In this document: positions 1-64,000 of the stretch, in pieces | How the letters are laid out: the number at the start of each line of letters is the position of its first letter | Position numbering within the stretch: the first letter of the stretch is position 1 | Assembly (NCBI GenBank): GCA_965261395.1 | Contig: OZ253462.1 | Location: forward strand, 2,496,001-2,560,000 | Direction of reading: 5' to 3' | Origin: Candidatus Latescibacterota bacterium | GTDB lineage: Bacteria > Latescibacterota > UBA2968 > UBA8231 | Length of the DNA: 64,000 nucleotides | The notes under the pieces: model-generated | What the model was told of the DNA's origin: nothing | The model's input: only the letters and a program-made list of their open reading frames with translations | Database searches by the model: none | Program-made: the position numbers and the translations under genes

Positions 1-1
1 A

Positions 2-55
2 ACCACCGACAAGGGCCTCTCAGCAGCCGCGGGCACCGTAGCTGTGGCCTACTGA
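2..55 (+). CDS. 3' end of a FlgD/CHU_C-tail secreted protein (partial, runs off window)
   Basis: Frame from nt 2 reads TTDKGLSAAAGTVAVAY*, matching the C-termini of paralogs at 25214 (SGLVNVAY*), 31025 (TGTVGVAH*) and 35637 (ARLVHVAY*); it precedes the same partner family. Confidence 0.7.
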   Translation, partial: TTDKGLSAAAGTVAVAY

Positions 56-62
56 GTGAGCA

Positions 63-2675
63 ATGGCAGGAACTGCGAAACATATCTGCAAAGCCGCCCT
101 CCTTTTGTGGGCTATTAGCGACGGTCCGGTCGCGGCCCAAATCGGGCTACAATCGCTGGCTTCCCCAGGCATGGAAGCCCTCGATCCAGCGGTGCGCCGC
201 TGGTACATACCCCAAGAGTTGGTCGCCGAACACCAGTGGCGGCAGTGGAGCGCCACCAACTACGCACGCGCTCCCTATCAGCGGTATGTCAGTGCCAGCC
301 TCGAGGGGGATTACTTCTACGACTCCTTTGGCAACTTCCTCAATCAGGGCTGGCTGATCTACAACGTATCCCAGTCCAATCCCGAGGAATTCGGCACCGT
401 ATTGTTCGAGGCCCAGCGCTTCCGCAACTGGTTTTCCGAGGTCGCTGTGGCCTCCGAGCACAAAGGGCAATACGCGTACGCGCTGACCATCAGCAGCGAC
501 CTGCGCACCACCCTGACGCCCATGGTGCTGTCCAAACCGCGCCTCGACGGCGTGCAGTTCGACTTTGCCATGGACAAGTACCGGGGCACGTTCCTCTACG
601 CCCAAGCCAGTGCCCCGCGCGGCGTCACCGATCAAGAGCTGCGCCGCACCAATTCCACCACCTTGATCGGGGGACGCTTTGAGGTGCAAATCGGCGATTT
701 CGTCGAACTCGGCGTCCACAGCGCCAACGCCCACCAAGCCAATTCGCTCTCGGAAGAGGCTCTGTTGAGCAACTGGGTAACCGGGTCGCTGACCCAAGGC
801 CAGAACCGCACCATCTCGCGCATCGAAATCGCGCTGCGGGACGACTCGCCCGACGACGGCGTGGGCGGCGCGGCGTATTTTCCAGCCGGCTCAGACATCT
901 TCATCACCTATCGGGATGGCCGCGTGGATTCGGGCCGCGAGATCCGCTTTGAACCTGTGGTAGAGGGCGGCGCGCCTAGGCCGGGCTTTATCGAGGCCAA
1001 CGGCAACGACGAGATCCGCCTGCGCTACGACTTCGACAGCGCGAGCTTCATCAATCGGGCCGCAGCCGACAAAACCGAGATCGTCAAAGTGGAATTCCGG
1101 CTAGTGGTAGCCAACGATTATCAGGTCTGGATAACCTCGGACCAGCAGACCAGCGCTGGCCAGCCTGTGTTCCTGCTGGCGACGCAAGCGCAGGGCAACA
1201 TCAAGGACTTGTCCAACTTGCGCGTCATCAGCTTTGAGGCCGGGCTACCGACGGCAACCCACATCCTCGGCGGTACGGTGAGGGCCAGCGACGTGATGGG
1301 CTTTGACCTGTACGGCGAGTACGACATCAATTGGAACTACCGCAAATATCCCAACATCCTCGTCGAAGAACACCAGACCTCCGCCGGCATTGTCGGCGCG
1401 CGCAACGCACCGGCCTATATGCTCAATCTGTCCCGCCAGTGGCCCCGCTTCTTCATCTATGGCGAAGCCTATTACATGGACCCGCGCTACAACACCCAAA
1501 CTTTCGTCACCCGAGACGACGGCAGCATCGACTACCAAAGCGATCGCAGCCTCATGGATCTGGTGGAAGACAACGACGATCAAGACCGGGTGCCGGACAC
1601 CTTTCGCGCCGACTGGGCCTTCCCCGACCGCCAAGTCTTTCCGGGCTGGGACCAAAACAACGACTTCGTGCCCGACATCAACCAAAACGACAGCCGCGTG
1701 CGCACCAATTCGATCCCGGACTACGAAGAGCCTTTCCTGCGCTTTGCAGTAGATCGGCCCGAATTCCTCTTCGGCGTTGACATGAACAACAACTTCTGGA
1801 CCGACCAATATGAAAATGACCAAGAGCCGGATTACCCCTACAAGCGCGACCACCAAGGCTACAACGCGTACGTCGGCACCTACTTGGCCCCGCAGCTAAA
1901 GATCATCGCCGGCCTCCTGCGCGAGGCCCGCATCTCCTCAAACCAGAAAAACCACAGCGCGTACGCCCTCCTGCGGCTCGACCGGAGCTGGGCGCGCTAC
2001 GGCGATTTGCGCCTCTTCGGCATGACCAAGCGCGTGGAGGACGACATCGCCGACCCACTCTTGCAGTGGGCGCCCGACAACACGCTGCGCCTCGGCACGT
2101 TGACCGAGATTGACGATCCGCTGCTGGCCCGCGACACTTGGATCAACCAGCTCTTCCTCGGCCACAATGTGCGCGCCTTTTCGCTGAACCTACAGAGCAA
2201 GGTCAACTGGGTGGTCTTTCACCAGCTCATAGACGCCGAGCGTCGGCAGCGCTGGGGCCTAGCCGAGACGGATTTCTTCTTCGGGATGATCAACAAGGCC
2301 CACTATCGCCATGTGCTCGGCCCCCTCTATTTAGAGCCGCGCTGGAAGAGCGAGTTTATCAAGCAGAGCCGCGACCTGTTCACGGACGAGCGCCGGACGA
2401 CCCTAGCGGAACTCTTTTCGCTATTGGCGGGCACCGATGTCCTAGAAATCACTAAGCTACAAGCGGGCTTAGAGTACTTGATCTTCGACGATTTCGATGC
2501 GGACGCCAACGATTTCACGGCGCTGACTTGGGGCATTCAGTTCCAGAACGAATCGGCTTATCAAGGCTACAAGCTGCAGACCGTGATCGGGCTGGTGCTA
2601 GAGCGCAAGAACTTCAAAGACGCCCCATCGCGCACCGAGACCCAATCCTTCATCGCCATTTACGCGGGGATTTGA
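63..2675 (+). CDS. Uncharacterised large exported, probable outer-membrane protein (870 aa), paralog A
   Basis: Signal peptide; blocks DPAVRRWYIPQEL, VEDNDDQDRVPD, PDYEEPFLRF..DRPEFLFG, YPYKRD, YQGYKL and terminal IYAGI are shared with the ORFs at 28371 and 32908. Confidence 0.85.
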   Translation: MAGTAKHICKAALLLWAISDGPVAAQIGLQSLASPGMEALDPAVRRWYIPQELVAEHQWRQWSATNYARAPYQRYVSASLEGDYFYDSFGNFLNQGWLIYNVSQSNPEEFGTVLFEAQRFRNWFSEVAVASEHKGQYAYALTISSDLRTTLTPMVLSKPRLDGVQFDFAMDKYRGTFLYAQASAPRGVTDQELRRTNSTTLIGGRFEVQIGDFVELGVHSANAHQANSLSEEALLSNWVTGSLTQGQNRTISRIEIALRDDSPDDGVGGAAYFPAGSDIFITYRDGRVDSGREIRFEPVVEGGAPRPGFIEANGNDEIRLRYDFDSASFINRAAADKTEIVKVEFRLVVANDYQVWITSDQQTSAGQPVFLLATQAQGNIKDLSNLRVISFEAGLPTATHILGGTVRASDVMGFDLYGEYDINWNYRKYPNILVEEHQTSAGIVGARNAPAYMLNLSRQWPRFFIYGEAYYMDPRYNTQTFVTRDDGSIDYQSDRSLMDLVEDNDDQDRVPDTFRADWAFPDRQVFPGWDQNNDFVPDINQNDSRVRTNSIPDYEEPFLRFAVDRPEFLFGVDMNNNFWTDQYENDQEPDYPYKRDHQGYNAYVGTYLAPQLKIIAGLLREARISSNQKNHSAYALLRLDRSWARYGDLRLFGMTKRVEDDIADPLLQWAPDNTLRLGTLTEIDDPLLARDTWINQLFLGHNVRAFSLNLQSKVNWVVFHQLIDAERRQRWGLAETDFFFGMINKAHYRHVLGPLYLEPRWKSEFIKQSRDLFTDERRTTLAELFSLLAGTDVLEITKLQAGLEYLIFDDFDADANDFTALTWGIQFQNESAYQGYKLQTVIGLVLERKNFKDAPSRTETQSFIAIYAGI

Positions 2676-2676
2676 C

Positions 2677-2706
2677 TTGACGTACGCTTTTGCTGGCATG
2701 TATATT
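2677..2706 (+). promoter_or_regulatory. Candidate sigma70 promoter for the 2801 gene
   Basis: TTGACG-18 bp-TATATT; SD GGAGG before ATG 2801. Confidence 0.45.
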
Positions 2707-2800
2707 GAATTTTTATTTTTTGCGGAACTGAGAAGACGGCCGAGTTACCGCATCTTCTCTTTTCTTTATTTCACCCCTATCTAGTGGAGGTAGCTTCACC

Positions 2801-3694
2801 ATGAAAAAGATTCTCACCATCGCCTTTGCCTCGTTGGGCCTTGTGGTTGCCGCCCAAGCCCACGACCCGCCTGGCGGTCTGTTGGTCGCCGTGAACTTTC
2901 CCGATGCCAACGTGCCCGTCATTGATGGCAACGCCGGCGAGTGGGCCCCCGTGCCCCTCGACCAGTACGGGATTTTCAGCGAGTCCTTGTATTCGATTCA
3001 CGGTTTTGCCGGCGAGAACGTCGAGCAAGGCGGGCTGGACGCCAGCTCGATGCAGATCCGCCACATCGTCGGCTGGAACGACGCGACCAACAACGTGTAC
3101 CTCACCAGCCGCGTCTTCGACAACATTCACGTCACTCAGCGTCAAGACCCGGGCAAGTTCTTCTGGGACGACAGCGTCGAGTACGAGATCAACGCTTCGC
3201 ATCAGGCCCGAGAGGACCTGAATCCCGGTGACGATGCGACCAGCTTCAGCTACAAGTTCGCCTTCCCGGTTTTTCAGGAGACCTTCGAGTGGTATCGGCC
3301 GATCGTCAACCTGCCGTGGATGACCAGCGGCTCGCAGTGGGTCGAGATCGCCCACAGCTTCACGGGCGACGAGTTCGGCGAGAGCACCTACGACTACGAG
3401 GCGCGCTTCCTGCCGATCGAGCGGATGCCGCGCTCGGATGAGGCCACCGAGGATCAGGTCGAAATTCACGACCTGACCGAGGGTGGGGTCATTCACATCA
3501 CCCTGACGGTCAACGACGTCGATGGCGGCGAAGGCGAAGGCGACAACCGCATCGGCATGTGGAGCACCAATCCCACTTCGTGCTGCCACGCCGGCCAGGA
3601 CTTGCTGCTGACCCCGGCCGATCCCAACATCGACTGGGGCGCTGCCACGGCCGTCGAGTCGAGCAGCTGGGGCCGGATCAAGTCCCAGTTCTAG
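2801..3694 (+). CDS. Secreted CBM9/DOMON-like (sugar-binding-like) protein with C-terminal AVESSSWGRIK tag
   Basis: Signal peptide (AQA/HDP); PVIDGNAGEW and DDSVEYEI resemble CBM9-like motifs; C-terminus TAVESSSWGRIKSQF. Confidence 0.7.
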   Translation: MKKILTIAFASLGLVVAAQAHDPPGGLLVAVNFPDANVPVIDGNAGEWAPVPLDQYGIFSESLYSIHGFAGENVEQGGLDASSMQIRHIVGWNDATNNVYLTSRVFDNIHVTQRQDPGKFFWDDSVEYEINASHQAREDLNPGDDATSFSYKFAFPVFQETFEWYRPIVNLPWMTSGSQWVEIAHSFTGDEFGESTYDYEARFLPIERMPRSDEATEDQVEIHDLTEGGVIHITLTVNDVDGGEGEGDNRIGMWSTNPTSCCHAGQDLLLTPADPNIDWGAATAVESSSWGRIKSQF

Positions 3695-3720
3695 GCAGTT
3701 TTATTTTTATCGCAGTACCA

Positions 3721-3759
3721 TTCCGGGCAGGTCTCGCCTAGATGCGGGGCCTGCCCGAA
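3721..3759 (+). terminator. GC-rich hairpin after the 2801 gene (terminator or mRNA stabiliser)
   Basis: CGGGCAGGTCTCGC-ctagat-GCGGGGCCTGCCCG followed by AATACTTTT. Confidence 0.55.
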
Positions 3760-3776
3760 TACTTTTAGGAGGCTAT

Positions 3777-4643
3777 ATGCTCACCGAGGAACAGGTTGAT
3801 TTTTACCGCGAAAACGGCTATCTCGTCGTCGAGAATGTGTTGCGTTCAGACGAGCTGGAGGAGGCGCACGCTATTGTCGATGACTTCGTCGAGCAGTCGC
3901 GGCTCGTCTCCGAGCAGAGCGGGCACTTCGACCTAGAGCCAGGTCACACCCCTGAAAATCCCAAGGTGCGCCGCTTGAGTGCACCGGCGAGTTATCACCC
4001 CTTCTTCGATGGATTGATGCGCGACAGCCGCATCCTAGACCTTTTGACGCCCCTGATCGGCAGTGCCATTCGCGCCCAAGGCGACAAGCTCAACATGAAG
4101 CCGGCCGACGGCGGCAGCCCGGTCGAGTGGCACCAAGACTTTGCCCATTATCCGCACACCAACGACGATTTATGCGCCGTGGGCATTGCCCTAGACGACG
4201 CCACAGAAGAAAATGGCTGCATGATGGTAGTGCCCGACTCTCACCGGGGACCGATCCTCGATCACCACCAAGATGGCTACTTCATTGGGGCCATCAGCCC
4301 GGAGCGCGACGAGATTGACCTCTCGTCGGCCGTGCCCTTAGCGATGAAAGTCGGTTCGCTTTCCATCCACCACAGCCGCACTTTGCACGGCTCGGCGCTC
4401 AACCGCTCGGGTATGTCCCGACGACTCTTGCTGTATCAGTACGCGGCCGTCGATGCTTGGCCCTTGGGCGGAGTGGGTAACTGGGATGCCTTTAATGCCA
4501 ACATTCTGCGCGGCGCACCCACCTACGATTTTCGCCTCGTATCGCTGACGGCTCGCACGCGCCTACCCGTCGGGCAACGCAGAGGCGGCGGCATCTACGA
4601 GCTACAACAGCCGCTGCGCGAAAAACTATTCGCCGCTAGCTAG
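3777..4643 (+). CDS. Phytanoyl-CoA dioxygenase (PhyH) family Fe(II)/2OG dioxygenase
   Basis: LTEEQVDFYRENGYLVVENV, WHQD, ALDDATEENGCM, HGSALNRS..RR. Confidence 0.92.
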   Translation: MLTEEQVDFYRENGYLVVENVLRSDELEEAHAIVDDFVEQSRLVSEQSGHFDLEPGHTPENPKVRRLSAPASYHPFFDGLMRDSRILDLLTPLIGSAIRAQGDKLNMKPADGGSPVEWHQDFAHYPHTNDDLCAVGIALDDATEENGCMMVVPDSHRGPILDHHQDGYFIGAISPERDEIDLSSAVPLAMKVGSLSIHHSRTLHGSALNRSGMSRRLLLYQYAAVDAWPLGGVGNWDAFNANILRGAPTYDFRLVSLTARTRLPVGQRRGGGIYELQQPLREKLFAAS

Positions 4644-4651
4644 GGGCTGCA

Positions 4652-5941
4652 TTGCCCGTACTCCGCATCGGGATCATTGCCGCGCTGGCCGCCGGGGCAC
4701 TCTGGGCCGTCCTCTCCATTCACTGGTACCCGGCCGAAGAGGTGCTGACCATGTGGGTCTATGGCTCGCCGCAAGAGGCCGAGCTGTACCGCAAGATCGC
4801 CGCCGAGTATCGCCAGCAGCACCCGGAAGTTCGCCTGCGTTTAGAGGTGGTGCCCGGCCGTAGCGTTGTGCAAAAGCTGCTGACGGGCATGGACGCCGGG
4901 CACGCGCCGGACATCTGCGTAGTGCACTGGCGGCAGATGTCCCAAGTAGCCAGCACCGGGCAGCTTCTGCCGCTGGATGACTTGGTGCGGCGCGACCAGA
5001 TCGACACCGACGATTACTATCCGGTGGGCCTGCAAGGATACACCTACCACGACACTCTCTACGGCCTCCCCGTCAAGGGCAGCACCATCACCTGCTTTTA
5101 CAACAAGGACCTCTTCGACCGCTACGGCGTCAGCTATCCCACCGACGACTGGACGCTCGACGACCTCCTAGCCAAGGCCAAGGCCCTGACCATCGACGAA
5201 GACCAAGACGGCCTGCCAGACATCTACGGCTGCACCCCGTACGACATCGCCAGCTACGTATGGAGCATGGGCGGGGATTTCCTGCGCTGGGAAAACGGGC
5301 GCTACGTTTCCAACCTCGACGATCCGCGAGTCGCCCAAGCAGTGCAGTTCTATGTCGATCTCTACTTCAAGTACAAGGTCAGCCCGCCCCGGCCCGGAGT
5401 GCGCAACGACAACGCCATGAGCACCTTCACGTTTGAGGCCGGGCGGATCGCCATCGGCATCATGGGGCCGTGGATGCTGCCGACCTTCCAGCTTTTGGAC
5501 CGCTTCGAGTGGGACACGGCGCTCTTTCCCAAGGGACCAGCCGGCCGACAGACGCGCTACGCCAGCGTTGGTTTTACGATCTGGAAGGGCACGCGCGAGC
5601 CAGAAGTCGCCTGGGACGTGCTCAAGCACATGGTCTCAGCCGAGGCGACGACCAAGATGGCCAAGCTCGGCAGCGACCTACCGCCGCAACGCTCGGTGGC
5701 CCGCAGTACCTATCCGCGGGCGTCAACGCCCTACGAGGAGGAGGTCTTCGTGCGCTCGATGGACTACAAGGTCCGGCTCTTTCCCCAGGAACTGTGGTGG
5801 GAGGACCTCTACCGCCGGATGCTCGACGAACTCGACGCAGCCCTCACCGGCCGCGAGAGTGTGGCCGAAGCCCTCGCCGAGGCCCATCAAGTGACCAACG
5901 CGTACCTCCAGAGTATATACGCTGAAGAAATTCCTCGATGA
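4652..5941 (+). CDS. Carbohydrate ABC transporter substrate-binding protein
   Basis: APDI, GQLLPLDDL, YGLP..., FYNKDLFD, FEAGRIAI..GPW; TTG start, N-terminal hydrophobic segment. Confidence 0.9.
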   Translation: MPVLRIGIIAALAAGALWAVLSIHWYPAEEVLTMWVYGSPQEAELYRKIAAEYRQQHPEVRLRLEVVPGRSVVQKLLTGMDAGHAPDICVVHWRQMSQVASTGQLLPLDDLVRRDQIDTDDYYPVGLQGYTYHDTLYGLPVKGSTITCFYNKDLFDRYGVSYPTDDWTLDDLLAKAKALTIDEDQDGLPDIYGCTPYDIASYVWSMGGDFLRWENGRYVSNLDDPRVAQAVQFYVDLYFKYKVSPPRPGVRNDNAMSTFTFEAGRIAIGIMGPWMLPTFQLLDRFEWDTALFPKGPAGRQTRYASVGFTIWKGTREPEVAWDVLKHMVSAEATTKMAKLGSDLPPQRSVARSTYPRASTPYEEEVFVRSMDYKVRLFPQELWWEDLYRRMLDELDAALTGRESVAEALAEAHQVTNAYLQSIYAEEIPR

Positions 5942-6882
5942 AGAACCAAAACAAAGCCGCGTTCTTCTTTCTGCTGCCCAATTTCGTCGGCTTTCTCATC
6001 TTTGCGCTCGGGCCGGTCATAGTGGCTGCGGGCATGGGCTTCTACCGCTATCAGCTCGCCTCGGGCGTACCCGCCTTCATCGGGCTGGATAACTTTGCGG
6101 ATCTGGTGCTCTTCAAAAAGGTCGACGGCGAGTGGGTGGCGCGCGACCCATACTTTTGGAAGTACCTCGGCAACACGCTCTTTTTGATGCTCAATATCCC
6201 GCTTTCCATGGTCGGCTCCCTGCTCTTGGCTGTGCTGTTAAACAAAGAACTGCCCGGCCGCATCTTCTTCCGCACCCTATTCTTTATTCCACACCTGTGT
6301 ACGGGCATCGCCATCTATATGGTCTGGAAGATGCTCCTGACCTACGAGCCCAACGTCGGCATCGTCAACGGGCTTTTGTGGCAGGTCTTTGGGGTGTTGG
6401 GGATTGCGCCCGAGCAGGCCGCCGCGCTCCTGCCGGGGTGGCTAATCGACGCGACTTGGGCCAAGCCCGCGTTGATCATCATGTTTATCTGGGCCAGCGT
6501 CGGCGGCTACAACATGGTTCTCTACTTGGCCGGCTTGCAAAACATCCCGCCCGAACTCTACGAGGCCGCTGAAATGGACGGAGCGGGCTGGTGGGCACAA
6601 CTGGTCCACATCATCGTGCCGCAGCTAGCGCCCACGACGTTTTTCATCCTCGTCACCAGCGTAATCGGTGGTCTGCAAGGCGGCTTTGAGGCCGCCTACG
6701 TAATGACCGGGGGCGGCCCCGAGGGATCGACGACCACCATGAGCTACTACATCTACACCCAGGCGTACGAGCAGCTAGAAGTAGGGTACGCAGCGGCGAT
6801 TTCAATGGTGCTCTTCGCGCTGATTTTCGCGGCGACCTTGCTCAACTGGCGCTACGGCGGCAAGCGGTTGGAGGCTGTCTAA
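5938..6882 (+). CDS. Carbohydrate ABC transporter permease (MalF-like)
   Basis: FIGLDNF; EAA loop LAGLQNIPPELYEAAEMDGA. Confidence 0.93.
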   Translation: MKNQNKAAFFFLLPNFVGFLIFALGPVIVAAGMGFYRYQLASGVPAFIGLDNFADLVLFKKVDGEWVARDPYFWKYLGNTLFLMLNIPLSMVGSLLLAVLLNKELPGRIFFRTLFFIPHLCTGIAIYMVWKMLLTYEPNVGIVNGLLWQVFGVLGIAPEQAAALLPGWLIDATWAKPALIIMFIWASVGGYNMVLYLAGLQNIPPELYEAAEMDGAGWWAQLVHIIVPQLAPTTFFILVTSVIGGLQGGFEAAYVMTGGGPEGSTTTMSYYIYTQAYEQLEVGYAAAISMVLFALIFAATLLNWRYGGKRLEAV

Positions 6883-7784
6883 TGGTGCGCTGGCGTCAGT
6901 ACCAATCAACCGTCTTGATCTATGCGATCTTGCTACTCGTGCTCAGCGGCATGGTGGTGCCGCTAGTGTGGACCCTGCTCACTTCCTTCAAATACAACGT
7001 CGATGTGACGCTCGGGTGGATTCCGCCGCGCTGGACAACGGACAACTACGCTGGCGTGTTCCACGCCTTTTCCTTCCTCCGCTACTACGCCAACTCGCTA
7101 GTCATCGCCACCGCAGTTACCGTGGTCCAAGTTGCCACTAGCGTGCTGGCCGCTTACGCCTTTGCCCGCTTGCAGTTCCGCGGCCGCGACGTGCTCTTTC
7201 TCGGTTACTTATCGACGATGATGATTCCGGCCGACGTGCTGATGATCCCGCAATTCGTGCTGATGAAGAAGATTCCCGAATTGCTGAACGCGGTGTTATC
7301 AACGGATTTTTTTAGCGGTTTCCTCTACTTAGGGAGTCACTATATCGGCCATCCAGTGGGGCTGGACAGTTTCTTCGCACTGATCGTACCGGGGTGCTTT
7401 AGTGCCTATGGGACGTTCATGCTGCGGCAGTTTTTGCTGGGCATTTCGCGCGAGATCGAGGAGGCGGCGCTCATCGACGGGTGTTCGGCGTGGGGCGTGT
7501 TTTGGCACGTGGTGGTGCCGCTGTCTAAGCCGGCGCTGGGGGCCTTGGCGATCTTTACCTTCCTCGGGCGTTGGCGGGCCTTTCTCTGGCCGCTGATTAT
7601 GACGGATTCGGATTCGCTGATGGTGTTGCCAGTGGGATTGGCCAAGCTGTCGGATCTCTATGTCAACGACTACGGACTGATTTGCGCGGGATCGGTGTTG
7701 ATGCTTTTGCCGATGATCGCGGTTTTCGTCTTTTTTCAGCGCTGGTTTATCAGCGGGATTCAGCTAGGGGCGGTGAAGGGGTAA
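6882..7784 (+). CDS. Carbohydrate ABC transporter permease (MalG-like)
   Basis: AAYAFARLQFRGR; EIEEAALIDG; FQRWFISGI..GAVKG. Confidence 0.93.
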   Translation: MVRWRQYQSTVLIYAILLLVLSGMVVPLVWTLLTSFKYNVDVTLGWIPPRWTTDNYAGVFHAFSFLRYYANSLVIATAVTVVQVATSVLAAYAFARLQFRGRDVLFLGYLSTMMIPADVLMIPQFVLMKKIPELLNAVLSTDFFSGFLYLGSHYIGHPVGLDSFFALIVPGCFSAYGTFMLRQFLLGISREIEEAALIDGCSAWGVFWHVVVPLSKPALGALAIFTFLGRWRAFLWPLIMTDSDSLMVLPVGLAKLSDLYVNDYGLICAGSVLMLLPMIAVFVFFQRWFISGIQLGAVKG

Positions 7785-7921
7785 CATATGAAGAGCCGCG
7801 TGTAGAAATGGGCAATAGTTTAGCCAAGATTGACGCAGTTATCGGATCGCTGTTGAGTTGCTGGCGCTCGGGCCAGTAGACGGTCCGTAGCGGCAGCCGC
7901 ACAGCAGCTAGATAGTTCCGT

Positions 7922-7950
7922 TTGATATTAATCACGTATCACGTTATCAT
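7922..7950 (+). promoter_or_regulatory. higBA sigma70 promoter, probably giving a leaderless mRNA
   Basis: TTGATA-17 bp-TATCAT ending 4 nt before ATG 7955; ATCACGT direct repeat in the spacer; no SD. Confidence 0.6.
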
Positions 7951-7954
7951 TTAT

Positions 7955-8233
7955 ATGATTGTATCCTTCAGGTGTTCTGACACGGAGACCCTCGCAAGTG
8001 GGCGGCGGATCGCGCGATTTTCAAACATCGCATCAAGGGCGCGACGCAAGCTTCGTCAATTACAGATCGCCGGAAGGCTTGAAGACCTGCGTATTCCGCC
8101 AGGTAATCACCTTGAAAAGCTCAAGGGAGATCGGGCCGGGCAGTACAGCATTCGCCTGAACGACCAGTTTCGGGTGTGCTTCCGCTGGTCGGCTGCTGGC
8201 GCGGAAGATGTCGAGATCGTCGATTACCATTAG
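7955..8233 (+). CDS. higB: HigB (RelE-family, killer-protein type) toxin
   Basis: MIVSF...DLRIPPGNHLEKLKGDRAGQYSIRLNDQFRVCFRW...VEIVDYH. Confidence 0.93.
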   Translation: MIVSFRCSDTETLASGRRIARFSNIASRARRKLRQLQIAGRLEDLRIPPGNHLEKLKGDRAGQYSIRLNDQFRVCFRWSAAGAEDVEIVDYH

Positions 8234-8246
8234 GAGCGAAGAGAAT

Positions 8247-8555
8247 ATGTCCAAGTTCAAACCTGTGACGCCCGGAGAATTGCTGCGAGAGGAGTTTTTG
8301 GTCCCCATGGAACTTTCGCAGTATCGCCTCGCCAAAGAAATCGGTGTTCCCGCCCAGCGAATCAGTGAGGTTGTAGCCGGTAAGCGGACCATTACGGCGG
8401 ATACGGACCTGCGCTTGTGTCGCTTTTTCGGCCTCTCCAAGGGCTACTGGCTAAGGGCGCAGATAGTTTACGACACCGAAGTGGCGGAAGAGACTCTCGC
8501 CGCTGATCTGGCGAGGATCAAGCCGTGGAAGGGACTGCAATCGGCCGCTGGCTAA
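8247..8555 (+). CDS. higA: HigA HTH antitoxin
   Basis: PVTPGELLREEFL..SQYRLAKEIGV..ITADTDLRLCRFFG..YWL; directly downstream of higB. Confidence 0.93.
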   Translation: MSKFKPVTPGELLREEFLVPMELSQYRLAKEIGVPAQRISEVVAGKRTITADTDLRLCRFFGLSKGYWLRAQIVYDTEVAEETLAADLARIKPWKGLQSAAG

Positions 8556-8710
8556 CCTGCCTAAAATAGCCGTCCTGAACTGCTCAGGGCTGAATCAGTG
8601 GTTAGAACCCCTTTCCGTCAGGAGATGCTGCCGCTCTATGAGCAAGCATGACTATCGGATCACCCTGCGTGCGGCAAAATCGGACAATAAAAATCGAGGA
8701 GTAAAAACAG

Positions 8711-8941
8711 ATGACTCAGCTTCTGCAAAAGGCTTTCGAGAGAGCCGCCAAACTCCCACAAGAGGAACAGGACAAATTTGCGCGCTTCCTCCTAGCCGAA
8801 CTTGAGTCGGAGCGGCGATGGGCCGAGCTGTTTAGCCGTTCCGAATCAGAGGATTTGCTGGAGCAGCTAGCCAATAAGGCCCTAGCAGAGCACCGGGCAG
8901 GACGGACTCAGCCCCTCGATATAGAAGGTTGGCCAGCATGA
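8711..8941 (+). CDS. Small putative antitoxin (orphan)
   Basis: MTQLLQKAF..LPQEEQD..WAELF..LANKALAEHRAGRTQPL resembles small antitoxins normally followed by a RelE/ParE-like gene; SD GAGGAG. Confidence 0.6.
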   Translation: MTQLLQKAFERAAKLPQEEQDKFARFLLAELESERRWAELFSRSESEDLLEQLANKALAEHRAGRTQPLDIEGWPA

Positions 8942-9585
8942 ATCTTGATTCCCCAAGACAGAGTGGAAAACCTAGTCGTCTCTACGGAGAGACCCAGATT
9001 GCGCAAGTAGCCGACGGACGCATCAACGTACCAAAAAAACTCTTCTTCGATGACAGCCGCTGTAGCGTTGTCACCAATAGAACGATAGTGCTCAATCAAA
9101 ACCCGCTCCTCCTCTGCACTCTCCAACATTAGATCGCCAAATAGCGCACACCCCCCAGGCAATAGCCGCCGTACGAGCTGGTCAAACAGAAGTTCTTTCT
9201 CCTGCTGAGTGAGATGATGTACGACGTATGTACTAATCGCGACATCAAATGGTGGAGGATCGGCGTCGAAGTACTCCAGTATATCTGCTTGCACATACGA
9301 GATATGGGATGCGCCACGGAGCTTTTGTTTGGCAATCTTACTCATTTCTCCAGAGGCATCGACACAAATAAGAGAACGGCACGGCGGTAAGCGAGCGGTC
9401 AAATTTCCAGTCCCAGAACCGAACTCTACAACGGCCGAGTCCTCGGTGATACCAGCGTTCTGCGCGACCCAGTCGAGGACCTCGGTATAGCCCTCCCGGA
9501 TAGGGTCATCAGACCTAAGCACATCCCGATCATACGTGGCGGCGTCCTCGTCGTGATTGTAGATATCTACGTGGCTACTTCTCAT
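8908..9585 (-). CDS. Class I SAM-dependent methyltransferase
   Basis: VVEFGSGTG motif I, CVDASGEM, FDVAISTYVVHHL, LLPGG; start at 9585 or 9621. Confidence 0.85.
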   Translation of the reverse strand: MRSSHVDIYNHDEDAATYDRDVLRSDDPIREGYTEVLDWVAQNAGITEDSAVVEFGSGTGNLTARLPPCRSLICVDASGEMSKIAKQKLRGASHISYVQADILEYFDADPPPFDVAISTYVVHHLTQQEKELLFDQLVRRLLPGGCALFGDLMLESAEEERVLIEHYRSIGDNATAAVIEEEFFWYVDASVGYLRNLGLSVETTRFSTLSWGIKIHAGQPSISRG

Positions 9586-9875
9586 CTCATTTATCCTGTT
9601 CACAGCGTTTTTGAGTAACAATCAAAGACACCCTCCTGAAAGGGCGTAGTCTGTCAATGTTCCTCACATTTGGTCATTGAGCTTAACCTTAGTCGCGGAC
9701 GGGGAGAACGTCTCGTTCCACCTCCCGAACTTTACCGGGAAACGTTTGGCCTCTTACCCACATAACCGGCTGGCCTTTGCCAATTTTTTCTGGATCAAAC
9801 CATTCTGCTTGGGCGCTTAAGTAATGCGACACATAGCTGCGTCTAAATCGCTGGCTGTGGTTATTGGTGCTTTTG

Positions 9876-11060
9876 GGCTTTGGTGCATGAATTGGTGTTT
9901 TTTTCGGTTGATCGGTTGAATAAAAACAGGCTCCTCAGTAGATTGAGCACGACTTTCGCCAAAAAACCCATGCTTTCTCGTCCAAGGAACCTGTCATGGC
10001 CAACCTATCGTCTTGCCCCTCTTCCGTCAAGCCTGGTCGCTCGCCTCGCCGTCGCTCCAACGTCGTGTACCGGGTACGTAATTGGGCCGACTATGAGGCC
10101 GGGCTGCAACAGCGCGGTAGTCTGACGGTGTGGTTCACGCCCCAGGCCGTCGAAGCTTGGTATTATCAAGGGCCGCCTCAGCGGGGGGCGCAATATACCT
10201 TTTCGGAGGTCGCCATCCAAACGGCGTTGACGCTGCGTCTTTTGTATCACTTGCCCCTACGCCAAACCGAGGGGTTTGTCGCTTCGGTGTTGGCCCTGAT
10301 GGGCTTGGATCTGCGGGTGCCCGATCACACGACCCTGTCGCGCCGTCAGGCGGGTTTAGCCGTGGCGTGGCCGCCCCAGCGGGGAGACCAACCGATGCAC
10401 TTGGTGGTGGATTCGACCGGGCTGAAAGTGTATGGCGAAGGCGAATGGAAGGTGCGTCAGCACGGCTGGAGCAAGCGGCGCACGTGGCGCAAATTGCACC
10501 TCGGGGTTAATGAAGCCACCGGCGAGATCGTCGCGCAGACCTTGACGACGAATAGCCACGATGATGCGGGGCAGGTGGAGCCGTTGCTGGCACAGATCGA
10601 GGCCCCCGTGGAGGCGTTGGGCGGCGATGGGGCCTATGACAAACGCAAGGTGTTCAAGGCGTTGGCCGCGCCCGAGCAGGGGGCACCTATTCATCCGATC
10701 ATTCCGCCGCGCAAGGACGCCAAAATCGAGCAACATGGCAACACCAACGCCGAGCCGTTGCCCCGCGATGAGACGATTCGAGCCATCCGCAAACGGGGCC
10801 GTCGAGGTTGGAAACACGAGAGCGGCTATCATCGACGCTCGGTAGCCGAAACGCAGATAGGCCGCTACAAACAGATACTTGGTGACACCTTGCGCACCCG
10901 AACCCTAACCAACCAACAGACCGAAGCGCGGTTGGGCTGTGCCTTGCTCAACCGGATGCGGGCGTTGGCGAAACCTGAGTCCTATCCGCTAACCAAAAAA
11001 GCGTAAATCACACGCGAAAGAAGCCAACACGGCCCCGACCGGTTTTCATGCAACAAAGCC
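9876..11060 (+). mobile_element. IS5-family (IS903 group) insertion sequence
   Basis: 16-bp TIRs GGCTTTGGTGCATGAA (9876-9891) and TTCATGCAACAAAGCC (11045-11060), one mismatch; 9-bp TSD GTGCTTTTG at 9867-9875 and 11061-11069. Confidence 0.96.
9996..11006 (+). CDS. IS903-group DDE transposase
   Basis: RGSLTVWF, PDHTTLSRR, VDSTGLKVYGEGEW, WRKLHLGV, GDGAYD, GYHRRSVAET. Confidence 0.95.
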   Translation: MANLSSCPSSVKPGRSPRRRSNVVYRVRNWADYEAGLQQRGSLTVWFTPQAVEAWYYQGPPQRGAQYTFSEVAIQTALTLRLLYHLPLRQTEGFVASVLALMGLDLRVPDHTTLSRRQAGLAVAWPPQRGDQPMHLVVDSTGLKVYGEGEWKVRQHGWSKRRTWRKLHLGVNEATGEIVAQTLTTNSHDDAGQVEPLLAQIEAPVEALGGDGAYDKRKVFKALAAPEQGAPIHPIIPPRKDAKIEQHGNTNAEPLPRDETIRAIRKRGRRGWKHESGYHRRSVAETQIGRYKQILGDTLRTRTLTNQQTEARLGCALLNRMRALAKPESYPLTKKA

Positions 11061-11344
11061 GTGCTTTTGTGCAATAGGTGGGAGTGAAACCAGATGACCG
11101 CACCGGGTGGTACTTCCGCGGCAATGCCGTCCTCGTCGCGGACCAGGGCATTGCGGTCGATGTGGGCCATTGGCATTCTTCGCTTCCCCGCGACAATGTC
11201 TTCGGCCACTTGCCGCAGACGATCGTTTTCCTCGTCTGCAAAGACGTTGTCGCGGACAAAATATCCATCGCGCTCCCAACGCTGGATTTCGTCGGGGGTC
11301 ATGCGGAAGGCATTCATTGGGGTAAGTCTCCTAATAGTCCTGCT

Positions 11345-11373
11345 TTGACACGGGTTATAAATATATATAGTCT
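11345..11373 (+). promoter_or_regulatory. sigma70 promoter for the ABC exporter operon
   Basis: TTGACA-17 bp-TAGTCT in an AT-rich divergent intergenic region. Confidence 0.6.
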
Positions 11374-11405
11374 AAGTAGGTTATTAGCCGTCCACCAAAC
11401 AGCGC

Positions 11406-13151
11406 ATGACCCTCAATCCCTTCAAACCGTTCGCCACCTACCTCCGCCCCTATCGCTGGGCCTTAGTCGCCGGCCTAGCCTTTTTGTTGGGCGAACAGCT
11501 CATCTCCGTCTCTATCCCCCTCGTCCTCGAACGCGTCATTAACCAAGCCCGAGCCAGCCTAGATCAAGCCACACCGGACCTGACTTTTCTAACGCACTAC
11601 GCCGCCCTCATCGTCGTGCTCGGAGTAGCGCAGTGGTGCATGGCCTTTGGCATGCGCTGGCACTTGGCCGCCACCTCGTACCGCGTCGAGCGCGACCTCC
11701 GCCAGCGCTATTTCGCCCACCTGCTCACCTTGCCCTTGGGCTATTTCCAACAAGCCCGCACCGGCGATTTGATGGCGCGGGCGACCAACGACGTCGAGGC
11801 CGTGCAGCGCTACCTCAGCCACGGCTTCCGCATGTTCCTCAGCGCCCTGCTCGGCTTCAGCTTGAGCATGGTGGCCATGTGCCTGTACGACTGGCAACTG
11901 ACCCTCTACGCCTTGTTGCCGATGCCCGTTATGACCTTGATTTTACGCTTCGTGGGCAGCAGAGTGCGCCGGCGCTATCGCTTGGTCCAAGAACAATTTG
12001 CCGCCATTAGCACCTGCTTGCAGGAAAACCTCTCGGGCATGCGCGTGGTCAAGGCATTTGCCCGCCGCCTCGGCGAGATCGACCACTTCACCCGACTCAA
12101 CGACGAGTACGTCGAGCGCAACCGCCGCTTGATCTATCTCTACAGCACGTTTTTCCCCTTCACCTTCCTCATCAGCGGCCTGTCCATGGTGTTCATCTTG
12201 TGGCTGGGTGGCATCCGCGTCGTCGAAGGGGCGCTCACCCTAGGGGCCTTTGTCGCCTTCAATGCCTACTTGATCCGCATGAGCCGCCCGATGATGATGA
12301 TGGGCCGCATCGTCGATGAATACCAGCGCTCCATGGCTTCCATGCTGCGCATTGAGGCCGTGCTTAAAGAACAGCCCCAAGCCGACCACCACCAAGACGA
12401 CGACCTAGCGATCAAAGGCGAAATCGAATTCCGCCGCGCCTCCTTTGCGTACAATGGCCAAGCCGTGCTGCGCGATATAGATGTTCACATTCCGGCCGGC
12501 AGCACCCTGGCCATCGTCGGCCGGGTCGGTTCGGGCAAGAGCACCCTGGCCCGGCTCATCCCCCGGCTCATCCAAGCTGGCGAGGGCCAAATTTTCATCG
12601 ACGGCAAACCCATTGAGCAAATGCCACTGCGCGCCTTCCGCGACGCCATCGGCTACGTGCCGCAGGACACCTTCCTGTTCTCCGAGAGCATCTGCGACAA
12701 TATCGCCCTCGACTTGGCCGCCTCGGACGAAGTCGAACGCGCCATTGAGGTGGCCCAACTAGCCGCGGATCTCAAGACCTTTCCCCAAGGGTTGGAAACC
12801 ATCGTCGGCGAGCGCGGCGTCACTTTGTCGGGCGGCCAGAAGCAGCGCACGGCCCTGGCCCGTTCGGTGGTGCGGCAACCGAAAATTCTCATCCTCGACG
12901 ACGCCTTAGCCAGCGTCGATACCCGCACCGAAGAGCAAATCCTCAAGCGCCTGCGCGACATCATGGTCGAGCGCACCACCATCCTCATTGCCCATCGCAT
13001 CTCCACCGTCATGGCCGCAGATCACATCATCGTGCTCGACGAAGGGCACATCATCGAAGAGGGCACCCACGACCAATTGCTCGAACGCGATGGACTCTAC
13101 GCCGATATGTATCGCCGCCAGCACCTCACCGAGGAATTGAGCGACCTCTAA
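11406..13151 (+). CDS. ABC exporter, fused permease/ATPase (MdlA-like)
   Basis: TMD with TGDLMARATND; GRVGSGKST; LSGGQKQR; degenerate Walker B ILDDA. Confidence 0.93.
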   Translation: MTLNPFKPFATYLRPYRWALVAGLAFLLGEQLISVSIPLVLERVINQARASLDQATPDLTFLTHYAALIVVLGVAQWCMAFGMRWHLAATSYRVERDLRQRYFAHLLTLPLGYFQQARTGDLMARATNDVEAVQRYLSHGFRMFLSALLGFSLSMVAMCLYDWQLTLYALLPMPVMTLILRFVGSRVRRRYRLVQEQFAAISTCLQENLSGMRVVKAFARRLGEIDHFTRLNDEYVERNRRLIYLYSTFFPFTFLISGLSMVFILWLGGIRVVEGALTLGAFVAFNAYLIRMSRPMMMMGRIVDEYQRSMASMLRIEAVLKEQPQADHHQDDDLAIKGEIEFRRASFAYNGQAVLRDIDVHIPAGSTLAIVGRVGSGKSTLARLIPRLIQAGEGQIFIDGKPIEQMPLRAFRDAIGYVPQDTFLFSESICDNIALDLAASDEVERAIEVAQLAADLKTFPQGLETIVGERGVTLSGGQKQRTALARSVVRQPKILILDDALASVDTRTEEQILKRLRDIMVERTTILIAHRISTVMAADHIIVLDEGHIIEEGTHDQLLERDGLYADMYRRQHLTEELSDL

Positions 13152-14929
13152 TGCCGCCGACCATCCGCGACGAGCAAGAAATAGACAAAAAGTCCATTGA
13201 CTTGCGCCTAATGGCTAGGCTGTTGGGTTTTTTGCGGCCTTATTTGCCTTGGGCCGTCTCGACTTTATTGCTCATCCTCGCTGCCTCGCTGGCCCGTCAA
13301 GCCGGTCCCGTGCTGACCAAAATAGCCGTTGACGAGCATATCGTGCCCGGCGATCTGGATGGCCTCGGAAAACTCGTCCTGCTCTTTGCCGCGCTGTTGG
13401 TGGCCCAATTCGCCATCGGCTACGCCCAGAGCTGGATCACCAGCATGGTCGGCCAGTGGACCATGCGCGACGTGCGGCTCGACATTTTCACCTGCCTACA
13501 GCGCCTGCCGCTCAAATTCTTCGACCGCACTCCCATCGGCCGGCTGATGGCCCGCAATACCAGCGATGTCGATGCGCTCAACGAATTCTTCACCTACGGC
13601 GCGGTCTCCCTAGTGACCGAAGCCGTCACCATCGCCTCTATCCTGTTTTACATCTTCTACTATCTCGACGTCAAACTGGGTCTGATCACCATCGCCTTTT
13701 TGCCTGTGGCCTTTGCCGCCACCCTGTGGCTGCAAAACCGCACCTACCACGCCTTCCGCCAAGCCCGCAGCCACTTTGCTCGTTTCAGCGCCGATTTGCA
13801 GGAAACCTTGTCGGGTATAGAAGTAGTAAAACTGTTCAACTGCGAGCCGCGCAGTGCCCGCCGCTTTAACCAAGGCACTGACGAATACCTCGACGCCCGC
13901 TTGGTGCGCACTCTGTACCACTCAGCCTACTTCCCCTTTATGGAATTGTGCGGTGCCGCGCTGATGGCGCTGGTGCTGTGGTACGGCGTCGGCCAAGTGT
14001 TGCGCGAGGAAATCGCCTGGGGCGTTTTGGTGGCCATGCTGCAATACGTGCCCCGCTTCTTCATGCCCATCCGCAACCTCGCCGAGGAATACGCTACCGT
14101 GCAGGTGGCCATGGCCTCTTCCGAGCGCATCTTCGAACTAATTGACGCCGAGCCAGAGCCGGTCGGCGGTCCCGTGCGTCGGGAGCGCGTCGCGGGGGCC
14201 ATCGAATTCCGCCACGTGTGGTTTGCTTATGAAGAAGAAGAATGGGTCCTGCGCGACGTTTCCTTCTGCGTTGCGCCGGGCCAGAGCCTAGCGCTAGTCG
14301 GGGCCACTGGCTCGGGCAAGACTACTATAGTCAGCTTGCTGTGCCGCTTTTACGAGATTCAACGGGGGCAGATCTTGGTTGATGGAATCGACATCCGCGA
14401 GTGGGATATAGAAGCGCTGCGGCGGCGCTTCGGTTTGGTGCAGCAGGACGTCTTTCTCTTTGCCGGCGACATTGCCAGCAACATCCGCCTCGGTGCTCCC
14501 GAGCTGTCGGATGAGGCAGTCGCGCAGACGGCCCGCTATGTCAACGCCGACCGCTTTATCGACCGCCTGCCCGATACCTACCAGCACGAGGTGCAGGAGC
14601 GCGGCGCGACCCTGTCTGCGGGTCAGCGCCAACTCTTGTCCTTTGCCCGCGCCCTAGCCGCGGACCCGGACATTTTGGTGCTGGACGAAGCCACCGCCCA
14701 CATCGACACCGAGACCGAAGGCTGGATCCAAGAGGCCGTGGAAAAACTGATGCGCGACCGCACCTCCATCGTCATTGCCCACCGCCTGTCCACCATCCGC
14801 AGCGCCGACAAAATCCTCGTGCTGCACCGAGGCGAGTTGCGCGAAGAAGGCCGTCACGAAGAACTGCTGGCCCAAGACGGCATCTACGCCCGCCTGCATC
14901 AATTGCAATACAACGACGCCCTCGCCTAG
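13151..14929 (+). CDS. ABC exporter, fused permease/ATPase (MdlB-like heterodimer partner)
   Basis: GATGSGKTT; LSAGQRQL; VLDEAT; AHRLST; TAATG coupling to the previous gene. Confidence 0.93.
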   Translation: MPPTIRDEQEIDKKSIDLRLMARLLGFLRPYLPWAVSTLLLILAASLARQAGPVLTKIAVDEHIVPGDLDGLGKLVLLFAALLVAQFAIGYAQSWITSMVGQWTMRDVRLDIFTCLQRLPLKFFDRTPIGRLMARNTSDVDALNEFFTYGAVSLVTEAVTIASILFYIFYYLDVKLGLITIAFLPVAFAATLWLQNRTYHAFRQARSHFARFSADLQETLSGIEVVKLFNCEPRSARRFNQGTDEYLDARLVRTLYHSAYFPFMELCGAALMALVLWYGVGQVLREEIAWGVLVAMLQYVPRFFMPIRNLAEEYATVQVAMASSERIFELIDAEPEPVGGPVRRERVAGAIEFRHVWFAYEEEEWVLRDVSFCVAPGQSLALVGATGSGKTTIVSLLCRFYEIQRGQILVDGIDIREWDIEALRRRFGLVQQDVFLFAGDIASNIRLGAPELSDEAVAQTARYVNADRFIDRLPDTYQHEVQERGATLSAGQRQLLSFARALAADPDILVLDEATAHIDTETEGWIQEAVEKLMRDRTSIVIAHRLSTIRSADKILVLHRGELREEGRHEELLAQDGIYARLHQLQYNDALA

Positions 14930-14975
14930 CGAACACAACAACCGCAAAACCTAGCCGCCAACAAGAAAAAAACCT

Positions 14976-15485
14976 ATGGCCACTTACTATCCCTCCATCA
15001 CCGACGACCAAGCCGCGCTGATCCGCAACGCGCCGTTGTTCTTCGTCGCCTCCGCCGATCCCGCGCTCGCGCCCGGTCCCGAAGGCATCGGCCCGGTCAA
15101 TCTCTCGCCCAAAGGTGGCGTGCCGCTACACATAATTGATCCCAACCGAGTGGCCTTCCTCGACTACTTGGGCAGCGGCAACGAAACAGCGCGGCACGCA
15201 ACGGCCGGCGGCCCGGTCACTGTCATGGTCTGTTCTTTTGCAGGAGAAGACGCCGGCATCATCCGCCTCTACGGCAAAGCCACGGTCACCCCACTCGAAG
15301 AATCGCCCCACGCCGCATTGCTACTGCAAACGGAGTCCGAACACCTGCGCACCAAACGCCATGTAATCGAAGTTGAAGTTGAACTGACCGGCACTAGTTG
15401 CGGCTACGGTGTCCCGGTAATGGAATTAGTGCGCGAGCGCCGCGTCGAAGATCGGGGCCGCCGCTACAAGGATCGCAAAAAATAA
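14976..15485 (+). CDS. Pyridoxamine 5'-phosphate oxidase-like FMN-binding protein
   Basis: FFVASA, VNLSPKG, LDYLGSGNETARH, TSCGYGVP. Confidence 0.85.
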   Translation: MATYYPSITDDQAALIRNAPLFFVASADPALAPGPEGIGPVNLSPKGGVPLHIIDPNRVAFLDYLGSGNETARHATAGGPVTVMVCSFAGEDAGIIRLYGKATVTPLEESPHAALLLQTESEHLRTKRHVIEVEVELTGTSCGYGVPVMELVRERRVEDRGRRYKDRKK

Positions 15486-15517
15486 ACCGACGCGGCTAGA
15501 AGAGTCCTAGGGCATAT

Positions 15518-16150
15518 TCACTGACAGCGATAGTGCTTCAAGCCCAGCAACGACAAACACCTCTGCGTCAGCTCATCCACGCTAGCTGCACTTACGTCCA
15601 CACTGACCAGCCCATGCTGCCTAATTGCATCCATCATCTGCGCATTGTAGAGCAGGCTGCGTTCCAGAAACTTATCCACCATCCTTCTTTCGCGCTGGGA
15701 CTTGGTCCGATACTGACTTGCAGCGCGAATCCTCTGCTCAAAGACGGCGTCACTGGCTGTAAGCCAAACAGCAGCGAGGTTGGCAACATCTAGGGTCGCT
15801 ACAAACTCTGGCCACAGAGCAGATCCCTCCACTATTATCCGCTCCTTGGAGGTATCGGTCGCCGTCGCGGTGACGATCGCCTCAACTTGCGGCCAAACAT
15901 TGACCTTGTAGTGATGAAGTACGTCCTCAATCAATTCGTGCACCGACAGCGAGAGATAGTGCTCGGCTACGTGGTCGGGCACCTGCTGCGGCTCCGGTTG
16001 CCATGGCCGACCGGGGTGGCGGGCGAGTTTGTCCGTGGAGATTTGGTTCCACCCCAGCTTTGCTGCCAGCGAATCGGCCAAGGTCGATTTTCCGACGTGG
16101 GATGAGCCGCCGATCAGGATCACTCTCAAGTCAGCAGGTACTTTGGGCAT
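15518..16150 (-). CDS. P-loop kinase-like protein
   Basis: ILIGGSSHVGKST Walker A; ISTD; IIVEG. Confidence 0.75.
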   Translation of the reverse strand: MPKVPADLRVILIGGSSHVGKSTLADSLAAKLGWNQISTDKLARHPGRPWQPEPQQVPDHVAEHYLSLSVHELIEDVLHHYKVNVWPQVEAIVTATATDTSKERIIVEGSALWPEFVATLDVANLAAVWLTASDAVFEQRIRAASQYRTKSQRERRMVDKFLERSLLYNAQMMDAIRQHGLVSVDVSAASVDELTQRCLSLLGLKHYRCQ

Positions 16151-16159
16151 TCGCGTTGT

Positions 16160-16960
16160 TCAGTCCAAGACCATGCCGCCGCTGACGTTTATCGTCTGGC
16201 CGGTGACGTTGCGCGCCTCCTCAGAAGCGAGGAAGGCGACCATGTTGCCGATGTCCTCAGGCGACTGTTCCCGCTGCATCGGCGTCGAGTTGGCGATGAA
16301 CAGGTCGAACACCTCGCGGGCGCTTTTGCCGGCATAGGCGGGATCTACCTCGGCGATCTTCGGCGCCAGCGTGTGCCAGAAGTTGGTCCACACAAACCCG
16401 GGGCATACGGCGTTTACGGTGATGTTGTGCGGCCCCAGGTCCTTGGCGGTCAGCCGCGTCAGGCTGAGCATCGCGTTCTTGGCGGCCGCGTAGGCCGGCA
16501 GGAAGGTCGGGTCGCGTTTGGCGGCCGCGGAAGAGATGTTGATGATCTTGCCGTAGCGGCGCTCGATCATGTGCGGGGCGATCGCCTTGCAGAGGAAGAA
16601 GGGGCCCTTGACGTGTATGTCGTAGTTACTGTCCCACTCCTCGCCGGTGAAGTTGGTGAACGGGGCGCCGACGATGGTGCCGAAGTGGCCGGCATTGTTG
16701 ACGAGGATATCGATGGCACCGAAGCGCTCGATCGCCTGCGCGACGAGGTCCTGGCAGGCGGATTCATCCGTTATGTCGGCGGTGATGGCGACCGCGGCGG
16801 CCCCTTCGCTCGCGAGCTGGTCGGCGGTGGCCTGCGCCCTGTCGCCGTCGATGTCGGTCGCCACGATGGCCGCCCCTTCGCGCGTCAGGCATTTCGATAT
16901 GCCGAGGCCCATGCCGCCCCCGGCACCGGTGACGATGGCTGTCCTGTCTTTGAGTCGCAT
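16160..16960 (-). CDS. SDR-family NAD(P)-dependent oxidoreductase
   Basis: TGAGGGMG, DILVNNAG, YAAAK, TGQTINVSGG. Confidence 0.95.
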   Translation of the reverse strand: MRLKDRTAIVTGAGGGMGLGISKCLTREGAAIVATDIDGDRAQATADQLASEGAAAVAITADITDESACQDLVAQAIERFGAIDILVNNAGHFGTIVGAPFTNFTGEEWDSNYDIHVKGPFFLCKAIAPHMIERRYGKIINISSAAAKRDPTFLPAYAAAKNAMLSLTRLTAKDLGPHNITVNAVCPGFVWTNFWHTLAPKIAEVDPAYAGKSAREVFDLFIANSTPMQREQSPEDIGNMVAFLASEEARNVTGQTINVSGGMVLD

Positions 16961-17094
16961 GCTGGTCTCCCTTAGGTTTTTTGGAATGTATTAGAAAAAA
17001 TAAAGGCGGAATGAAGATCACCGCGCCGTGTACCCGACCCTCGGAGGTTGCGGCGTGCGCGTCTGAGAGTTGATGTCCCTACTGAGGGCGGCGG

Positions 17095-18075
17095 TCAGAC
17101 GTCCAGGACGCGATCCTGGCCGGCCGAGGCCTCGTCGAGACGGGCCCGGTCCTCCGCGGTGATCGACCAACCCACGGCACCGACGTTCTCCTCCATGTGG
17201 GCGGCCGTATCGCCGCCGGTGATGGCGGCCGTCACCTCGGGGTGGGAGAGCACCCAGTTGATCGCCGTCTGCGCCACGGTGCGGCCATGGGCGGCCGCGA
17301 TCTGCCGCAGGAGGGCCAGGGTGCGGCGCGCCGCCTCGTTGAGGTCCTGCTCCAGGTCGCCGGTGCGCTGGGTGGCGTAAAGGGTGCCGTCCGGCGGCGG
17401 CTCTCCGGGGGTATACGCGCCGGAGAGCAGGCCCACGCCGAGGGGACTGTAAGTCATGACCCCAAAGCCCTGGTCGCGCTGCGCCGGCCACATCTCACGC
17501 TCCAGTTCCCGGTTGAGGAGGTTGTAGGGGTTCTGGATGCAGAGCAGGGGATCGAGTCCGAGGCGGTCCTGCGTCCACAGCGCCTTGAGCACCTGCCAAG
17601 CCTGGAAGTTGGAGACGCCCACGTAGCGTGTCTTGCCGGCGCGCACCACGTCGTCGAGGGCGCGCAGCGTCTCCTCGAGGGGGGTCTCGTCGTCGTACAT
17701 GTGCAGGATGTAGACGTCGATGTGATCCGTCTCGAGGCGGGCCAAGGTGCGGTCAATCTCCCGCAGGATGTGATAGCGCGACAGACCGGCGTCGTTGGGC
17801 CCACCGCCGACGCGGCTGGCCACCTTCGAGGTGACCACGAGGTCGTCGCGGTGACGCCTGAGGACGCGCGCCAGGACCTGCTCCGACGTGCCGCGGGTCT
17901 CGTACACGTCCCCGAAGCCGTAGATGTTGGCGCAGTCGATGAAGTTGATCCCCAACTCGACGGCCCGCTCGATGGCACGCTCGGCCTCGCCGGCGTCCTC
18001 CTGTCCGCGCAGGCCCAGGCCGTAGGCCAGGCGCGACACCTTCAGGCCGGAACGGCCGAACTTGACGTATTCCAT
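17095..18075 (-). CDS. Aldo/keto reductase
   Basis: GRSGLKVSRL, GINFIDCANIYG, LETDHIDVYILH, GKTRYVGVSNF, QNPYNLL. Confidence 0.95.
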   Translation of the reverse strand: MEYVKFGRSGLKVSRLAYGLGLRGQEDAGEAERAIERAVELGINFIDCANIYGFGDVYETRGTSEQVLARVLRRHRDDLVVTSKVASRVGGGPNDAGLSRYHILREIDRTLARLETDHIDVYILHMYDDETPLEETLRALDDVVRAGKTRYVGVSNFQAWQVLKALWTQDRLGLDPLLCIQNPYNLLNRELEREMWPAQRDQGFGVMTYSPLGVGLLSGAYTPGEPPPDGTLYATQRTGDLEQDLNEAARRTLALLRQIAAAHGRTVAQTAINWVLSHPEVTAAITGGDTAAHMEENVGAVGWSITAEDRARLDEASAGQDRVLDV

Positions 18076-18082
18076 GCTCTCT

Positions 18083-18157
18083 CACTTCCGCTTTATACAA
18101 CCCGATGATGGTCTCGGCCAGCGCATTATAGTAGGAATCACCGACACTTCCCACGCT
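18083..18157 (-). pseudogene. IS3-family transposase remnant (~25 codons)
   Basis: SVGSVGDSYYNALAETIIGLYKAEV matches the IS3-family GDSYDNALAE...GLYKxE region around the catalytic Glu. Confidence 0.8.
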
Positions 18158-18375
18158 CGCTAACTTCTGGGAAATATCTATTTTGTTTTAACCTAGCTCC
18201 AAATTTCTCAAGAAATGGAGTCTCCGGCAAATCCGGGGCGATTCACAGATTTGCCGTTCTTAGGATCATCACTCCGTGACAATCCACGTCTCTTGAGGAT
18301 CGAAATGGGCATAAACGTCGCCGGCAAGGATTCGCTGCGGCGGGAATTAAACTCAAAAACGGGAGCGGCAGCACA

Positions 18376-19383
18376 ATGCCGAAACAGCGAATAGCGATTG
18401 TGGGAGCCGGGAACATGGCCCGAGCACGGGGCAGGGCGTTCCTGGACACTGGCCGGGCGGAAATCTGCGGCGTCGCCGCCCGGCGCGCACAGCGTGCTGC
18501 AAGCTGCGCGGCTGAGTTGGGGTGCGACGTTTTCTGCGATGACTTTCGCCGATTGGGGGAGGCCGGACCGGACGCGATCCTAATCGAGGTTCCGCATCGC
18601 GTTCAGGATGAGGTCTCCATTTGGGCATTGGATGCCGGTTACGACCTCCTCGTGGGCGGATGTCTAGCTTCGAGTATGGAAAATGGGCACCAGATCGCAG
18701 AAATGGCGGCCCGGAACAGTCGGATTGTGGAGGCCGGGTTCCAGCGCCGTTACGACCCTGCCTATGAGGAGATCCGGCGTCTGGTGGCGGGAAGGGAACT
18801 GGGGGCGCCGGTGATGGCCGCGACCATGGCCCTGTGGAACCCGGACCCGGACGGGTGGTACTATGACCAGGAGGCGAGTGGGGGGATGCCGCTGACCCAC
18901 ATGAGTTACTGCTATCTCAATGCCATCCGCTGGATTCTCGGCAGGCCGACCACCGTGTCCGCGATGGCCAATCGGATGCGAAATACGGCTCCCGGTCGCG
19001 TAGTGGAGGAGACATGCGGGGCCCTGATCGGATTTGAAAACGGTGCCTTCGCTGCGGCCACGGCCAGTTATATCGGCCCGGAGGGCATGCCCGATCCACA
19101 GCCGCGATTTGTCTGCGCCGAGGGCGGAATCCTGCCCAATGCCGACAGCCCGCCCGGCAAGGATTCCATTACCGTTTTTCATCGGGGCAATTCCGAAGTT
19201 CGCACTTTTGCGAACGAGCCGTCTCCGCTTGTCCGGCAGGCAGCCGCCTTTCTCGATGCCATAGAGGGCCGCCGTGAGGCCCGCAATCCTCCAGCAGATG
19301 CCCTGCTGGATGTCGAAATTGCCGCAGCCGTCTCGGTTTCGGCCAGGGAACACAGGACGGTCTCGCTGGCCGAAATGCGGTAG
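18376..19383 (+). CDS. Gfo/Idh/MocA-family oxidoreductase
   Basis: IAIVGAGNM Rossmann start; AGFQRRYDP; WYYDQEASGG. Confidence 0.88.
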   Translation: MPKQRIAIVGAGNMARARGRAFLDTGRAEICGVAARRAQRAASCAAELGCDVFCDDFRRLGEAGPDAILIEVPHRVQDEVSIWALDAGYDLLVGGCLASSMENGHQIAEMAARNSRIVEAGFQRRYDPAYEEIRRLVAGRELGAPVMAATMALWNPDPDGWYYDQEASGGMPLTHMSYCYLNAIRWILGRPTTVSAMANRMRNTAPGRVVEETCGALIGFENGAFAAATASYIGPEGMPDPQPRFVCAEGGILPNADSPPGKDSITVFHRGNSEVRTFANEPSPLVRQAAAFLDAIEGRREARNPPADALLDVEIAAAVSVSAREHRTVSLAEMR

Positions 19384-19548
19384 GTCCGAAAAGATCCCGG
19401 AGAGATCGATGCCTTTGCCGGTGCTTTCCAACACTATGGGATGGAGTAGGCCCTTGCTTTGGTATAGCCGAAATCCTGCGAATTACGCGCAGCGTTGGTT
19501 GCGCCGCAAATTTCGTATACTGTTCGTATACTGATTAAATAGAAGCTG

Positions 19549-22500
19549 ATGATCGAAAGAACATTCCAGAATATCCCTGAGGGCAAACTCAGCGAGGCAG
19601 ATCAGCAGTCGTTCTTGGTCAGCCTAGGTTGGTCGAGAGGGACGACATGGGAAGACCTGCTGCGCTCGAGGCGTGTGCTGATGATCTCAGAGGCTGGCGC
19701 GGGTAAGACGTATGAATGCCGTGAACAAGCGCAGCGTCTGTGGGATGCCGGGGAACCCGCGTTCTTCGTTGAATTGGCGGGATTGGCGGCGGAGGATCTC
19801 CGAAGCCTGCTAGACCACGACGAGGAAGCGCGGCTGGACGCCTGGCTTTCCTCGCAATCCGACGTCGCGACGTTTTTCCTAGACTCGATTGACGAGCTCA
19901 AACTGACCCTCGGTTCGTTCGAGCTGGCTCTCAAACGCTTGAAAAGGGCGATTGGCAGCAAGCTCCGACAGTCCCGGATTGTCATAACGACGCGGCCGAT
20001 CCCATTCGACGAACAGCTTGTGCGTCGTCTGCTGCCCATTCCTCCGGTACCTTCGACGGAGCCGAGTGAAGAAACCTTCGCGAAGATCGCAATGCGCGAT
20101 CACCAGAGCCACCAAGTCGGGGACAAGGACGATTCCGCCGCTCCCGATTGGCGAACGGTCGCGCTTATGCCCCTATCGGACGCACAGATTCTGGAATTCG
20201 CGAGGATTCAAGGTGTCGAGGATCCTGCGGTGTTGCTGGAGGACTTGGAGAGACGGAACGCGCAGGAATTCGCGCGGCGCCCGCAGGACCTGATCGAGCT
20301 ATGCGTGGATTGGCGGGAACACAAGCGTATCCGAACTCATCGCGATCAAGTGGCGGCAAATGTGCGTGTGAAGCTGCAGCCGAGGGACGACAGGCCCGAA
20401 CCCGCCGAACTGTCCGTCGACAAGGCCATTGAGGGGGCGAGCCGATTGGCGCTCGCCATGATGGTCACGCGCCGTATGACAATTCGGCACAGCGCCGCGT
20501 CAGATATCATTGAGGATGAAGCTGCTCTCGATCCGGCGATCATACTTTCGGACTGGAACCCAAATGAGCGAAAAGCTCTACTTGAACGGCCGCTCTTCGG
20601 TTTTGCCTCCTATGGTCGCGTGCGTTTTCACCATCGTTCCGTCGTTGAATATCTGGCGGCAGAACGTCTTCGGGCACTCCGCGATCGGGGCATGCCGTTT
20701 CGCGCGCTCAAGCGGCTGCTCTTCGCGCAAACTAAGGGCAAGACGATTGTCCGTCCATCAAAACGATCGATCGCTGGTTGGTTGGCGCTCGCAGAGGATG
20801 GAATATTCGAGATGCTGCGGGACAACGAGCCTGCGGTACTTTTTGATGAAGGTGACCCGGAGGCTCTCTCCCAAAAGCAGCCCAATCAAGCACTGCGTGC
20901 TTATGTGGAGCGCTATGGTCAGGGTGGATGGCGTGGACTGAGCGTTCCACACATCCAGGTTCATCGTTTCGCGTCGTCCGAACTGGCAGACGACGTCATC
21001 CAGCTTTGGGGAATGGGTATCGAAAACCCCGATGTTCGGCGGACACTCCTCTATCTCATTGAGGCGGGACGCATCGGTGATTGCGCTGACATCGCGCACG
21101 GAGTTGCGCTTGACGTTCAAGCGTCCGCGGTAGAGCGGCTGATTGCTGTCGATGCGATGGTGGCGATTAGGGATCCAAGGCTTAAGGACATTGCGTCCGA
21201 AGTGGCGGCTGCTGATGCTCTGTGGCCGGACAAAATTGCGGGGGGCCTCGTGCTGCGACTGTTTCCCCGAGATCTCTCAATCGAGCGGCTTTGTCAGACG
21301 CTGAGCTGGATGAAGGAAGGGAAGCGTAGTGTGGGCGACCTGAGTTGGCACCTGCCCTGTCTGATCGCCGATGCAGAACTTGACCCGCCGGGCCTCGAGG
21401 CGCTTCGCGACGGAGTGGTCGAGTTGCTTTCTGCCGGGCTCCGCTGGTGCAAGGAATGGCCTCACATTGTCTGCGACCGACCCCATCTGAGCGGCGCATT
21501 GGCCGCGACCTGCGTGCGCGGACTCGACGGGAGCAAGAACGATTGCTGGCTGCATGCGAGCGTTCTTGCGCTTCGTCTCCATAATCGCGAATACAGCAAT
21601 GACGAAGCGTACAAGGCGCTTCACGAGCGACTGAGGAATCTGTCTGCTGATGAGAATGCGCGTCTCTTTTGGGCGGAAGACTCCTTGGTTCAATCACTCC
21701 ACACCATCGCGGATCCTTGGAAGCGCTTCGCGGAAGTCACATCGCATGACAGGCCTGTCATGCTTCGTCCAGAGCGGGATCTGGACTGGATCAAGGAAGC
21801 CCTCGGCGACACGGCGCGCTCCGAAAACGACCGGGCCATGCTATTGGAGGCGGCGATGCGTCTAGTTCCACACCGCGAACAGCGGCAGGATCATGTGTCG
21901 GGACTGAAGCCGCTGGTTGCCGATCAGCCAAGTCTACTTGCAGCAATCGATGAGCGCCTGAAGCCATCGAAGTACGACCAGGAGGAGAAGCGCTGGGAGA
22001 AAGAGCAGGCTCACCGGAAGAAGCAAGAAGAGCGGCGAGACGCGAAGAATAGAGCTAGCTGGATACAGTTTTGGCGAGACGTGGCTGAGCGCCCCGAGAG
22101 CGCTTTCTCCTCCGAACGTAGCTGGACCACAGCGCGGAATCTTTGGCAGGCAATGAGCCACGACGGCGAAGATAGCCGTGAATCAGGGTGGAATCGACGC
22201 TTTATCAAAGAGCAGTTTGGAAAAGAGACCGCGGACCGGTTGCGGCGCATTCTGATGAATATCTGGCGCGAAGACCATCCCACCCTACCAAGCGAAAGAC
22301 CGGAAGACGAGCGCAGCACCTATCTCGTCCGTTGGCAGCTCGGGCTCGCCGCGCTTTATGCGGAGGCCGAAGATCCTTCATGGGCCACCAAACTAACTGA
22401 AGAAGAAACGAAGCTCGCGGTGCGATTCGCCCCCATCCAACTCAATGGACTGCCCAATTGGATGGAAAGTCTCGTCGATGTCCATCCAGACGCGGTGGAT

Positions 22501-23871
22501 GCAATACTTGGTAACGAGTTGAGCTGGGAACTGAAAAGGGACCCGCGCGTACACGACCATTCGATGTTATTGCAGGACATTGGTTACGCGCCTGAGCCGG
22601 TCGCTAAATTGTTTCTCCCTCGACTCCGCGAATGGTTGGACGGGGACGGAGATGTTGTCGATGGTGCGGGCGACCTCTTTGGGGCCACCAAGCGGCTTCG
22701 GCAGGTGATCGGCGTGATGCTGAAGCATGGCGACGAAGATACGCACGCGCACGTGCTCGCTGTCGCGCGTGAGCGGCTCCAGGATGAACTTCCGGAAGAA
22801 CTTGCTTTTGTGTGGTTGCCGACGCTTATGCGCGTCGACCCCGAACTCGGTGCATCCGCGCTTGAGGATCGGATCCGAACGGTCGAGCCGGGAGAGCTTA
22901 GCGAAGCGGTCAAATGGTTCAGTGTTCTTTTCGGAGAGCGTCATGATGCGATTAATCTGAAGACTCCTGCATTCACGCCGCAACTGCTCCTGCGACTGCT
23001 CCGTCTCGCGTATAGCCATGTTCGGTCCGTTGACGATGCCGAGCACGAGGGTTCCTATTCGCCGGACACCCGCGATCACGCCGAACGCGCACGAAACGGG
23101 ATTGTGAACGCTCTGTTCGAGGCGAAAGGTGAAGAGGGCTGGGCAGCGAAGCTGGAAATGGCTAATGATCCTCTTTGCGCACAATTCAAGGACCACATTA
23201 TCGCGGTTGCCGAGGAGCATTGGGCACAGGAGATCGATTCAGTCGCGTTCGACGAAACACAGGCCATTGCGCTCGACAAAACAGGCGAAGCACCTGCTTC
23301 AACAAACGAAGCGATGTTCGCCATTATGAGCGATCGTCTGCTTGACCTTAATGAACTCTTGCGAAGCGACGTGTCGCCTAGGGATGCCTGGGCGGGGATC
23401 ACCGACGAGAAGGTCATGCGCCGCGAGATCGCGAGGGAGCTGCGCCATGCAGCAAAGGGCCTTTACAAGGTGGACCAGGAGGCCGTTACGGCGGACGAAA
23501 AGGAAACGGATATTCGTCTGCGTTCTGTCGTGTCGGAGCACGAAGCGGTCATCGAACTCAAGATCGCTGACCGCCGGTCAGCCCGCGACTTGCGCGACAC
23601 TATCTATGATCAACTGGTCACGAAATATATGGCGGCCGATAACAGCAGGTCAGGGTGCCTGTTGGTAACACTGGCGAAAGGTCGAAACTGGAAACACCCG
23701 GACAACGGGACGCGCATCGGTCTACCAGAGTTGATGTCGCTCCTCTGTGATGAAGCCAAACGCGTGGGGGATATGATGGGTGGTGTGGTAGCACTAAAGG
23801 TTCACCTCCTTGATCTGCGTCCCCGATTGCCTGTTGAGAAGACGGCAAAGAAGAACAATAGTGCGCTCTAG
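19549..23871 (+). CDS. STAND/NACHT-like NTPase with C-terminal PD-(D/E)xK-like nuclease (candidate anti-phage protein)
   Basis: SEAGAGKT (Walker A), FFLDSIDE (Walker B), IVITTRP (sensor), RFHHRSVVEYLAA (winged helix); C-terminal DQE..ETDIRL..VIELK. Confidence 0.75.
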   Translation: MIERTFQNIPEGKLSEADQQSFLVSLGWSRGTTWEDLLRSRRVLMISEAGAGKTYECREQAQRLWDAGEPAFFVELAGLAAEDLRSLLDHDEEARLDAWLSSQSDVATFFLDSIDELKLTLGSFELALKRLKRAIGSKLRQSRIVITTRPIPFDEQLVRRLLPIPPVPSTEPSEETFAKIAMRDHQSHQVGDKDDSAAPDWRTVALMPLSDAQILEFARIQGVEDPAVLLEDLERRNAQEFARRPQDLIELCVDWREHKRIRTHRDQVAANVRVKLQPRDDRPEPAELSVDKAIEGASRLALAMMVTRRMTIRHSAASDIIEDEAALDPAIILSDWNPNERKALLERPLFGFASYGRVRFHHRSVVEYLAAERLRALRDRGMPFRALKRLLFAQTKGKTIVRPSKRSIAGWLALAEDGIFEMLRDNEPAVLFDEGDPEALSQKQPNQALRAYVERYGQGGWRGLSVPHIQVHRFASSELADDVIQLWGMGIENPDVRRTLLYLIEAGRIGDCADIAHGVALDVQASAVERLIAVDAMVAIRDPRLKDIASEVAAADALWPDKIAGGLVLRLFPRDLSIERLCQTLSWMKEGKRSVGDLSWHLPCLIADAELDPPGLEALRDGVVELLSAGLRWCKEWPHIVCDRPHLSGALAATCVRGLDGSKNDCWLHASVLALRLHNREYSNDEAYKALHERLRNLSADENARLFWAEDSLVQSLHTIADPWKRFAEVTSHDRPVMLRPERDLDWIKEALGDTARSENDRAMLLEAAMRLVPHREQRQDHVSGLKPLVADQPSLLAAIDERLKPSKYDQEEKRWEKEQAHRKKQEERRDAKNRASWIQFWRDVAERPESAFSSERSWTTARNLWQAMSHDGEDSRESGWNRRFIKEQFGKETADRLRRILMNIWREDHPTLPSERPEDERSTYLVRWQLGLAALYAEAEDPSWATKLTEEETKLAVRFAPIQLNGLPNWMESLVDVHPDAVDAILGNELSWELKRDPRVHDHSMLLQDIGYAPEPVAKLFLPRLREWLDGDGDVVDGAGDLFGATKRLRQVIGVMLKHGDEDTHAHVLAVARERLQDELPEELAFVWLPTLMRVDPELGASALEDRIRTVEPGELSEAVKWFSVLFGERHDAINLKTPAFTPQLLLRLLRLAYSHVRSVDDAEHEGSYSPDTRDHAERARNGIVNALFEAKGEEGWAAKLEMANDPLCAQFKDHIIAVAEEHWAQEIDSVAFDETQAIALDKTGEAPASTNEAMFAIMSDRLLDLNELLRSDVSPRDAWAGITDEKVMRREIARELRHAAKGLYKVDQEAVTADEKETDIRLRSVVSEHEAVIELKIADRRSARDLRDTIYDQLVTKYMAADNSRSGCLLVTLAKGRNWKHPDNGTRIGLPELMSLLCDEAKRVGDMMGGVVALKVHLLDLRPRLPVEKTAKKNNSAL

Positions 23872-23950
23872 ACTGGGCTTGCATTCAGAAGATAGCGTTC
23901 AATACGCCCGTTCCGCAGAAGATGGTGCATTGCGAAGGGCAGGAGCGTGC

Positions 23951-25051
23951 GTGTCCCGCTGGCGTCGATACGTGCGCAGGCGACTGCCGGCTGTGCTGCT
24001 GCTTGGGCTGCTGGCGGGATGCGATCAGGCCGGAGATCCGGTGGAGCCCGTTGCCGACGCGATCGCCATAGAGGCCAAACTCGACGACCTCTTCGCGCCT
24101 CCGACCGCGACCGAGGTGGAGGCCGTCCGCGCCGACTGGGCCCGGCGCGACATTTCCGCGGCCGAGGCGACCATCGAACTCACCGAGTCGTATCCGCTAA
24201 ACGAGACCCCGGCAACCCTGCGCATCGTGTCCCACAGGGTGGGGGAGGTACTCCACTACGGAGCGATCCTCGCCCCCGACTCCGCGGCTATAGGCAGCTT
24301 GCCCATCCTGATGTACCTACACGGGGGCGACAGTGGCGTCGAGGTGGATGACATCGGCCTCGTGCTCTACGCCCTCGGCGAACTGCGCGACAATTTCGTC
24401 TACGTGATCCCGTCCTTTCGCAGCGAACCGCTCGAGTACGAGGACCGGAAGTGGGTCTCGACGGGTCCCGGCGGTCACTGGGACTACGACGTGGACGACG
24501 CCCTGGCGCTCCTCAACGTTGCATTGGAGTTGACGCCGCAGGCGAGGATCGAAGGCCTGAGTATCGTCGGCGGCAGCCGAGGAGCAGGCGTCGCCCTGCT
24601 GGCCGGGATCCGCGACGAGCGCATCGAGAACATTGTGGCCTTCTTCGGGCCCACCGACTTTTTCGACGACTGGGTCCGGGAGATTGCGCGGGAGGCGGCC
24701 ATGGGCTTTTCGCGCGACCTGCCCGGGGTCGCCCACATCGATTCCACCTTCATCCAGCCCTACATGAGAGGTGAAGTCGATCTCGCAGAAGTTCGCCTCG
24801 AGCTGGTGCGCCGCTCCTCGGTCCTATTCGCCGAGGACCTGCCCGCGGTCCAGCTCCACCACGGCGACAGTGACGGAACCGTTTCCGTCAGCCAGGCCCA
24901 TTCCCTGATCCGGACCATGAAAGCGCTGGGACGTGAGCCCCCCGAATTCGAGGCGTTCATCTACGAGGGAGGCGGACACGAGGTCTTCGCGCTGGGAGGT
25001 GCCATCCCGCGCGCGGTGGATTTCCTGCGGCGGGCTCTGGGAGGGGGATGA
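23951..25051 (+). CDS. Alpha/beta hydrolase (S9 peptidase-like) lipoprotein
   Basis: GTG start after AGGAG; lipobox LLAGC; YLHGG; GGSRG; HHGDSDGTV; GGGH. Confidence 0.85.
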   Translation: MSRWRRYVRRRLPAVLLLGLLAGCDQAGDPVEPVADAIAIEAKLDDLFAPPTATEVEAVRADWARRDISAAEATIELTESYPLNETPATLRIVSHRVGEVLHYGAILAPDSAAIGSLPILMYLHGGDSGVEVDDIGLVLYALGELRDNFVYVIPSFRSEPLEYEDRKWVSTGPGGHWDYDVDDALALLNVALELTPQARIEGLSIVGGSRGAGVALLAGIRDERIENIVAFFGPTDFFDDWVREIAREAAMGFSRDLPGVAHIDSTFIQPYMRGEVDLAEVRLELVRRSSVLFAEDLPAVQLHHGDSDGTVSVSQAHSLIRTMKALGREPPEFEAFIYEGGGHEVFALGGAIPRAVDFLRRALGGG

Positions 25052-25213
25052 GTCCGGGCGGCAGGACTACAGTGCCATCCGGCTGTTTTGGTCTTCCCCG
25101 GTTGGGAGATCAAACAGAACACAGCCGCTTGAGCGAAAGTCAGTTCCCACTAATCCCCGCCTTATCACTCCACAAGCGCAGAATCCAAAAGTAATCACTA
25201 CCGAAAACCCTCC

Positions 25214-27109
25214 TCAATACGCCACGTTGACTAGGCCGCTGTGGCGCGTGGTGCCGACATCGGCTGCGACTTGGAGATGATAGAGGTACATCCCCGGTGA
25301 GACCAGTCTGCCCCAATCGTCGCGCCCATCCCAAACTTGGGCAAAGCGTCCGCTCTGGTCCTCGCCGGCATATCCCCGACGCACCAAACCACCTCCCAAA
25401 TCATAGATGCGAAAGAAGACCGACGCTGGCCGCGTCAGCTTGAGCAAGCTATAGGAGACTGCAAACAGGTCGTTGACCCCGTCGCCGTTGGGCGTCAGCA
25501 CCCGCTGGGCTGGCGTTACATCGGCGACGAGAGCAGCGTTCGGTGCGGAGAGGCGCACCGTCAGTCCCACGCCCGGTAATGCGGGATCTACATCCGCTTC
25601 GCGTGCGTACTGGAACATCTCGTAGGGTGCCCCATCCGCGATGTGTCGCTGCTCTACTGCGCGCACCTCAAAACGCGTGCCATCGACAAAGACTTTGCCG
25701 CGAAAGAAAATATGTACGAGGCTGCCGTCCTTTAGTACCCGCCGCCAGAGGTTTACGGCAAATCCGCGCCCAGGGTCCAAGCGCAGGGTATGCAGTGCGT
25801 GTTCGTCATCGACCTTGACGCTGTCAATGCCCTCGATCTGCGCTGCGGTCAGTACCTCGACCAAGCGGAAACCAGTGTCCGACCGCTCCGCGAGGCGGTG
25901 CGTCTGCACGATCGCCACAAAGGCCGTTTCTTCCCCGGCATCGACTAGCGGCGGGCTGATTTCGGCGTAGATCTCGCCGGCGACCGGCGGCGAAGAGTAC
26001 TCGAAAACGAGTCGCTCTAACTTGACGCCCGGCTGCAAAAAGCGCACTTGGAACTGCAAGAAGCGGTTTGGGCTTGGCGAGCGCACCACCCCACCAGTGA
26101 CCGTCTCCCAGCCGCTCCAGTCGGGATTGGCCACGACCGGCCCTTGGGCAATGCCTGGGAATTCGGGGGCATTTTCCCAGACGGCTCGATTGACCCGGAT
26201 CTCGTCTGGTCCTTGGGTGATGAAGTAATGTAGGGGCTCGTCATCCGGGCCGGTGCGCGTCTGCAGGATAATGGGCAATTCCTCCAGCGGCGCACCCCCC
26301 TCGTGGCGCAGCCGTCCCCACACCGGCGTTCCGCTGCTGGCCAAAAGCGGGACCGAGCGAAAAAACCCCGGCAACGTCGTGCCATCGGTGTAAAGCTCTA
26401 GCTCGGCCAACTCCCAGGGCGCGTCGCCTAGGGGCAGGAAGCGCACGTAGCGCGCTTGGCGCTGGCCGCTGACCGAGAGGATGCCCGGCCACTCGATAAT
26501 CGCGCGAATATTAGGCCGGGTAGGGCCAAAGAAAACATAGCGTTGGAAGTTGACCTTGCCGCCGGAATCATCTTGGGTGGGATCGGCGCTAGAAGTCAAC
26601 AGGCGATTCAGTGAGTCCACCGGCTGTAGGTAGTCGCTCAGCCCCAAGTCAAAAGTCTGCGGAAAGTTCCCGATGTGTTCGGCGTCGAGGCGCGGGAACG
26701 CTCTGGTCCGCACGATGGTATAGACCCCGCCCAAGTCGATATAGATCGGCGCTTGGCGGCTCAACCCAAACTCATCGGGGTCAAAAGCCGTCCCCGGGTC
26801 GCCATCGGCAATTGCTTGTACCGCGGTTAGATCGCGGCGGAACACGGCAATCGTTTCCTGCAAAGAACCTAGGGTAGGCTCCGTGACCGAGACCAAAATC
26901 TGCCCGCCCCGCGCAAGGGCGTTGGCCATCAGATTCTCGCCTGGTGTCACCGCCCACGTCCACAGCGAATCAGGGGCTCCGTTGACGAAGGCCACAGAGT
27001 CTTGGATGGCTAGGTAAGAGTGCCCCTCTCGGCCCACCACCAGTTCCCACTGCGGCCAAGCCGGACCGGCGCTTAACGCAACCACCCATATGCAGAGGTG
27101 CAACCACAT
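25214..27109 (-). CDS. Secreted discoidin-like protein with FlgD/CHU_C-type tail (631 aa)
   Basis: Signal peptide; YIDLGG..ARYVRF..ELELY; LTPNGDGVND..IYDLGG..WDGRDDWGRLVSPGMY..VAY. Confidence 0.8.
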   Translation of the reverse strand: MWLHLCIWVVALSAGPAWPQWELVVGREGHSYLAIQDSVAFVNGAPDSLWTWAVTPGENLMANALARGGQILVSVTEPTLGSLQETIAVFRRDLTAVQAIADGDPGTAFDPDEFGLSRQAPIYIDLGGVYTIVRTRAFPRLDAEHIGNFPQTFDLGLSDYLQPVDSLNRLLTSSADPTQDDSGGKVNFQRYVFFGPTRPNIRAIIEWPGILSVSGQRQARYVRFLPLGDAPWELAELELYTDGTTLPGFFRSVPLLASSGTPVWGRLRHEGGAPLEELPIILQTRTGPDDEPLHYFITQGPDEIRVNRAVWENAPEFPGIAQGPVVANPDWSGWETVTGGVVRSPSPNRFLQFQVRFLQPGVKLERLVFEYSSPPVAGEIYAEISPPLVDAGEETAFVAIVQTHRLAERSDTGFRLVEVLTAAQIEGIDSVKVDDEHALHTLRLDPGRGFAVNLWRRVLKDGSLVHIFFRGKVFVDGTRFEVRAVEQRHIADGAPYEMFQYAREADVDPALPGVGLTVRLSAPNAALVADVTPAQRVLTPNGDGVNDLFAVSYSLLKLTRPASVFFRIYDLGGGLVRRGYAGEDQSGRFAQVWDGRDDWGRLVSPGMYLYHLQVAADVGTTRHSGLVNVAY

Positions 27110-28374
27110 CAGAAGGTGATCCTGTTTTTGATGGTAGGGATTAGGTCGAGGCTAGCCGCGCTGAGCGGATTGCCGCGCAGGTCGGCCGAGAGCAGCTTCT
27201 CCAGTGTTAGCAATACAGCGATATCCACCACTTGATTGTCCGGCAGGTGCAGACGTCTGAGTTCGGGGAGGCCGGCCAGCGGCGACAGGTCCTCGACTGC
27301 ATTGTCCGCGAGATATAGTATCTCCAGCCGGCGGAGATCCGCCAGCGGCGACAGGTCTTGTATTTGGTTTATCTCGAGCCACAATTCGCGGAGGTTGACC
27401 AAGCCGACCAGTGGCGCAATATCCACAATGGCGTTGTTGTTGAGGTTGAGTTTCTCCAGGCTTGTCAGTTGGGATAGGGCGCTAATATCCTCGATATTGG
27501 CCGTCGTCAATTGGAGTATCTCCAGCCGGCGGAGATCCGCCAGCGGCAACAGGCTCTCCAACTCGCCCTCGCTGGTAGAGCCGCTAAAGCTCAGGCTTTC
27601 TAAGTTGGTTAGCTGCTCAATGCCCTCCAGCGACTTGACCGAGCTGTTGAGCCTCAGACGGGTGATTACGCGCAAATCCGCCTCCGTCAATTCCTCGGTT
27701 GGCTTCCTGACCGCACTGTGCACTGTCTGCTCTAGTTGGGCGTCCTCGAAAGATATCCCCGGTAGGAAAAAGGTCACCTCCATCCCTCGCCCGCGCAGGG
27801 CTTCCACTTGGTCTAGGTCGAGCGGGTTGCCCGACAGCTCGACGCTGCGCAAGCGCCGGAGCTGCGAAAGCACCGAAACATCGCGAACTTGGTTGCCGTC
27901 GAGGTTGAGCAGGTCTAACCGCGTCAGCCGCGCCAGCGGCGCAAGGTCTTCCACTTGGTTGCCGTCGAGATTCAAGGCCTTTAGCAGGAGGAGGTTGGCT
28001 AGCGGCGCGAGGTCGGCGATTTGGTTGTTAGACAGGTCGAGCACTTGTAGTCGGGTCAATCCGGCGAGCGGGCCAATATCCACTACGGCATTATCGCCCA
28101 GCATCAGCGTATCCAGGCCCCTCAGCCGCTCAATCCCCTCGATATTAGCGATCTCATAGCCGCCCGCATCCAGGGTTTGCAGTCCAGATAACTCCTCGCT
28201 TGCCAAGCCTCCTTGCGGTTGTCGCAGCGCCTGCCGCACCGCTCGTTCCAACCTCGCGTCCGCGAAGATGCTATGGTCAAAGATCGGCTCTTCATCTGAG
28301 ATTGGGGGTTGGAAGGGCGGGCGCTCGCTGCTGCAACCCAGCCACAAAAGCGCTGTCCAGAGTACGCATCTCAT
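27109..28374 (-). CDS. Internalin-like leucine-rich-repeat lipoprotein
   Basis: Lipobox WLGC; 22-aa LxxLxLxxNxIxDLxPL repeats in two modules, each with an FxDxxLE cap and an LxGNPL end. Confidence 0.9.
   Translation of the reverse strand: MRCVLWTALLWLGCSSERPPFQPPISDEEPIFDHSIFADARLERAVRQALRQPQGGLASEELSGLQTLDAGGYEIANIEGIERLRGLDTLMLGDNAVVDIGPLAGLTRLQVLDLSNNQIADLAPLANLLLLKALNLDGNQVEDLAPLARLTRLDLLNLDGNQVRDVSVLSQLRRLRSVELSGNPLDLDQVEALRGRGMEVTFFLPGISFEDAQLEQTVHSAVRKPTEELTEADLRVITRLRLNSSVKSLEGIEQLTNLESLSFSGSTSEGELESLLPLADLRRLEILQLTTANIEDISALSQLTSLEKLNLNNNAIVDIAPLVGLVNLRELWLEINQIQDLSPLADLRRLEILYLADNAVEDLSPLAGLPELRRLHLPDNQVVDIAVLLTLEKLLSADLRGNPLSAASLDLIPTIKNRITF
27317..27547. repeat. Identical 33-bp direct repeat within the LRR gene
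   Basis: AGTATCTCCAGCCGGCGGAGATCCGCCAGCGGC at 27317-27349 and 27515-27547, 198 bp (three LRR units) apart. Confidence 0.9.
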
Positions 28375-31028
28375 TGCTCGACTCCCGCGTACACGGTGAG
28401 AAAACCCCTAGTCCGCGTCCGCGTCCCCTCGACTTCTTGGTAGCGCCGGGTCACGTCGAACCCCAGCACCGTCGTCAGCTTATAGCCCTGATAGTCAGAG
28501 ATATTGGTCAACTGGGCGACCGTCGTCGTCTCCCAGAAGCTGTCTTCGGCCCCCGGTGGCGTCGGCTCGCGCAACTGCCAGAAGTTGTGGTATTCGATCC
28601 CGGCCTCTAAGTAGCTGCTGTGCAGGACGGACACGCGCCCGACAGCGAGCAGGAGCTGGCTCCACTCCTTGCGCTCGGGCTGGCTGCGAAGTACCGGGAC
28701 CTCGCGGCGGAACTCGCTTTTGCAAGCCGGTCTTAAGGTCAGCTTGCCTAGCTGTAGCCGGTACTCGGCCTTGTTGATCAGGCCGAGGAACGAGCCGTCT
28801 TCGCGCTGCCCGCGCAATAGTAACGCGGTGCTTGGGTCGCGCTGGTGGTAGGACTGCCACTTGAACCTGTTGACGAACTTAAAACCGGGCCAGCGGTCGA
28901 AGTCAAAACCCAGCCAGGTAGTATTGACCACCGTGTTCTGCGCCGGCAGCACGTCCGGGGTCGGCACCAGTTCGCCTTGGGTATTGGGTAGTTGCGTCCA
29001 CTGCACTAGGTGGTCGAAGATATCGTCTTTGACGCGGCGCAGGTCCTGAAAAACCCGTGCCCGCCCCCAGTTAGTGAAGTAGTGATCCCCGGCCAGCATC
29101 AGGTAATCGGCGTGGGCGCGGCGATGGTCGGAGCGTTGCGCGATTCGCTGGCGGCCTGCGGTCGCCCGCAGATCGGGGTGCAAAAAGGCACCGACGTACA
29201 GATTGTAGCCCTTGCGGTCGCGCTTGTAGGGCAGGTCGGCCTCCTCGTCGTTTTCAAAGCGGTCGATCCAGCCGTTGTGGTTTTGGTCGATGCCGTAGAG
29301 GAACTCTGGCCGGTCGGTGTGGAAGCGCAGGAAAGGCTCTTCGTAGTCGGGCACCCGGTTGGGGCTCGAATGGGTGTCGTTCTGGTTGAAGTCGGAAATC
29401 AGGTCGTTGTTCTCGTCCCAGCCGGGGAAGATCTGGCGGTCCCTCGGCGACCCCTGCCGTGCCCAGTCGGGGAAGCGGTCTTGGTCGTCGTTATCTTCGA
29501 CGAATTCAAAGAAGCGCAACGGGTTCGCGTAATCGACGATGCCGTTGCGATCGACGACCTGGAACCCGGTCTGGTAATTGGGGGCGATGTCGAAGGCTTC
29601 CAACAGCGCGAAGTAGGGATAGTCGGTCTTGGAGACGTTGAGCATCCAGGCCTCGGCCTCGCCGCTGGCGACGTGGTGCTTTTCGAGGTTGGGGTTGGGG
29701 TATTGCCGGTATTGCTGATTGGCGGCGACTTCAAAGTAGGTGTTGAAGCCCTCAAGATCGGTCAACTCGAGGGTGAAGCCGGCGATCTGATTGGCGGTGG
29801 GCAGTCCGTAATCGAGGGCCAACACTTGCTGGTTGGACGAGTCCTTGACATTGCCTGGTGCCCGCGCCACCGGCACCGCCACGATCCGCTCTTGGAAGTC
29901 GATCTGGCGATCGGAGGCCATCTCGACGAGGTAGTCATTGGCCAGCACTAGTTCGACCTGCACTCGCTGAATTTCGCTGGGAGGCGGCCCGGTGTAGGAG
30001 CGGTCTTGGAAATCGTAGCGCAGGCGGATCTCCTCGTGCCCATCGGCGGCGAGAAAACCTCGGCGCTGGAACCCGCCCTCCACCAGCGGCCGGAAGCCGA
30101 GCTCTGAGCCTCGCGTGCGCTTGCCCTCTAGATCCCAGATGACGATGTCCTGCGCGAATAGTGCGCCGCCAGCCTCGCCGTCTGCGGGCGAATCGTCCTT
30201 AATGACTACTTCGATAAAGCTGACGTTGGTCAAGTTCTGCACGCCGGTGAGGTTGCCCTTGAGGATATTGCCATTGAATATTTCGGTCTGAGTCTGCGCG
30301 TGGTGCGCGTTCAGGTAGGTTCCACCGACCTTGACGAAGTCGCCGACCTGCATTTCCAACCGGCTGCCGATCAAGCTGGTGTTGTTGGTCTTTTCCGAGG
30401 TGCCCGTCGGCGAGCCGGTCTCGTCGATCAGGCTATTGAGCCGCGACAGCAGTATGGTAAGCGCGTATTTGTCGGAGAGCAGGTCCCATTGGATGCCGTT
30501 GAAGCGCGGCTTGGAGAAGGTCATCGGCGTCAGGGTGGTGCGGATCTGGCTGCCAATGGTGATGGCGTAGTGGTATTGCCCTTTGTGGTCTGAGGCGATC
30601 AGTAGCTGGTTGAACCAACCGGCGAAGCGCCCATCCTGGGCCAAAGTCGAACCAAAGGGCTGGGGATTCTGCTGCCGCCAGTCGAAGATCAGCCAGCCGC
30701 GAGTCAGATAGTTGCCATATACATCGTAAACATAGCTGCCTTCGAGCGAGGTGGAGACGTAGCGCTGGTACAGGTCGCGCGCGTAGTTAGAGTACTCCCA
30801 CTGTTTCCAGCGATATTCGGTGTACAGTTCCTGCGGGATGTACCACTTGCGCACGGCCGGATCGAGCGCGTCGAAGAGCACGCCAGGTCCGCGCGGTTCA
30901 AAAGAGACTTTGCCGCCGCGTTTGACGGTGCCGAGGCGCGCACCGTAGTCTTGGGCAGCGAGGGGCAGAGAGATCAGGGGCAGGAACAGGAGTACCCATA
31001 GCGCTTGACACCTTCTTTTCCCGATCAA
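28371..31028 (-). CDS. Uncharacterised large exported, probable outer-membrane protein (~885 aa), paralog B
   Basis: TTG start overlapping the upstream TGA; signal peptide; DPAVRKWYIPQEL, FVEDNDDQDRFPD, PDYEEPFLRF..DRPEFL, YQGYKL, VYAGV. Confidence 0.85.
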   Translation of the reverse strand: MIGKRRCQALWVLLFLPLISLPLAAQDYGARLGTVKRGGKVSFEPRGPGVLFDALDPAVRKWYIPQELYTEYRWKQWEYSNYARDLYQRYVSTSLEGSYVYDVYGNYLTRGWLIFDWRQQNPQPFGSTLAQDGRFAGWFNQLLIASDHKGQYHYAITIGSQIRTTLTPMTFSKPRFNGIQWDLLSDKYALTILLSRLNSLIDETGSPTGTSEKTNNTSLIGSRLEMQVGDFVKVGGTYLNAHHAQTQTEIFNGNILKGNLTGVQNLTNVSFIEVVIKDDSPADGEAGGALFAQDIVIWDLEGKRTRGSELGFRPLVEGGFQRRGFLAADGHEEIRLRYDFQDRSYTGPPPSEIQRVQVELVLANDYLVEMASDRQIDFQERIVAVPVARAPGNVKDSSNQQVLALDYGLPTANQIAGFTLELTDLEGFNTYFEVAANQQYRQYPNPNLEKHHVASGEAEAWMLNVSKTDYPYFALLEAFDIAPNYQTGFQVVDRNGIVDYANPLRFFEFVEDNDDQDRFPDWARQGSPRDRQIFPGWDENNDLISDFNQNDTHSSPNRVPDYEEPFLRFHTDRPEFLYGIDQNHNGWIDRFENDEEADLPYKRDRKGYNLYVGAFLHPDLRATAGRQRIAQRSDHRRAHADYLMLAGDHYFTNWGRARVFQDLRRVKDDIFDHLVQWTQLPNTQGELVPTPDVLPAQNTVVNTTWLGFDFDRWPGFKFVNRFKWQSYHQRDPSTALLLRGQREDGSFLGLINKAEYRLQLGKLTLRPACKSEFRREVPVLRSQPERKEWSQLLLAVGRVSVLHSSYLEAGIEYHNFWQLREPTPPGAEDSFWETTTVAQLTNISDYQGYKLTTVLGFDVTRRYQEVEGTRTRTRGFLTVYAGVEQ

Positions 31029-32911
31029 TGCGCCACCCCCACCGTCCCGGTGTGCACTTCCGCAAACGCATCCGACTGCACCCGCAACACCCAAATATAG
31101 GTCCCCGGCAACACCGTACTTCCATCTGCTCGCCGTCCGTCCCACTGCACCTCCACCGGCCCGATTCCTCGCTCATCGTCGAACACCTCATGCACCAATC
31201 GCCCCGATAGATCGAACAAGTCCAAGCGCACCGGCGCGGGCCGCGTTAGCTGCAACACGTTGAAATACACGTCGAGATGATCGTTGATCCCGTCGCCATT
31301 GGGCGTAAAAATGCGCGACCCGAACGCGATCTCGCCGACCAGCTTGCCGATCTGCGCCTTGGGGATCGCCACCGAGAGGTTCGATAGCTCGGGGAAATCT
31401 CCCGGCCCGAAATCCGTCGCCTCGCCTGGTGCCAACCGCTGCGGCACGGCGTCCGCACGGCTGTTGTAGACACGGCCCGAAAAGGTGGTGCCAAAGCGAA
31501 AAATAGGCAGATCGAAGGTGAACTCCAGCACTGCCCCGTCGTGGCGAATAAGGGGAAAACTGAGACCGAAGCTGTCGTCGCGAATAAAATCCATCGCAAA
31601 GTCGAGCGGCTGCCCGTCGAGTGTTACCTCACGCATCGCCGTGATTGGTACATTGGCGTCGATTTCCAACCGGTCAAAACCGCGCACCTCTCCGGTGGTG
31701 CGCAGTCGCACCGCGTAGCGGAAAGTCGCTGGCTTTTCCGCCTCGGCCAGCCGCGGAAAAACCTCGGCGTGCAGCGAGTCCGCCAGCGGCGGCTGTAGAT
31801 AGTCAAAGCGCAGCTCGTCAACTTGACGTGCCTCGAAGAGACCCGCCGCAAACTCGAAGCGGAACTGGATATAGCGGCGTGGGGTCGGTGCCCTCACCAG
31901 CTCGTCCATGCGCACTGCAAACCACGGGCTCCAGTGCTCGGTATCGCTGCGGATGCCGCCGCGATCAGCCAGCAATAGCGAATCGACATAGCTCTCGCGG
32001 CTGACCACTCGCAGAGAGCGAACGCCGTCGGCGTCAGAAAACCATTCGCGATAGACCAGCGGTGTGGGGTCGGTGCCTGTCCGCACCCGTACCTCTAGGT
32101 CTGAAAAATCCGCATGGCCAACAATGTCTTCAATCCACTCGACAAAGCCTACCGTGGCCCGGTCGCCCAAGTCGATGATATTGGACAAATAGAGGCTCTG
32201 CTGCAGAAAGCCCGTGCCATAGACCTCGACCTCGTCAATTTCAAAAGGCACGTCGGCCAGCGATTTGATCTTGACGAAGCGCGCGTATTGCGGTGGGACC
32301 TCCACATTGACGACCGACTCCTCGTTTTGCGCCTCGCGCTGGATCAGCACATCGGGCTGGCCGGACGGGAACTGATTGAGCCATACCTCGTAGCCACGCA
32401 GAAAGTCGTTGTGGAACGGCGTTGCTGGCGTCGCCACCACGGTGTTGCGGGGGTAGAACTGTACCCGCCGTACTCCCACCGGCACCCCAAAGTCGAGGAT
32501 TACCCAAATGCCCCTCGTTGCCACCCTCGGTTCGAAAATTGTCGGTTTGCGCTCAAAGGCCACCTCGTGATCGCCGTTGACCGTGCCCAGGAGCTGGCGT
32601 TCGTGGCCGCGGCCGGCGTTGGGTGCTTGAATCGAGCCGAACGCTAGGACTCGCGCGGCGATGTTGATCCCCTCTGCAAAATGCAGCGGTCCGATCCAGC
32701 CCGGCCGATAGTCAAAGTCGATGGTCGCCCCCGGTGTGTTAGTCAACTCGATCTGGCCGAGCTGGACATTGAGTACATGCTCGGGTTTGAGACCATCGCC
32801 GCCCACTTGCCAAGCGGAGGTGCCTTGGTCGCCGAGCACGTAAGTCTGCGCTGGCTGGCCGAGGAGGCCGCTTGGCAGCACGAGCACCGCGACCCCCAGC
32901 CAGTTTCTCAT
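31025..32911 (-). CDS. Secreted discoidin-like protein with FlgD/CHU_C-type tail (628 aa)
   Basis: Signal peptide; ILDFG..ARFVKI..EVEVYG; FTPNGDGIND..FDLSGRLV..WDGR..PGTY..VAH. Confidence 0.8.
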   Translation of the reverse strand: MRNWLGVAVLVLPSGLLGQPAQTYVLGDQGTSAWQVGGDGLKPEHVLNVQLGQIELTNTPGATIDFDYRPGWIGPLHFAEGINIAARVLAFGSIQAPNAGRGHERQLLGTVNGDHEVAFERKPTIFEPRVATRGIWVILDFGVPVGVRRVQFYPRNTVVATPATPFHNDFLRGYEVWLNQFPSGQPDVLIQREAQNEESVVNVEVPPQYARFVKIKSLADVPFEIDEVEVYGTGFLQQSLYLSNIIDLGDRATVGFVEWIEDIVGHADFSDLEVRVRTGTDPTPLVYREWFSDADGVRSLRVVSRESYVDSLLLADRGGIRSDTEHWSPWFAVRMDELVRAPTPRRYIQFRFEFAAGLFEARQVDELRFDYLQPPLADSLHAEVFPRLAEAEKPATFRYAVRLRTTGEVRGFDRLEIDANVPITAMREVTLDGQPLDFAMDFIRDDSFGLSFPLIRHDGAVLEFTFDLPIFRFGTTFSGRVYNSRADAVPQRLAPGEATDFGPGDFPELSNLSVAIPKAQIGKLVGEIAFGSRIFTPNGDGINDHLDVYFNVLQLTRPAPVRLDLFDLSGRLVHEVFDDERGIGPVEVQWDGRRADGSTVLPGTYIWVLRVQSDAFAEVHTGTVGVAH

Positions 32912-35637
32912 CGGCTCAACCCCGCGTACAACGTCATAAAGACCAAACTCGCGTCCTGCGGTGCCTGCCCGGCAAAACGCCGCTGTTGAAACTGCACACC
33001 GGTAGTAGTCACTAGCTGATACCCCTGATAGGCCGTGCGGTTTTTGAGTTGGGCGACTGCGGTCCAGCCGAAGAAGTCGGCATCCACTTCCTCCCGCTTA
33101 CCCTCCAAAAGCCACAGCCGGCCCACCTCCAGCCCCATCTGCAATTCGGTGTTGAATATCTGGCGGCCGTAGCGAGGGAAGTAGCTGACACCCACCGACT
33201 CGGCAAAAAGCGGCTGCGTCCATATCAGGAAGAAGGTTTCCTCTAAGCTCGTGGATTCTAAGAGGCGCGTGCTAAAGGGCCGCTCGCGGCGGAACTCGCT
33301 TTTGAAACGAGGCTCCAATACGCCCAAGCCCACTGGGATGCTCCACTCCGCCTTGTTGATCGCACCCAAGAATCCACTGGTCTTGCGGCCCTCCCGCAAC
33401 CGCACCTCGTCGGCCGAATCCCGCTGCTCGACCCAATCCCATTTGAAGCGGTGCAAGAGTCTCATCTGCGCCCCTAGGCGTTGGTCCAAGTCGAGGTATA
33501 GCGAGTTTTTCCAGGCGTTCCGTCCCGGCAAAAAGTCAATCCGGTCAATCATCCGTCCTGGTTCCCCCAACGGCTGGACCCACTGCCGCAAATCGTCGGG
33601 GATTTCGTCGCGCACTCGGGCACCGAACTCAAAGACCCGGAGCTGGCTGCCCCCGGTGAAGCGGTAGCGCCAAGCACCTAGCACATACCAAGCGCGAGTC
33701 CGCCCGTCGCCGGCGACTAGCCGCAGGTCCTGCCGACCGATGCTCACCTCGAGCGCGGGCACTACCTCGGCCTTGAGGTAGGCGTTGAATCCCCGGTGGT
33801 CGCGCTTATAGGGGTAATCGGGCACGAGGTCGTTTTCAAAGCGGTCGATGACGCCGTTGTGGTTCATGTCGAGGCCGAAGAGGAACTCGGGGCGGTCGGC
33901 GCGGTAGCGCAGGAAAGGCTCTTCGTAGTCGGGATAGAGGTTTCTGTTTTGGTTGTGGTCGTTGATGAAGTCGCCGTTCTCGTCTAGACCCGGCCAAGCC
34001 ACTTCGCGCTGGTTTGAGCGGATGCTGGCCGGAGAGACCGTTACTGATTCAGTAATCCCGCCCCAGCGCGCGAAAAAGGGCCGCTCCCACTCGGTCAGGC
34101 CATTGAGGTCGTCGTCGTCATCGACAAACTCATAGACCTGCGGCACTGGGTTTTTAAACTTGATCCGGCCGTTGCGATCAGTGAGCCAGTAGCGGGTACT
34201 GTAGTCGTCTGCGATTGAAAAGCCCTCGCCGAAAAGCATCCAGGCACCCCTGCGATAGGCGGCGTTGAGATAGCCGGCGTGGGCACTGACGACGGTCTCG
34301 TGGTGCGCCGAGATATGGGGGTTGGGGTAGCGCGAAAAGCGGCGATTGAGCACCAACTCGCCCAAAAGCGAGAAGCCCTGCCAATCGCTTAGATCCCAAT
34401 TGATGCCGATCAACTCGCTGGCTGTCGGCAGACCATAATCGAGCCGCACCACCTTGGTGTTACTGTTGTCTTGGACATTGCCTTCGGCCCTAGCGATGGG
34501 CAAAAAGACGATCTCAGCATTGCGTCGCTGACCATCCGTTTGCAAGTCCGAGGCGACTTCTACCCTGTAGTCATTGGCCAGCGAGAGTTCGACCTGCACC
34601 TCGCGCAGATCGCCCGACTGCACGTCGTCAAAGTTGAGGCTGCCCATATCGTATTCGAGCAGGATGCTCTCTTCGTCGCGGGCAAATAGCCGACCCCCCT
34701 CTTGGAAGCCGCCCTCGCGCCGCGGCAGGAAGCCAATATCGCGTCCTCTTAACTGGCGACCACTGGTATCGACCATGACGATGTCGAAACCCGCCAGTGC
34801 TGCCCCAACGCCACCGCGACCGGGTGAGTCGTCCCTGATCCTAATCCACAGCTTGTCCAATGGCTGGTTTTCCAGCGAAGTCAATATGCCGTGTAGCGGA
34901 TTGCCCTCATTGAATTCCACCTGTGTTAGCACGTTGTGGGCATTGACATAGGTTAGCCCGAAATTCCCTACTGTCCCAGCCTGATATTCGAGGTGGCTAC
35001 CCATCACGGTGGTCGAGTTGGTCTGCGACTCCTCGTCGGGATTGCTCGGCCGCGACAAAAGCAGACTGGCCTCGTAGTGCTCGGCGGCGTAGTCGAGGCG
35101 CACGCCATTAAAGCGCGGCTTGTTGAACGTCAGCGGCGTGAAGCGGGTCGCGATCTCATCGCCGATCATCAGCCGGTACGACGATGCGCCGCGCTGGTCC
35201 GAAACGATGACCAAGCGGTTGAAAAAGTCGCGGTAGGCCGGCCGCTGACTGGCCATCAGGCCCAGCGAGGACAGGCCGCCGCCGCGCTTGTCGATAAAGC
35301 TGCCGCGCGCGCCGGGCTGATCCTGTTGCCAGTTGTACACCAGCCAGCCGCGACCGAGGGGTGAGCCGAAGGTATCGTAGGTCTCGTCGCCTTCGAGGAT
35401 CAGGCTGATATAGCGCAGGTATGTATCGCGGGCGAAGTCGCTTCTTTGGTCGTACCAGGGTGCCATATAGGTCTCAGGCAAGTAGCGCGGCCCGTACCAC
35501 TTGTGGATCGCCGGCGAAATATAGTCCATCTCAAAGGTCTCGCCGTGCGCATAGACTCTACCAATGCCCCAGTGCAGGAGATCGTCGCCCTCAGCGACGG
35601 ATGCCCATAGCAGGAGGATGACCGTCGCCCGCCGCAT
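32908..35637 (-). CDS. Uncharacterised large exported, probable outer-membrane protein (909 aa), paralog C
   Basis: ATG 35637 coupled to the upstream TAA; signal peptide; FVDDDDDLNG, PDYEEPFLRY..DRPEFLFGLDMNHNG, YPYKRD, YQGYQL, LYAGL. Confidence 0.85.
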   Translation of the reverse strand: MRRATVILLLWASVAEGDDLLHWGIGRVYAHGETFEMDYISPAIHKWYGPRYLPETYMAPWYDQRSDFARDTYLRYISLILEGDETYDTFGSPLGRGWLVYNWQQDQPGARGSFIDKRGGGLSSLGLMASQRPAYRDFFNRLVIVSDQRGASSYRLMIGDEIATRFTPLTFNKPRFNGVRLDYAAEHYEASLLLSRPSNPDEESQTNSTTVMGSHLEYQAGTVGNFGLTYVNAHNVLTQVEFNEGNPLHGILTSLENQPLDKLWIRIRDDSPGRGGVGAALAGFDIVMVDTSGRQLRGRDIGFLPRREGGFQEGGRLFARDEESILLEYDMGSLNFDDVQSGDLREVQVELSLANDYRVEVASDLQTDGQRRNAEIVFLPIARAEGNVQDNSNTKVVRLDYGLPTASELIGINWDLSDWQGFSLLGELVLNRRFSRYPNPHISAHHETVVSAHAGYLNAAYRRGAWMLFGEGFSIADDYSTRYWLTDRNGRIKFKNPVPQVYEFVDDDDDLNGLTEWERPFFARWGGITESVTVSPASIRSNQREVAWPGLDENGDFINDHNQNRNLYPDYEEPFLRYRADRPEFLFGLDMNHNGVIDRFENDLVPDYPYKRDHRGFNAYLKAEVVPALEVSIGRQDLRLVAGDGRTRAWYVLGAWRYRFTGGSQLRVFEFGARVRDEIPDDLRQWVQPLGEPGRMIDRIDFLPGRNAWKNSLYLDLDQRLGAQMRLLHRFKWDWVEQRDSADEVRLREGRKTSGFLGAINKAEWSIPVGLGVLEPRFKSEFRRERPFSTRLLESTSLEETFFLIWTQPLFAESVGVSYFPRYGRQIFNTELQMGLEVGRLWLLEGKREEVDADFFGWTAVAQLKNRTAYQGYQLVTTTGVQFQQRRFAGQAPQDASLVFMTLYAGLSR

Positions 35638-38273
35638 TAGTAGGCCACGTGTACCAATCTCGCCGCGTGCGTCCCTGTCGCGCCGCTGTCGGCAGCAAAG
35701 CCGACCCTCACTAGGTAGATCCCCGGTGCCACGACTGCGCCGACCTCGTCGCGGCCGTCCCACTCGACGCGCCGTTCGCCGCTGGGATGCTCGGTGCCTC
35801 TCGACAGATCGCGCACTCTGCGCCCCGACAGGTCGTAGATCGCCACCCGCAGTTGCTTGGTTCCCTCTAAGTGAAAAATCGACAGCTCAATATCCGTATG
35901 GTCGTTGATCCCGTCGCCATTGGGGGTAAAAACCTTGGGCACCACAGCCACGTCTTTTAGCAGCCGAGTCTGCTCCAGGTCCGAAACCACCACCAGCGAC
36001 TGACTAGAAACCAGACTTGAGGCATCTCCGTCGCTGACCAATTGCACCCGGCCCGGTTGGCTTACCTGCTCTAGTTCGGCGGTGAAGGTCGTACTTTGCA
36101 AAAAGACTTTGGTGCGGAATTTGATCTCGTAGGTGGGGCTACCACGGGATACCGGCTCGGGAAAAACTAGCTCGACCTTGCCTTCCGTCCCCTGTTCCAA
36201 GACCAACTCGCCCGGCCACAACTGCCGCCCGGCCCCAACGCGCAACGTAGTATCCCCGCCCGAGCGCACCGAGAGCAACTCGATTGGTGCGGCCGAGGAC
36301 GAGTACAGTCGCAGCCGGTCGAAGCCTAAGTTGCCAGCGGCAAATTCGGGCCGCAGGTAGAGCACAAAGTCCTGCTCTACCCCCGGCTCGACCTGCCACA
36401 CGGGCCAGATCTCGCCCACCATTTTATCTACCAAGGGCGGCTCAAAGCGCAGACGCAAATCGCGGACCCTCGCCGCTCGAAGCGGCTCGCGGGAGCGTAG
36501 CCTGACCTGCACTTGCACGAAGGCCCGCGGACTCGGCGACTTAAAGGGCATACCCGAAGCCTCGTACACCTCGCTCCAATTGCTCCAACTCGGTCCGGCG
36601 ACCTGCTCGATGACCACCGGCGGCCGACGGTTCTCGGACAGCACTTCCCACATTTCCTTGGATATCTCGCGGCCAATAGTGGAGTAGTAGTGAGGGACTT
36701 CAACGATCTCCTCGCCGGAGCGGGTGCGGACCTCGATCCGGGTGCCCGGCGGTTGTTCTCCTTCCCACTCTACCATCGAAAACAGCCGCGGCCGATCGAG
36801 CGGGATAAAAGGCGAAGTCATCTCCACCTCAGAGACAAACCCCTCGCCATAGGCCTGGATTTCGCTCAGGTAACCCTCGACCTGTTCATTGGGGTTGTAT
36901 TCGAGATGGCGCACTTCGATAAAGCGCACTTCCTGTAAGGGGAAGGTCTCCTCCAAGTGCTGGTAGCTGCTGAGATTGCGCTGCTCGCCAAAGGTGGTCC
37001 AGATCCGCTCGCCGTTGGGGCTGAGCGCTCCGTCCGACAGCCGCAGTTGATAGGCCAGCGGCGGCATCTCATCGGCCGGCGCGAGCAGCTTGATGCGATC
37101 GAGCCAGTACTTGGCACCGAGGTCAATTTTGAGCTGCCCTTCGTCGAGCACCGGATCGTAGAGCGGCACTCTGAAGCTCGAGCTGTACAACCCGTCGGAG
37201 AAGATTCTGCGAAACAGGAAATCAAAGCCGCGCTCGTCCGCGCCGCGCTCGATCTCACTCAGGGCCAGCTGTACCGCGTTCTGGCCTAGCGAATAGACCT
37301 CGACCTCGGCGAGGCGAGGCCGCTCGTGGCGGTAATAGCGCACTGGACCGCGCTCCTCCCCAGGCAGGTCGAAGTAATCGCGCTCGGCGACGAGAATCTC
37401 GCGGCCGGCAGCGGTGACGCGAAAATAGTCGATAGCCCCCCGATCTTCTTCCGCCAAGAATGCGTAGGTCCCCGCGCTGACTTCTTCGGCCCGCGGCCCA
37501 TCGGTGTCGAGCACATCAATGCGCAAAAATTGGACGATCTCGCCCTCGACGCCTTCGGGCACCTGCCGGTCGGGCGCGATGTCGAAGATGTATTCGCGCT
37601 GGTTTTTGTTGGGCGTAGTCTCCAAGCCGACGCGGAAGAACCGCCGCCGCTGGTCGCGGCCTTGCCCCCAGCGCAACCCATCCGAAGCCATCACCCTGAA
37701 TTTCAAGAAAGGGTCGCCCAGCCCTGCGGCGACAAAGCGCAGTACTACGCGGTGGGCGATCACTGCACGACCGAGGTCAATTTCCAAAAACCAATGATCC
37801 AGCGAGCTGGTACGCTGCGGCTCCCAGTAGGTATTGGGGTTGCCGTCGAGAACAAAAGAGGCTTGGCGCTGGCTAGTGCCCACTGCGCGGATGCCGCCTT
37901 GCAAGGTGTCCTCAGAGGCGAAAGTGCTGATGTAGGTAAAGTCGGGCGCGTCTCGCGCCACTTCTATCACCCGGCGCAAAAAGCGCGGCTCAACCGTGCC
38001 GTCGGCGTGCACCACCTGCACCCCGGTAGGTGCGTCCCAAGCCCGCCAATGTACGGGCCTATCGACGCGCACTTGGTTGAACAGCAGGCGGTAGCCCTCA
38101 CCTTCTTGGGCGGAGAGTGCTTGGACCGAGAACAGGCTGAACAGCAGCATGAGTCTAGGGCTGGCGAGAGTCAGGCGCGATAATTGCGTCCGTTTATTAA
38201 TGAACGATTTTCCGTTCTCGTTTTGGCCCCAGTTATGGCGACAAGGACACGGCAGGAGAGGAGTGTTGGCCAT
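35637..38273 (-). CDS. Secreted protein with two discoidin-like domains and FlgD/CHU_C-type tail (true start probably ~38150)
   Basis: LDGNPNTYW..EIDLGR and KIDLGAKY..IQAYGEG; VFTPNGDGIND..IYDLSGRRVR..WDGRDEVG..PGIY..VAY. Confidence 0.8.
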   Translation of the reverse strand: MANTPLLPCPCRHNWGQNENGKSFINKRTQLSRLTLASPRLMLLFSLFSVQALSAQEGEGYRLLFNQVRVDRPVHWRAWDAPTGVQVVHADGTVEPRFLRRVIEVARDAPDFTYISTFASEDTLQGGIRAVGTSQRQASFVLDGNPNTYWEPQRTSSLDHWFLEIDLGRAVIAHRVVLRFVAAGLGDPFLKFRVMASDGLRWGQGRDQRRRFFRVGLETTPNKNQREYIFDIAPDRQVPEGVEGEIVQFLRIDVLDTDGPRAEEVSAGTYAFLAEEDRGAIDYFRVTAAGREILVAERDYFDLPGEERGPVRYYRHERPRLAEVEVYSLGQNAVQLALSEIERGADERGFDFLFRRIFSDGLYSSSFRVPLYDPVLDEGQLKIDLGAKYWLDRIKLLAPADEMPPLAYQLRLSDGALSPNGERIWTTFGEQRNLSSYQHLEETFPLQEVRFIEVRHLEYNPNEQVEGYLSEIQAYGEGFVSEVEMTSPFIPLDRPRLFSMVEWEGEQPPGTRIEVRTRSGEEIVEVPHYYSTIGREISKEMWEVLSENRRPPVVIEQVAGPSWSNWSEVYEASGMPFKSPSPRAFVQVQVRLRSREPLRAARVRDLRLRFEPPLVDKMVGEIWPVWQVEPGVEQDFVLYLRPEFAAGNLGFDRLRLYSSSAAPIELLSVRSGGDTTLRVGAGRQLWPGELVLEQGTEGKVELVFPEPVSRGSPTYEIKFRTKVFLQSTTFTAELEQVSQPGRVQLVSDGDASSLVSSQSLVVVSDLEQTRLLKDVAVVPKVFTPNGDGINDHTDIELSIFHLEGTKQLRVAIYDLSGRRVRDLSRGTEHPSGERRVEWDGRDEVGAVVAPGIYLVRVGFAADSGATGTHAARLVHVAY

Positions 38274-38320
38274 CAGGGCTGAAGTCCTCAGTCAAATTGA
38301 TAACGTCGGAACCATCAATA

Positions 38321-38494
38321 CTAATAGAAAAGATATTCTCGGAGGTTCCAATCCGCGATCAGAGCGCCGTGTACGCCAAGGCGGAGAATGGCGCTAACTG
38401 CGATGGCGACGGACAAGCCCACGATATTGATGCTGGTCACCACTTTGTCGCGCAGCAGGTTCCGGAGTGCGATTACGACGTAATTGCGCAGCAT
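38321..38494 (-). pseudogene. N-terminal remnant of a MacB-like permease
   Basis: SD AAGGAG then MLRNYVVIALRNLLRDKVVTSINIVGLSVAIA; similarity is then lost and a stop follows at codon 58. Confidence 0.8.
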
Positions 38495-38528
38495 CCTGAA
38501 TCTCCTTCATTTAGTTGCGTTTGAGCCA

Positions 38529-38615
38529 CTCATAGCGCAGCGCTTCTACTGGATCGATCCGACTCGTCCTGACGGCGTGGTAGGCGACACTCACCCAAGA
38601 GGCGACCAAGGCGAC
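38529..38615 (-). pseudogene. C-terminal remnant of a MacB-like permease
   Basis: VALVASWVSVAYHAVRTSRIDPVEALRYE, nearly identical to the end of the 41108 gene. Confidence 0.8.
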
Positions 38616-38641
38616 GCGATGTGCATGCGGTGCTGCTGCAT

Positions 38642-41050
38642 TTACTCGTATCTCAACGCATCCACTGGATTGGCCCGCGCCGCCAGCCACGTCTGGCTAC
38701 TGACGGTAGCCAGCGCGACGGCGAGAACGCCCACGCCCGCCAACACAAACCAAACCAAGCCAATGTCGATGCGATAGGCGTAGAACGCGAGCCAGCGGTT
38801 CAAGACGAAATAGGCCACAGGCCATGCAATGACATTGGCCACCACTACCAGCCAGCCGAATTCGCGCGACATCAACAGCAGCACGCTGCCAGTCGTAGCG
38901 CCCAATACCTTGCGGATGCCAATTTCCTTGGTGCGCCGCACGGCCGCTAGGGCGACCAAGCCAAAAAGCCCCATGCAAGAGATCGCAATGGCGACGGCAC
39001 TCATCCACCCCATGACAAGGCCGACGCGCTGCTCTTCCCAGTATCTCGCGGCAAAACTCTCGTCGAGGAAGTGCACGCCCCATAATTCATATTCCGGCAG
39101 ACCCCGCTTCCACAGCGCCTTTACTTCTTCGACTGCCGCGGGCAGGTCGGTGCGGTCGAGCCGGAATAGGGTGTACTTGAACTGGTCTGCCCGCACTTTG
39201 AATTTGGGCTTGGATATAAGCGCACTCGTCGTCAGAAAAGCTGGTCCTATGGTATGGCGCATATCCACGAAGTGAAAATCCTTGACTACGCCGATCACCG
39301 TTATCGGCTCGTCACCAGGGCCTGTCAAGGTGCGACCAATTAGGTCTTCAGGGCCGAAGAAGTGTGCAGCGGTCTCGTTGAGCAGGACGCCATGCGGCAG
39401 ATTGGGATCGAAGCTCTGCCCGGAGAGGACCTCAATTCCCATGACGCTTAGGAAGTTTGGACTTACGTAGAAGGGTTTGGCGCGGAGCACTTTCTCATCG
39501 GACCGGATTGGCATGGGGGAGAAGCCACCAAAGCCGGGTGCTGGCCAGGCACCAGTGACTCCTTGTAAAAGTCCCGGTCGAGAATTGATCTCGCCGGCGA
39601 GACGCTCAATCTGCAAAGGATTGAGATCGCCTCTGTGGGCAACCAGCACGACCTGGTCGCCGTCGAAGCCCAAATCCTTGGTGCGCATAAAATCGAGCTG
39701 TCGCACCATAGTGATCGTCACGACGACGAGAACGGCCGACAAGACAAACTGCACGACAATCAGACCGCGACCAAGCCAACCGCGACCCGGCTGAGGTGTC
39801 TTGCGGGACAGTGCTTGGACGGGATGGAGCCGCGCAACCACTTGGGCCGGATACAAGCCCGAGAGTACGCCGACCATCAAGGCAAGGGCTAAGGCACCTA
39901 TCCCCGTCTCGACCGACAGCCACTCGATCTGTAGCTGCTGATGCACGACCGCGTTAAACGTCGGCAGCAGGACTTCGGCGAGACCCATGCCAACGACGAT
40001 GGCGATTAGACTCACCACGATTGCTTCGGCGAGGAACTGATTGGAAAGCTGGTGGCGCGTCGCGCCGATCGCCTTGCGCATCCCAACTTCCAAGGTCCGC
40101 GTCATGGCGCGGCTCATGGCGAGGTTGACGAAGTTGATAGCAGCGATCAACAGCACGAGCGCGGCCAGCCCCGCCAGCAGATAGATATGCTTGATCGTGC
40201 CATAACCAAAGTCGGCGGGTCCCGCTATCTCAGGTCCTATGTGAGCGCCCGCAAAAGGCTGCAACTTCGGTCGGTCCCGCACGATCAGGGGCTCCAGCCG
40301 CGTTTCCACTTCGGCAGGCTCTACGCCCTCTTCGAGTTCGACAAAAAGTCCGGCTACGCCCCTGAAGTGCAGAGCCTCGGCCGTTACCGCGGGCACGAGT
40401 ACCTTTAGACGCAAAATAGAAGGCCCCGGTAGGGGTGCCAGCACACCCGCAATGGTACGCTCCACCTCGATAGGCGTCTCCTTCGGTGGTGACGTCGAGT
40501 AGTCCCGCTCGACGATGTGCAGCCGGATGCGCTCGCCCAGCATGGCGTGGGCTGGCACATCGGGGCCGAAGTACTTCTGCGCCGTCTCATGGGCGAGAAC
40601 AACGCTCTGGGGATCGTCGAGGGCCGTCGCCGCATCGCCCGCAGCCAGCGGCAAGGTGAACATGGTGAGGAAGGCCGGATCGACAGCGAGGAAGGCCTCG
40701 TCAAAGGTCGCATTACCGTACGAGACTTTGCCGTATCCCAACTTCATAGAAACCAATTCGCGGATGCCGGTGACTTTAGCTTTAGCGCGCACGTCCTCGC
40801 GCAGACGGTACCCTATCCCCGTGGAACGGTTGGGGGGGGAACCGGGGTCGGGCTCTAGAAGGTCAAGATAGATGGCAAAGATCCGGTCCCCTTTTTCGTG
40901 CCAAGCGTCAAAGGAGGTCTCGTGGCGCACGAACAGCAGGCACAGGACTGCCACGGCAAAGGCCACGGACAGGCCGACGATGTTAATCAGCGAGATCGTC
41001 TTGTTGCGCCCCAATACGCGCAGGGCAATAATCAGATTGCTCTTCCACAT
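38642..41050 (-). CDS. MacB/FtsX-type duplicated ABC permease (802 aa)
   Basis: INIVGLS, INFVNL..R..EVGMRKAIGA, KDLGFD, RTKEIGIRKVLGA, NPVDALRYE. Confidence 0.93.
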   Translation of the reverse strand: MWKSNLIIALRVLGRNKTISLINIVGLSVAFAVAVLCLLFVRHETSFDAWHEKGDRIFAIYLDLLEPDPGSPPNRSTGIGYRLREDVRAKAKVTGIRELVSMKLGYGKVSYGNATFDEAFLAVDPAFLTMFTLPLAAGDAATALDDPQSVVLAHETAQKYFGPDVPAHAMLGERIRLHIVERDYSTSPPKETPIEVERTIAGVLAPLPGPSILRLKVLVPAVTAEALHFRGVAGLFVELEEGVEPAEVETRLEPLIVRDRPKLQPFAGAHIGPEIAGPADFGYGTIKHIYLLAGLAALVLLIAAINFVNLAMSRAMTRTLEVGMRKAIGATRHQLSNQFLAEAIVVSLIAIVVGMGLAEVLLPTFNAVVHQQLQIEWLSVETGIGALALALMVGVLSGLYPAQVVARLHPVQALSRKTPQPGRGWLGRGLIVVQFVLSAVLVVVTITMVRQLDFMRTKDLGFDGDQVVLVAHRGDLNPLQIERLAGEINSRPGLLQGVTGAWPAPGFGGFSPMPIRSDEKVLRAKPFYVSPNFLSVMGIEVLSGQSFDPNLPHGVLLNETAAHFFGPEDLIGRTLTGPGDEPITVIGVVKDFHFVDMRHTIGPAFLTTSALISKPKFKVRADQFKYTLFRLDRTDLPAAVEEVKALWKRGLPEYELWGVHFLDESFAARYWEEQRVGLVMGWMSAVAIAISCMGLFGLVALAAVRRTKEIGIRKVLGATTGSVLLLMSREFGWLVVVANVIAWPVAYFVLNRWLAFYAYRIDIGLVWFVLAGVGVLAVALATVSSQTWLAARANPVDALRYE

Positions 41051-41107
41051 AGTGTGATCTCTCGCATTCTCGTTGAGTGTTTGAGGACAGTTAGATCTTC
41101 CACATGG

Positions 41108-41863
41108 TCATTCACAGCGCAGCGCTTCCACTGGATCAATCCGACTCGTCCTGATGGCATGGTAGGCGACGCTCACCCAAGCGGCGACCAACGCGGCGGC
41201 GACCGCCACGACGAACGGAGCGGCACCAACCTCGGCGCGCGCGCTGAACTGCTCCATCCACCCAGCCATGCCCAAGTAGGCGAGGAACTCGATCTGCAGG
41301 TGCGACTGCTCGGGCAGGTCGCGCAGAATCCCGGTCACCTTCAGATCGAGATAATCCTTGAAGCGGATGACTTGCCCCATGGGATCGTCGTCGCCGAACA
41401 GCTTGCGCGCCGCAGACTCGGAGAGGAGGACGGTAAAAGGCTCGTCGAGCGCAGTGGCGGCGTCGCCAGCAACCAAGGGTAGGGTGAAGACTTTCAGAAT
41501 CTCCGGGTCGGCGAAGTAAAAGGCGTCCTCGTAGAAACGCTTCTCTCCGTGGCTGACGAGCGGCACTGGGTTATCCACGTTCAGCATGCGCACTACGGCT
41601 TCTACTTCGGTCGCCTCACGCTGAAGGCTGGTGCCGAGGACAGCGGGCGTCGTCAGACGAGCAGCTTTCTCGCCCTGGGTGACGACTCGATAGATGCGCT
41701 CGCCGTGTTCGTGAAACCGGTCGGTCTCCAGTTGGCCCAGAACCCAAATGGCCATGAGCATACAGCCCGCGAGCCCAACCGCTAAGCCGCCGACATTGGT
41801 CAGCGCGTAGAACCGGTGGCGGGTCAGATGGCGGGCGGCGATGTGCAGGTAGCTCTTGAACAT
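41108..41863 (-). pseudogene. MacB-like permease with large in-frame internal deletion (251 aa)
   Basis: Normal N-terminal ~205 aa fused directly to the last TM helix and DPVEALRCE; paralogs are ~800 aa. Confidence 0.85.
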
Positions 41864-41966
41864 GATCTACTCCTAGCGGAGACATCCACGCCGCGTGGAC
41901 TCACTCTCTGAAGGTATGAGATGCTTCGACTCCGTTTATCGCGTCTAACGTCGCGGTAGAGTACTT

Positions 41967-44363
41967 CTATTCGCTCCTGAGGGTCTGAGTCGGGTTTGTC
42001 TGCACAGCTTTGCTAGTTTGCAAAACGACAGTAATTATAACGGTCAAGGCCAGAATCAGACTACCCAGCAAAAACGCCCACACATCGGAATCGATTCGAT
42101 ACGCAAAATACTGCAGCCAAGCTTGATTAGTCATATAAGCGACAGGCCAAGCAATCAGATTGGCTGCGACCAACCAGACCAGAACGGGTTTCATCAGCAA
42201 ATACACAAGACCAGGGGAAGAGGCCCCCAGCACTTTGCGAATGCCGATTTCCTTCATGCGCTGCTCAACCGAAAAAGAGGCTAGCCCCAACACACCGAGG
42301 CAAATGATCACAATAGACAGGGTGCTGAAAAAACCGATCAGACGGGAGATCCGCTCTTCTTCCCGGTAGAATTGATCGAAAACTTCGTCGAGAAAATAGT
42401 ATTGAAAGGGCTCGTTGGGCACGAACTCACGCGTCTTGGCTTCGAGAAACGCCAAGGCACCCGATATGTCTCTTGGGTCGATTCTGACCGTAAGATGTTT
42501 GATAACAAGCACGTTCTGCATATTCCACCATAAACCAATTACCAGCGGTTCAATAGAATGGTGCAAAGACTGGTAGTGAAAATCCTTGACTACACCGATA
42601 ACCTTGCTCGAAGCGGACTGACGCTGTGACCAAGTGCGTTCCAAGCGTTTACCGACCGGGTTTTTCCACCCCAAGAATTTTGCGGCCGATTCGTTAATGA
42701 TGAAGGCGTCATGTTCATCCGAGGGGAAGTCTGCTGAAAAATTGCGCCCGGCGATGAGCTCCAAACCCATAGTTTCCAGATAGGTATAACCGACATCAAT
42801 AGTATTCATACTTATCTCATCCTGTCCCTCCGGAGTAAACCAGCCCTTCATAGCCAAGACACCGGGTGATCCAAAAGTACCGGATATGTTCAAAATTCTC
42901 GGATCCTGCAAATACTCGGCAATGCTCGCTGGCTGTAAGGTCTTCGCGGGAATTACGACCACCTGTTCCCGATCAAACCCCAAATCCTGACTTCTCATAA
43001 ATGCCAATTGATTATGCAATGCAAGCGTGGTGATAAGGAGAACGATGGAGAGCACGAATTGGAAAATAACCAGCGTTTTTCTCAGCAAACCTACCGTGGT
43101 TCCACTTTGGGTGTGCCCCCCCAAGGTGTCCGAGGGGTTGAACTTGGCCAAGAAAAAGGCGGGATACAAACCAGATATCAGACTAATGCACGCGATAGCA
43201 GCCAAGAGCCAGAGGCCATAGTCTATCGCAATACGAAAAGCATCTATCTCTACATCCTGCCCAAGAAATCCGCTCAAATAAGGCCATGAACCCGTTACTA
43301 GCACCAGACTGATCAGAAACGCAAAGAGCGTCAAAAGAAGCGTTTCACCCAAGAACTGCTGAACCAGTTGTGATTGCACACCGCCCAGCGCTTTCCGCAG
43401 CCCCACTTCTTTCGCTCGTTGGGTAAACCGAAAGGTTGAAAAATTGACATAATTGATGCACACAATGAGCAAAATGACTAGTGCAATGCCCAGCAAAAGA
43501 TACAGGTACCGGACATCTCGGTTGGGACTTAGTTCATCCTTGAAATGGGAATGGAGGTGGATGTCTTGTAAAGGTTGTAGAAAAAGTTGCCTCCTCAGTT
43601 TTTCTAAGTGGTATTTGTGTCGTTCCAAAAACTCGGAAAATTTGTTCTCCAAAGCTTCCGGCGAGGCGTTTTCGGCCAGCCGAATGTAGGTGTAGTGCCA
43701 AGCATCATTTATGTTCCTGCGGAGTTTGAATTCCTTTATCGACGCGACAAAATCAAATTTGAAGTGTGTGTTAGACGGAAGATCCTGGACCACGCCCGTA
43801 ACTAGGTATTCGCGTGTACTATTCTGACCTATTCCGATGTGCAGGGTTTTACCCATAGGACTATCGCTCCCGAAGTACTTCGAGGCGGTCTGTTCCGTCA
43901 ACACAATGGAATAGGGGGCCTCCAGCACAGTTTGTGCATCGCCTTCCTTCAGGGGGAAGGAGAAAAAATCAAAAAATATCGGGTCTGCAAAATAAACCTG
44001 ATCCTCCAAGAAGTGTTTATCCTGATAGTGAACGGACATGACAGACTGACCGTGGTAGCCGCGACAGACGCGTACAATAGCTTCGATTTCTGGAAAATCA
44101 CTTTTCAATAAAGGGGCCATGGAGTGCCCAATCGAAGCACGACCATGTCGGGTGCCCGTCTGTTTTTCGATTATATCCTCTCTAACCCGATACAGACGCT
44201 CCGCGTTTTCGTGGAAGGCATCGTAGCTCATCTCATGTGCAATAAAGACAAACACGATAATAAAACAGGCAAAACCTATCGAGAGTCCCAACACACTGAT
44301 AGACGAGTGCATTTTGTATCGAAATAGGCTTCGCAGCACCAACGTCAAATAACTTCGCAGCAT
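41967..44363 (-). CDS. MacB/FtsX-type duplicated ABC permease (visibly AT-richer than neighbours)
   Basis: MLRSYL start with SD AAGGAG; LQPLQDIHL, INYVNF..RAKEVGLRK, KEIGIRKVLGA, NPTQTLRSE. Confidence 0.92.
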   Translation of the reverse strand: MLRSYLTLVLRSLFRYKMHSSISVLGLSIGFACFIIVFVFIAHEMSYDAFHENAERLYRVREDIIEKQTGTRHGRASIGHSMAPLLKSDFPEIEAIVRVCRGYHGQSVMSVHYQDKHFLEDQVYFADPIFFDFFSFPLKEGDAQTVLEAPYSIVLTEQTASKYFGSDSPMGKTLHIGIGQNSTREYLVTGVVQDLPSNTHFKFDFVASIKEFKLRRNINDAWHYTYIRLAENASPEALENKFSEFLERHKYHLEKLRRQLFLQPLQDIHLHSHFKDELSPNRDVRYLYLLLGIALVILLIVCINYVNFSTFRFTQRAKEVGLRKALGGVQSQLVQQFLGETLLLTLFAFLISLVLVTGSWPYLSGFLGQDVEIDAFRIAIDYGLWLLAAIACISLISGLYPAFFLAKFNPSDTLGGHTQSGTTVGLLRKTLVIFQFVLSIVLLITTLALHNQLAFMRSQDLGFDREQVVVIPAKTLQPASIAEYLQDPRILNISGTFGSPGVLAMKGWFTPEGQDEISMNTIDVGYTYLETMGLELIAGRNFSADFPSDEHDAFIINESAAKFLGWKNPVGKRLERTWSQRQSASSKVIGVVKDFHYQSLHHSIEPLVIGLWWNMQNVLVIKHLTVRIDPRDISGALAFLEAKTREFVPNEPFQYYFLDEVFDQFYREEERISRLIGFFSTLSIVIICLGVLGLASFSVEQRMKEIGIRKVLGASSPGLVYLLMKPVLVWLVAANLIAWPVAYMTNQAWLQYFAYRIDSDVWAFLLGSLILALTVIITVVLQTSKAVQTNPTQTLRSE

Positions 44364-44543
44364 TTTCAGCTCCTTATAATATTCTCTTAGGTATGTTAGG
44401 GTTGGGTCGTTGAACAAAACTTTGCATGGTTGAACAATTTTCGTCGTCATGCCCGCGATTGTGAAGCGACGAGAATTTCAAGAACGCTTCTGAGCATGGT
44501 TAGTACCTTTCTTCCCGCTTTAAACGACTTGTAGGGAATCCCT

Positions 44544-47018
44544 CTACTCATATCGCAGCGCTTCTACGGGATTTGTCTTAGCGGCCTTGTATGCCTGATG
44601 ACCAGAACTGATCAAAACCGCGACGAGCGCAATCGCAGCGCCAGCGACAAAATGCCACGCCGACAGGTCGATGCGGAAGGCGAAGCCGTTCAGCCAGTCG
44701 CGCATCCACCACCAAGACAGAGGCCACGCTACGAGCGCACCAATCAGGGCGAGACAGGCAAACTCGCGGGTTATCAGCGTGGTGAGGCCGAAGACGCTGG
44801 CACCGAAAGCCTTGCGGATGCCGATCTCCTTGGTGCGGCGACCGGCGGCGAGAGCGGTGAGCGCAAAGGCACCAAGGGCGGAGATAAACACCGCGCCGAC
44901 CGCAGCCCACGTGATGAGCCGACGCCAGCGCAACTCGTCGCGGTAGGCCGCCTCCAGATCCTGCTGCAGGAAGGAGAAATCGAAGTCCGCGTAATCGACG
45001 ATGCTGCTCCACGTCTCTTCCATGTACTGAATGACCTCTTGCAAGTCTCCCGGCTTCACGCGCACAAACATGAGCTCCCCTTCGCCAGGTAAGCTGGGCT
45101 CGAGCGTCAGCAAGCCCGGCGGTCTCTCTTCGTAACCCGATTCAAAGGTGAAGTCCTTGACCACGCCGACGATGCGGAACGGGCCTCGGGACTTGAGTTG
45201 TCCCGAACCCGACATTCGCACGATCTCGATCATCTCACCAATGGGGTCGGTAAATCCCAAGCGCGAGGCTACGCTCTCGGCGATCACCACGACATCCCTC
45301 TTGTCCCCCTCGGCTTGCGAGAAGTCCCGGCCACTAATCACCTCCAAGCCCATAGTCTGAACGAAGTTGTGGTCTATTTCGTAAAGGCGGATCGCCGTCT
45401 CCCGACCACTCTGGGTCACGGCTCGGTAGTCCATTTTGAACACATAAGGATTTTGTAAGAAATCTTCATCTGATAGGGTGATCGAAGCGATGCGATGATG
45501 CTCCAGAAAGGGCCTCACAAGTCTGGCTTGATCGCGATTGTTGGCAGCGTCTGAGTGCACGGCGATGACGCGCTCCTCGTCGAGCCCCAAGTCGCGGGCC
45601 ATGACATACTCTAGCTGGTGATACATGATCAGCGTGCAAGTGATCAATCCCGCGGAAATGGCCAACTGCACACCCACGAGCACGCGGCTAAACCGAGTGA
45701 CCCCAGTCATAGACACACTGCGCCGAATCGCACTCAAAGGCTCCAAACGGGAGAGCACGAGCGCCGGATACCAACCAGCTCCCAAGCTGACCAGCAGCAG
45801 CAATACCCCCAATGCACCCAGCATACTCGGCTCGCTTAGACCAAGCGACAGCTCCTGCGAGAAGGTCGCGTTGAACACCGGCAGTAGCAGCGCCGCCAAG
45901 GCACACCCAGCACCCAACCCGACAACAGACAGCACCACCGCCTCGCCGATGAACTGACGCATCAACTGTCCTCGTCCAGCGCCCGCCGCCTTGCGCACAC
46001 CAACCTCCGCTGCCCGCAGCGAGGCCCGACCAATGGCCAGATTGACGAAGTTGATGCACCCCATAAACAGGACCGCCAAGGCGATACTGACGAGTACGTA
46101 CGAGACGTACGGATCTCTCGGCTCCATCACCCCATGCCCGACCCACTGCGTCAGGCCGGTATCCGAACGCAGGTCGGTTAGCGGTTGTAACCGATACGGA
46201 GAAAAATCCTCTGGGAGGTTTTTTGGAACTTTATCTCCCCAGAGTTGGAGCAGGATCTGCGTGAGTTGCGCGAAGGCCGGTGCCAAGTCAGTCGGATCTG
46301 CCCCAGGCTTGAGGAGGACGTAGGCATTGCACGTGCCTTCCCACGCATCCGGGGAATCGCGGAAGAGGAACTTCGTGTTGTCGAACGGCAGCAGCATGTT
46401 GAACTGAACTGACGACGTGCGCGGAATCGGCGCGGCCACGCCGGTGATAGTGAAGTCTTCGGTCCTACTCCTGCTCCACATCGAGGCGATCGTCAGGCTC
46501 TGCCCCAGCGGATCGGCGTCGCCGAACAGGCGTTGAGCCATCTCGTAGCTCAGCACGACGGAGTTGCGCTCGGCCAGCGCCGTGGCCGCGTCCCCTAGCA
46601 GAAGCGGGAAGTCAAAGACCTCGAAAAACACAGGATCGACGAGGAGGAATTCCTCGTCGGACGAACTGCCTTCAAAGGTCGTCCGCACAACGCGGTCTAC
46701 TTCTTCACCCCCTCTTGCCGCGCTGAGGCGTACCGTGCGCTCCACGTGGGGAGAGAGAGTCCCCAACTCGAGCGCAAAAGCAAAGTCAATCACGTCGGCC
46801 TCGCGCACCGACTTCTCCAGATCCATGACCTCGTAGTAAACGCGATGGATCCGGTCCGCTTTGCTGTGGAAGCGATCAAACGACCACTCCTGAGAGGCAA
46901 AGCGCCAAGCCAGCAGGCAAAACGCCATGCCCAAGCCCAACCCGGCGAGATTGATGATTGTGTGCAGACGGTGGCGCATCAGATTGCGCCAAGCGATGAT
47001 CAGGTTATTGCGTAGCAT
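44544..47018 (-). CDS. MacB/FtsX-type duplicated ABC permease (824 aa)
   Basis: INFVNL..RAAEVGVRK, RTKEIGIRKAFGA, NPVEALRYE. Confidence 0.93.
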   Translation of the reverse strand: MLRNNLIIAWRNLMRHRLHTIINLAGLGLGMAFCLLAWRFASQEWSFDRFHSKADRIHRVYYEVMDLEKSVREADVIDFAFALELGTLSPHVERTVRLSAARGGEEVDRVVRTTFEGSSSDEEFLLVDPVFFEVFDFPLLLGDAATALAERNSVVLSYEMAQRLFGDADPLGQSLTIASMWSRSRTEDFTITGVAAPIPRTSSVQFNMLLPFDNTKFLFRDSPDAWEGTCNAYVLLKPGADPTDLAPAFAQLTQILLQLWGDKVPKNLPEDFSPYRLQPLTDLRSDTGLTQWVGHGVMEPRDPYVSYVLVSIALAVLFMGCINFVNLAIGRASLRAAEVGVRKAAGAGRGQLMRQFIGEAVVLSVVGLGAGCALAALLLPVFNATFSQELSLGLSEPSMLGALGVLLLLVSLGAGWYPALVLSRLEPLSAIRRSVSMTGVTRFSRVLVGVQLAISAGLITCTLIMYHQLEYVMARDLGLDEERVIAVHSDAANNRDQARLVRPFLEHHRIASITLSDEDFLQNPYVFKMDYRAVTQSGRETAIRLYEIDHNFVQTMGLEVISGRDFSQAEGDKRDVVVIAESVASRLGFTDPIGEMIEIVRMSGSGQLKSRGPFRIVGVVKDFTFESGYEERPPGLLTLEPSLPGEGELMFVRVKPGDLQEVIQYMEETWSSIVDYADFDFSFLQQDLEAAYRDELRWRRLITWAAVGAVFISALGAFALTALAAGRRTKEIGIRKAFGASVFGLTTLITREFACLALIGALVAWPLSWWWMRDWLNGFAFRIDLSAWHFVAGAAIALVAVLISSGHQAYKAAKTNPVEALRYE

Positions 47019-47056
47019 GGTTAGTACCTTCCCTCTTGGTTAGTACTTTCCCTCTT
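47019..47056. repeat. 19-bp tandem duplication at the ATPase/permease junction
   Basis: GGTTAGTACCTTCCCTCTT-GGTTAGTACTTTCCCTCTT. Confidence 0.85.
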
Positions 47057-47714
47057 GCTCTATCTTGCCGTCCAACAGATGCACCACCCGGCTACCGTAG
47101 CCAGCGTTTTTCTCCGAGTGCGTCACCTGCACAATCGTCGTGCCCTCGCCGTTCAGCTCCCGCAGCATGTCCATCACCTCTTCTCCCTGCTTGGAGTTGA
47201 GGTTGCCCGTAGGCTCGTCGGCGAGAATCAGCGTCGGCTGGCCGATCAGGGCGCGCGCCACGCCGACGCGCTGCTGCTCGCCGCCGGAAAGCTGGTGCGG
47301 GAACAGGTCCTTTTTGGCCACCATCTGGAAGCGGTCGAGCAACTCGCTCACCCACGCCTTGCGCTCGGAGCCTTTCACTTTTTGGTAGAGCAGCGGCATC
47401 TCCAGATTCTCGTACACTGTCTGCTCGTCGATCAGGTGATAGGCTTGAAACACAAAACCAATGTGCCCCCGATGGATCTCGGTGCGTTCCTTCTCCCCCA
47501 TTCCGCCCACCTCTTCGCCGAGAAAGTGATACGACCCAGCCGTCGGCTCATCGAGCATCCCCATGATGTGCAAAAGCGTCGATTTGCCAGCGCCGCTCGG
47601 CCCCATAATCGACACGAACTCGCCCTCGGCGACGTTCAGGTTTACGTAGCGCAGCACGTAGGTCTTGCGAGGACCGGATTGGTGGTACTTTTCGATGTCA
47701 TGCATTTCGATCAT
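47040..47714 (-). CDS. ABC ATP-binding protein (MacB/LolD-like)
   Basis: [26 protein letters not shown]. Confidence 0.95.
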
Positions 47715-47734
47715 GATGTGCCTCCACGTCTTGG

Positions 47735-50113
47735 TTATTCAGTGCGCAGCGTTTCTATCGGATTGGTCAGGGCCGCTCGCATCGCTTGGTGACCCACCGT
47801 CAGCCCGGCGATGACAAAGGACAAGGCACCCGACAGCAGGAACAGGCCCACGCCGATTTCCACGCGATAGACAAACCCTTGTAGCCAGTGGGTGGCCAAG
47901 CCGTAGGCGATCGGCACGCTGAGGAGGAAGGCGATGGCAACGGGTTTGGCGAAGTCCCGCATCAGCATAGCGGTGAGGCCGCTTGGAGAGGCACCGAACA
48001 CCTTGCGGATGCCGATCTCTTTCGTGCGCTCATTGGCGGCGTACGCCGCCATGCCGAAGAGTCCCACCGAGGCGACGGCGATGGCTAAAAAGAGAAAGAC
48101 CGTGAGCGCGCGGCCCATCAGCAGTTCCTTGGAGTAGAGTCGGGCAAAGACCTCTTTGAGGGAGTCGCGCTGGATGGGGCGGTAGGGCGCGGCGGCGGCC
48201 CACTTGTCGTCAATCACTTTGAGGGCCGCGTCGAGATGCCCGGGTTGCACCCGCACGATAATGACGCTTGCCCAGTCATCGACCTGCGCCATGAGGAATG
48301 GCTCTATCTTGCTGTGTGGTCCGTCGAAGTGGAAGTCCTCAACCACGCCCACGACACGCCACTCTTTATGGACTTTGATTGTCTTGCCCAGCGGCTCTGC
48401 CCACCCCATCCTCTTCGCGGCGGTCTCGTTGATGACAATCGCTCGGGCGTCGGCCGGTTCGTCGGTCAGGGCGCGTCCTTGGGCCATGCGCAATCCCATG
48501 GTTTCGACGAAGCCGCCATCTACTCCATACATACGCATATATATGTGCTCTTCCACTCCCTCCGCCTCGATGCCGTAATTTGTCTGCGGGCCGCCAAATA
48601 TTGTCGAAGAGAGGCTCACTGCGGCGATCCGGCTGTCCTGAAGAAGCTCTGTCTTAAAGGCTCGAGCCTGATCCACGGTCAGACCGCGGTTCTCGACGAC
48701 GACAACCTGTTCCGGATCGAATTCCAGAGCGGAGCCCTCGCGGCGGAGGCTTTGGATGTAATCAATCTGGTGCCACATCAGGAGTGTCATCGTCAGCAAC
48801 GCCGCCGTGACCGTGAACTGCGCCACCACCAAGCCTTGGCGCAGATGCGCCCCGCCCACGCGACCTCCGCGCACGGCGGCCGTCGGCTGAAAGCGCGCCA
48901 CGACCCAAGCCGGGTACGCGCCCGCGATCAGTCCGACCCCCACCGCCAAGGCCGCGGCCCCAGCGTAGGTGGAGATCGTCCAGTGCAACTGAGGCAACGC
49001 GAAATCGGATCCCGTAATGACGGGCAGGAGCAGAATCAAAACCTCTGTTAAGGCAACGCCCAGCACCGTCGCCGCAGTGCTCAACAGCACCGACTCGCTG
49101 AGGAGTTGGCGAATGAGCTGACCGCGATGAGCGCCGAGGGCTTTGCGCACGCCGATCTCGTGCATCCGCCGCCCCGCCCGCGCCGTCGCCAAGTTCACGT
49201 AGTTGACGACGGCGATCGTCAGGACTACTGCCGCCAAGATGGCGGACAGTGCCAGGTACACGGGGTTGCCCTTCGGGCCGATGTTGTTGGACGCCTCCGT
49301 GTCGAAATAGATCGCTTTCAGGGATTGCAGTGCGTAGGAGTCGGCCGCTTTGGGCCTCCCGCTGATCGTCTCGGCGATTCTGGGGATGCGCGCAGCTACC
49401 GCAGCTACGTCGGCACCGGGCGTTAGCTGCACGAAGGTCGTGAAGCCCCTATTAGTCCCTCTCCCCATAAGTTCCCGGCTCTCTTCGTACATCGTGGCGA
49501 AGGAGACTAGTGCCGAGAACTGGAGCAATGAACTGGAGGGCGGTTGGCCAACGATACCGGTAATCTCGCAATCGAAGTCTTCGTTGTAGCGGACGACCTG
49601 TCCGATGGGATCGCTCTCGCCAAAGAGCCGACGGGCCAACGGCTCGGTCAGCACCATAGTGTAGGGGCGCGCCAAGGCCGCCTTCGGGTCGCCGCGCAAG
49701 AGCGACAAGCTGAACACATCTAAGACACCAGCTTCCACCCAAATAACCTCTTCATCTATTCCGTCTTTAGCCCCGACCCGAAGCAGATTCCGCCTACCCC
49801 CCGTAAAGCGGACTGCCTCCTCGACCTCGGGCAATTGCTCTTTAAGGGTCGGCCCCAGCGCCACCATTACTCCGGCCGTGTAGTACTCTGGGTTCGGGGC
49901 ATCCCAGCCGGGGGGGAACTGGTCGCGGACCAGCACGCGGTAAACCCGGTCCTTTTTTTCGTGAAAGTCGCCAACAGAGAGCTGATAGGCGGCGAACTGG
50001 ACGATCAGTAAGCACAAGGCAAAGCCAATGGCCAAACCGAAGATGTTGATCGCCGCGTAGCCGCGCTCCCTCCACAAGAGGCGCAGCGCCGTCGTCAGAT
50101 AATTGCCCAGCAT
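47735..50113 (-). CDS. MacB/FtsX-type duplicated ABC permease (792 aa)
   Basis: Family motifs; close paralog of 50190-52583. Confidence 0.93.
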   Translation of the reverse strand: MLGNYLTTALRLLWRERGYAAINIFGLAIGFALCLLIVQFAAYQLSVGDFHEKKDRVYRVLVRDQFPPGWDAPNPEYYTAGVMVALGPTLKEQLPEVEEAVRFTGGRRNLLRVGAKDGIDEEVIWVEAGVLDVFSLSLLRGDPKAALARPYTMVLTEPLARRLFGESDPIGQVVRYNEDFDCEITGIVGQPPSSSLLQFSALVSFATMYEESRELMGRGTNRGFTTFVQLTPGADVAAVAARIPRIAETISGRPKAADSYALQSLKAIYFDTEASNNIGPKGNPVYLALSAILAAVVLTIAVVNYVNLATARAGRRMHEIGVRKALGAHRGQLIRQLLSESVLLSTAATVLGVALTEVLILLLPVITGSDFALPQLHWTISTYAGAAALAVGVGLIAGAYPAWVVARFQPTAAVRGGRVGGAHLRQGLVVAQFTVTAALLTMTLLMWHQIDYIQSLRREGSALEFDPEQVVVVENRGLTVDQARAFKTELLQDSRIAAVSLSSTIFGGPQTNYGIEAEGVEEHIYMRMYGVDGGFVETMGLRMAQGRALTDEPADARAIVINETAAKRMGWAEPLGKTIKVHKEWRVVGVVEDFHFDGPHSKIEPFLMAQVDDWASVIIVRVQPGHLDAALKVIDDKWAAAAPYRPIQRDSLKEVFARLYSKELLMGRALTVFLFLAIAVASVGLFGMAAYAANERTKEIGIRKVFGASPSGLTAMLMRDFAKPVAIAFLLSVPIAYGLATHWLQGFVYRVEIGVGLFLLSGALSFVIAGLTVGHQAMRAALTNPIETLRTE

Positions 50114-50189
50114 AATAGTTCCTTTCGCGTCGTAGGAAGGATCTTCTCAATCTCGTGCATCTCGATTGTGATGCGCTTCCGCGTCTTGG

Positions 50190-52583
50190 TTATTCAGTGC
50201 GCAGCGTTTCTATCGGATTAGTCAGGGCCGCTCGCATCGCTTGGTGGCCCACCGTCAACCCAGCGATGGCAAAGGACAAAGCGCCCGACACCAAGAACAG
50301 ACCCACGCCGACTTCCACGTGATAGGCAAAGTCTTGCAGCCATTGGTTAGCCAACCAGTAGGCAATCGGTACGCTGAGGAGGAAGGCGATGGCAACGGGT
50401 TTTGCAAAGTCGCGCAGCAGCATGGCAGTGAGGCCACTGGGGGAAGCACCGAACACCTTGCGGATGCCGATCTCCTTCGTGCGCTCTTGGGCGGCGTGTG
50501 CCGCCATGCCGAAAAGTCCTATCGAGGCGACGACGAGCGATAAAACGAGGAAGACCGTGAGTGCGCGTCCCATCAACAGCTCCTGGAAATAAAGCCCGGC
50601 GAAGACCTCTTCGAGGGGTTGGCGCTGGATGGAGCGGTAGGGCTCAACGGCAGTCCACTTGGCGTCGATCATTTTGAGGGCTGCGTCGAGATGCCCGGTT
50701 TGCACCCGCACGATAATGACGCTCGCCCAGTTATCGACCGGTGCTATGAGCAGTGGCTCTACCTTCCGGTGCGGACCGTCGAAGTGGAAGTCCTCAATCA
50801 CGCCCACGACGCGCTGGTCCTTGCCCTGGAAATTGATCCTCTTGTCCAGCGGCTCGGTCCACCCTAACATCCGCGCGGCGGCCTCGTTGATGACAATTTC
50901 GCCGGTCGCTTCGTCGGTCAGGTCTCGTCCTTGGCTCATGCGCAATCCCATGATTTCGACAAAGTCGCCATCCACGCCATAAGTTCTCATCATTACTTTA
51001 TCTTCCACTCCCTCCGGCTTGGCACTGTACATCGCCTGCGAACCTTCACCAGGTACTGTCGCAGAGAGACTCACCGCGGCGATGCGGCTGTCTTGAAGAA
51101 GCTCCGTCTTGAAGGTTCGGGCACGATCCATGGTCAGACCGCGGTTGTGGACGACGACAACTTGTTCCGGCTCGAACCCCAAGGCAGAGTTCTCGCGGAG
51201 GAGGTTCTGGATGTAATCGACCTGGTGCCATATCAGCAGCGTCATGGTCATCAACGCCGCCGTGACCGTGAACTGCGCCACTACTAAGCCCTGGCGCAAG
51301 CGCGTACCGCCCACGCGGCCCCCGCTCACCGCGGTCGCCGGCTGAAAGCGCGCCACCACCCATGCCGGGTACGCACCCGCGGCCAATCCGACCCCCACCG
51401 CCAGTGCCGCAGCCCCGGCGCAGGCCGGGAGGGTCCAGCGCAGGAAGGACAATTCGAAATCGAATCCCGTAATCGCGGGTATTAGCAGAATCACAACCTC
51501 CGCCACGGCAACGCCCAATACTGTCGCCGCAGTGCTCAGCAGCACCGACTCGCTCAAGAGCTGGCCAATGAGCTGGCTGCGATGAGCGCCGAGGGTCTTG
51601 CGCACGCCGATCTCGTGGGTTCGACGCCCGGCCCGCGCCGTCGCCAAGTTCACGTAGTTGACGCCGGCGATCGTCAGAATTACCGCTGCTAAGATGGCGC
51701 ACAGCGTCAAGTAGAGGGGATTGCCACTCGGGCCGATGTTGCTGGACACCTCGGTGTCGAAGTAGATCGATTGCAGGGGTTGCAACGCGTAGGAACCGAC
51801 AGCCTCCGACGACCCTGTGATCGCCTCGGCCCTAGCCGCATCCGACCTCCCCGTGATCGTCTCGACCATGCCGGGAATGCGCGCAGCTACCATAGCCGGG
51901 TCGGCACCGGGCGTTAGCTGCACGAAGGTCGTGAAGGCCCTAGCACCCTTCGACTCCATCATTCCCCGGTTCTCCTTGTACTCCGTGGCAAAGGAGAGCA
52001 GCGCTGAGAACTGGATCAACGAGCTGGCGGGCGGCTGGCCGACGATGCCGGTGACCTCGCAATCGAACTTCTCAGCGTAGCGGACGACCTGTCCGATGGG
52101 ATCGCTCTCGCCAAAGAGCCGACGGGCCAGCGGCTCGGTCAGCACCATGGTGTAGGGGCGCGTCAGGGCCGTCTTCGGGTCGCCGCGCAGGAGCGGCAAG
52201 CTGAACACGTCGAAAACGCCGGCTTCCGCGGTCAGCACTTTCTCGGAGATCCCGTCCTTGGCCCCGACCCGGAGCAGCCTCGTCCCACCTCCGCTGAAGC
52301 GGACCGCCTCCTCGACTTCGGGAAGTTGCTCCGCAAGGGTCGGCCCCAGCGGTATTGGCAAACCTCCCGAGTACTGGGCCCCACCCCAGAAGGCGGGCCC
52401 CAGCACGCGATAGACCCGGTCTTTTTTCTTGTGGAAATCGCCCATCGCGAGCTGATAGGCGGAGAATTGGACGATCAGCAGACACAGAGCAAAGCCAATG
52501 GCCAAGCCGAAGATGTTGATCGCCGCGTAGCCGCGCTCCCGCCACAGCAGGCGCAGCGCCGTCGTCAGATAGTTGCCCAGCAT
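50190..52583 (-). CDS. MacB/FtsX-type duplicated ABC permease (797 aa)
   Basis: Family motifs; N- and C-termini identical to those of the 47735 gene. Confidence 0.93.
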   Translation of the reverse strand: MLGNYLTTALRLLWRERGYAAINIFGLAIGFALCLLIVQFSAYQLAMGDFHKKKDRVYRVLGPAFWGGAQYSGGLPIPLGPTLAEQLPEVEEAVRFSGGGTRLLRVGAKDGISEKVLTAEAGVFDVFSLPLLRGDPKTALTRPYTMVLTEPLARRLFGESDPIGQVVRYAEKFDCEVTGIVGQPPASSLIQFSALLSFATEYKENRGMMESKGARAFTTFVQLTPGADPAMVAARIPGMVETITGRSDAARAEAITGSSEAVGSYALQPLQSIYFDTEVSSNIGPSGNPLYLTLCAILAAVILTIAGVNYVNLATARAGRRTHEIGVRKTLGAHRSQLIGQLLSESVLLSTAATVLGVAVAEVVILLIPAITGFDFELSFLRWTLPACAGAAALAVGVGLAAGAYPAWVVARFQPATAVSGGRVGGTRLRQGLVVAQFTVTAALMTMTLLIWHQVDYIQNLLRENSALGFEPEQVVVVHNRGLTMDRARTFKTELLQDSRIAAVSLSATVPGEGSQAMYSAKPEGVEDKVMMRTYGVDGDFVEIMGLRMSQGRDLTDEATGEIVINEAAARMLGWTEPLDKRINFQGKDQRVVGVIEDFHFDGPHRKVEPLLIAPVDNWASVIIVRVQTGHLDAALKMIDAKWTAVEPYRSIQRQPLEEVFAGLYFQELLMGRALTVFLVLSLVVASIGLFGMAAHAAQERTKEIGIRKVFGASPSGLTAMLLRDFAKPVAIAFLLSVPIAYWLANQWLQDFAYHVEVGVGLFLVSGALSFAIAGLTVGHQAMRAALTNPIETLRTE

Positions 52584-52608
52584 GATGGTTCCTTTCGTCT
52601 CGTAGTGC

Positions 52609-53343
52609 TTACGACGCTTCCTGATCCCGCTCGATGTTCTCGCTCACGATCTTGCCGTCAAACAGGTGGATGATCCGGTGCGCATAGTCGGCGTAGGCCG
52701 GCGAGTGCGTCACCATCACCACGGTCGTGCCGTTTTTATTCATCTCGGTGAGCATCTCCATGACCTCGTCGCCGTGACGCGAGTCGAGGTTGCCGGTCGG
52801 CTCATCCGCCAGCACCAGCTTCGGCTCCGCGACCAAAGCTCGCGCCACGGCCACGCGCTGCTGCTGGCCGCCGGAAAGCTGAAGCGGAAAGTGCTTCTCG
52901 CGGTGGGTGATCTGCATGTGGTCGAGGATCGACCGCACCCGCTGCTTGCGCTCCGTAGCCGGCATGCCCATGTAGAGCAGAGGCAACTCGACGTTCTCGT
53001 GCACCGTCAACTCGTTGATCAGGTTGAACGACTGAAAGACAAAGCCGATCGTCCCCTTGCGCAGATTCGCCCGCAGGCGCTCCGAGTAGGTCGCTACCTC
53101 CTCGTCCAGCAGCCAGTATTCCCCCTCGCTCGGGTTGTCGAGCAAGCCGAGCAGATTGAGCAGCGTTGACTTGCCGCAGCCCGACGGCCCCATAATGGCG
53201 GCAAATTCGCCTTCGGCGATTTCGAGGGTGACGTTGTCCAAGGCGGTCGTCTCGACCTCCTCAGTCGTGTACAGCTTGCTCAGCCCGACGGTGCGGATCA
53301 CGGGCGCGCGGCCGTTTTCAGTGTTCGGTGCGTGTTCGGTCAT
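52609..53343 (-). CDS. ABC ATP-binding protein (MacB/LolD-like)
   Basis: [27 protein letters not shown]. Confidence 0.95.
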
Positions 53344-53369
53344 GATTTCGCTCCTTGTTTAGGGCATTG

Positions 53370-54722
53370 CTAGCGCAATACCAACATGTCCATGTCTTCG
53401 CCAAAGGTCTCGTAACTCGAAGTAATCACCTGCTCCCCCGGCTCAAGTCCCTCCAGCACTTCGTACACCTGGGGATTTTGGCGTCCCAGTGCGATAGAGC
53501 GCCGCGTGGCCCGGTCGCCAGCAGCGTCGAGCACATAGGCCCAATGGCCCCCGGTCGCCTGATAGAATCCGCCCCGTGCCACTTGCACTGCTTCATCCAG
53601 ATCGCCCAGTTCCAAGCGGATGTGCAGGGTCTGGCCGCGCCGGATGCCCTCGGGTGCTTGTCCCTCAAACACCAGATCAACCTCAAAACGGCCCTCCTTT
53701 ACCTCTGGATAGACCTTGCGGATTACTAAGCTGTATGACTCGTCGCCATTATCGAACTGGCCGCGCTGCCCCCGGCCCACGCGGTCGATGTAGTGCTCGT
53801 CAATGGCGGCGCGCACCTTGAAGCCGTCGATCATGTCAATCTGGCCTAAGCGCACACCCGTTCCCTTGCTCTCGCCGACCTCCGCTTCCAGCGTGGTTAG
53901 CTGCCCGGGCACGGGGGCCCGCACCGTCAGGTTGTCGAGCCGGCGGCCGACGATTTCCAGATTGCGTTCCATGCGCTCCACCGCCGAGACGAGCTGCACC
54001 ACCTTGCTCGCCGCCAGCAGCGAGTCCTGGGTCTGGGTTTCCTCGGTCAGGGCCATGCGGCGGACGCTGTACTGGTACTCGTCGCGCAGCCGCTCCTGCT
54101 CCTGCCGCGACAGAATGGCCGTCAAATCTTCCGCCGACAGGCTCTCGTAGCGCTCGAAGTTGCGCTTGTCGATGGCTAACCGGTACTCGATCTCCATCAG
54201 TGCTTTCCGCGAGCGCAGCAGGTCCTGCTCCATGGTCAGCCGGCCATTGCGCAACGCCTCCCGGCTGCGCTCGAGTTCGGCTTCCTGTTGCAGGACGGTC
54301 AGTTCCAGATCGGGGTTGGCAAGGCGCAGCAGCGGATCGCCCTCGGCCACGGAGGCCCCCTCTTCGACGAACACCTGCTCCACTTGGCCGCGCTCTAGGG
54401 CGTCGAGGTACACGGTGTGCAGCGGCAGTACCGTGCCGCGCACGGGGATGTACTCCTGAAACGGGCCGAACTCGACCGTCGAGATCGTCAGCCGGTCGCG
54501 CTCCACATTCAGCTTGCGCACCCCGAAATCCGCGAGCAGGGCGTATCCACCCAGCCCGCCCAACAGCAAAACAGCCGCGCCTATAGCGATGCGCTTGGGC
54601 GTGAACCGCGGCTTTTCGATTTTGCGGTCCATGCCAACTCCGCCGCCGGGACGGGTGCTGCCGGGGCTGGATTCGGTGCGCTCGGTGCGCTCTTTGGAGA
54701 AAACTTGGATATTTGCGGGCAT
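53370..54722 (-). CDS. Efflux periplasmic adaptor (HlyD/MacA-like); start at 54722 or 54632
   Basis: MDRKI + TM anchor; GQVEQVFVEEG lipoyl half; coiled coil; VRAPVPGQL; GLEPGEQVI. Confidence 0.9.
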   Translation of the reverse strand: MPANIQVFSKERTERTESSPGSTRPGGGVGMDRKIEKPRFTPKRIAIGAAVLLLGGLGGYALLADFGVRKLNVERDRLTISTVEFGPFQEYIPVRGTVLPLHTVYLDALERGQVEQVFVEEGASVAEGDPLLRLANPDLELTVLQQEAELERSREALRNGRLTMEQDLLRSRKALMEIEYRLAIDKRNFERYESLSAEDLTAILSRQEQERLRDEYQYSVRRMALTEETQTQDSLLAASKVVQLVSAVERMERNLEIVGRRLDNLTVRAPVPGQLTTLEAEVGESKGTGVRLGQIDMIDGFKVRAAIDEHYIDRVGRGQRGQFDNGDESYSLVIRKVYPEVKEGRFEVDLVFEGQAPEGIRRGQTLHIRLELGDLDEAVQVARGGFYQATGGHWAYVLDAAGDRATRRSIALGRQNPQVYEVLEGLEPGEQVITSSYETFGEDMDMLVLR

Positions 54723-54765
54723 AGTACTTTCAACCTTATCTTGTCGCAGCCTTTTCTCCAGAAAT

Positions 54766-54781
54766 AGCAAGATACATGCCA
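54766..54781 (-). promoter_or_regulatory. sigma54 -24/-12 promoter of the adaptor/ABC operon
   Basis: Minus strand TGGCAT-GTATC-TTGCT (GG-N10-GC), next to an NtrC-family regulator. Confidence 0.85.
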
Positions 54782-54787
54782 CATTCC

Positions 54788-54800
54788 TAACCCCTTGATA
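54788..54800 (-). promoter_or_regulatory. IHF-binding site
   Basis: Minus strand TATCAAGGGGTTA matches WATCAANNNNTTR, between the sigma54 promoter and the enhancer. Confidence 0.7.
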
Positions 54801-54844
54801 AAAAAGAAGATGAGTCGAATCGCCTTCTTGCCCGTCCCAGCGCC

Positions 54845-54885
54845 ACTGTCCGCTGGTGATACACCTACTGTCCGCTGGCGTACAC
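54845..54885. promoter_or_regulatory. Tandem enhancer (UAS) sites for the NtrC-family regulator
   Basis: ACTGTCCGCTGG repeated at 54845 and 54867 (22-bp period); second copy forms TGT-N10-ACA. Confidence 0.7.
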
Positions 54886-54900
54886 TTGAGGACGAATCCC

Positions 54901-56277
54901 ATGTCTGCTGAAGCCGCCCGCATCCTCGTCGTCGACGACAACCAAGACGTGCTCGTCGCCGCCCGTTTGCTCCTCAAGCAGCGGGGCTACCAAGTCCGCA
55001 CCGAGACCGATCCCCAAGCCATTCCGAGTGCCCTCAAGCAGGAGTCGCCGGCCGTCGTCCTCCTCGACATGAACTTCACTCAGGAGGCAACTAGCGGTAG
55101 GGAGGGCTTCTACTGGCTCCAGCAAATCCGCGACCTGGACCCGACCGCCGTCGTCTTGCTAATCACCGCGTACGGCGATGTCGAGATGGCCGTGCGCGCC
55201 GTCAAGGAGGGGGCCGTCGATTTTGTGCTCAAACCCTGGCAGAACGAAAAGCTGCTCGCCACCGTGTCCGCGGCCGTGGAATTGCACCGCTCGCGCCAGG
55301 AAGCCCACCACCTCCGCTCGCGCCAGCAGCGGCTGTCCGCAGACCTCGACCAGCCCTTTGGCGACCTCATCGGCGAGGCCTCGATCCTACAGGAAGTCTT
55401 TCAGACCATGGCCAAGGTGGCCGCCACCGACGCCAGCGTCCTCATCCTCGGCGAGAACGGCACGGGCAAGGAGCTGGTGGCGCGCGAGATCCACCGCCGC
55501 TCGGCGCGCGCCGACGAAGTCTTCATCGCCGTCGATATGGGTTCCCTGAGCGAGACCCTGTTCGAGAGCGAACTCTTCGGCCACGTCAAGGGGGCCTTCA
55601 CCGACGCCCGCAGCGACCGCGCCGGCCGCTTTGAAATCGCCTCTGGAGGCACTCTGTTCCTCGACGAGATCGGCAACCTGTCGCTGTCCTTGCAGGTCAA
55701 GCTGCTCGCGGTCCTGCAAAACCAGCAGGTCGTCCGCGTCGGTGCCAACCAGCCCGTGCCGGTGGATGTGCGCCTCATCTGCGCCACCAACCAGCCCCTC
55801 CACGAAATGGCCACCGCCGGCACCTTCCGCCAGGACCTGCTCTACCGTATCAACACCGTGGAAATCCACCTGCCCCCCCTGCGCGAACGCCCCGAGGACA
55901 TCGCGCTGTTGGCCCGTCACTTCCTCGACCTGTACCGAACCAAGTACCGCAAGGCCCTAACCGGCCTGACCGCCGAGGCGCTCGCCCACTTGCGCACGTA
56001 CGCTTGGCCGGGCAATGTGCGGGAATTGCAGCACGCGGTGGAGCGCGCCGTCATTATGAGCGAAGGGAACCGACTGACCGCAGACGATTTTCCCCTGACT
56101 GCGACCCCGTTGCCCGGGGAGGCTGTCGCCTTTGACAGCTACAACCTCGAAGACGTCGAGCAAGAGGTCATCGCCCGAGTGCTGCGCAAGCACCAAGGCA
56201 ACGTCAGCCAAACCGCGCGGGAACTCGGATTGACCCGCACGGCCCTCTACCGCCGCATGGAGAAGTATGGCCTCTGA
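54901..56277 (+). CDS. sigma54-dependent (NtrC-family) response regulator
   Basis: REC (ILVVDD, LLDMNF); GENGTGKE; GAFTDA; WPGNVREL; Fis HTH. Confidence 0.95.
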   Translation: MSAEAARILVVDDNQDVLVAARLLLKQRGYQVRTETDPQAIPSALKQESPAVVLLDMNFTQEATSGREGFYWLQQIRDLDPTAVVLLITAYGDVEMAVRAVKEGAVDFVLKPWQNEKLLATVSAAVELHRSRQEAHHLRSRQQRLSADLDQPFGDLIGEASILQEVFQTMAKVAATDASVLILGENGTGKELVAREIHRRSARADEVFIAVDMGSLSETLFESELFGHVKGAFTDARSDRAGRFEIASGGTLFLDEIGNLSLSLQVKLLAVLQNQQVVRVGANQPVPVDVRLICATNQPLHEMATAGTFRQDLLYRINTVEIHLPPLRERPEDIALLARHFLDLYRTKYRKALTGLTAEALAHLRTYAWPGNVRELQHAVERAVIMSEGNRLTADDFPLTATPLPGEAVAFDSYNLEDVEQEVIARVLRKHQGNVSQTARELGLTRTALYRRMEKYGL

Positions 56278-57619
56278 TGGAGTCCTACATCGCCTAATAC
56301 AAGGGTACCGCGCCTTCCGCACGCGGATCGTGCTGCGCGTCGCCTTCCTCGGCACCACTTTGTGGCTGCTGTTCTATACAATAACAGAGGAATGGAACCA
56401 TCCGGCCGCCCCCATTGTCATCGGTCTCGTCCTGCTCTACCAGCTCTACGCCCTCGTTCACTACGTCGAGCGCACCAACCGCGACTTAGCGCGTTTTTTG
56501 GCCGCCATCCGCTACGCCGACTTTTCGCAGACCTTTGTCACCGGCGGCCTTGGCTCCTCTTTCGACGAACTCAAGACCGCGTTCAACGAGGTCCTCGACG
56601 CCTTTCGCCAGGCGCGGGCCGAAAAGGAGGAACAAGCGCGCTACCTGCAAACCGTGGTGCAGCACATTGGCGTCGGGTTGATTGTGTTCGACAATGCTGG
56701 CGAGGTGTCGCTGATCAACAACGCAGCCAAGCGTCTGTTGGGGGTGCCCCGCTTGGGCCACATCGCCGACCTCGACCGCGTCAATCCCATCCTCACCACC
56801 GCCCTGCAAAGCCTCGGTCCTCGGGGCCGCGATCTCGTGAGTTTGGAAGAGGTCCGACTCGCCCTGCACGCATCGGTGTTCCATCTAGGCGATCGCCAGC
56901 ACACCCTAGTGGCCCTCCACGACATTGGCCCCGATCTCGACGAAAAGGAAATGGAGGCTTGGCAAAACCTGATCCGCGTGCTCACCCACGAGATCATGAA
57001 TTCCATCACCCCCATTGCTTCGCTGGCCGCCACTGCGGATGGAATGCTAAAAGACGACGCCCTCGACGCCGAGACCACCGCAGACATCCGCATCGCGGTG
57101 AGCACCATCCAGCGCCGCAGCGAGGGCCTGCTGCACTTTGTCGAAGCCTACCGCGACCTCACCCGCGTACCAGCGCCGTCCTTTGAGATCGTCCCAGTGG
57201 CTGGTCTATTCGCCCGAGTGGAGCAGCTAATGCGGCCCCAGTTCGCCGAATCTGCGGTCGAGTTGCACACCGAGGTCAATCCCCCCAGCCTCGAATTGAC
57301 CGCCGACCCCGAGCAAGTCGAGCAGATCCTCATCAACCTACTGAGCAATGCCCGCGAAGCCTCTGCCGGCCGCGCCGGGGCCCGCGTTGACTTGACCGCG
57401 CATCTGGCGCACGACAAGGTCGTCGTCGAGGTCGCTGACAATGGGGCGGGCATCGTCGAAGAAGCACTTGGCAAGGTCTTCATCCCCTTTTTTACGACCA
57501 AGCGGGACGGCTCCGGCATTGGGCTGAGCCTGTGCCGCCAGATCATGCGGCTCCACCGAGGGTCCATTTCCGCTCGCTCGGAACCGGGGGTGCGGACGGT
57601 GTTTGCGTTGCGGTTTTGA
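56267..57619 (+). CDS. Sensor histidine kinase (NtrY-like, PAS)
   Basis: Two N-terminal TM helices; LTHEIMNSITPI; INLLSNA; DNGAGI; FIPFFTTK; GSGIGL. Confidence 0.95.
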   Translation: MASDGVLHRLIQGYRAFRTRIVLRVAFLGTTLWLLFYTITEEWNHPAAPIVIGLVLLYQLYALVHYVERTNRDLARFLAAIRYADFSQTFVTGGLGSSFDELKTAFNEVLDAFRQARAEKEEQARYLQTVVQHIGVGLIVFDNAGEVSLINNAAKRLLGVPRLGHIADLDRVNPILTTALQSLGPRGRDLVSLEEVRLALHASVFHLGDRQHTLVALHDIGPDLDEKEMEAWQNLIRVLTHEIMNSITPIASLAATADGMLKDDALDAETTADIRIAVSTIQRRSEGLLHFVEAYRDLTRVPAPSFEIVPVAGLFARVEQLMRPQFAESAVELHTEVNPPSLELTADPEQVEQILINLLSNAREASAGRAGARVDLTAHLAHDKVVVEVADNGAGIVEEALGKVFIPFFTTKRDGSGIGLSLCRQIMRLHRGSISARSEPGVRTVFALRF

Positions 57620-57755
57620 GGGGATTAGCGAGTGCGGTCGTAGAGTATTCGCAGTTCTACTTCGCTGCGAATGGACCGTTTGGATTGTGGGCGGAGATGT
57701 TGGAGAGTATCAGTGAGTCTGTTTCTCAACCGTCGCCATCAGCTTCTCAATTTTA

Positions 57756-58043
57756 TCAGGCTACCTGCGGCTGATAGCGCTCGACCTTGATCCGGCTTTC
57801 GCCCCTGCGCGCTTGCGCCAGATCGTACGAGGTCTGCCGACGCAGCCAGAACTCGGCATTGGACCAGCCCGCCTTCTCCAGCCGAATGGCCATCTCCGGT
57901 GAAACGGCCGCATGGCCATTCAGTACGCGCGAAAGCGTTTGCCGGGCCACGCCCAACACCTTCGCTGCCTCGATGACGTTCAGACCAAGCGGATCCAGGC
58001 AATTTTCCTTGATACTACGGCCAGGATGTGGTGGATTCTTCAT
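57756..58043 (-). CDS. higA: HigA-family antitoxin (orphan)
   Basis: [49 protein letters not shown]. Confidence 0.88.
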
Positions 58044-58100
58044 AGCCTTGATTTCTGATTCCAAGTCGATGCCGTACACGTCACCTTTTTTAAGCAGATA

Positions 58101-58328
58101 CTATCCAGACAACGATACTACCCTTTCTTTAGCCAACTCCGCAGCATAGCCTACCGCCGCTTGGACGGACTCATGGGTAATCGACGGGTAGCTTGTCGTA
58201 ATTTCCTCTGAATCCAATCCTGCCGCGAGGTTGTCGAGGACCGTGGTCACCAATACTCGGGTACCCTTGAAGCAGGCTCTCCCATGGCATATTTCGGGAT
58301 CAACGGTAATGTAGTCTCGCCAGTTCAT
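58101..58328 (-). CDS. DUF433-family antitoxin (orphan)
   Basis: MNWRDYITVDPEICHGRACFKGTRVLV..VLDNLAAG..YPSI..AAVGYAA. Confidence 0.88.
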   Translation of the reverse strand: MNWRDYITVDPEICHGRACFKGTRVLVTTVLDNLAAGLDSEEITTSYPSITHESVQAAVGYAAELAKERVVSLSG

Positions 58329-58637
58329 CGGCTTTCTCTCCATCATGGTTTCGCATAGCGCAAATAAAGGGCCTGATCGAGAGTCAATCAAGGAACGAGC
58401 ATGCGACGCTACGAGATGTGAGCGCTCGCCACATGCTGTCGCTGGCAGCATCGCTACCCCCAACGGCGATGGAGCTTGACGGAGCACCAGCGATTCATTA
58501 GATTGAATATATATTAATTAAATTTTATATAAAAAATGTATAAAAACCAAGAGCGAGAATCATTGGAGCGTACCCCCACCTTATTGTAACAATATTCTAA
58601 CGCACTGCTGCGTCCCTATCCCCCACGGAGGCGTCTT

Positions 58638-61289
58638 ATGAAGCCAATGCTCACGCTTTTTTCTCTCTTATTCCTCGCCCATACAGCGCTGTCTGCCGCC
58701 GAGTTAAAAGGCACGGTGCGCGATGCAGAAACGGGCGAATCACTGCCGGGTGCCAACGTATATATAGAAGGCGCTAGGCGAGGAGCTTCTACAGATCTCG
58801 ATGGACAATTTGTAATCGCCAATGTCGGCGCAGGCAGCCATACGCTCGTCGTGAGTTTTATGGGTTACAAAGAACATCGCAGCCCCGTTGTCGTCGGAGC
58901 GGATGCTGTCGAGTTGTTTGTCGAGCTCATGCCCGAGGTATTTCGCGGCAAAGAAATCATCATCGTCGCCGATCGGGCCAAAATGCGCGAAACACCCGTT
59001 GCTTTCTCCGATGTGCTTAAAGCCGATATGCAGCGCAAACTCGGCTCGCGCGATCTGCCGCTGATTTTAAATGATACGCCGGGAGTGTATGCAACCGCGC
59101 AGGGCGGGGGAGCCGGCGACTCCCGCATCAATGTGCGAGGGTTTGACCAGCGCAACGTCGCCGTCATGATCAACGGCGTACCGGTCAACGATATGGAAAA
59201 CGGCTGGGTCTATTGGTCCAATTGGGATGGGCTGAGCGATGTCGCGTCGTCAATGCAGGTGCAGCGCGGATTGGGGGCTTCCAATCTGGCGATTGCCTCG
59301 GTGGGTGGCACACTGAACATTATCACCGATATCGCCCGTCAACAGCGCGGCTGGAAAATAAAACAGGAAGCCGGGAACAACGCCTTTTACAAAACCACGC
59401 TCAATTTTTCATCGGGTTTGATAAATAAAAAAACGGCTTTCACGCTGGGCATGGCGCGCAAAAGCGGCGAGGGCTTGCCCGCTCAGGCGTGGTCCTCGGC
59501 CTGGGCCTATTTTGGTGCGTTGAGCTTTTTGGCCTCCGACACCCACAAAATTGATCTGTTTGTCACCGGCGCTCCGCAACGCCACGGGCACCGTCTCTAC
59601 AAGCAATCCATTGCAACCTTTGATGCCGATTACGCCCAATCCCTAGGCATTGACATTGCGGACGCAAGAAACTACGGCGTCAATTACAATCCCAACTGGG
59701 GGCGCTCGCCATTTTCATCCTATCAGGAGTATTACAACGGCAACACCCACGATGCACGCGACAGCGAGATCATCATGGAGCGCGAAAATTATTACCACAA
59801 ACCCCAGGCCAATTTGAACTGGTACTGGACCCCCAACACGCAATTCATTTTGTCCAATGTATTCTATTTTTCGCGCGGGAAAGGCGGCGGCACCGGGCGC
59901 TTGGGTTCCAGCCCGGGCACGCTAGACGATGGCAGCATCAACTGGCAACGCGTTGCCGATGAGTTGAATACCCAAGCCGATTCCGCATTAGTGGCTGCCG
60001 GCGAAGTGGGTGCCAATGAAATTGTGGCCCAGACCATTATCCGCAACTCGGTCAATCAGCACTTCTGGTATGGGTATTTGGGCACGGCTGAATATCGCTT
60101 GAGCGACATCTACAAGCTGACCTTTGGCACGGATTTGCGCTATTACAAAGGGCAGCATTGGCGCGAAGTGCGCAATCTGCTCGGTGCCGATTACTACGTC
60201 TTTGACTGGGATAACAATGCCACGACCTCCATCAAGCGACTCGGCGACAGAGTTGCCTACCACAACGATGGCCTTACGCGCTGGGGGGGCGGCTTTGCAC
60301 AGCTCGAAGGACGGTTTGACAACTTTACGGCCTTTTTGAGCACATCGGTATCGACGACGGGTTATAAGCGCATCGACTATTTCCGCGCCAAGGTCGATGG
60401 CGACTGGGACCAAACGGATTGGGAAAACTTCCCAGGCTACACCCTGAAAGTGGGTGGCAACTACAACGTCACTCCCACAATCAATCTGTATGCCAACTTG
60501 GGCCGGCTTTCAACCGCGCCCATATTCGACTCGGTTTACCACTACGACAACAGCCTCTACGATCCCACGTTCAATGAAGAAGTCGCTTCTTTTGAGTTGG
60601 GTGCCGGTTATTTCAAACGCGGTGTGTTTACCGGAAATGCAAACTTCTATTACACCAAATGGATGGATCGCTCGTGGCCCCAGAGCATTTACAGCGAAAC
60701 GCTCGACCAGAGCTTCCGATTTTTGCTGAACGGCATTGACGCGCAGCATATGGGCGTAGAGTTCGATCTGAAGGCGCGGCCTCATGCCAAATTCGAGGTG
60801 CGCGGCATGGTGTCGTTGGGCAATTGGGAATGGCTCAACGATGTGAATGCCACCTTTTCACCCGAAGAGGATCCAGCGACTATCGGCGAATTTCAAGCCT
60901 ATACCAAAGGGCTAAAGGTGGCCGACGCAGCGCAAAAGACTCTTGCTCTGAGCGGTGCGGTGTTTCCCGCGCGCGGCCTCTACGCCTCGCTGGATGTGAG
61001 GCGCTTCATGGATCACTACGCCAAATTTAATCCCGCCAACCGAACCGACCCCAACGACCGAGAACAGCCTTGGAAACTCCCAGATTACAATCTGGTAGAT
61101 CTACACGCGGGATACACATTGCCCGGCGCTACATTTAGCAATATGAAGCTGCGACTGCACGTCTTCAATTTGCTTGACGAACGCTATGTGTCCGACGCCG
61201 ATGACGGCAATAGCCACGACGCCGCAAGCGCTTACGTATTCCTCGGGTTGGGACGCCGCTGGAATATTTCCCTGTCGTACGACTATTAG
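58638..61289 (+). CDS. TonB-dependent receptor with N-terminal carboxypeptidase-regulatory-like domain
   Basis: Signal peptide; GTVRDAETGESLPGANV; plug INVRGF..INGVPVND; terminal FNLLDERY..LSYDY. Confidence 0.93.
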   Translation: MKPMLTLFSLLFLAHTALSAAELKGTVRDAETGESLPGANVYIEGARRGASTDLDGQFVIANVGAGSHTLVVSFMGYKEHRSPVVVGADAVELFVELMPEVFRGKEIIIVADRAKMRETPVAFSDVLKADMQRKLGSRDLPLILNDTPGVYATAQGGGAGDSRINVRGFDQRNVAVMINGVPVNDMENGWVYWSNWDGLSDVASSMQVQRGLGASNLAIASVGGTLNIITDIARQQRGWKIKQEAGNNAFYKTTLNFSSGLINKKTAFTLGMARKSGEGLPAQAWSSAWAYFGALSFLASDTHKIDLFVTGAPQRHGHRLYKQSIATFDADYAQSLGIDIADARNYGVNYNPNWGRSPFSSYQEYYNGNTHDARDSEIIMERENYYHKPQANLNWYWTPNTQFILSNVFYFSRGKGGGTGRLGSSPGTLDDGSINWQRVADELNTQADSALVAAGEVGANEIVAQTIIRNSVNQHFWYGYLGTAEYRLSDIYKLTFGTDLRYYKGQHWREVRNLLGADYYVFDWDNNATTSIKRLGDRVAYHNDGLTRWGGGFAQLEGRFDNFTAFLSTSVSTTGYKRIDYFRAKVDGDWDQTDWENFPGYTLKVGGNYNVTPTINLYANLGRLSTAPIFDSVYHYDNSLYDPTFNEEVASFELGAGYFKRGVFTGNANFYYTKWMDRSWPQSIYSETLDQSFRFLLNGIDAQHMGVEFDLKARPHAKFEVRGMVSLGNWEWLNDVNATFSPEEDPATIGEFQAYTKGLKVADAAQKTLALSGAVFPARGLYASLDVRRFMDHYAKFNPANRTDPNDREQPWKLPDYNLVDLHAGYTLPGATFSNMKLRLHVFNLLDERYVSDADDGNSHDAASAYVFLGLGRRWNISLSYDY

Positions 61290-61313
61290 CGGTCAGCAGT
61301 CCACTTGCCCCGT

Positions 61314-61351
61314 CTCGGTAGGGCCAACGCAACCAGTGAGGCCCTACCGAG
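61314..61351. terminator. 12-bp inverted repeat between convergent receptor genes
   Basis: CTCGGTAGGGCC-14 nt-GGCCCTACCGAG. Confidence 0.55.
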
Positions 61352-63870
61352 CGTGGGACAGGCGCACGTATAAGTATCGTCCCAGAAAGTCGTAGGTACT
61401 GGCATCAGAAGTGGCGAGGAACCCGTTGTAGATCACCGCTGGTGGCTGATCGAGTAGGTTGTTGATGCCGACTCGGGACCGTTGGCTGACGGCAGCGTTT
61501 GCTCGTACTTAACGAGCAGATTGCTCTCGAACTGCGCCGAGACAATGCCAACGGGCGCATTCGCAACGTAGTTGAGTCCGATATCAAAGCCACTAGTTGC
61601 GGTTTGGCCAATGTTGTCGTTGGGGGACGCGATATAGGTAATCAGCTTGGTGGTCGGGTCGCGCACTACTTGGTCGCAGTTGGACGGCGAATCCTGCGAG
61701 TAGCAGTTGCTCAAAATGAGGCTGGCGGGCAACACGCCGATCTCATCCTCGATGGTGCTGGCATAGTAATCTACGGCAATATCAAATCCCTTTAGAAAGC
61801 GCGGCTGATACACCAATCCGGCGGTCAGCATGGTGGCCTTTTCCGGATCGAGATCGGTGCTGCCGCCCAACTTCGTTCGCAGTTGGGACTGGGAGTCCTC
61901 AAAATCGGCGGGGATGCCTTGCGCCGCGCAATGGCGCTTTTGTTGATCGGTCAACACGCGGGGATTGCCCCCTTCATCGACCACGCTGCAAGGATCGCTG
62001 ACGAGGGGGAAGGAATCGCTAGTGCCGAGGAAGAGTTCCGCGATGCTGGGGGCGCGAAAAGCATTGGAAGAGGTGGCGCGCACGGCCAGCCCTTGGGGGA
62101 GTTCGAGGCGAGTACCGAGTTCGTGGGTAAAGCCCGAGCCAAACGTATCGTAGTGGAAGGTGCGTCCGGCGGCGATTGCGCCGAGGCCCACGTCTCCTGC
62201 TTTGTACAGAGGTAGCTGGGCCTCCGCGTACAACGCCTTGACCGAGTACGCGCCGTCGGTGGGCGTCGCCTTACTGCCGGTGGTATTGCCCGACGCAGTC
62301 ATGGGGTCGGGAGATAGGCCCCAGCTTCCCAGCGCGAAGACAAACCGGCCGCCACGGCGAGCGGGCCGGCTGGCAAGGACGCGGCCTCCCCGGTCAGGTT
62401 CCACTGTAGAATCTGCTGCTGGGAATAGCCTCTGGCGACTCCAGTATATTGGATATAGCCCAGCATCTCCTCGGTGATGGTGCCGGGGCCGTGGAGAATA
62501 TCCAGCGCTACGCAGTCGCCCGTGCAATCCTCGTCTGGCCCCAGTGCCCGCTCGACATTGCTGCGGATAAAGCGGCCCTCGTTGATGTTGGTGCCCTCGC
62601 TGCGGCCGTAGGAAAAAGACAAGTCAGCGTCAAAGCTTCCGAGTCGGTGGTCCAACCCCAACACCATGCGGTAGGTATCGATATCCTGGAGGTAGTTGCG
62701 GTTGCCTGCTTCGACAAAGCGCCGGCGCACATCGATGAAATCGCGACCGAATTCGTTGTACCGGTTAGTAGCTGACAGCGCAATGCCTTCGCTAATGATA
62801 AACAGCGGCGTCGGGGCCAGCTTCTGATCGGATTGGCGATTGGTGTACGACACCTCGAAATACGTCTTTGCTGCCGCTGCTAGGGTATAGGAGCCGGCGA
62901 GGAAGGAGCTGTAGCGCGTCTGCGGAGTGTAGAGGTAGTTTTCTGGCTCGTAGTTGTATATATCGCCGCTTCCGTCCGAGGAGATCCCCGACCAGTTAAA
63001 GGGACGCCAGCCGATCTCCGGGTCGCGGTGGTAATCTCCGACGTTCTCGCCAGCCGCCTCCACGACCGCCTGCCAAGCTTCGTTCCCCTCGTCACCCGAG
63101 CGGTCGATAATGTGGCCTTCCGGGGTGGCCGAGCTGCCATTGTTGTTATAGGATCCGTCGTTCAGTTCCCAGTCGTAGGCCTTGTCCGACTCGCTAAAAC
63201 TCCGGTCGCCGGTCCAAGCCGGCCGCTGGTTGTGGTAGCCGGCTGAAAAGGCGATGTGGCCTTTTTCGCTTTGTAGGCCGGTGGTTACGCTGAGGTCCAA
63301 AACTTCCCCGTCGCCCGCGCCTGAAGTCCCCGCGTAATAGTCGATCTCTATTCCCTCTATCGCGGTCTTGGTGATGATGTTGACCACGCCGCCGATGGCG
63401 TCCGAGCCATATACCGCCGAGGCCCCATCTTTGAGCACCTCAACTCGCTCGATGACGGAGGCCGGAATGGCGTTCAGGTCAACGGATGAATTCGCGCCCG
63501 TCCCGCCGGGCACGAAGCGACGGCCATTGACCAACACGAGGGTGCGATGGGAACCGAGTCCGCGCAGGCTGACACGGGTAGAGCCGTCGCCGCCGTTGTT
63601 GGCTTGGGTGTTGATCGCATTGGACTGCACGGTGAGCGTTTGCAGCACGTCCCCAAGAGAAGCCAAACCCTGCGCCCTGATTTCCTCTGCTGAGAGGACG
63701 ACGATTGGCGCTGGCGCGAGCGTCTCCGCGCTTTTGATGCGGGAGCCGGTCACTGTGATCTCTTGGAGTTCGTATATCTTCGGTTCGTCCGGCTCTTCTT
63801 CTGCGAACGCGCCCATAGAACAGGCGCAGGCCGCGATTAAGGCTAGCAAAAATGCGTATCTCGCGCTCAT
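61344..63870 (-). pseudogene. TonB-dependent receptor pseudogene (frameshift plus internal deletion)
   Basis: Plug ITVTGSRI..RTLVLVNGRR..DGASAVYGSDAIGGVVNIIT; frame change at ~62310; second junction at ~61473 to the C-terminus VGINNLLDQPP..YDFLGRYLYVRLSHAR*. Confidence 0.88.
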
Positions 63871-64000
63871 GGTCTGTATCCTTCGCTGTCATAACCTATT
63901 GTTCCTTGTTTCGCCGCGCTAAAGCCAATGACTGGGGGATGCGACATAAAGGCATCCCAAAATGGATTGTCTCAATACTGACGGTAGATTCGGCCACCCT

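What the first reader, a model, noticed from the sequence alone, without database searches (positions are those of the whole stretch)
63..2675. Unrecognised ~900-aa exported protein family with an acidic Ca-binding-like core (three paralogs)
Seen: ORFs 63-2675, 28371-31028 and 32908-35637 share ordered blocks: P(A)VxxWY..YxRY(V/I)...LEG..YDxxG..GWL; TP(M/L)xxxKPRxxG; DDSP..G.GGA; ANDY; GN(V/I)xDxSN; GLPTA; YPN; (E/D)DxDD; PGxDxNxD..DxNQN; PDYEEPFLR...DRPEFLxGxDxNxN..DxxEND..DxPYKRD; INKA; KSEF; YQGY; YAG. The DxNxN/DxDD motifs resemble EF-hand or thrombospondin-3-like Ca loops. The C-terminal third has alternating hydrophobic strands. I do not recognise a named family; a beta-barrel with a large Ca-stabilised insert is inference.
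Basis: partly seen in the sequence, partly recalled or inferred. Interest (0 to 1): 0.8.

Follow-up and report, generated by a model that had tools for sequence, protein, structure and literature searches.

The report
New outer-membrane barrel family, T9SS-linked
These genes encode a previously unnamed family of large calcium-loop-bearing outer-membrane barrel proteins that sit next to, and probably hold or export, a huge family of sugar-binding-type cell-surface proteins in an uncultured bacterial phylum.

Summary
ORFs 63-2675 (+), 28371-31028 (-) and 32908-35637 (-) are paralogs at 45% and 35% identity, and every listed motif is present. None matches Pfam or NCBIfam.

AlphaFold2 gives a confident model (pLDDT 86.4) of a roughly 24-stranded outer-membrane beta-barrel. 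It carries a beta-sandwich insert and an acidic region with two EF-hand-like loops. Fold searches return only generic large barrels.

The genome, a Latescibacterota MAG, holds 46 intact copies, not three. For 39 of 46, the first non-barrel gene upstream encodes a discoidin protein with a T9SS type-B-like (CHU_C) C-terminal domain. No type-A protein lies next to a barrel.

Distant relatives sit in a conserved operon: cargo, PorV/PorP-like barrel, this barrel, a 1,050-aa TPR protein, then ExbB-ExbD. This genome has one such operon too.

Best reading (about 0.45): a cognate outer-membrane docking or export partner of these surface proteins, in an undescribed T9SS-related module. Main rival (0.25): a TonB-energised uptake channel analogous to SusCD. 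The family is new and its function is inferred, not shown.

The parts
1..55 (+). 3' end of the upstream 'cargo' gene (693 aa, G000 C1:2493974-2496055): discoidin-family passenger plus a CHU_C/FlgD_ig C-terminal domain ending ...VAVAY
   Evidence: CHU_C 35 bits, FlgD_ig 26 bits; 39.2 bits at C1:2495762-2496013
63..2675 (+). Barrel paralog 1 (870 aa), the finding's ORF
63..140 (+). Signal-peptide-like N-terminus (res 1-26, hydrophobic helix then ...VAAQ)
   Evidence: sequence; helix 5-19 in the model; the same layout in other paralogs
141..440 (+). Conserved N-terminal region (res 27-126: DPAVRRWY..YQRYV..LEGDYFYD..GN.L..GWL). Residues 19-77 have low model confidence; small strands at 83-116 and a helix at 118-124
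441..743 (+). Barrel strands 1-6 (res 127-227)
   Evidence: DSSP of the models
744..1244 (+). Inserted beta-sandwich-like domain (res 228-394; DDSP, ANDY, GN.KD.SN motifs), pLDDT about 90-98
1245..1478 (+). Barrel strands 7-10 (res 395-472; GLPTA, YPN)
1479..1850 (+). Acidic, mostly coil insert (res 473-596: VEDNDDQD, PGWDQNND, PDYEEPFLRF, DRPEFLFG)
1650..1685 (+). EF-hand-like loop 1 (res 530-541, DQNNDFVPDINQ)
   Evidence: D530, D534 and D538 invariant or nearly so
1779..1814 (+). EF-hand-like loop 2 (res 573-584, DMNNNFWTDQYE). The broad-family consensus DxNNNGxxDxRE has Gly at position 6
   Evidence: D573 and D581 invariant in 90 sequences
1851..2672 (+). Barrel strands 11 to about 23 (res 597-870), ending ..IYAGI
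2801..3694 (+). 'F2' family secreted protein (297 aa, ends SSWGRIKSQF), a recurrent neighbour of barrels
   Evidence: 18 of 31 paralogs within 4 genes of a barrel
25214..27109 (-). Cargo-family protein (631 aa) with a CHU_C/FlgD_ig CTD
27109..28374 (-). Leucine-rich-repeat protein (421 aa) in the same operon
28371..31028 (-). Barrel paralog 2 (885 aa; alternative GTG start at 31145)
31025..32911 (-). Cargo-family protein (628 aa) with a CHU_C CTD, directly upstream of paralog 2
   Evidence: 41.3 bits
32908..35637 (-). Barrel paralog 3 (909 aa; alternative GTG start at 35763)
35637..38273 (-). Cargo-family protein (878 aa): F5/8 type C (discoidin) domain plus a CHU_C/FlgD_ig CTD, directly upstream of paralog 3

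Best explanation
The ~900-aa proteins are a new family of large (about 24-strand) outer-membrane beta-barrels. Two big loops, a beta-sandwich domain and a Ca2+-loop-rich acidic domain, most likely form an extracellular cap. Each barrel is the cognate outer-membrane partner of the discoidin (F5/8-type-C) surface proteins encoded immediately upstream, which carry a T9SS type-B-like (CHU_C) C-terminal domain.

Proposed mechanism: the surface proteins are exported via Sec and then across the outer membrane using their CTD. The genome encodes SprA, PorV and PorU. The adjacent barrel then receives the proteins and holds them at the cell surface, as PorP/SprF-like shuttles do for type-B cargo in Bacteroidota.

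The module descends from a conserved operon: cargo, PorV/PorP-like barrel, this barrel, a ~1,050-aa TPR protein, ExbB-ExbD-ExbD, then a SurA-like PPIase. In this Latescibacterota lineage the cargo-plus-barrel pair was amplified to 46 barrels and 142 cargo genes, about 6.9% of the genome.

Shown: the barrel fold prediction, the loops, the paralog numbers, the gene linkage, its specificity for type-B-like CTDs, and the operon conservation. Inferred: the topology of the inserts, Ca2+ binding, physical contact between barrel and cargo, and the docking or anchoring role.
For: Fold: AF2 model with pLDDT 86.4 and pTM 0.85, made of long antiparallel strands. All fold matches are outer-membrane barrels. 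A signal peptide is visible, and distant members end in ...FAGF.

Linkage in the genome: for 39 of 46 barrels, the first non-barrel gene upstream on the same strand is a CTD protein, against a background of 215 of 4,749 ORFs.

Specificity: of 115 CHU_C-best CTD ORFs, 29 lie within 1 gene of a barrel and 63 within 3. Of 79 type-A (TIGR04183-best) ORFs, 0 lie within 1 gene and 2 within 3. The cargo passenger family has 142 members, none of type A, and 78 lie within 3 genes of a barrel.

Other genomes: in 66 of 76 related loci the upstream ORF ends in this CTD.

T9SS parts present in this genome: SprA, and PorV next to PorU.

Phyletic pattern: barrel in 106 of 168 genomes of the phylum. PorP_SprF is found in 0 of 75 genomes of the barrel-rich family f1 and in 26 of 31 of the barrel-less family f4. 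CHU_C best E<1e-6 in 101 of 106 barrel genomes against 0 of 62 barrel-less ones (hand count, threshold chosen afterwards).

Independent lineage (relatives labelled Ignavibacteriales and KSB1): a PorV/PorQ/PorP-family gene directly upstream in 44 of 44 testable loci, a CHU_C cargo before it in 36 of 36, and a TPR protein downstream in 41 of 41.

Precedent: porP/sprF-like genes lie directly downstream of type-B CTD genes and their products bind the cargo (PMC12618676 Introduction and section 10 read; PMC9143113 abstract read).
Against: No sequence similarity to PorP/SprF, PorV or SprA was found (hhalign against SprA gave probability 2.2%).

In the ancestral operon a PorV/PorP-like gene already sits between cargo and barrel. 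The big barrel is therefore not simply a replacement shuttle.

The CTDs pass Pfam CHU_C (cut-off 27 bits) but fall below the NCBIfam TIGR04131 cut-off (20.7-24.5 bits against 35). They also score with FlgD_ig, so their type-B status is by resemblance.

GldL and GldM motor profiles found nothing in this genome (the controls were silent in two of these). A complete classical T9SS is therefore not demonstrated.

The ExbB-ExbD/TonB-like linkage, the CBM32-type discoidin domains, the PUL-like amplification and an ABC sugar-type importer at 4652-7784 fit an uptake system equally well.

Seven of 46 barrels lack an upstream CTD gene. Genomes compared within one phylum are kin, so the phyletic contrasts amount to only a few independent events.
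Confidence: 0.45

Rival explanations
1. A TonB/ExbBD-energised nutrient-uptake channel. The barrel would be a non-canonical gated transporter, and the adjacent discoidin (CBM32-type) CTD proteins its surface substrate-binding partners. This would be a functional analogue of SusC/SusD-type systems, amplified per substrate as PULs are.
For: ExbB, ExbD and a TonB-like gene share the conserved operon with the barrel (ExbB and ExbD found in 30 of 42 loci). The partners carry an F5/8-type-C domain. Amplification to 46 barrels and 142 partners resembles polysaccharide-utilisation loci, a comparison I draw from recall. Paralog 1 is followed by a solute-binding protein and two ABC permeases at 4652-7784. 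A conserved N-terminal segment of about 100 aa precedes the barrel. TonB-dependent receptors appear among the fold matches at Z 9-11.
Against: No Plug or TonB_dep_Rec Pfam hit at E<=1. Neighbours that recur are of a biogenesis type: SurA-like PPIase, TPR proteins, a PorV-like barrel and a PMT_2-TPR protein. No glycoside hydrolase was seen among the neighbours I scanned, but only one or two members each of the recurrent neighbour families (12 neighbour proteins from other loci, plus the window's own genes) were scanned and not all 35 barrel loci. The ABC importer is present at only a few loci. The partners use a secretion-type CTD whose class tracks the barrel.
Confidence: 0.25
2. An autonomous, dedicated translocon, a 'mini-T9SS'. 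The barrel itself would be the conduit through which the adjacent CTD protein crosses the outer membrane. The PorV-like barrel would act as shuttle, the TPR protein and SurA-like PPIase as periplasmic chaperones or scaffold, and ExbBD as the motor.
For: The operon content parallels the partners listed in the title of PDB entry 8gl8: SprA-PorV-PPI-RemZ-SkpA-SprE. The operon here has a big barrel, a PorV-family barrel, a PPIase and a TPR protein with a weak PorW/SprE score of 91-130 bits, below the 250 cut-off. A barrel of about 24 strands is in the usher/LptD size class. No GldLM was detected. Dedicated translocators encoded beside their cargo have precedents in ushers and TpsB (recall).
Against: No homology to SprA. 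TPR scores are repeat-driven and non-specific. The genome has its own SprA, PorV and PorU. Most of the 46 amplified loci lack a PorV-like gene, the TPR1050 protein and ExbBD.
Confidence: 0.15
3. A general porin or envelope/S-layer tether of the SlpA type, with the gene linkage being incidental.
For: SlpA (8ae1_A) is among the two best Foldseek hits (E 2.5e-9 and 2.5e-8), with VIA Z 12.1 over 427 aligned residues. Two distant family members give sub-threshold Pfam SlpA_C hits: 32.7 and 19.8 bits against a cut-off of 35.
Against: TM-scores are at most 0.24. Profile searches against PDB sequences do not find SlpA even at E<=10. There is no SLH or coiled-coil part. The strict, class-specific synteny is not expected for a general porin.
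Confidence: 0.05

Closest known systems
PorP/SprF-like shuttle/anchor proteins of the Bacteroidota T9SS (PF11751, TIGR03519)
   Same: An outer-membrane beta-barrel encoded directly downstream of a gene for a CHU_C/type-B-CTD surface protein. One barrel per cargo set, amplified together with the cargo. Largely complementary distribution within the phylum (PMC12618676, PMC9143113).
   Different: About 900 aa and about 24 strands, against about 300-400 aa. No detectable sequence similarity. Large extracellular-type inserts with EF-hand-like loops. In the ancestral operon it co-occurs with a PorV/PorP-family gene rather than replacing it.
SprA/Sov T9SS translocon
   Same: A very large outer-membrane barrel working beside a PorV-family barrel, a PPIase and a TPR protein. 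SprA of this genome also carries a DxNxDG-type loop, which is the only local hhalign match.
   Different: SprA is about 2,150 aa here. hhalign probability is 2.2% and SprA_N gives no hit. The genome has a genuine single SprA in addition.
TonB-dependent receptors / SusC-SusD pairs
   Same: A large barrel genetically tied to ExbB-ExbD/TonB-like genes and to surface proteins with a carbohydrate-binding-type domain; many copies per genome.
   Different: No Plug or TonB-dependent-receptor domain. The partners are CTD proteins and not SusD-type lipoproteins. The neighbours are chaperone or TPR types.
Deinococcus SlpA barrel, MtrB, LptD, FimD/PapC ushers (largest solved OM barrels)
   Same: Best structural matches: Foldseek E 5e-9 to 1e-5 and VIA Z 10-13. 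Comparable barrel size.
   Different: TM-scores are at most 0.33 and no match stands above the generic barrel background. No sequence relationship.

Membership tests
Outer-membrane beta-barrel protein (general class) | N-terminal signal peptide; closed antiparallel barrel of amphipathic strands; terminal strand ending in an aromatic-containing signal | tested here: met
   A signal-peptide-like N-terminus is visible. 23 long strands were counted in DSSP of a pLDDT 86.4 model. All top fold hits are OM barrels with Z up to 14. C-termini read ..YAG[LIV]x here and ..FAGF in distant members.
PorP/SprF (PF11751, TIGR03519) | Sequence match to the family profile | tested here: not met
   No hit at E<=1 for the three window paralogs, nor for the 979-aa ancestral-type paralog at E<=0.01 in NCBIfam.
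PorP/SprF (PF11751, TIGR03519) | Gene directly downstream of a type-B (CHU_C) CTD gene | tested here: met
   39 of 46 barrels. The upstream partners are CHU_C-best in 31, borderline in 4, not scored in 4, and without a CTD in 7.
PorP/SprF (PF11751, TIGR03519) | Physical binding of the cognate type-B cargo | not testable with these tools
   Needs co-purification or a structure.
SprA/Sov translocon (PF14349) | Profile similarity to SprA | tested here: not met
   No SprA_N hit. hhalign of A4 against a 28-sequence SprA alignment gave probability 2.2%, with only a 67-column local match on the DxNxNG loop.
TonB-dependent receptor (PF07715 Plug + PF00593 barrel) | Plug domain and TonB-dependent receptor barrel profile | tested here: not met
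   No hit at E<=1. The same scan found both domains in other window ORFs.
TonB-dependent receptor (PF07715 Plug + PF00593 barrel) | 22-strand barrel with a lumen-filling N-terminal plug (structure) | tested here: inconclusive
   TBDT chains match at Z 9-11 like many other barrels.
SlpA_C (PF21620) | Profile match over the barrel | tested here: inconclusive
   The query gave no hit. Two distant members scored 32.7 and 19.8 bits, below the cut-off of 35, over about 90 residues. Foldseek ranks SlpA 1st or 2nd but with TM at most 0.24.
EF-hand-type Ca2+-binding loop | 12-residue loop with D-x-[DN]-x-[DN]-(G)-x-x-[DN]-x-x-[ED] ligand spacing | tested here: met
   Two loops, at residues 530-541 and 573-584. 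At least one is present in 46 of 46 paralogs. D530, D573 and D581 are invariant in 90 diverse sequences, and the consensus DxNNNGxxDxRE has Gly at position 6.
EF-hand-type Ca2+-binding loop | Actual Ca2+ binding | not testable with these tools
   No Pfam EF-hand or TSP3 hit. Needs ITC or a structure.
DUF6029 (PF19494; lead from the protein atlas, score 0.89) | Profile match | tested here: not met
   No Pfam hit at E<=1. The atlas score lies below its own 0.9 guide value.
T9SS type-B CTD (partner proteins; PF13585 CHU_C / TIGR04131) | C-terminal domain matching the type-B profiles | tested here: inconclusive
   Pfam CHU_C scores 28-37 bits against a cut-off of 27 in the window partners, and about 128 ORFs in the genome pass that cut-off. 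NCBIfam TIGR04131 gives only 20.7-24.5 bits, below its cut-off of 35. The domains also hit FlgD_ig.

The most novel reading that the evidence does not exclude
The barrel is the outer-membrane core of an undescribed, proton-motive-force-driven trans-envelope machine. That machine would comprise an ExbB-ExbD-ExbD motor, a TonB-like protein, a ~1,050-aa periplasmic TPR scaffold, a SurA-like PPIase, a PorV-family barrel, this Ca2+-capped barrel and a discoidin adhesin. It would be conserved across several FCB-group phyla and related in logic to T9SS/gliding and to Myxococcus Agl-Glt, exporting its discoidin adhesin and possibly moving it along the cell surface. In Latescibacterota the adhesin-plus-barrel output module would have been multiplied 46-fold to display a large repertoire of glycan-binding surface proteins.
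Probability: 0.2. Interest if true: 0.85.

Novelty: new variant of a known kind. Interest (0 to 1): 0.68.

Why it matters
Latescibacterota are uncultured, and here about 7% of a 6.5-Mb genome is spent on one barrel family plus one surface-protein family that carry no annotation (127.8 kb of barrels plus 324 kb of cargo). If the reading is right, it extends the rule "type-B CTD cargo has its own barrel encoded next door" beyond Bacteroidota to a structurally different partner. It also exposes a conserved operon that joins T9SS-type parts (CTD cargo, PorV-family barrel) to an ExbBD/TonB-type motor, in lineages where the classical GldLM motor was not detected. That bears on how T9SS-like export is energised and organised outside Bacteroidota. 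In practice, it gives names and testable partners to hundreds of 'hypothetical' proteins in metagenomes: 1,001 cluster representatives at E<=1e-3.

Tried and rejected
Complex prediction of barrel (alignment A2) plus the cognate 109-aa CTD (A3): no verdict, score 0.00 in two runs and controls not run. It counts neither for nor against binding.

Sequence routes to a known family, all empty: Pfam and NCBIfam on the three paralogs; PDB sequence profiles with A2 and A4 (the single EcoR124 hit at E 0.019 is a chance match on 'VANDY'); hhalign against SprA.

Five fold searches on two models gave only generic barrels, so no family was assigned from them.

The usher-like reading (plug domain inserted after strand 6) was considered, because FimD/PapC align with comparatively low rmsd (Z 10.4, rmsd 5.4). 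I rejected it. The 2-3-residue turns in the model place the insert on the side opposite to an usher plug (inference), and there is no usher Pfam hit.

'F5' neighbours (about 255 aa) were suspected to be TonB-like. They are lipoproteins with a Cys lipobox and no Pro-rich linker.

GldM and GldL searches found nothing. In two of these the controls were silent, so absence is not shown.

RNA evidence: contigs from four metatranscriptome libraries (two studies) cover 25-30 of 30 bins of window 1-3800 at 90-99% identity. They bridge the cargo/barrel junction (X16 record 9, X17 record 17) and the barrel/F2 junction (X15 record 4, X16 record 14). Contigs cannot prove transcription, so this is at most a weak hint.

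Literature: no paper in the searched library combines Latescibacteria or Latescibacterota with type IX secretion or T9SS. Searches for PorV+ExbB+ExbD+Ignavibacteria and for Latescibacteria+outer membrane+beta-barrel returned only unrelated papers (listings seen). bioRxiv supplements and subscription journals were not searchable.
Full report
OBSERVATION. The three ORFs exist as described. Longer GTG-started frames are also open. None of the three proteins matches any Pfam or NCBIfam model, even at E<=1.

WHAT THE PROTEIN IS. A first AlphaFold2 run with 52 close homologs gave pLDDT 72.8. A second run, with 90 sequences reaching down to 23% identity, gave pLDDT 86.4 and pTM 0.85.

Both models consist of long antiparallel strands at residues 127-227, 395-472 and 597-869. 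I count 23 long strands in the DSSP string, so the barrel probably has about 24. Between the strand blocks lie two inserts:
- a well-predicted beta-sandwich-like domain (residues 228-394);
- an acidic, mostly coil region (residues 473-596).

After a signal-peptide-like N-terminus comes a conserved stretch of about 100 residues. Residues 19-77 of it stay at low confidence.

Hairpins joined by 2-3-residue turns alternate with the long loops. If, as in solved outer-membrane proteins, the tight turns face the periplasm, both inserts are extracellular.

Foldseek and VIA-align searches on both models return only outer-membrane barrels. The largest solved barrels rank first:
- MtrB, E 5.2e-9;
- SlpA, E 2.5e-8;
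- LptD;
- FimD/PapC ushers;
- TonB-dependent receptors;
- SprA, E 5e-5.
TM-scores are at most 0.33 and VIA Z at most 14.2, and no match stands clear of the rest. Profile searches against all PDB sequences find nothing meaningful. The protein is therefore an outer-membrane beta-barrel of a family with no solved or curated relative.

THE ACIDIC CORE. Residues 530-541 (DQNNDFVPDINQ) and 573-584 (DMNNNFWTDQYE) have EF-hand ligand spacing. The pattern occurs at least once in 46 of 46 genome paralogs and twice in most. In the other 1.94 million residues of the proteome it occurs 75 times. In the 90-sequence family alignment D530, D573 and D581 are invariant, and the consensus of the second loop, DxNNNGxxDxRE, carries the canonical glycine at position 6. 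Metal binding itself is untested.

COPY NUMBER AND SPREAD. The window lies in a single-contig 6.55-Mb genome (95% complete, 8% contamination). That genome encodes 46 intact paralogs of 866-1060 aa in 35 loci, nine times as adjacent pairs. Together they make up 127.8 kb, or 1.95% of the genome.

Homologs number more than 350 in the 90%-identity collection, all unnamed or 'hypothetical'. Among 50%-identity representatives, 1,001 reach E<=1e-3 and 333 reach E<=1e-30.

Named genome records are almost all Candidatus Latescibacterota MAGs. Some are labelled Gemmatimonadota, and there is one contig each labelled Woeseia and Bryobacterales. Within the phylum, 106 of 168 species genomes have the family: 75 of 75 in the window's family f1, but 0 of 22 in f3 and 0 of 31 in f4. 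Distant members at 27-41% identity carry Ignavibacteriaceae, Ignavibacteriales and candidate division KSB1 labels.

CONTEXT IN THIS GENOME. I called ORFs genome-wide (4,749 non-overlapping ORFs) and built an HMM of the roughly 105-residue C-terminal domain seen in the window's neighbours (consensus ..FTPNGDGIND...IYDL.GR.V....WDG.D..G..V.PG.Y......D.......V.VAY). This domain ends 215 ORFs. For 39 of 46 barrels, the first non-barrel gene upstream on the same strand is such a protein. Of the other seven, five have a same-strand upstream gene without the domain and two a divergent gene.

Genome scans with the curated profiles split these domains into two classes:

| CTD class | ORFs | within 1 gene of a barrel | within 3 genes |
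|---|---|---|---|
| Type A (TIGR04183-best) | 79 | 0 | 2 |
| CHU_C-best (PF13585, 'type-B' profile) | 115 | 29 | 63 |

Both scans were capped at 150 scored candidates, so 23 CTD ORFs stayed unclassified.

Even with the CTD removed, the neighbours form one family. It has 142 members: 110 type-B-like, 12 borderline, 17 unscored, 3 without a CTD hit and none type A. They add up to 324 kb, or 4.95% of the genome. 78 lie within 3 genes of a barrel and 99 within 10. Their only recognised passenger domain is F5/8 type C (discoidin).

Other recurrent neighbours (background is 314 of 4,749 ORFs within 4 genes):
- SurA-like PPIases: 21 of 35 paralogs within 4 genes of a barrel;
- a ~300-aa secreted family ending ..WGRIK: 18 of 31;
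- a ~255-aa lipoprotein family: 9 of 12;
- PMT_2+TPR proteins;
- FG-GAP/ASPIC proteins;
- polytopic DUF6785+DUF6784 membrane proteins.

In other genomes, 66 of 76 related loci with a usable upstream ORF show the same CTD directly upstream of the barrel. Many of those genomes are close kin.

LINK TO TYPE IX SECRETION. The genome has a genuine SprA (2,156 aa; relatives are annotated 'cell surface protein SprA'). It also has a PorV (61.8 bits, cut-off 27) next to a PorU sortase (618 bits, cut-off 420). It has no PorP/SprF hit and no GldM or GldL hit. For two of those last three searches the control genomes were silent, so absence is not established.

In Bacteroidota, type-B CTD substrates depend on and bind cognate PorP/SprF-like barrels, and a porP/sprF-like gene commonly lies directly downstream of the substrate gene (PMC12618676, abstract, Introduction and section 10 read; PMC9143113, abstract read). 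The arrangement here has the same gene order and the same CTD-class specificity, but a barrel three times larger.

Across the phylum the two barrel types are largely complementary. PorP_SprF is found in 0 of 75 f1 genomes and in 26 of 31 f4 genomes, with a few genomes holding both (f7, f9, f12). Strong CHU_C domains track the barrel: best E<1e-6 in 101 of 106 barrel genomes against 0 of 62 barrel-less ones. That is my hand count, with the threshold chosen after seeing the data. Related genomes are not independent, so these contrasts amount to a few evolutionary events.

THE ANCESTRAL OPERON. The most informative result came from the distant subfamily. In 56 metagenomic loci with barrels 36-100% identical to one another, the order of genes around the barrel is fixed:
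1. a 560-620-aa F5/8-type-C protein with a CHU_C/FlgD_ig CTD;
2. a ~310-aa PorV/PorQ/PorP-family barrel (NF033709 at 56-104 bits, two of five above the 90-bit cut-off; PF11751 at 29-31 bits in three of five, cut-off 22.3);
3. the big barrel;
4. a ~1,050-aa TPR protein (YbgF/BamD-type repeats; PorW/SprE only 91-130 bits, below the 250 cut-off);
5. ExbB;
6. ExbD;
7. a TonB-like protein.
In one subgroup ExbB and ExbD lie upstream of the cargo gene instead.

Counts over testable loci:

| Feature | Loci with it / testable loci |
|---|---|
| PorV-like gene directly upstream of the barrel | 44 / 44 |
| Cargo gene before the PorV-like gene | 36 / 36 |
| TPR protein directly downstream | 41 / 41 |
| ExbB and ExbD within the locus | 30 / 42 |

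The window's own genome keeps this arrangement at C1:5297000-5316900:
- cargo, 552 aa;
- PorV-family-like protein, 286 aa (45.7 bits, below cut-off);
- barrel, 979 aa;
- TPR protein, 1,090 aa;
- ExbB;
- ExbD;
- ExbD;
- lipoprotein;
- SurA-like PPIase.
A second locus (C1:4606000-4621000) keeps cargo, barrel and TPR, with a 525-aa AAA-domain ORF between the cargo and barrel genes. The 40-odd other loci look like amplified cargo-plus-barrel output modules of this system.

HOW IT MOST LIKELY WORKS. I commit to this reading at about 0.45. The barrel is the cognate outer-membrane partner of the neighbouring discoidin/type-B-like-CTD proteins. It receives them at the outer membrane and keeps them displayed, with its Ca2+-stabilised inserts forming the extracellular docking cap. 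The whole belongs to an undescribed T9SS-related module that ancestrally also contains a PorV-family barrel, a giant TPR protein, an ExbBD-type motor and a PPIase.

Shown by computation:
- the fold class;
- the loops;
- the gene linkage and its CTD-class specificity;
- the operon conservation in a second lineage.

Inferred:
- the topology;
- Ca2+ binding;
- physical contact between barrel and cargo;
- the direction of transport.

Points against this reading:
- there is no sequence similarity to PorP/SprF, PorV or SprA;
- a PorV/PorP-like gene stands beside the barrel in the ancestral operon;
- the CTDs miss the NCBIfam type-B cut-off;
- 7 of 46 barrels lack a CTD neighbour.

RIVALS.
- Uptake channel (0.25). 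A TonB/ExbBD-energised channel with the discoidin proteins as surface binders, a SusCD analogue. It is favoured by the ExbBD/TonB linkage, the CBM32-type domains, the PUL-like amplification and the ABC importer at 4652-7784. It is disfavoured by the lack of a Plug domain and by biogenesis-type neighbours.
- Autonomous translocon (0.15). The operon content parallels the SprA-PorV-PPI-SprE assembly named in PDB entry 8gl8, but hhalign gives 2.2% against SprA, and most amplified loci lack the other parts.
- SlpA-like porin or tether (0.05). It rests only on weak fold and sub-threshold Pfam signals.

COMPARISON AND NOVELTY. The protein works most like a PorP/SprF-type cognate barrel, or alternatively a SusC-type partner, but it is not a member of either family, because the profile tests failed. 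I found no description of the family or of the operon in the searchable literature. I rate it a new variant of a known kind: a new large outer-membrane barrel family with a new, conserved T9SS/ExbBD-linked context. The boldest reading still open is a separate PMF-driven surface-adhesin machine (probability about 0.2).

LIMITS.
- Model coordinates, cluster-member names and earlier scan notes were unavailable.
- The single complex prediction returned no verdict.
- RNA-library contigs cover the gene and both junctions but cannot prove transcription.

Noticed in passing
window 19549-23871 (+): A 1,440-aa ORF is a full-length match to the NACHT antiphage protein HyoA (NF058534, 1601.9 bits against a cut-off of 1200). 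It sits between metabolic genes and the barrel operon.
   Followed up: no
window 61433-62527 and 62299-63870 (-): A TonB-dependent receptor appears split into two overlapping ORFs in different frames, with the Plug domain in one and the barrel in the other. This could be a frameshift, a pseudogene or an assembly error.
   Followed up: no
window 38642-52583 (-), 53370-54977 (-), 54856-57619 (+): Five tandem full-length MacB_PCD/FtsX permease genes (about 800 aa each) plus a truncated copy at 41108-41863, followed by an HlyD-type adaptor. A divergent sigma-54 response regulator and histidine kinase pair lies next to them.
   Followed up: no
window 2801-3694 (+); 31 paralogs in G000: A secreted family of about 300 aa with no Pfam or NCBIfam hit. 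Members end in a conserved ..(S/T)WGRIK(S/T).F tail, and 18 of 31 lie within 4 genes of a barrel. In RNA-library contigs X17/X18 this gene's contigs have far higher word depth than the barrel's (77-149 against 2-6), but contig depths cannot rank genes.
   Followed up: partly
G000 C1:2064938-2071408 (L170), SprA residues about 1043-1059: The genome's SprA carries a conserved PDTEDLNNDGVLN.RNDYYHY loop of the same DxNxDG type as the barrel's second EF-hand-like loop. It was the only local hhalign match (probability 2.2%), so it is a shared motif and not evidence of homology.
   Followed up: partly
G000, e.g. C1:382702-388433, 1174247-1179866, 3706065-3711679: Barrels occur nine times as directly adjacent pairs. 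The first and second members of the pairs fall into two different score groups, which suggests the hetero-pair was duplicated as a unit and may form a two-barrel complex.
   Followed up: no
G000 C1:2480520-2482511 (L096) and 54 paralogs: A polytopic membrane protein (at least 10 hydrophobic segments) with DUF6785+DUF6784. It has 55 copies in the genome, 27 of them within 10 genes of a barrel. Its function is unknown; it could be an inner-membrane transporter or a glycan-handling protein.
   Followed up: partly
window 9996-11006 (+): A DDE transposase (DDE_Tnp_1_5 / DDE_Tnp_1) lies between the ABC importer genes and two ABC exporter genes.
   Followed up: no
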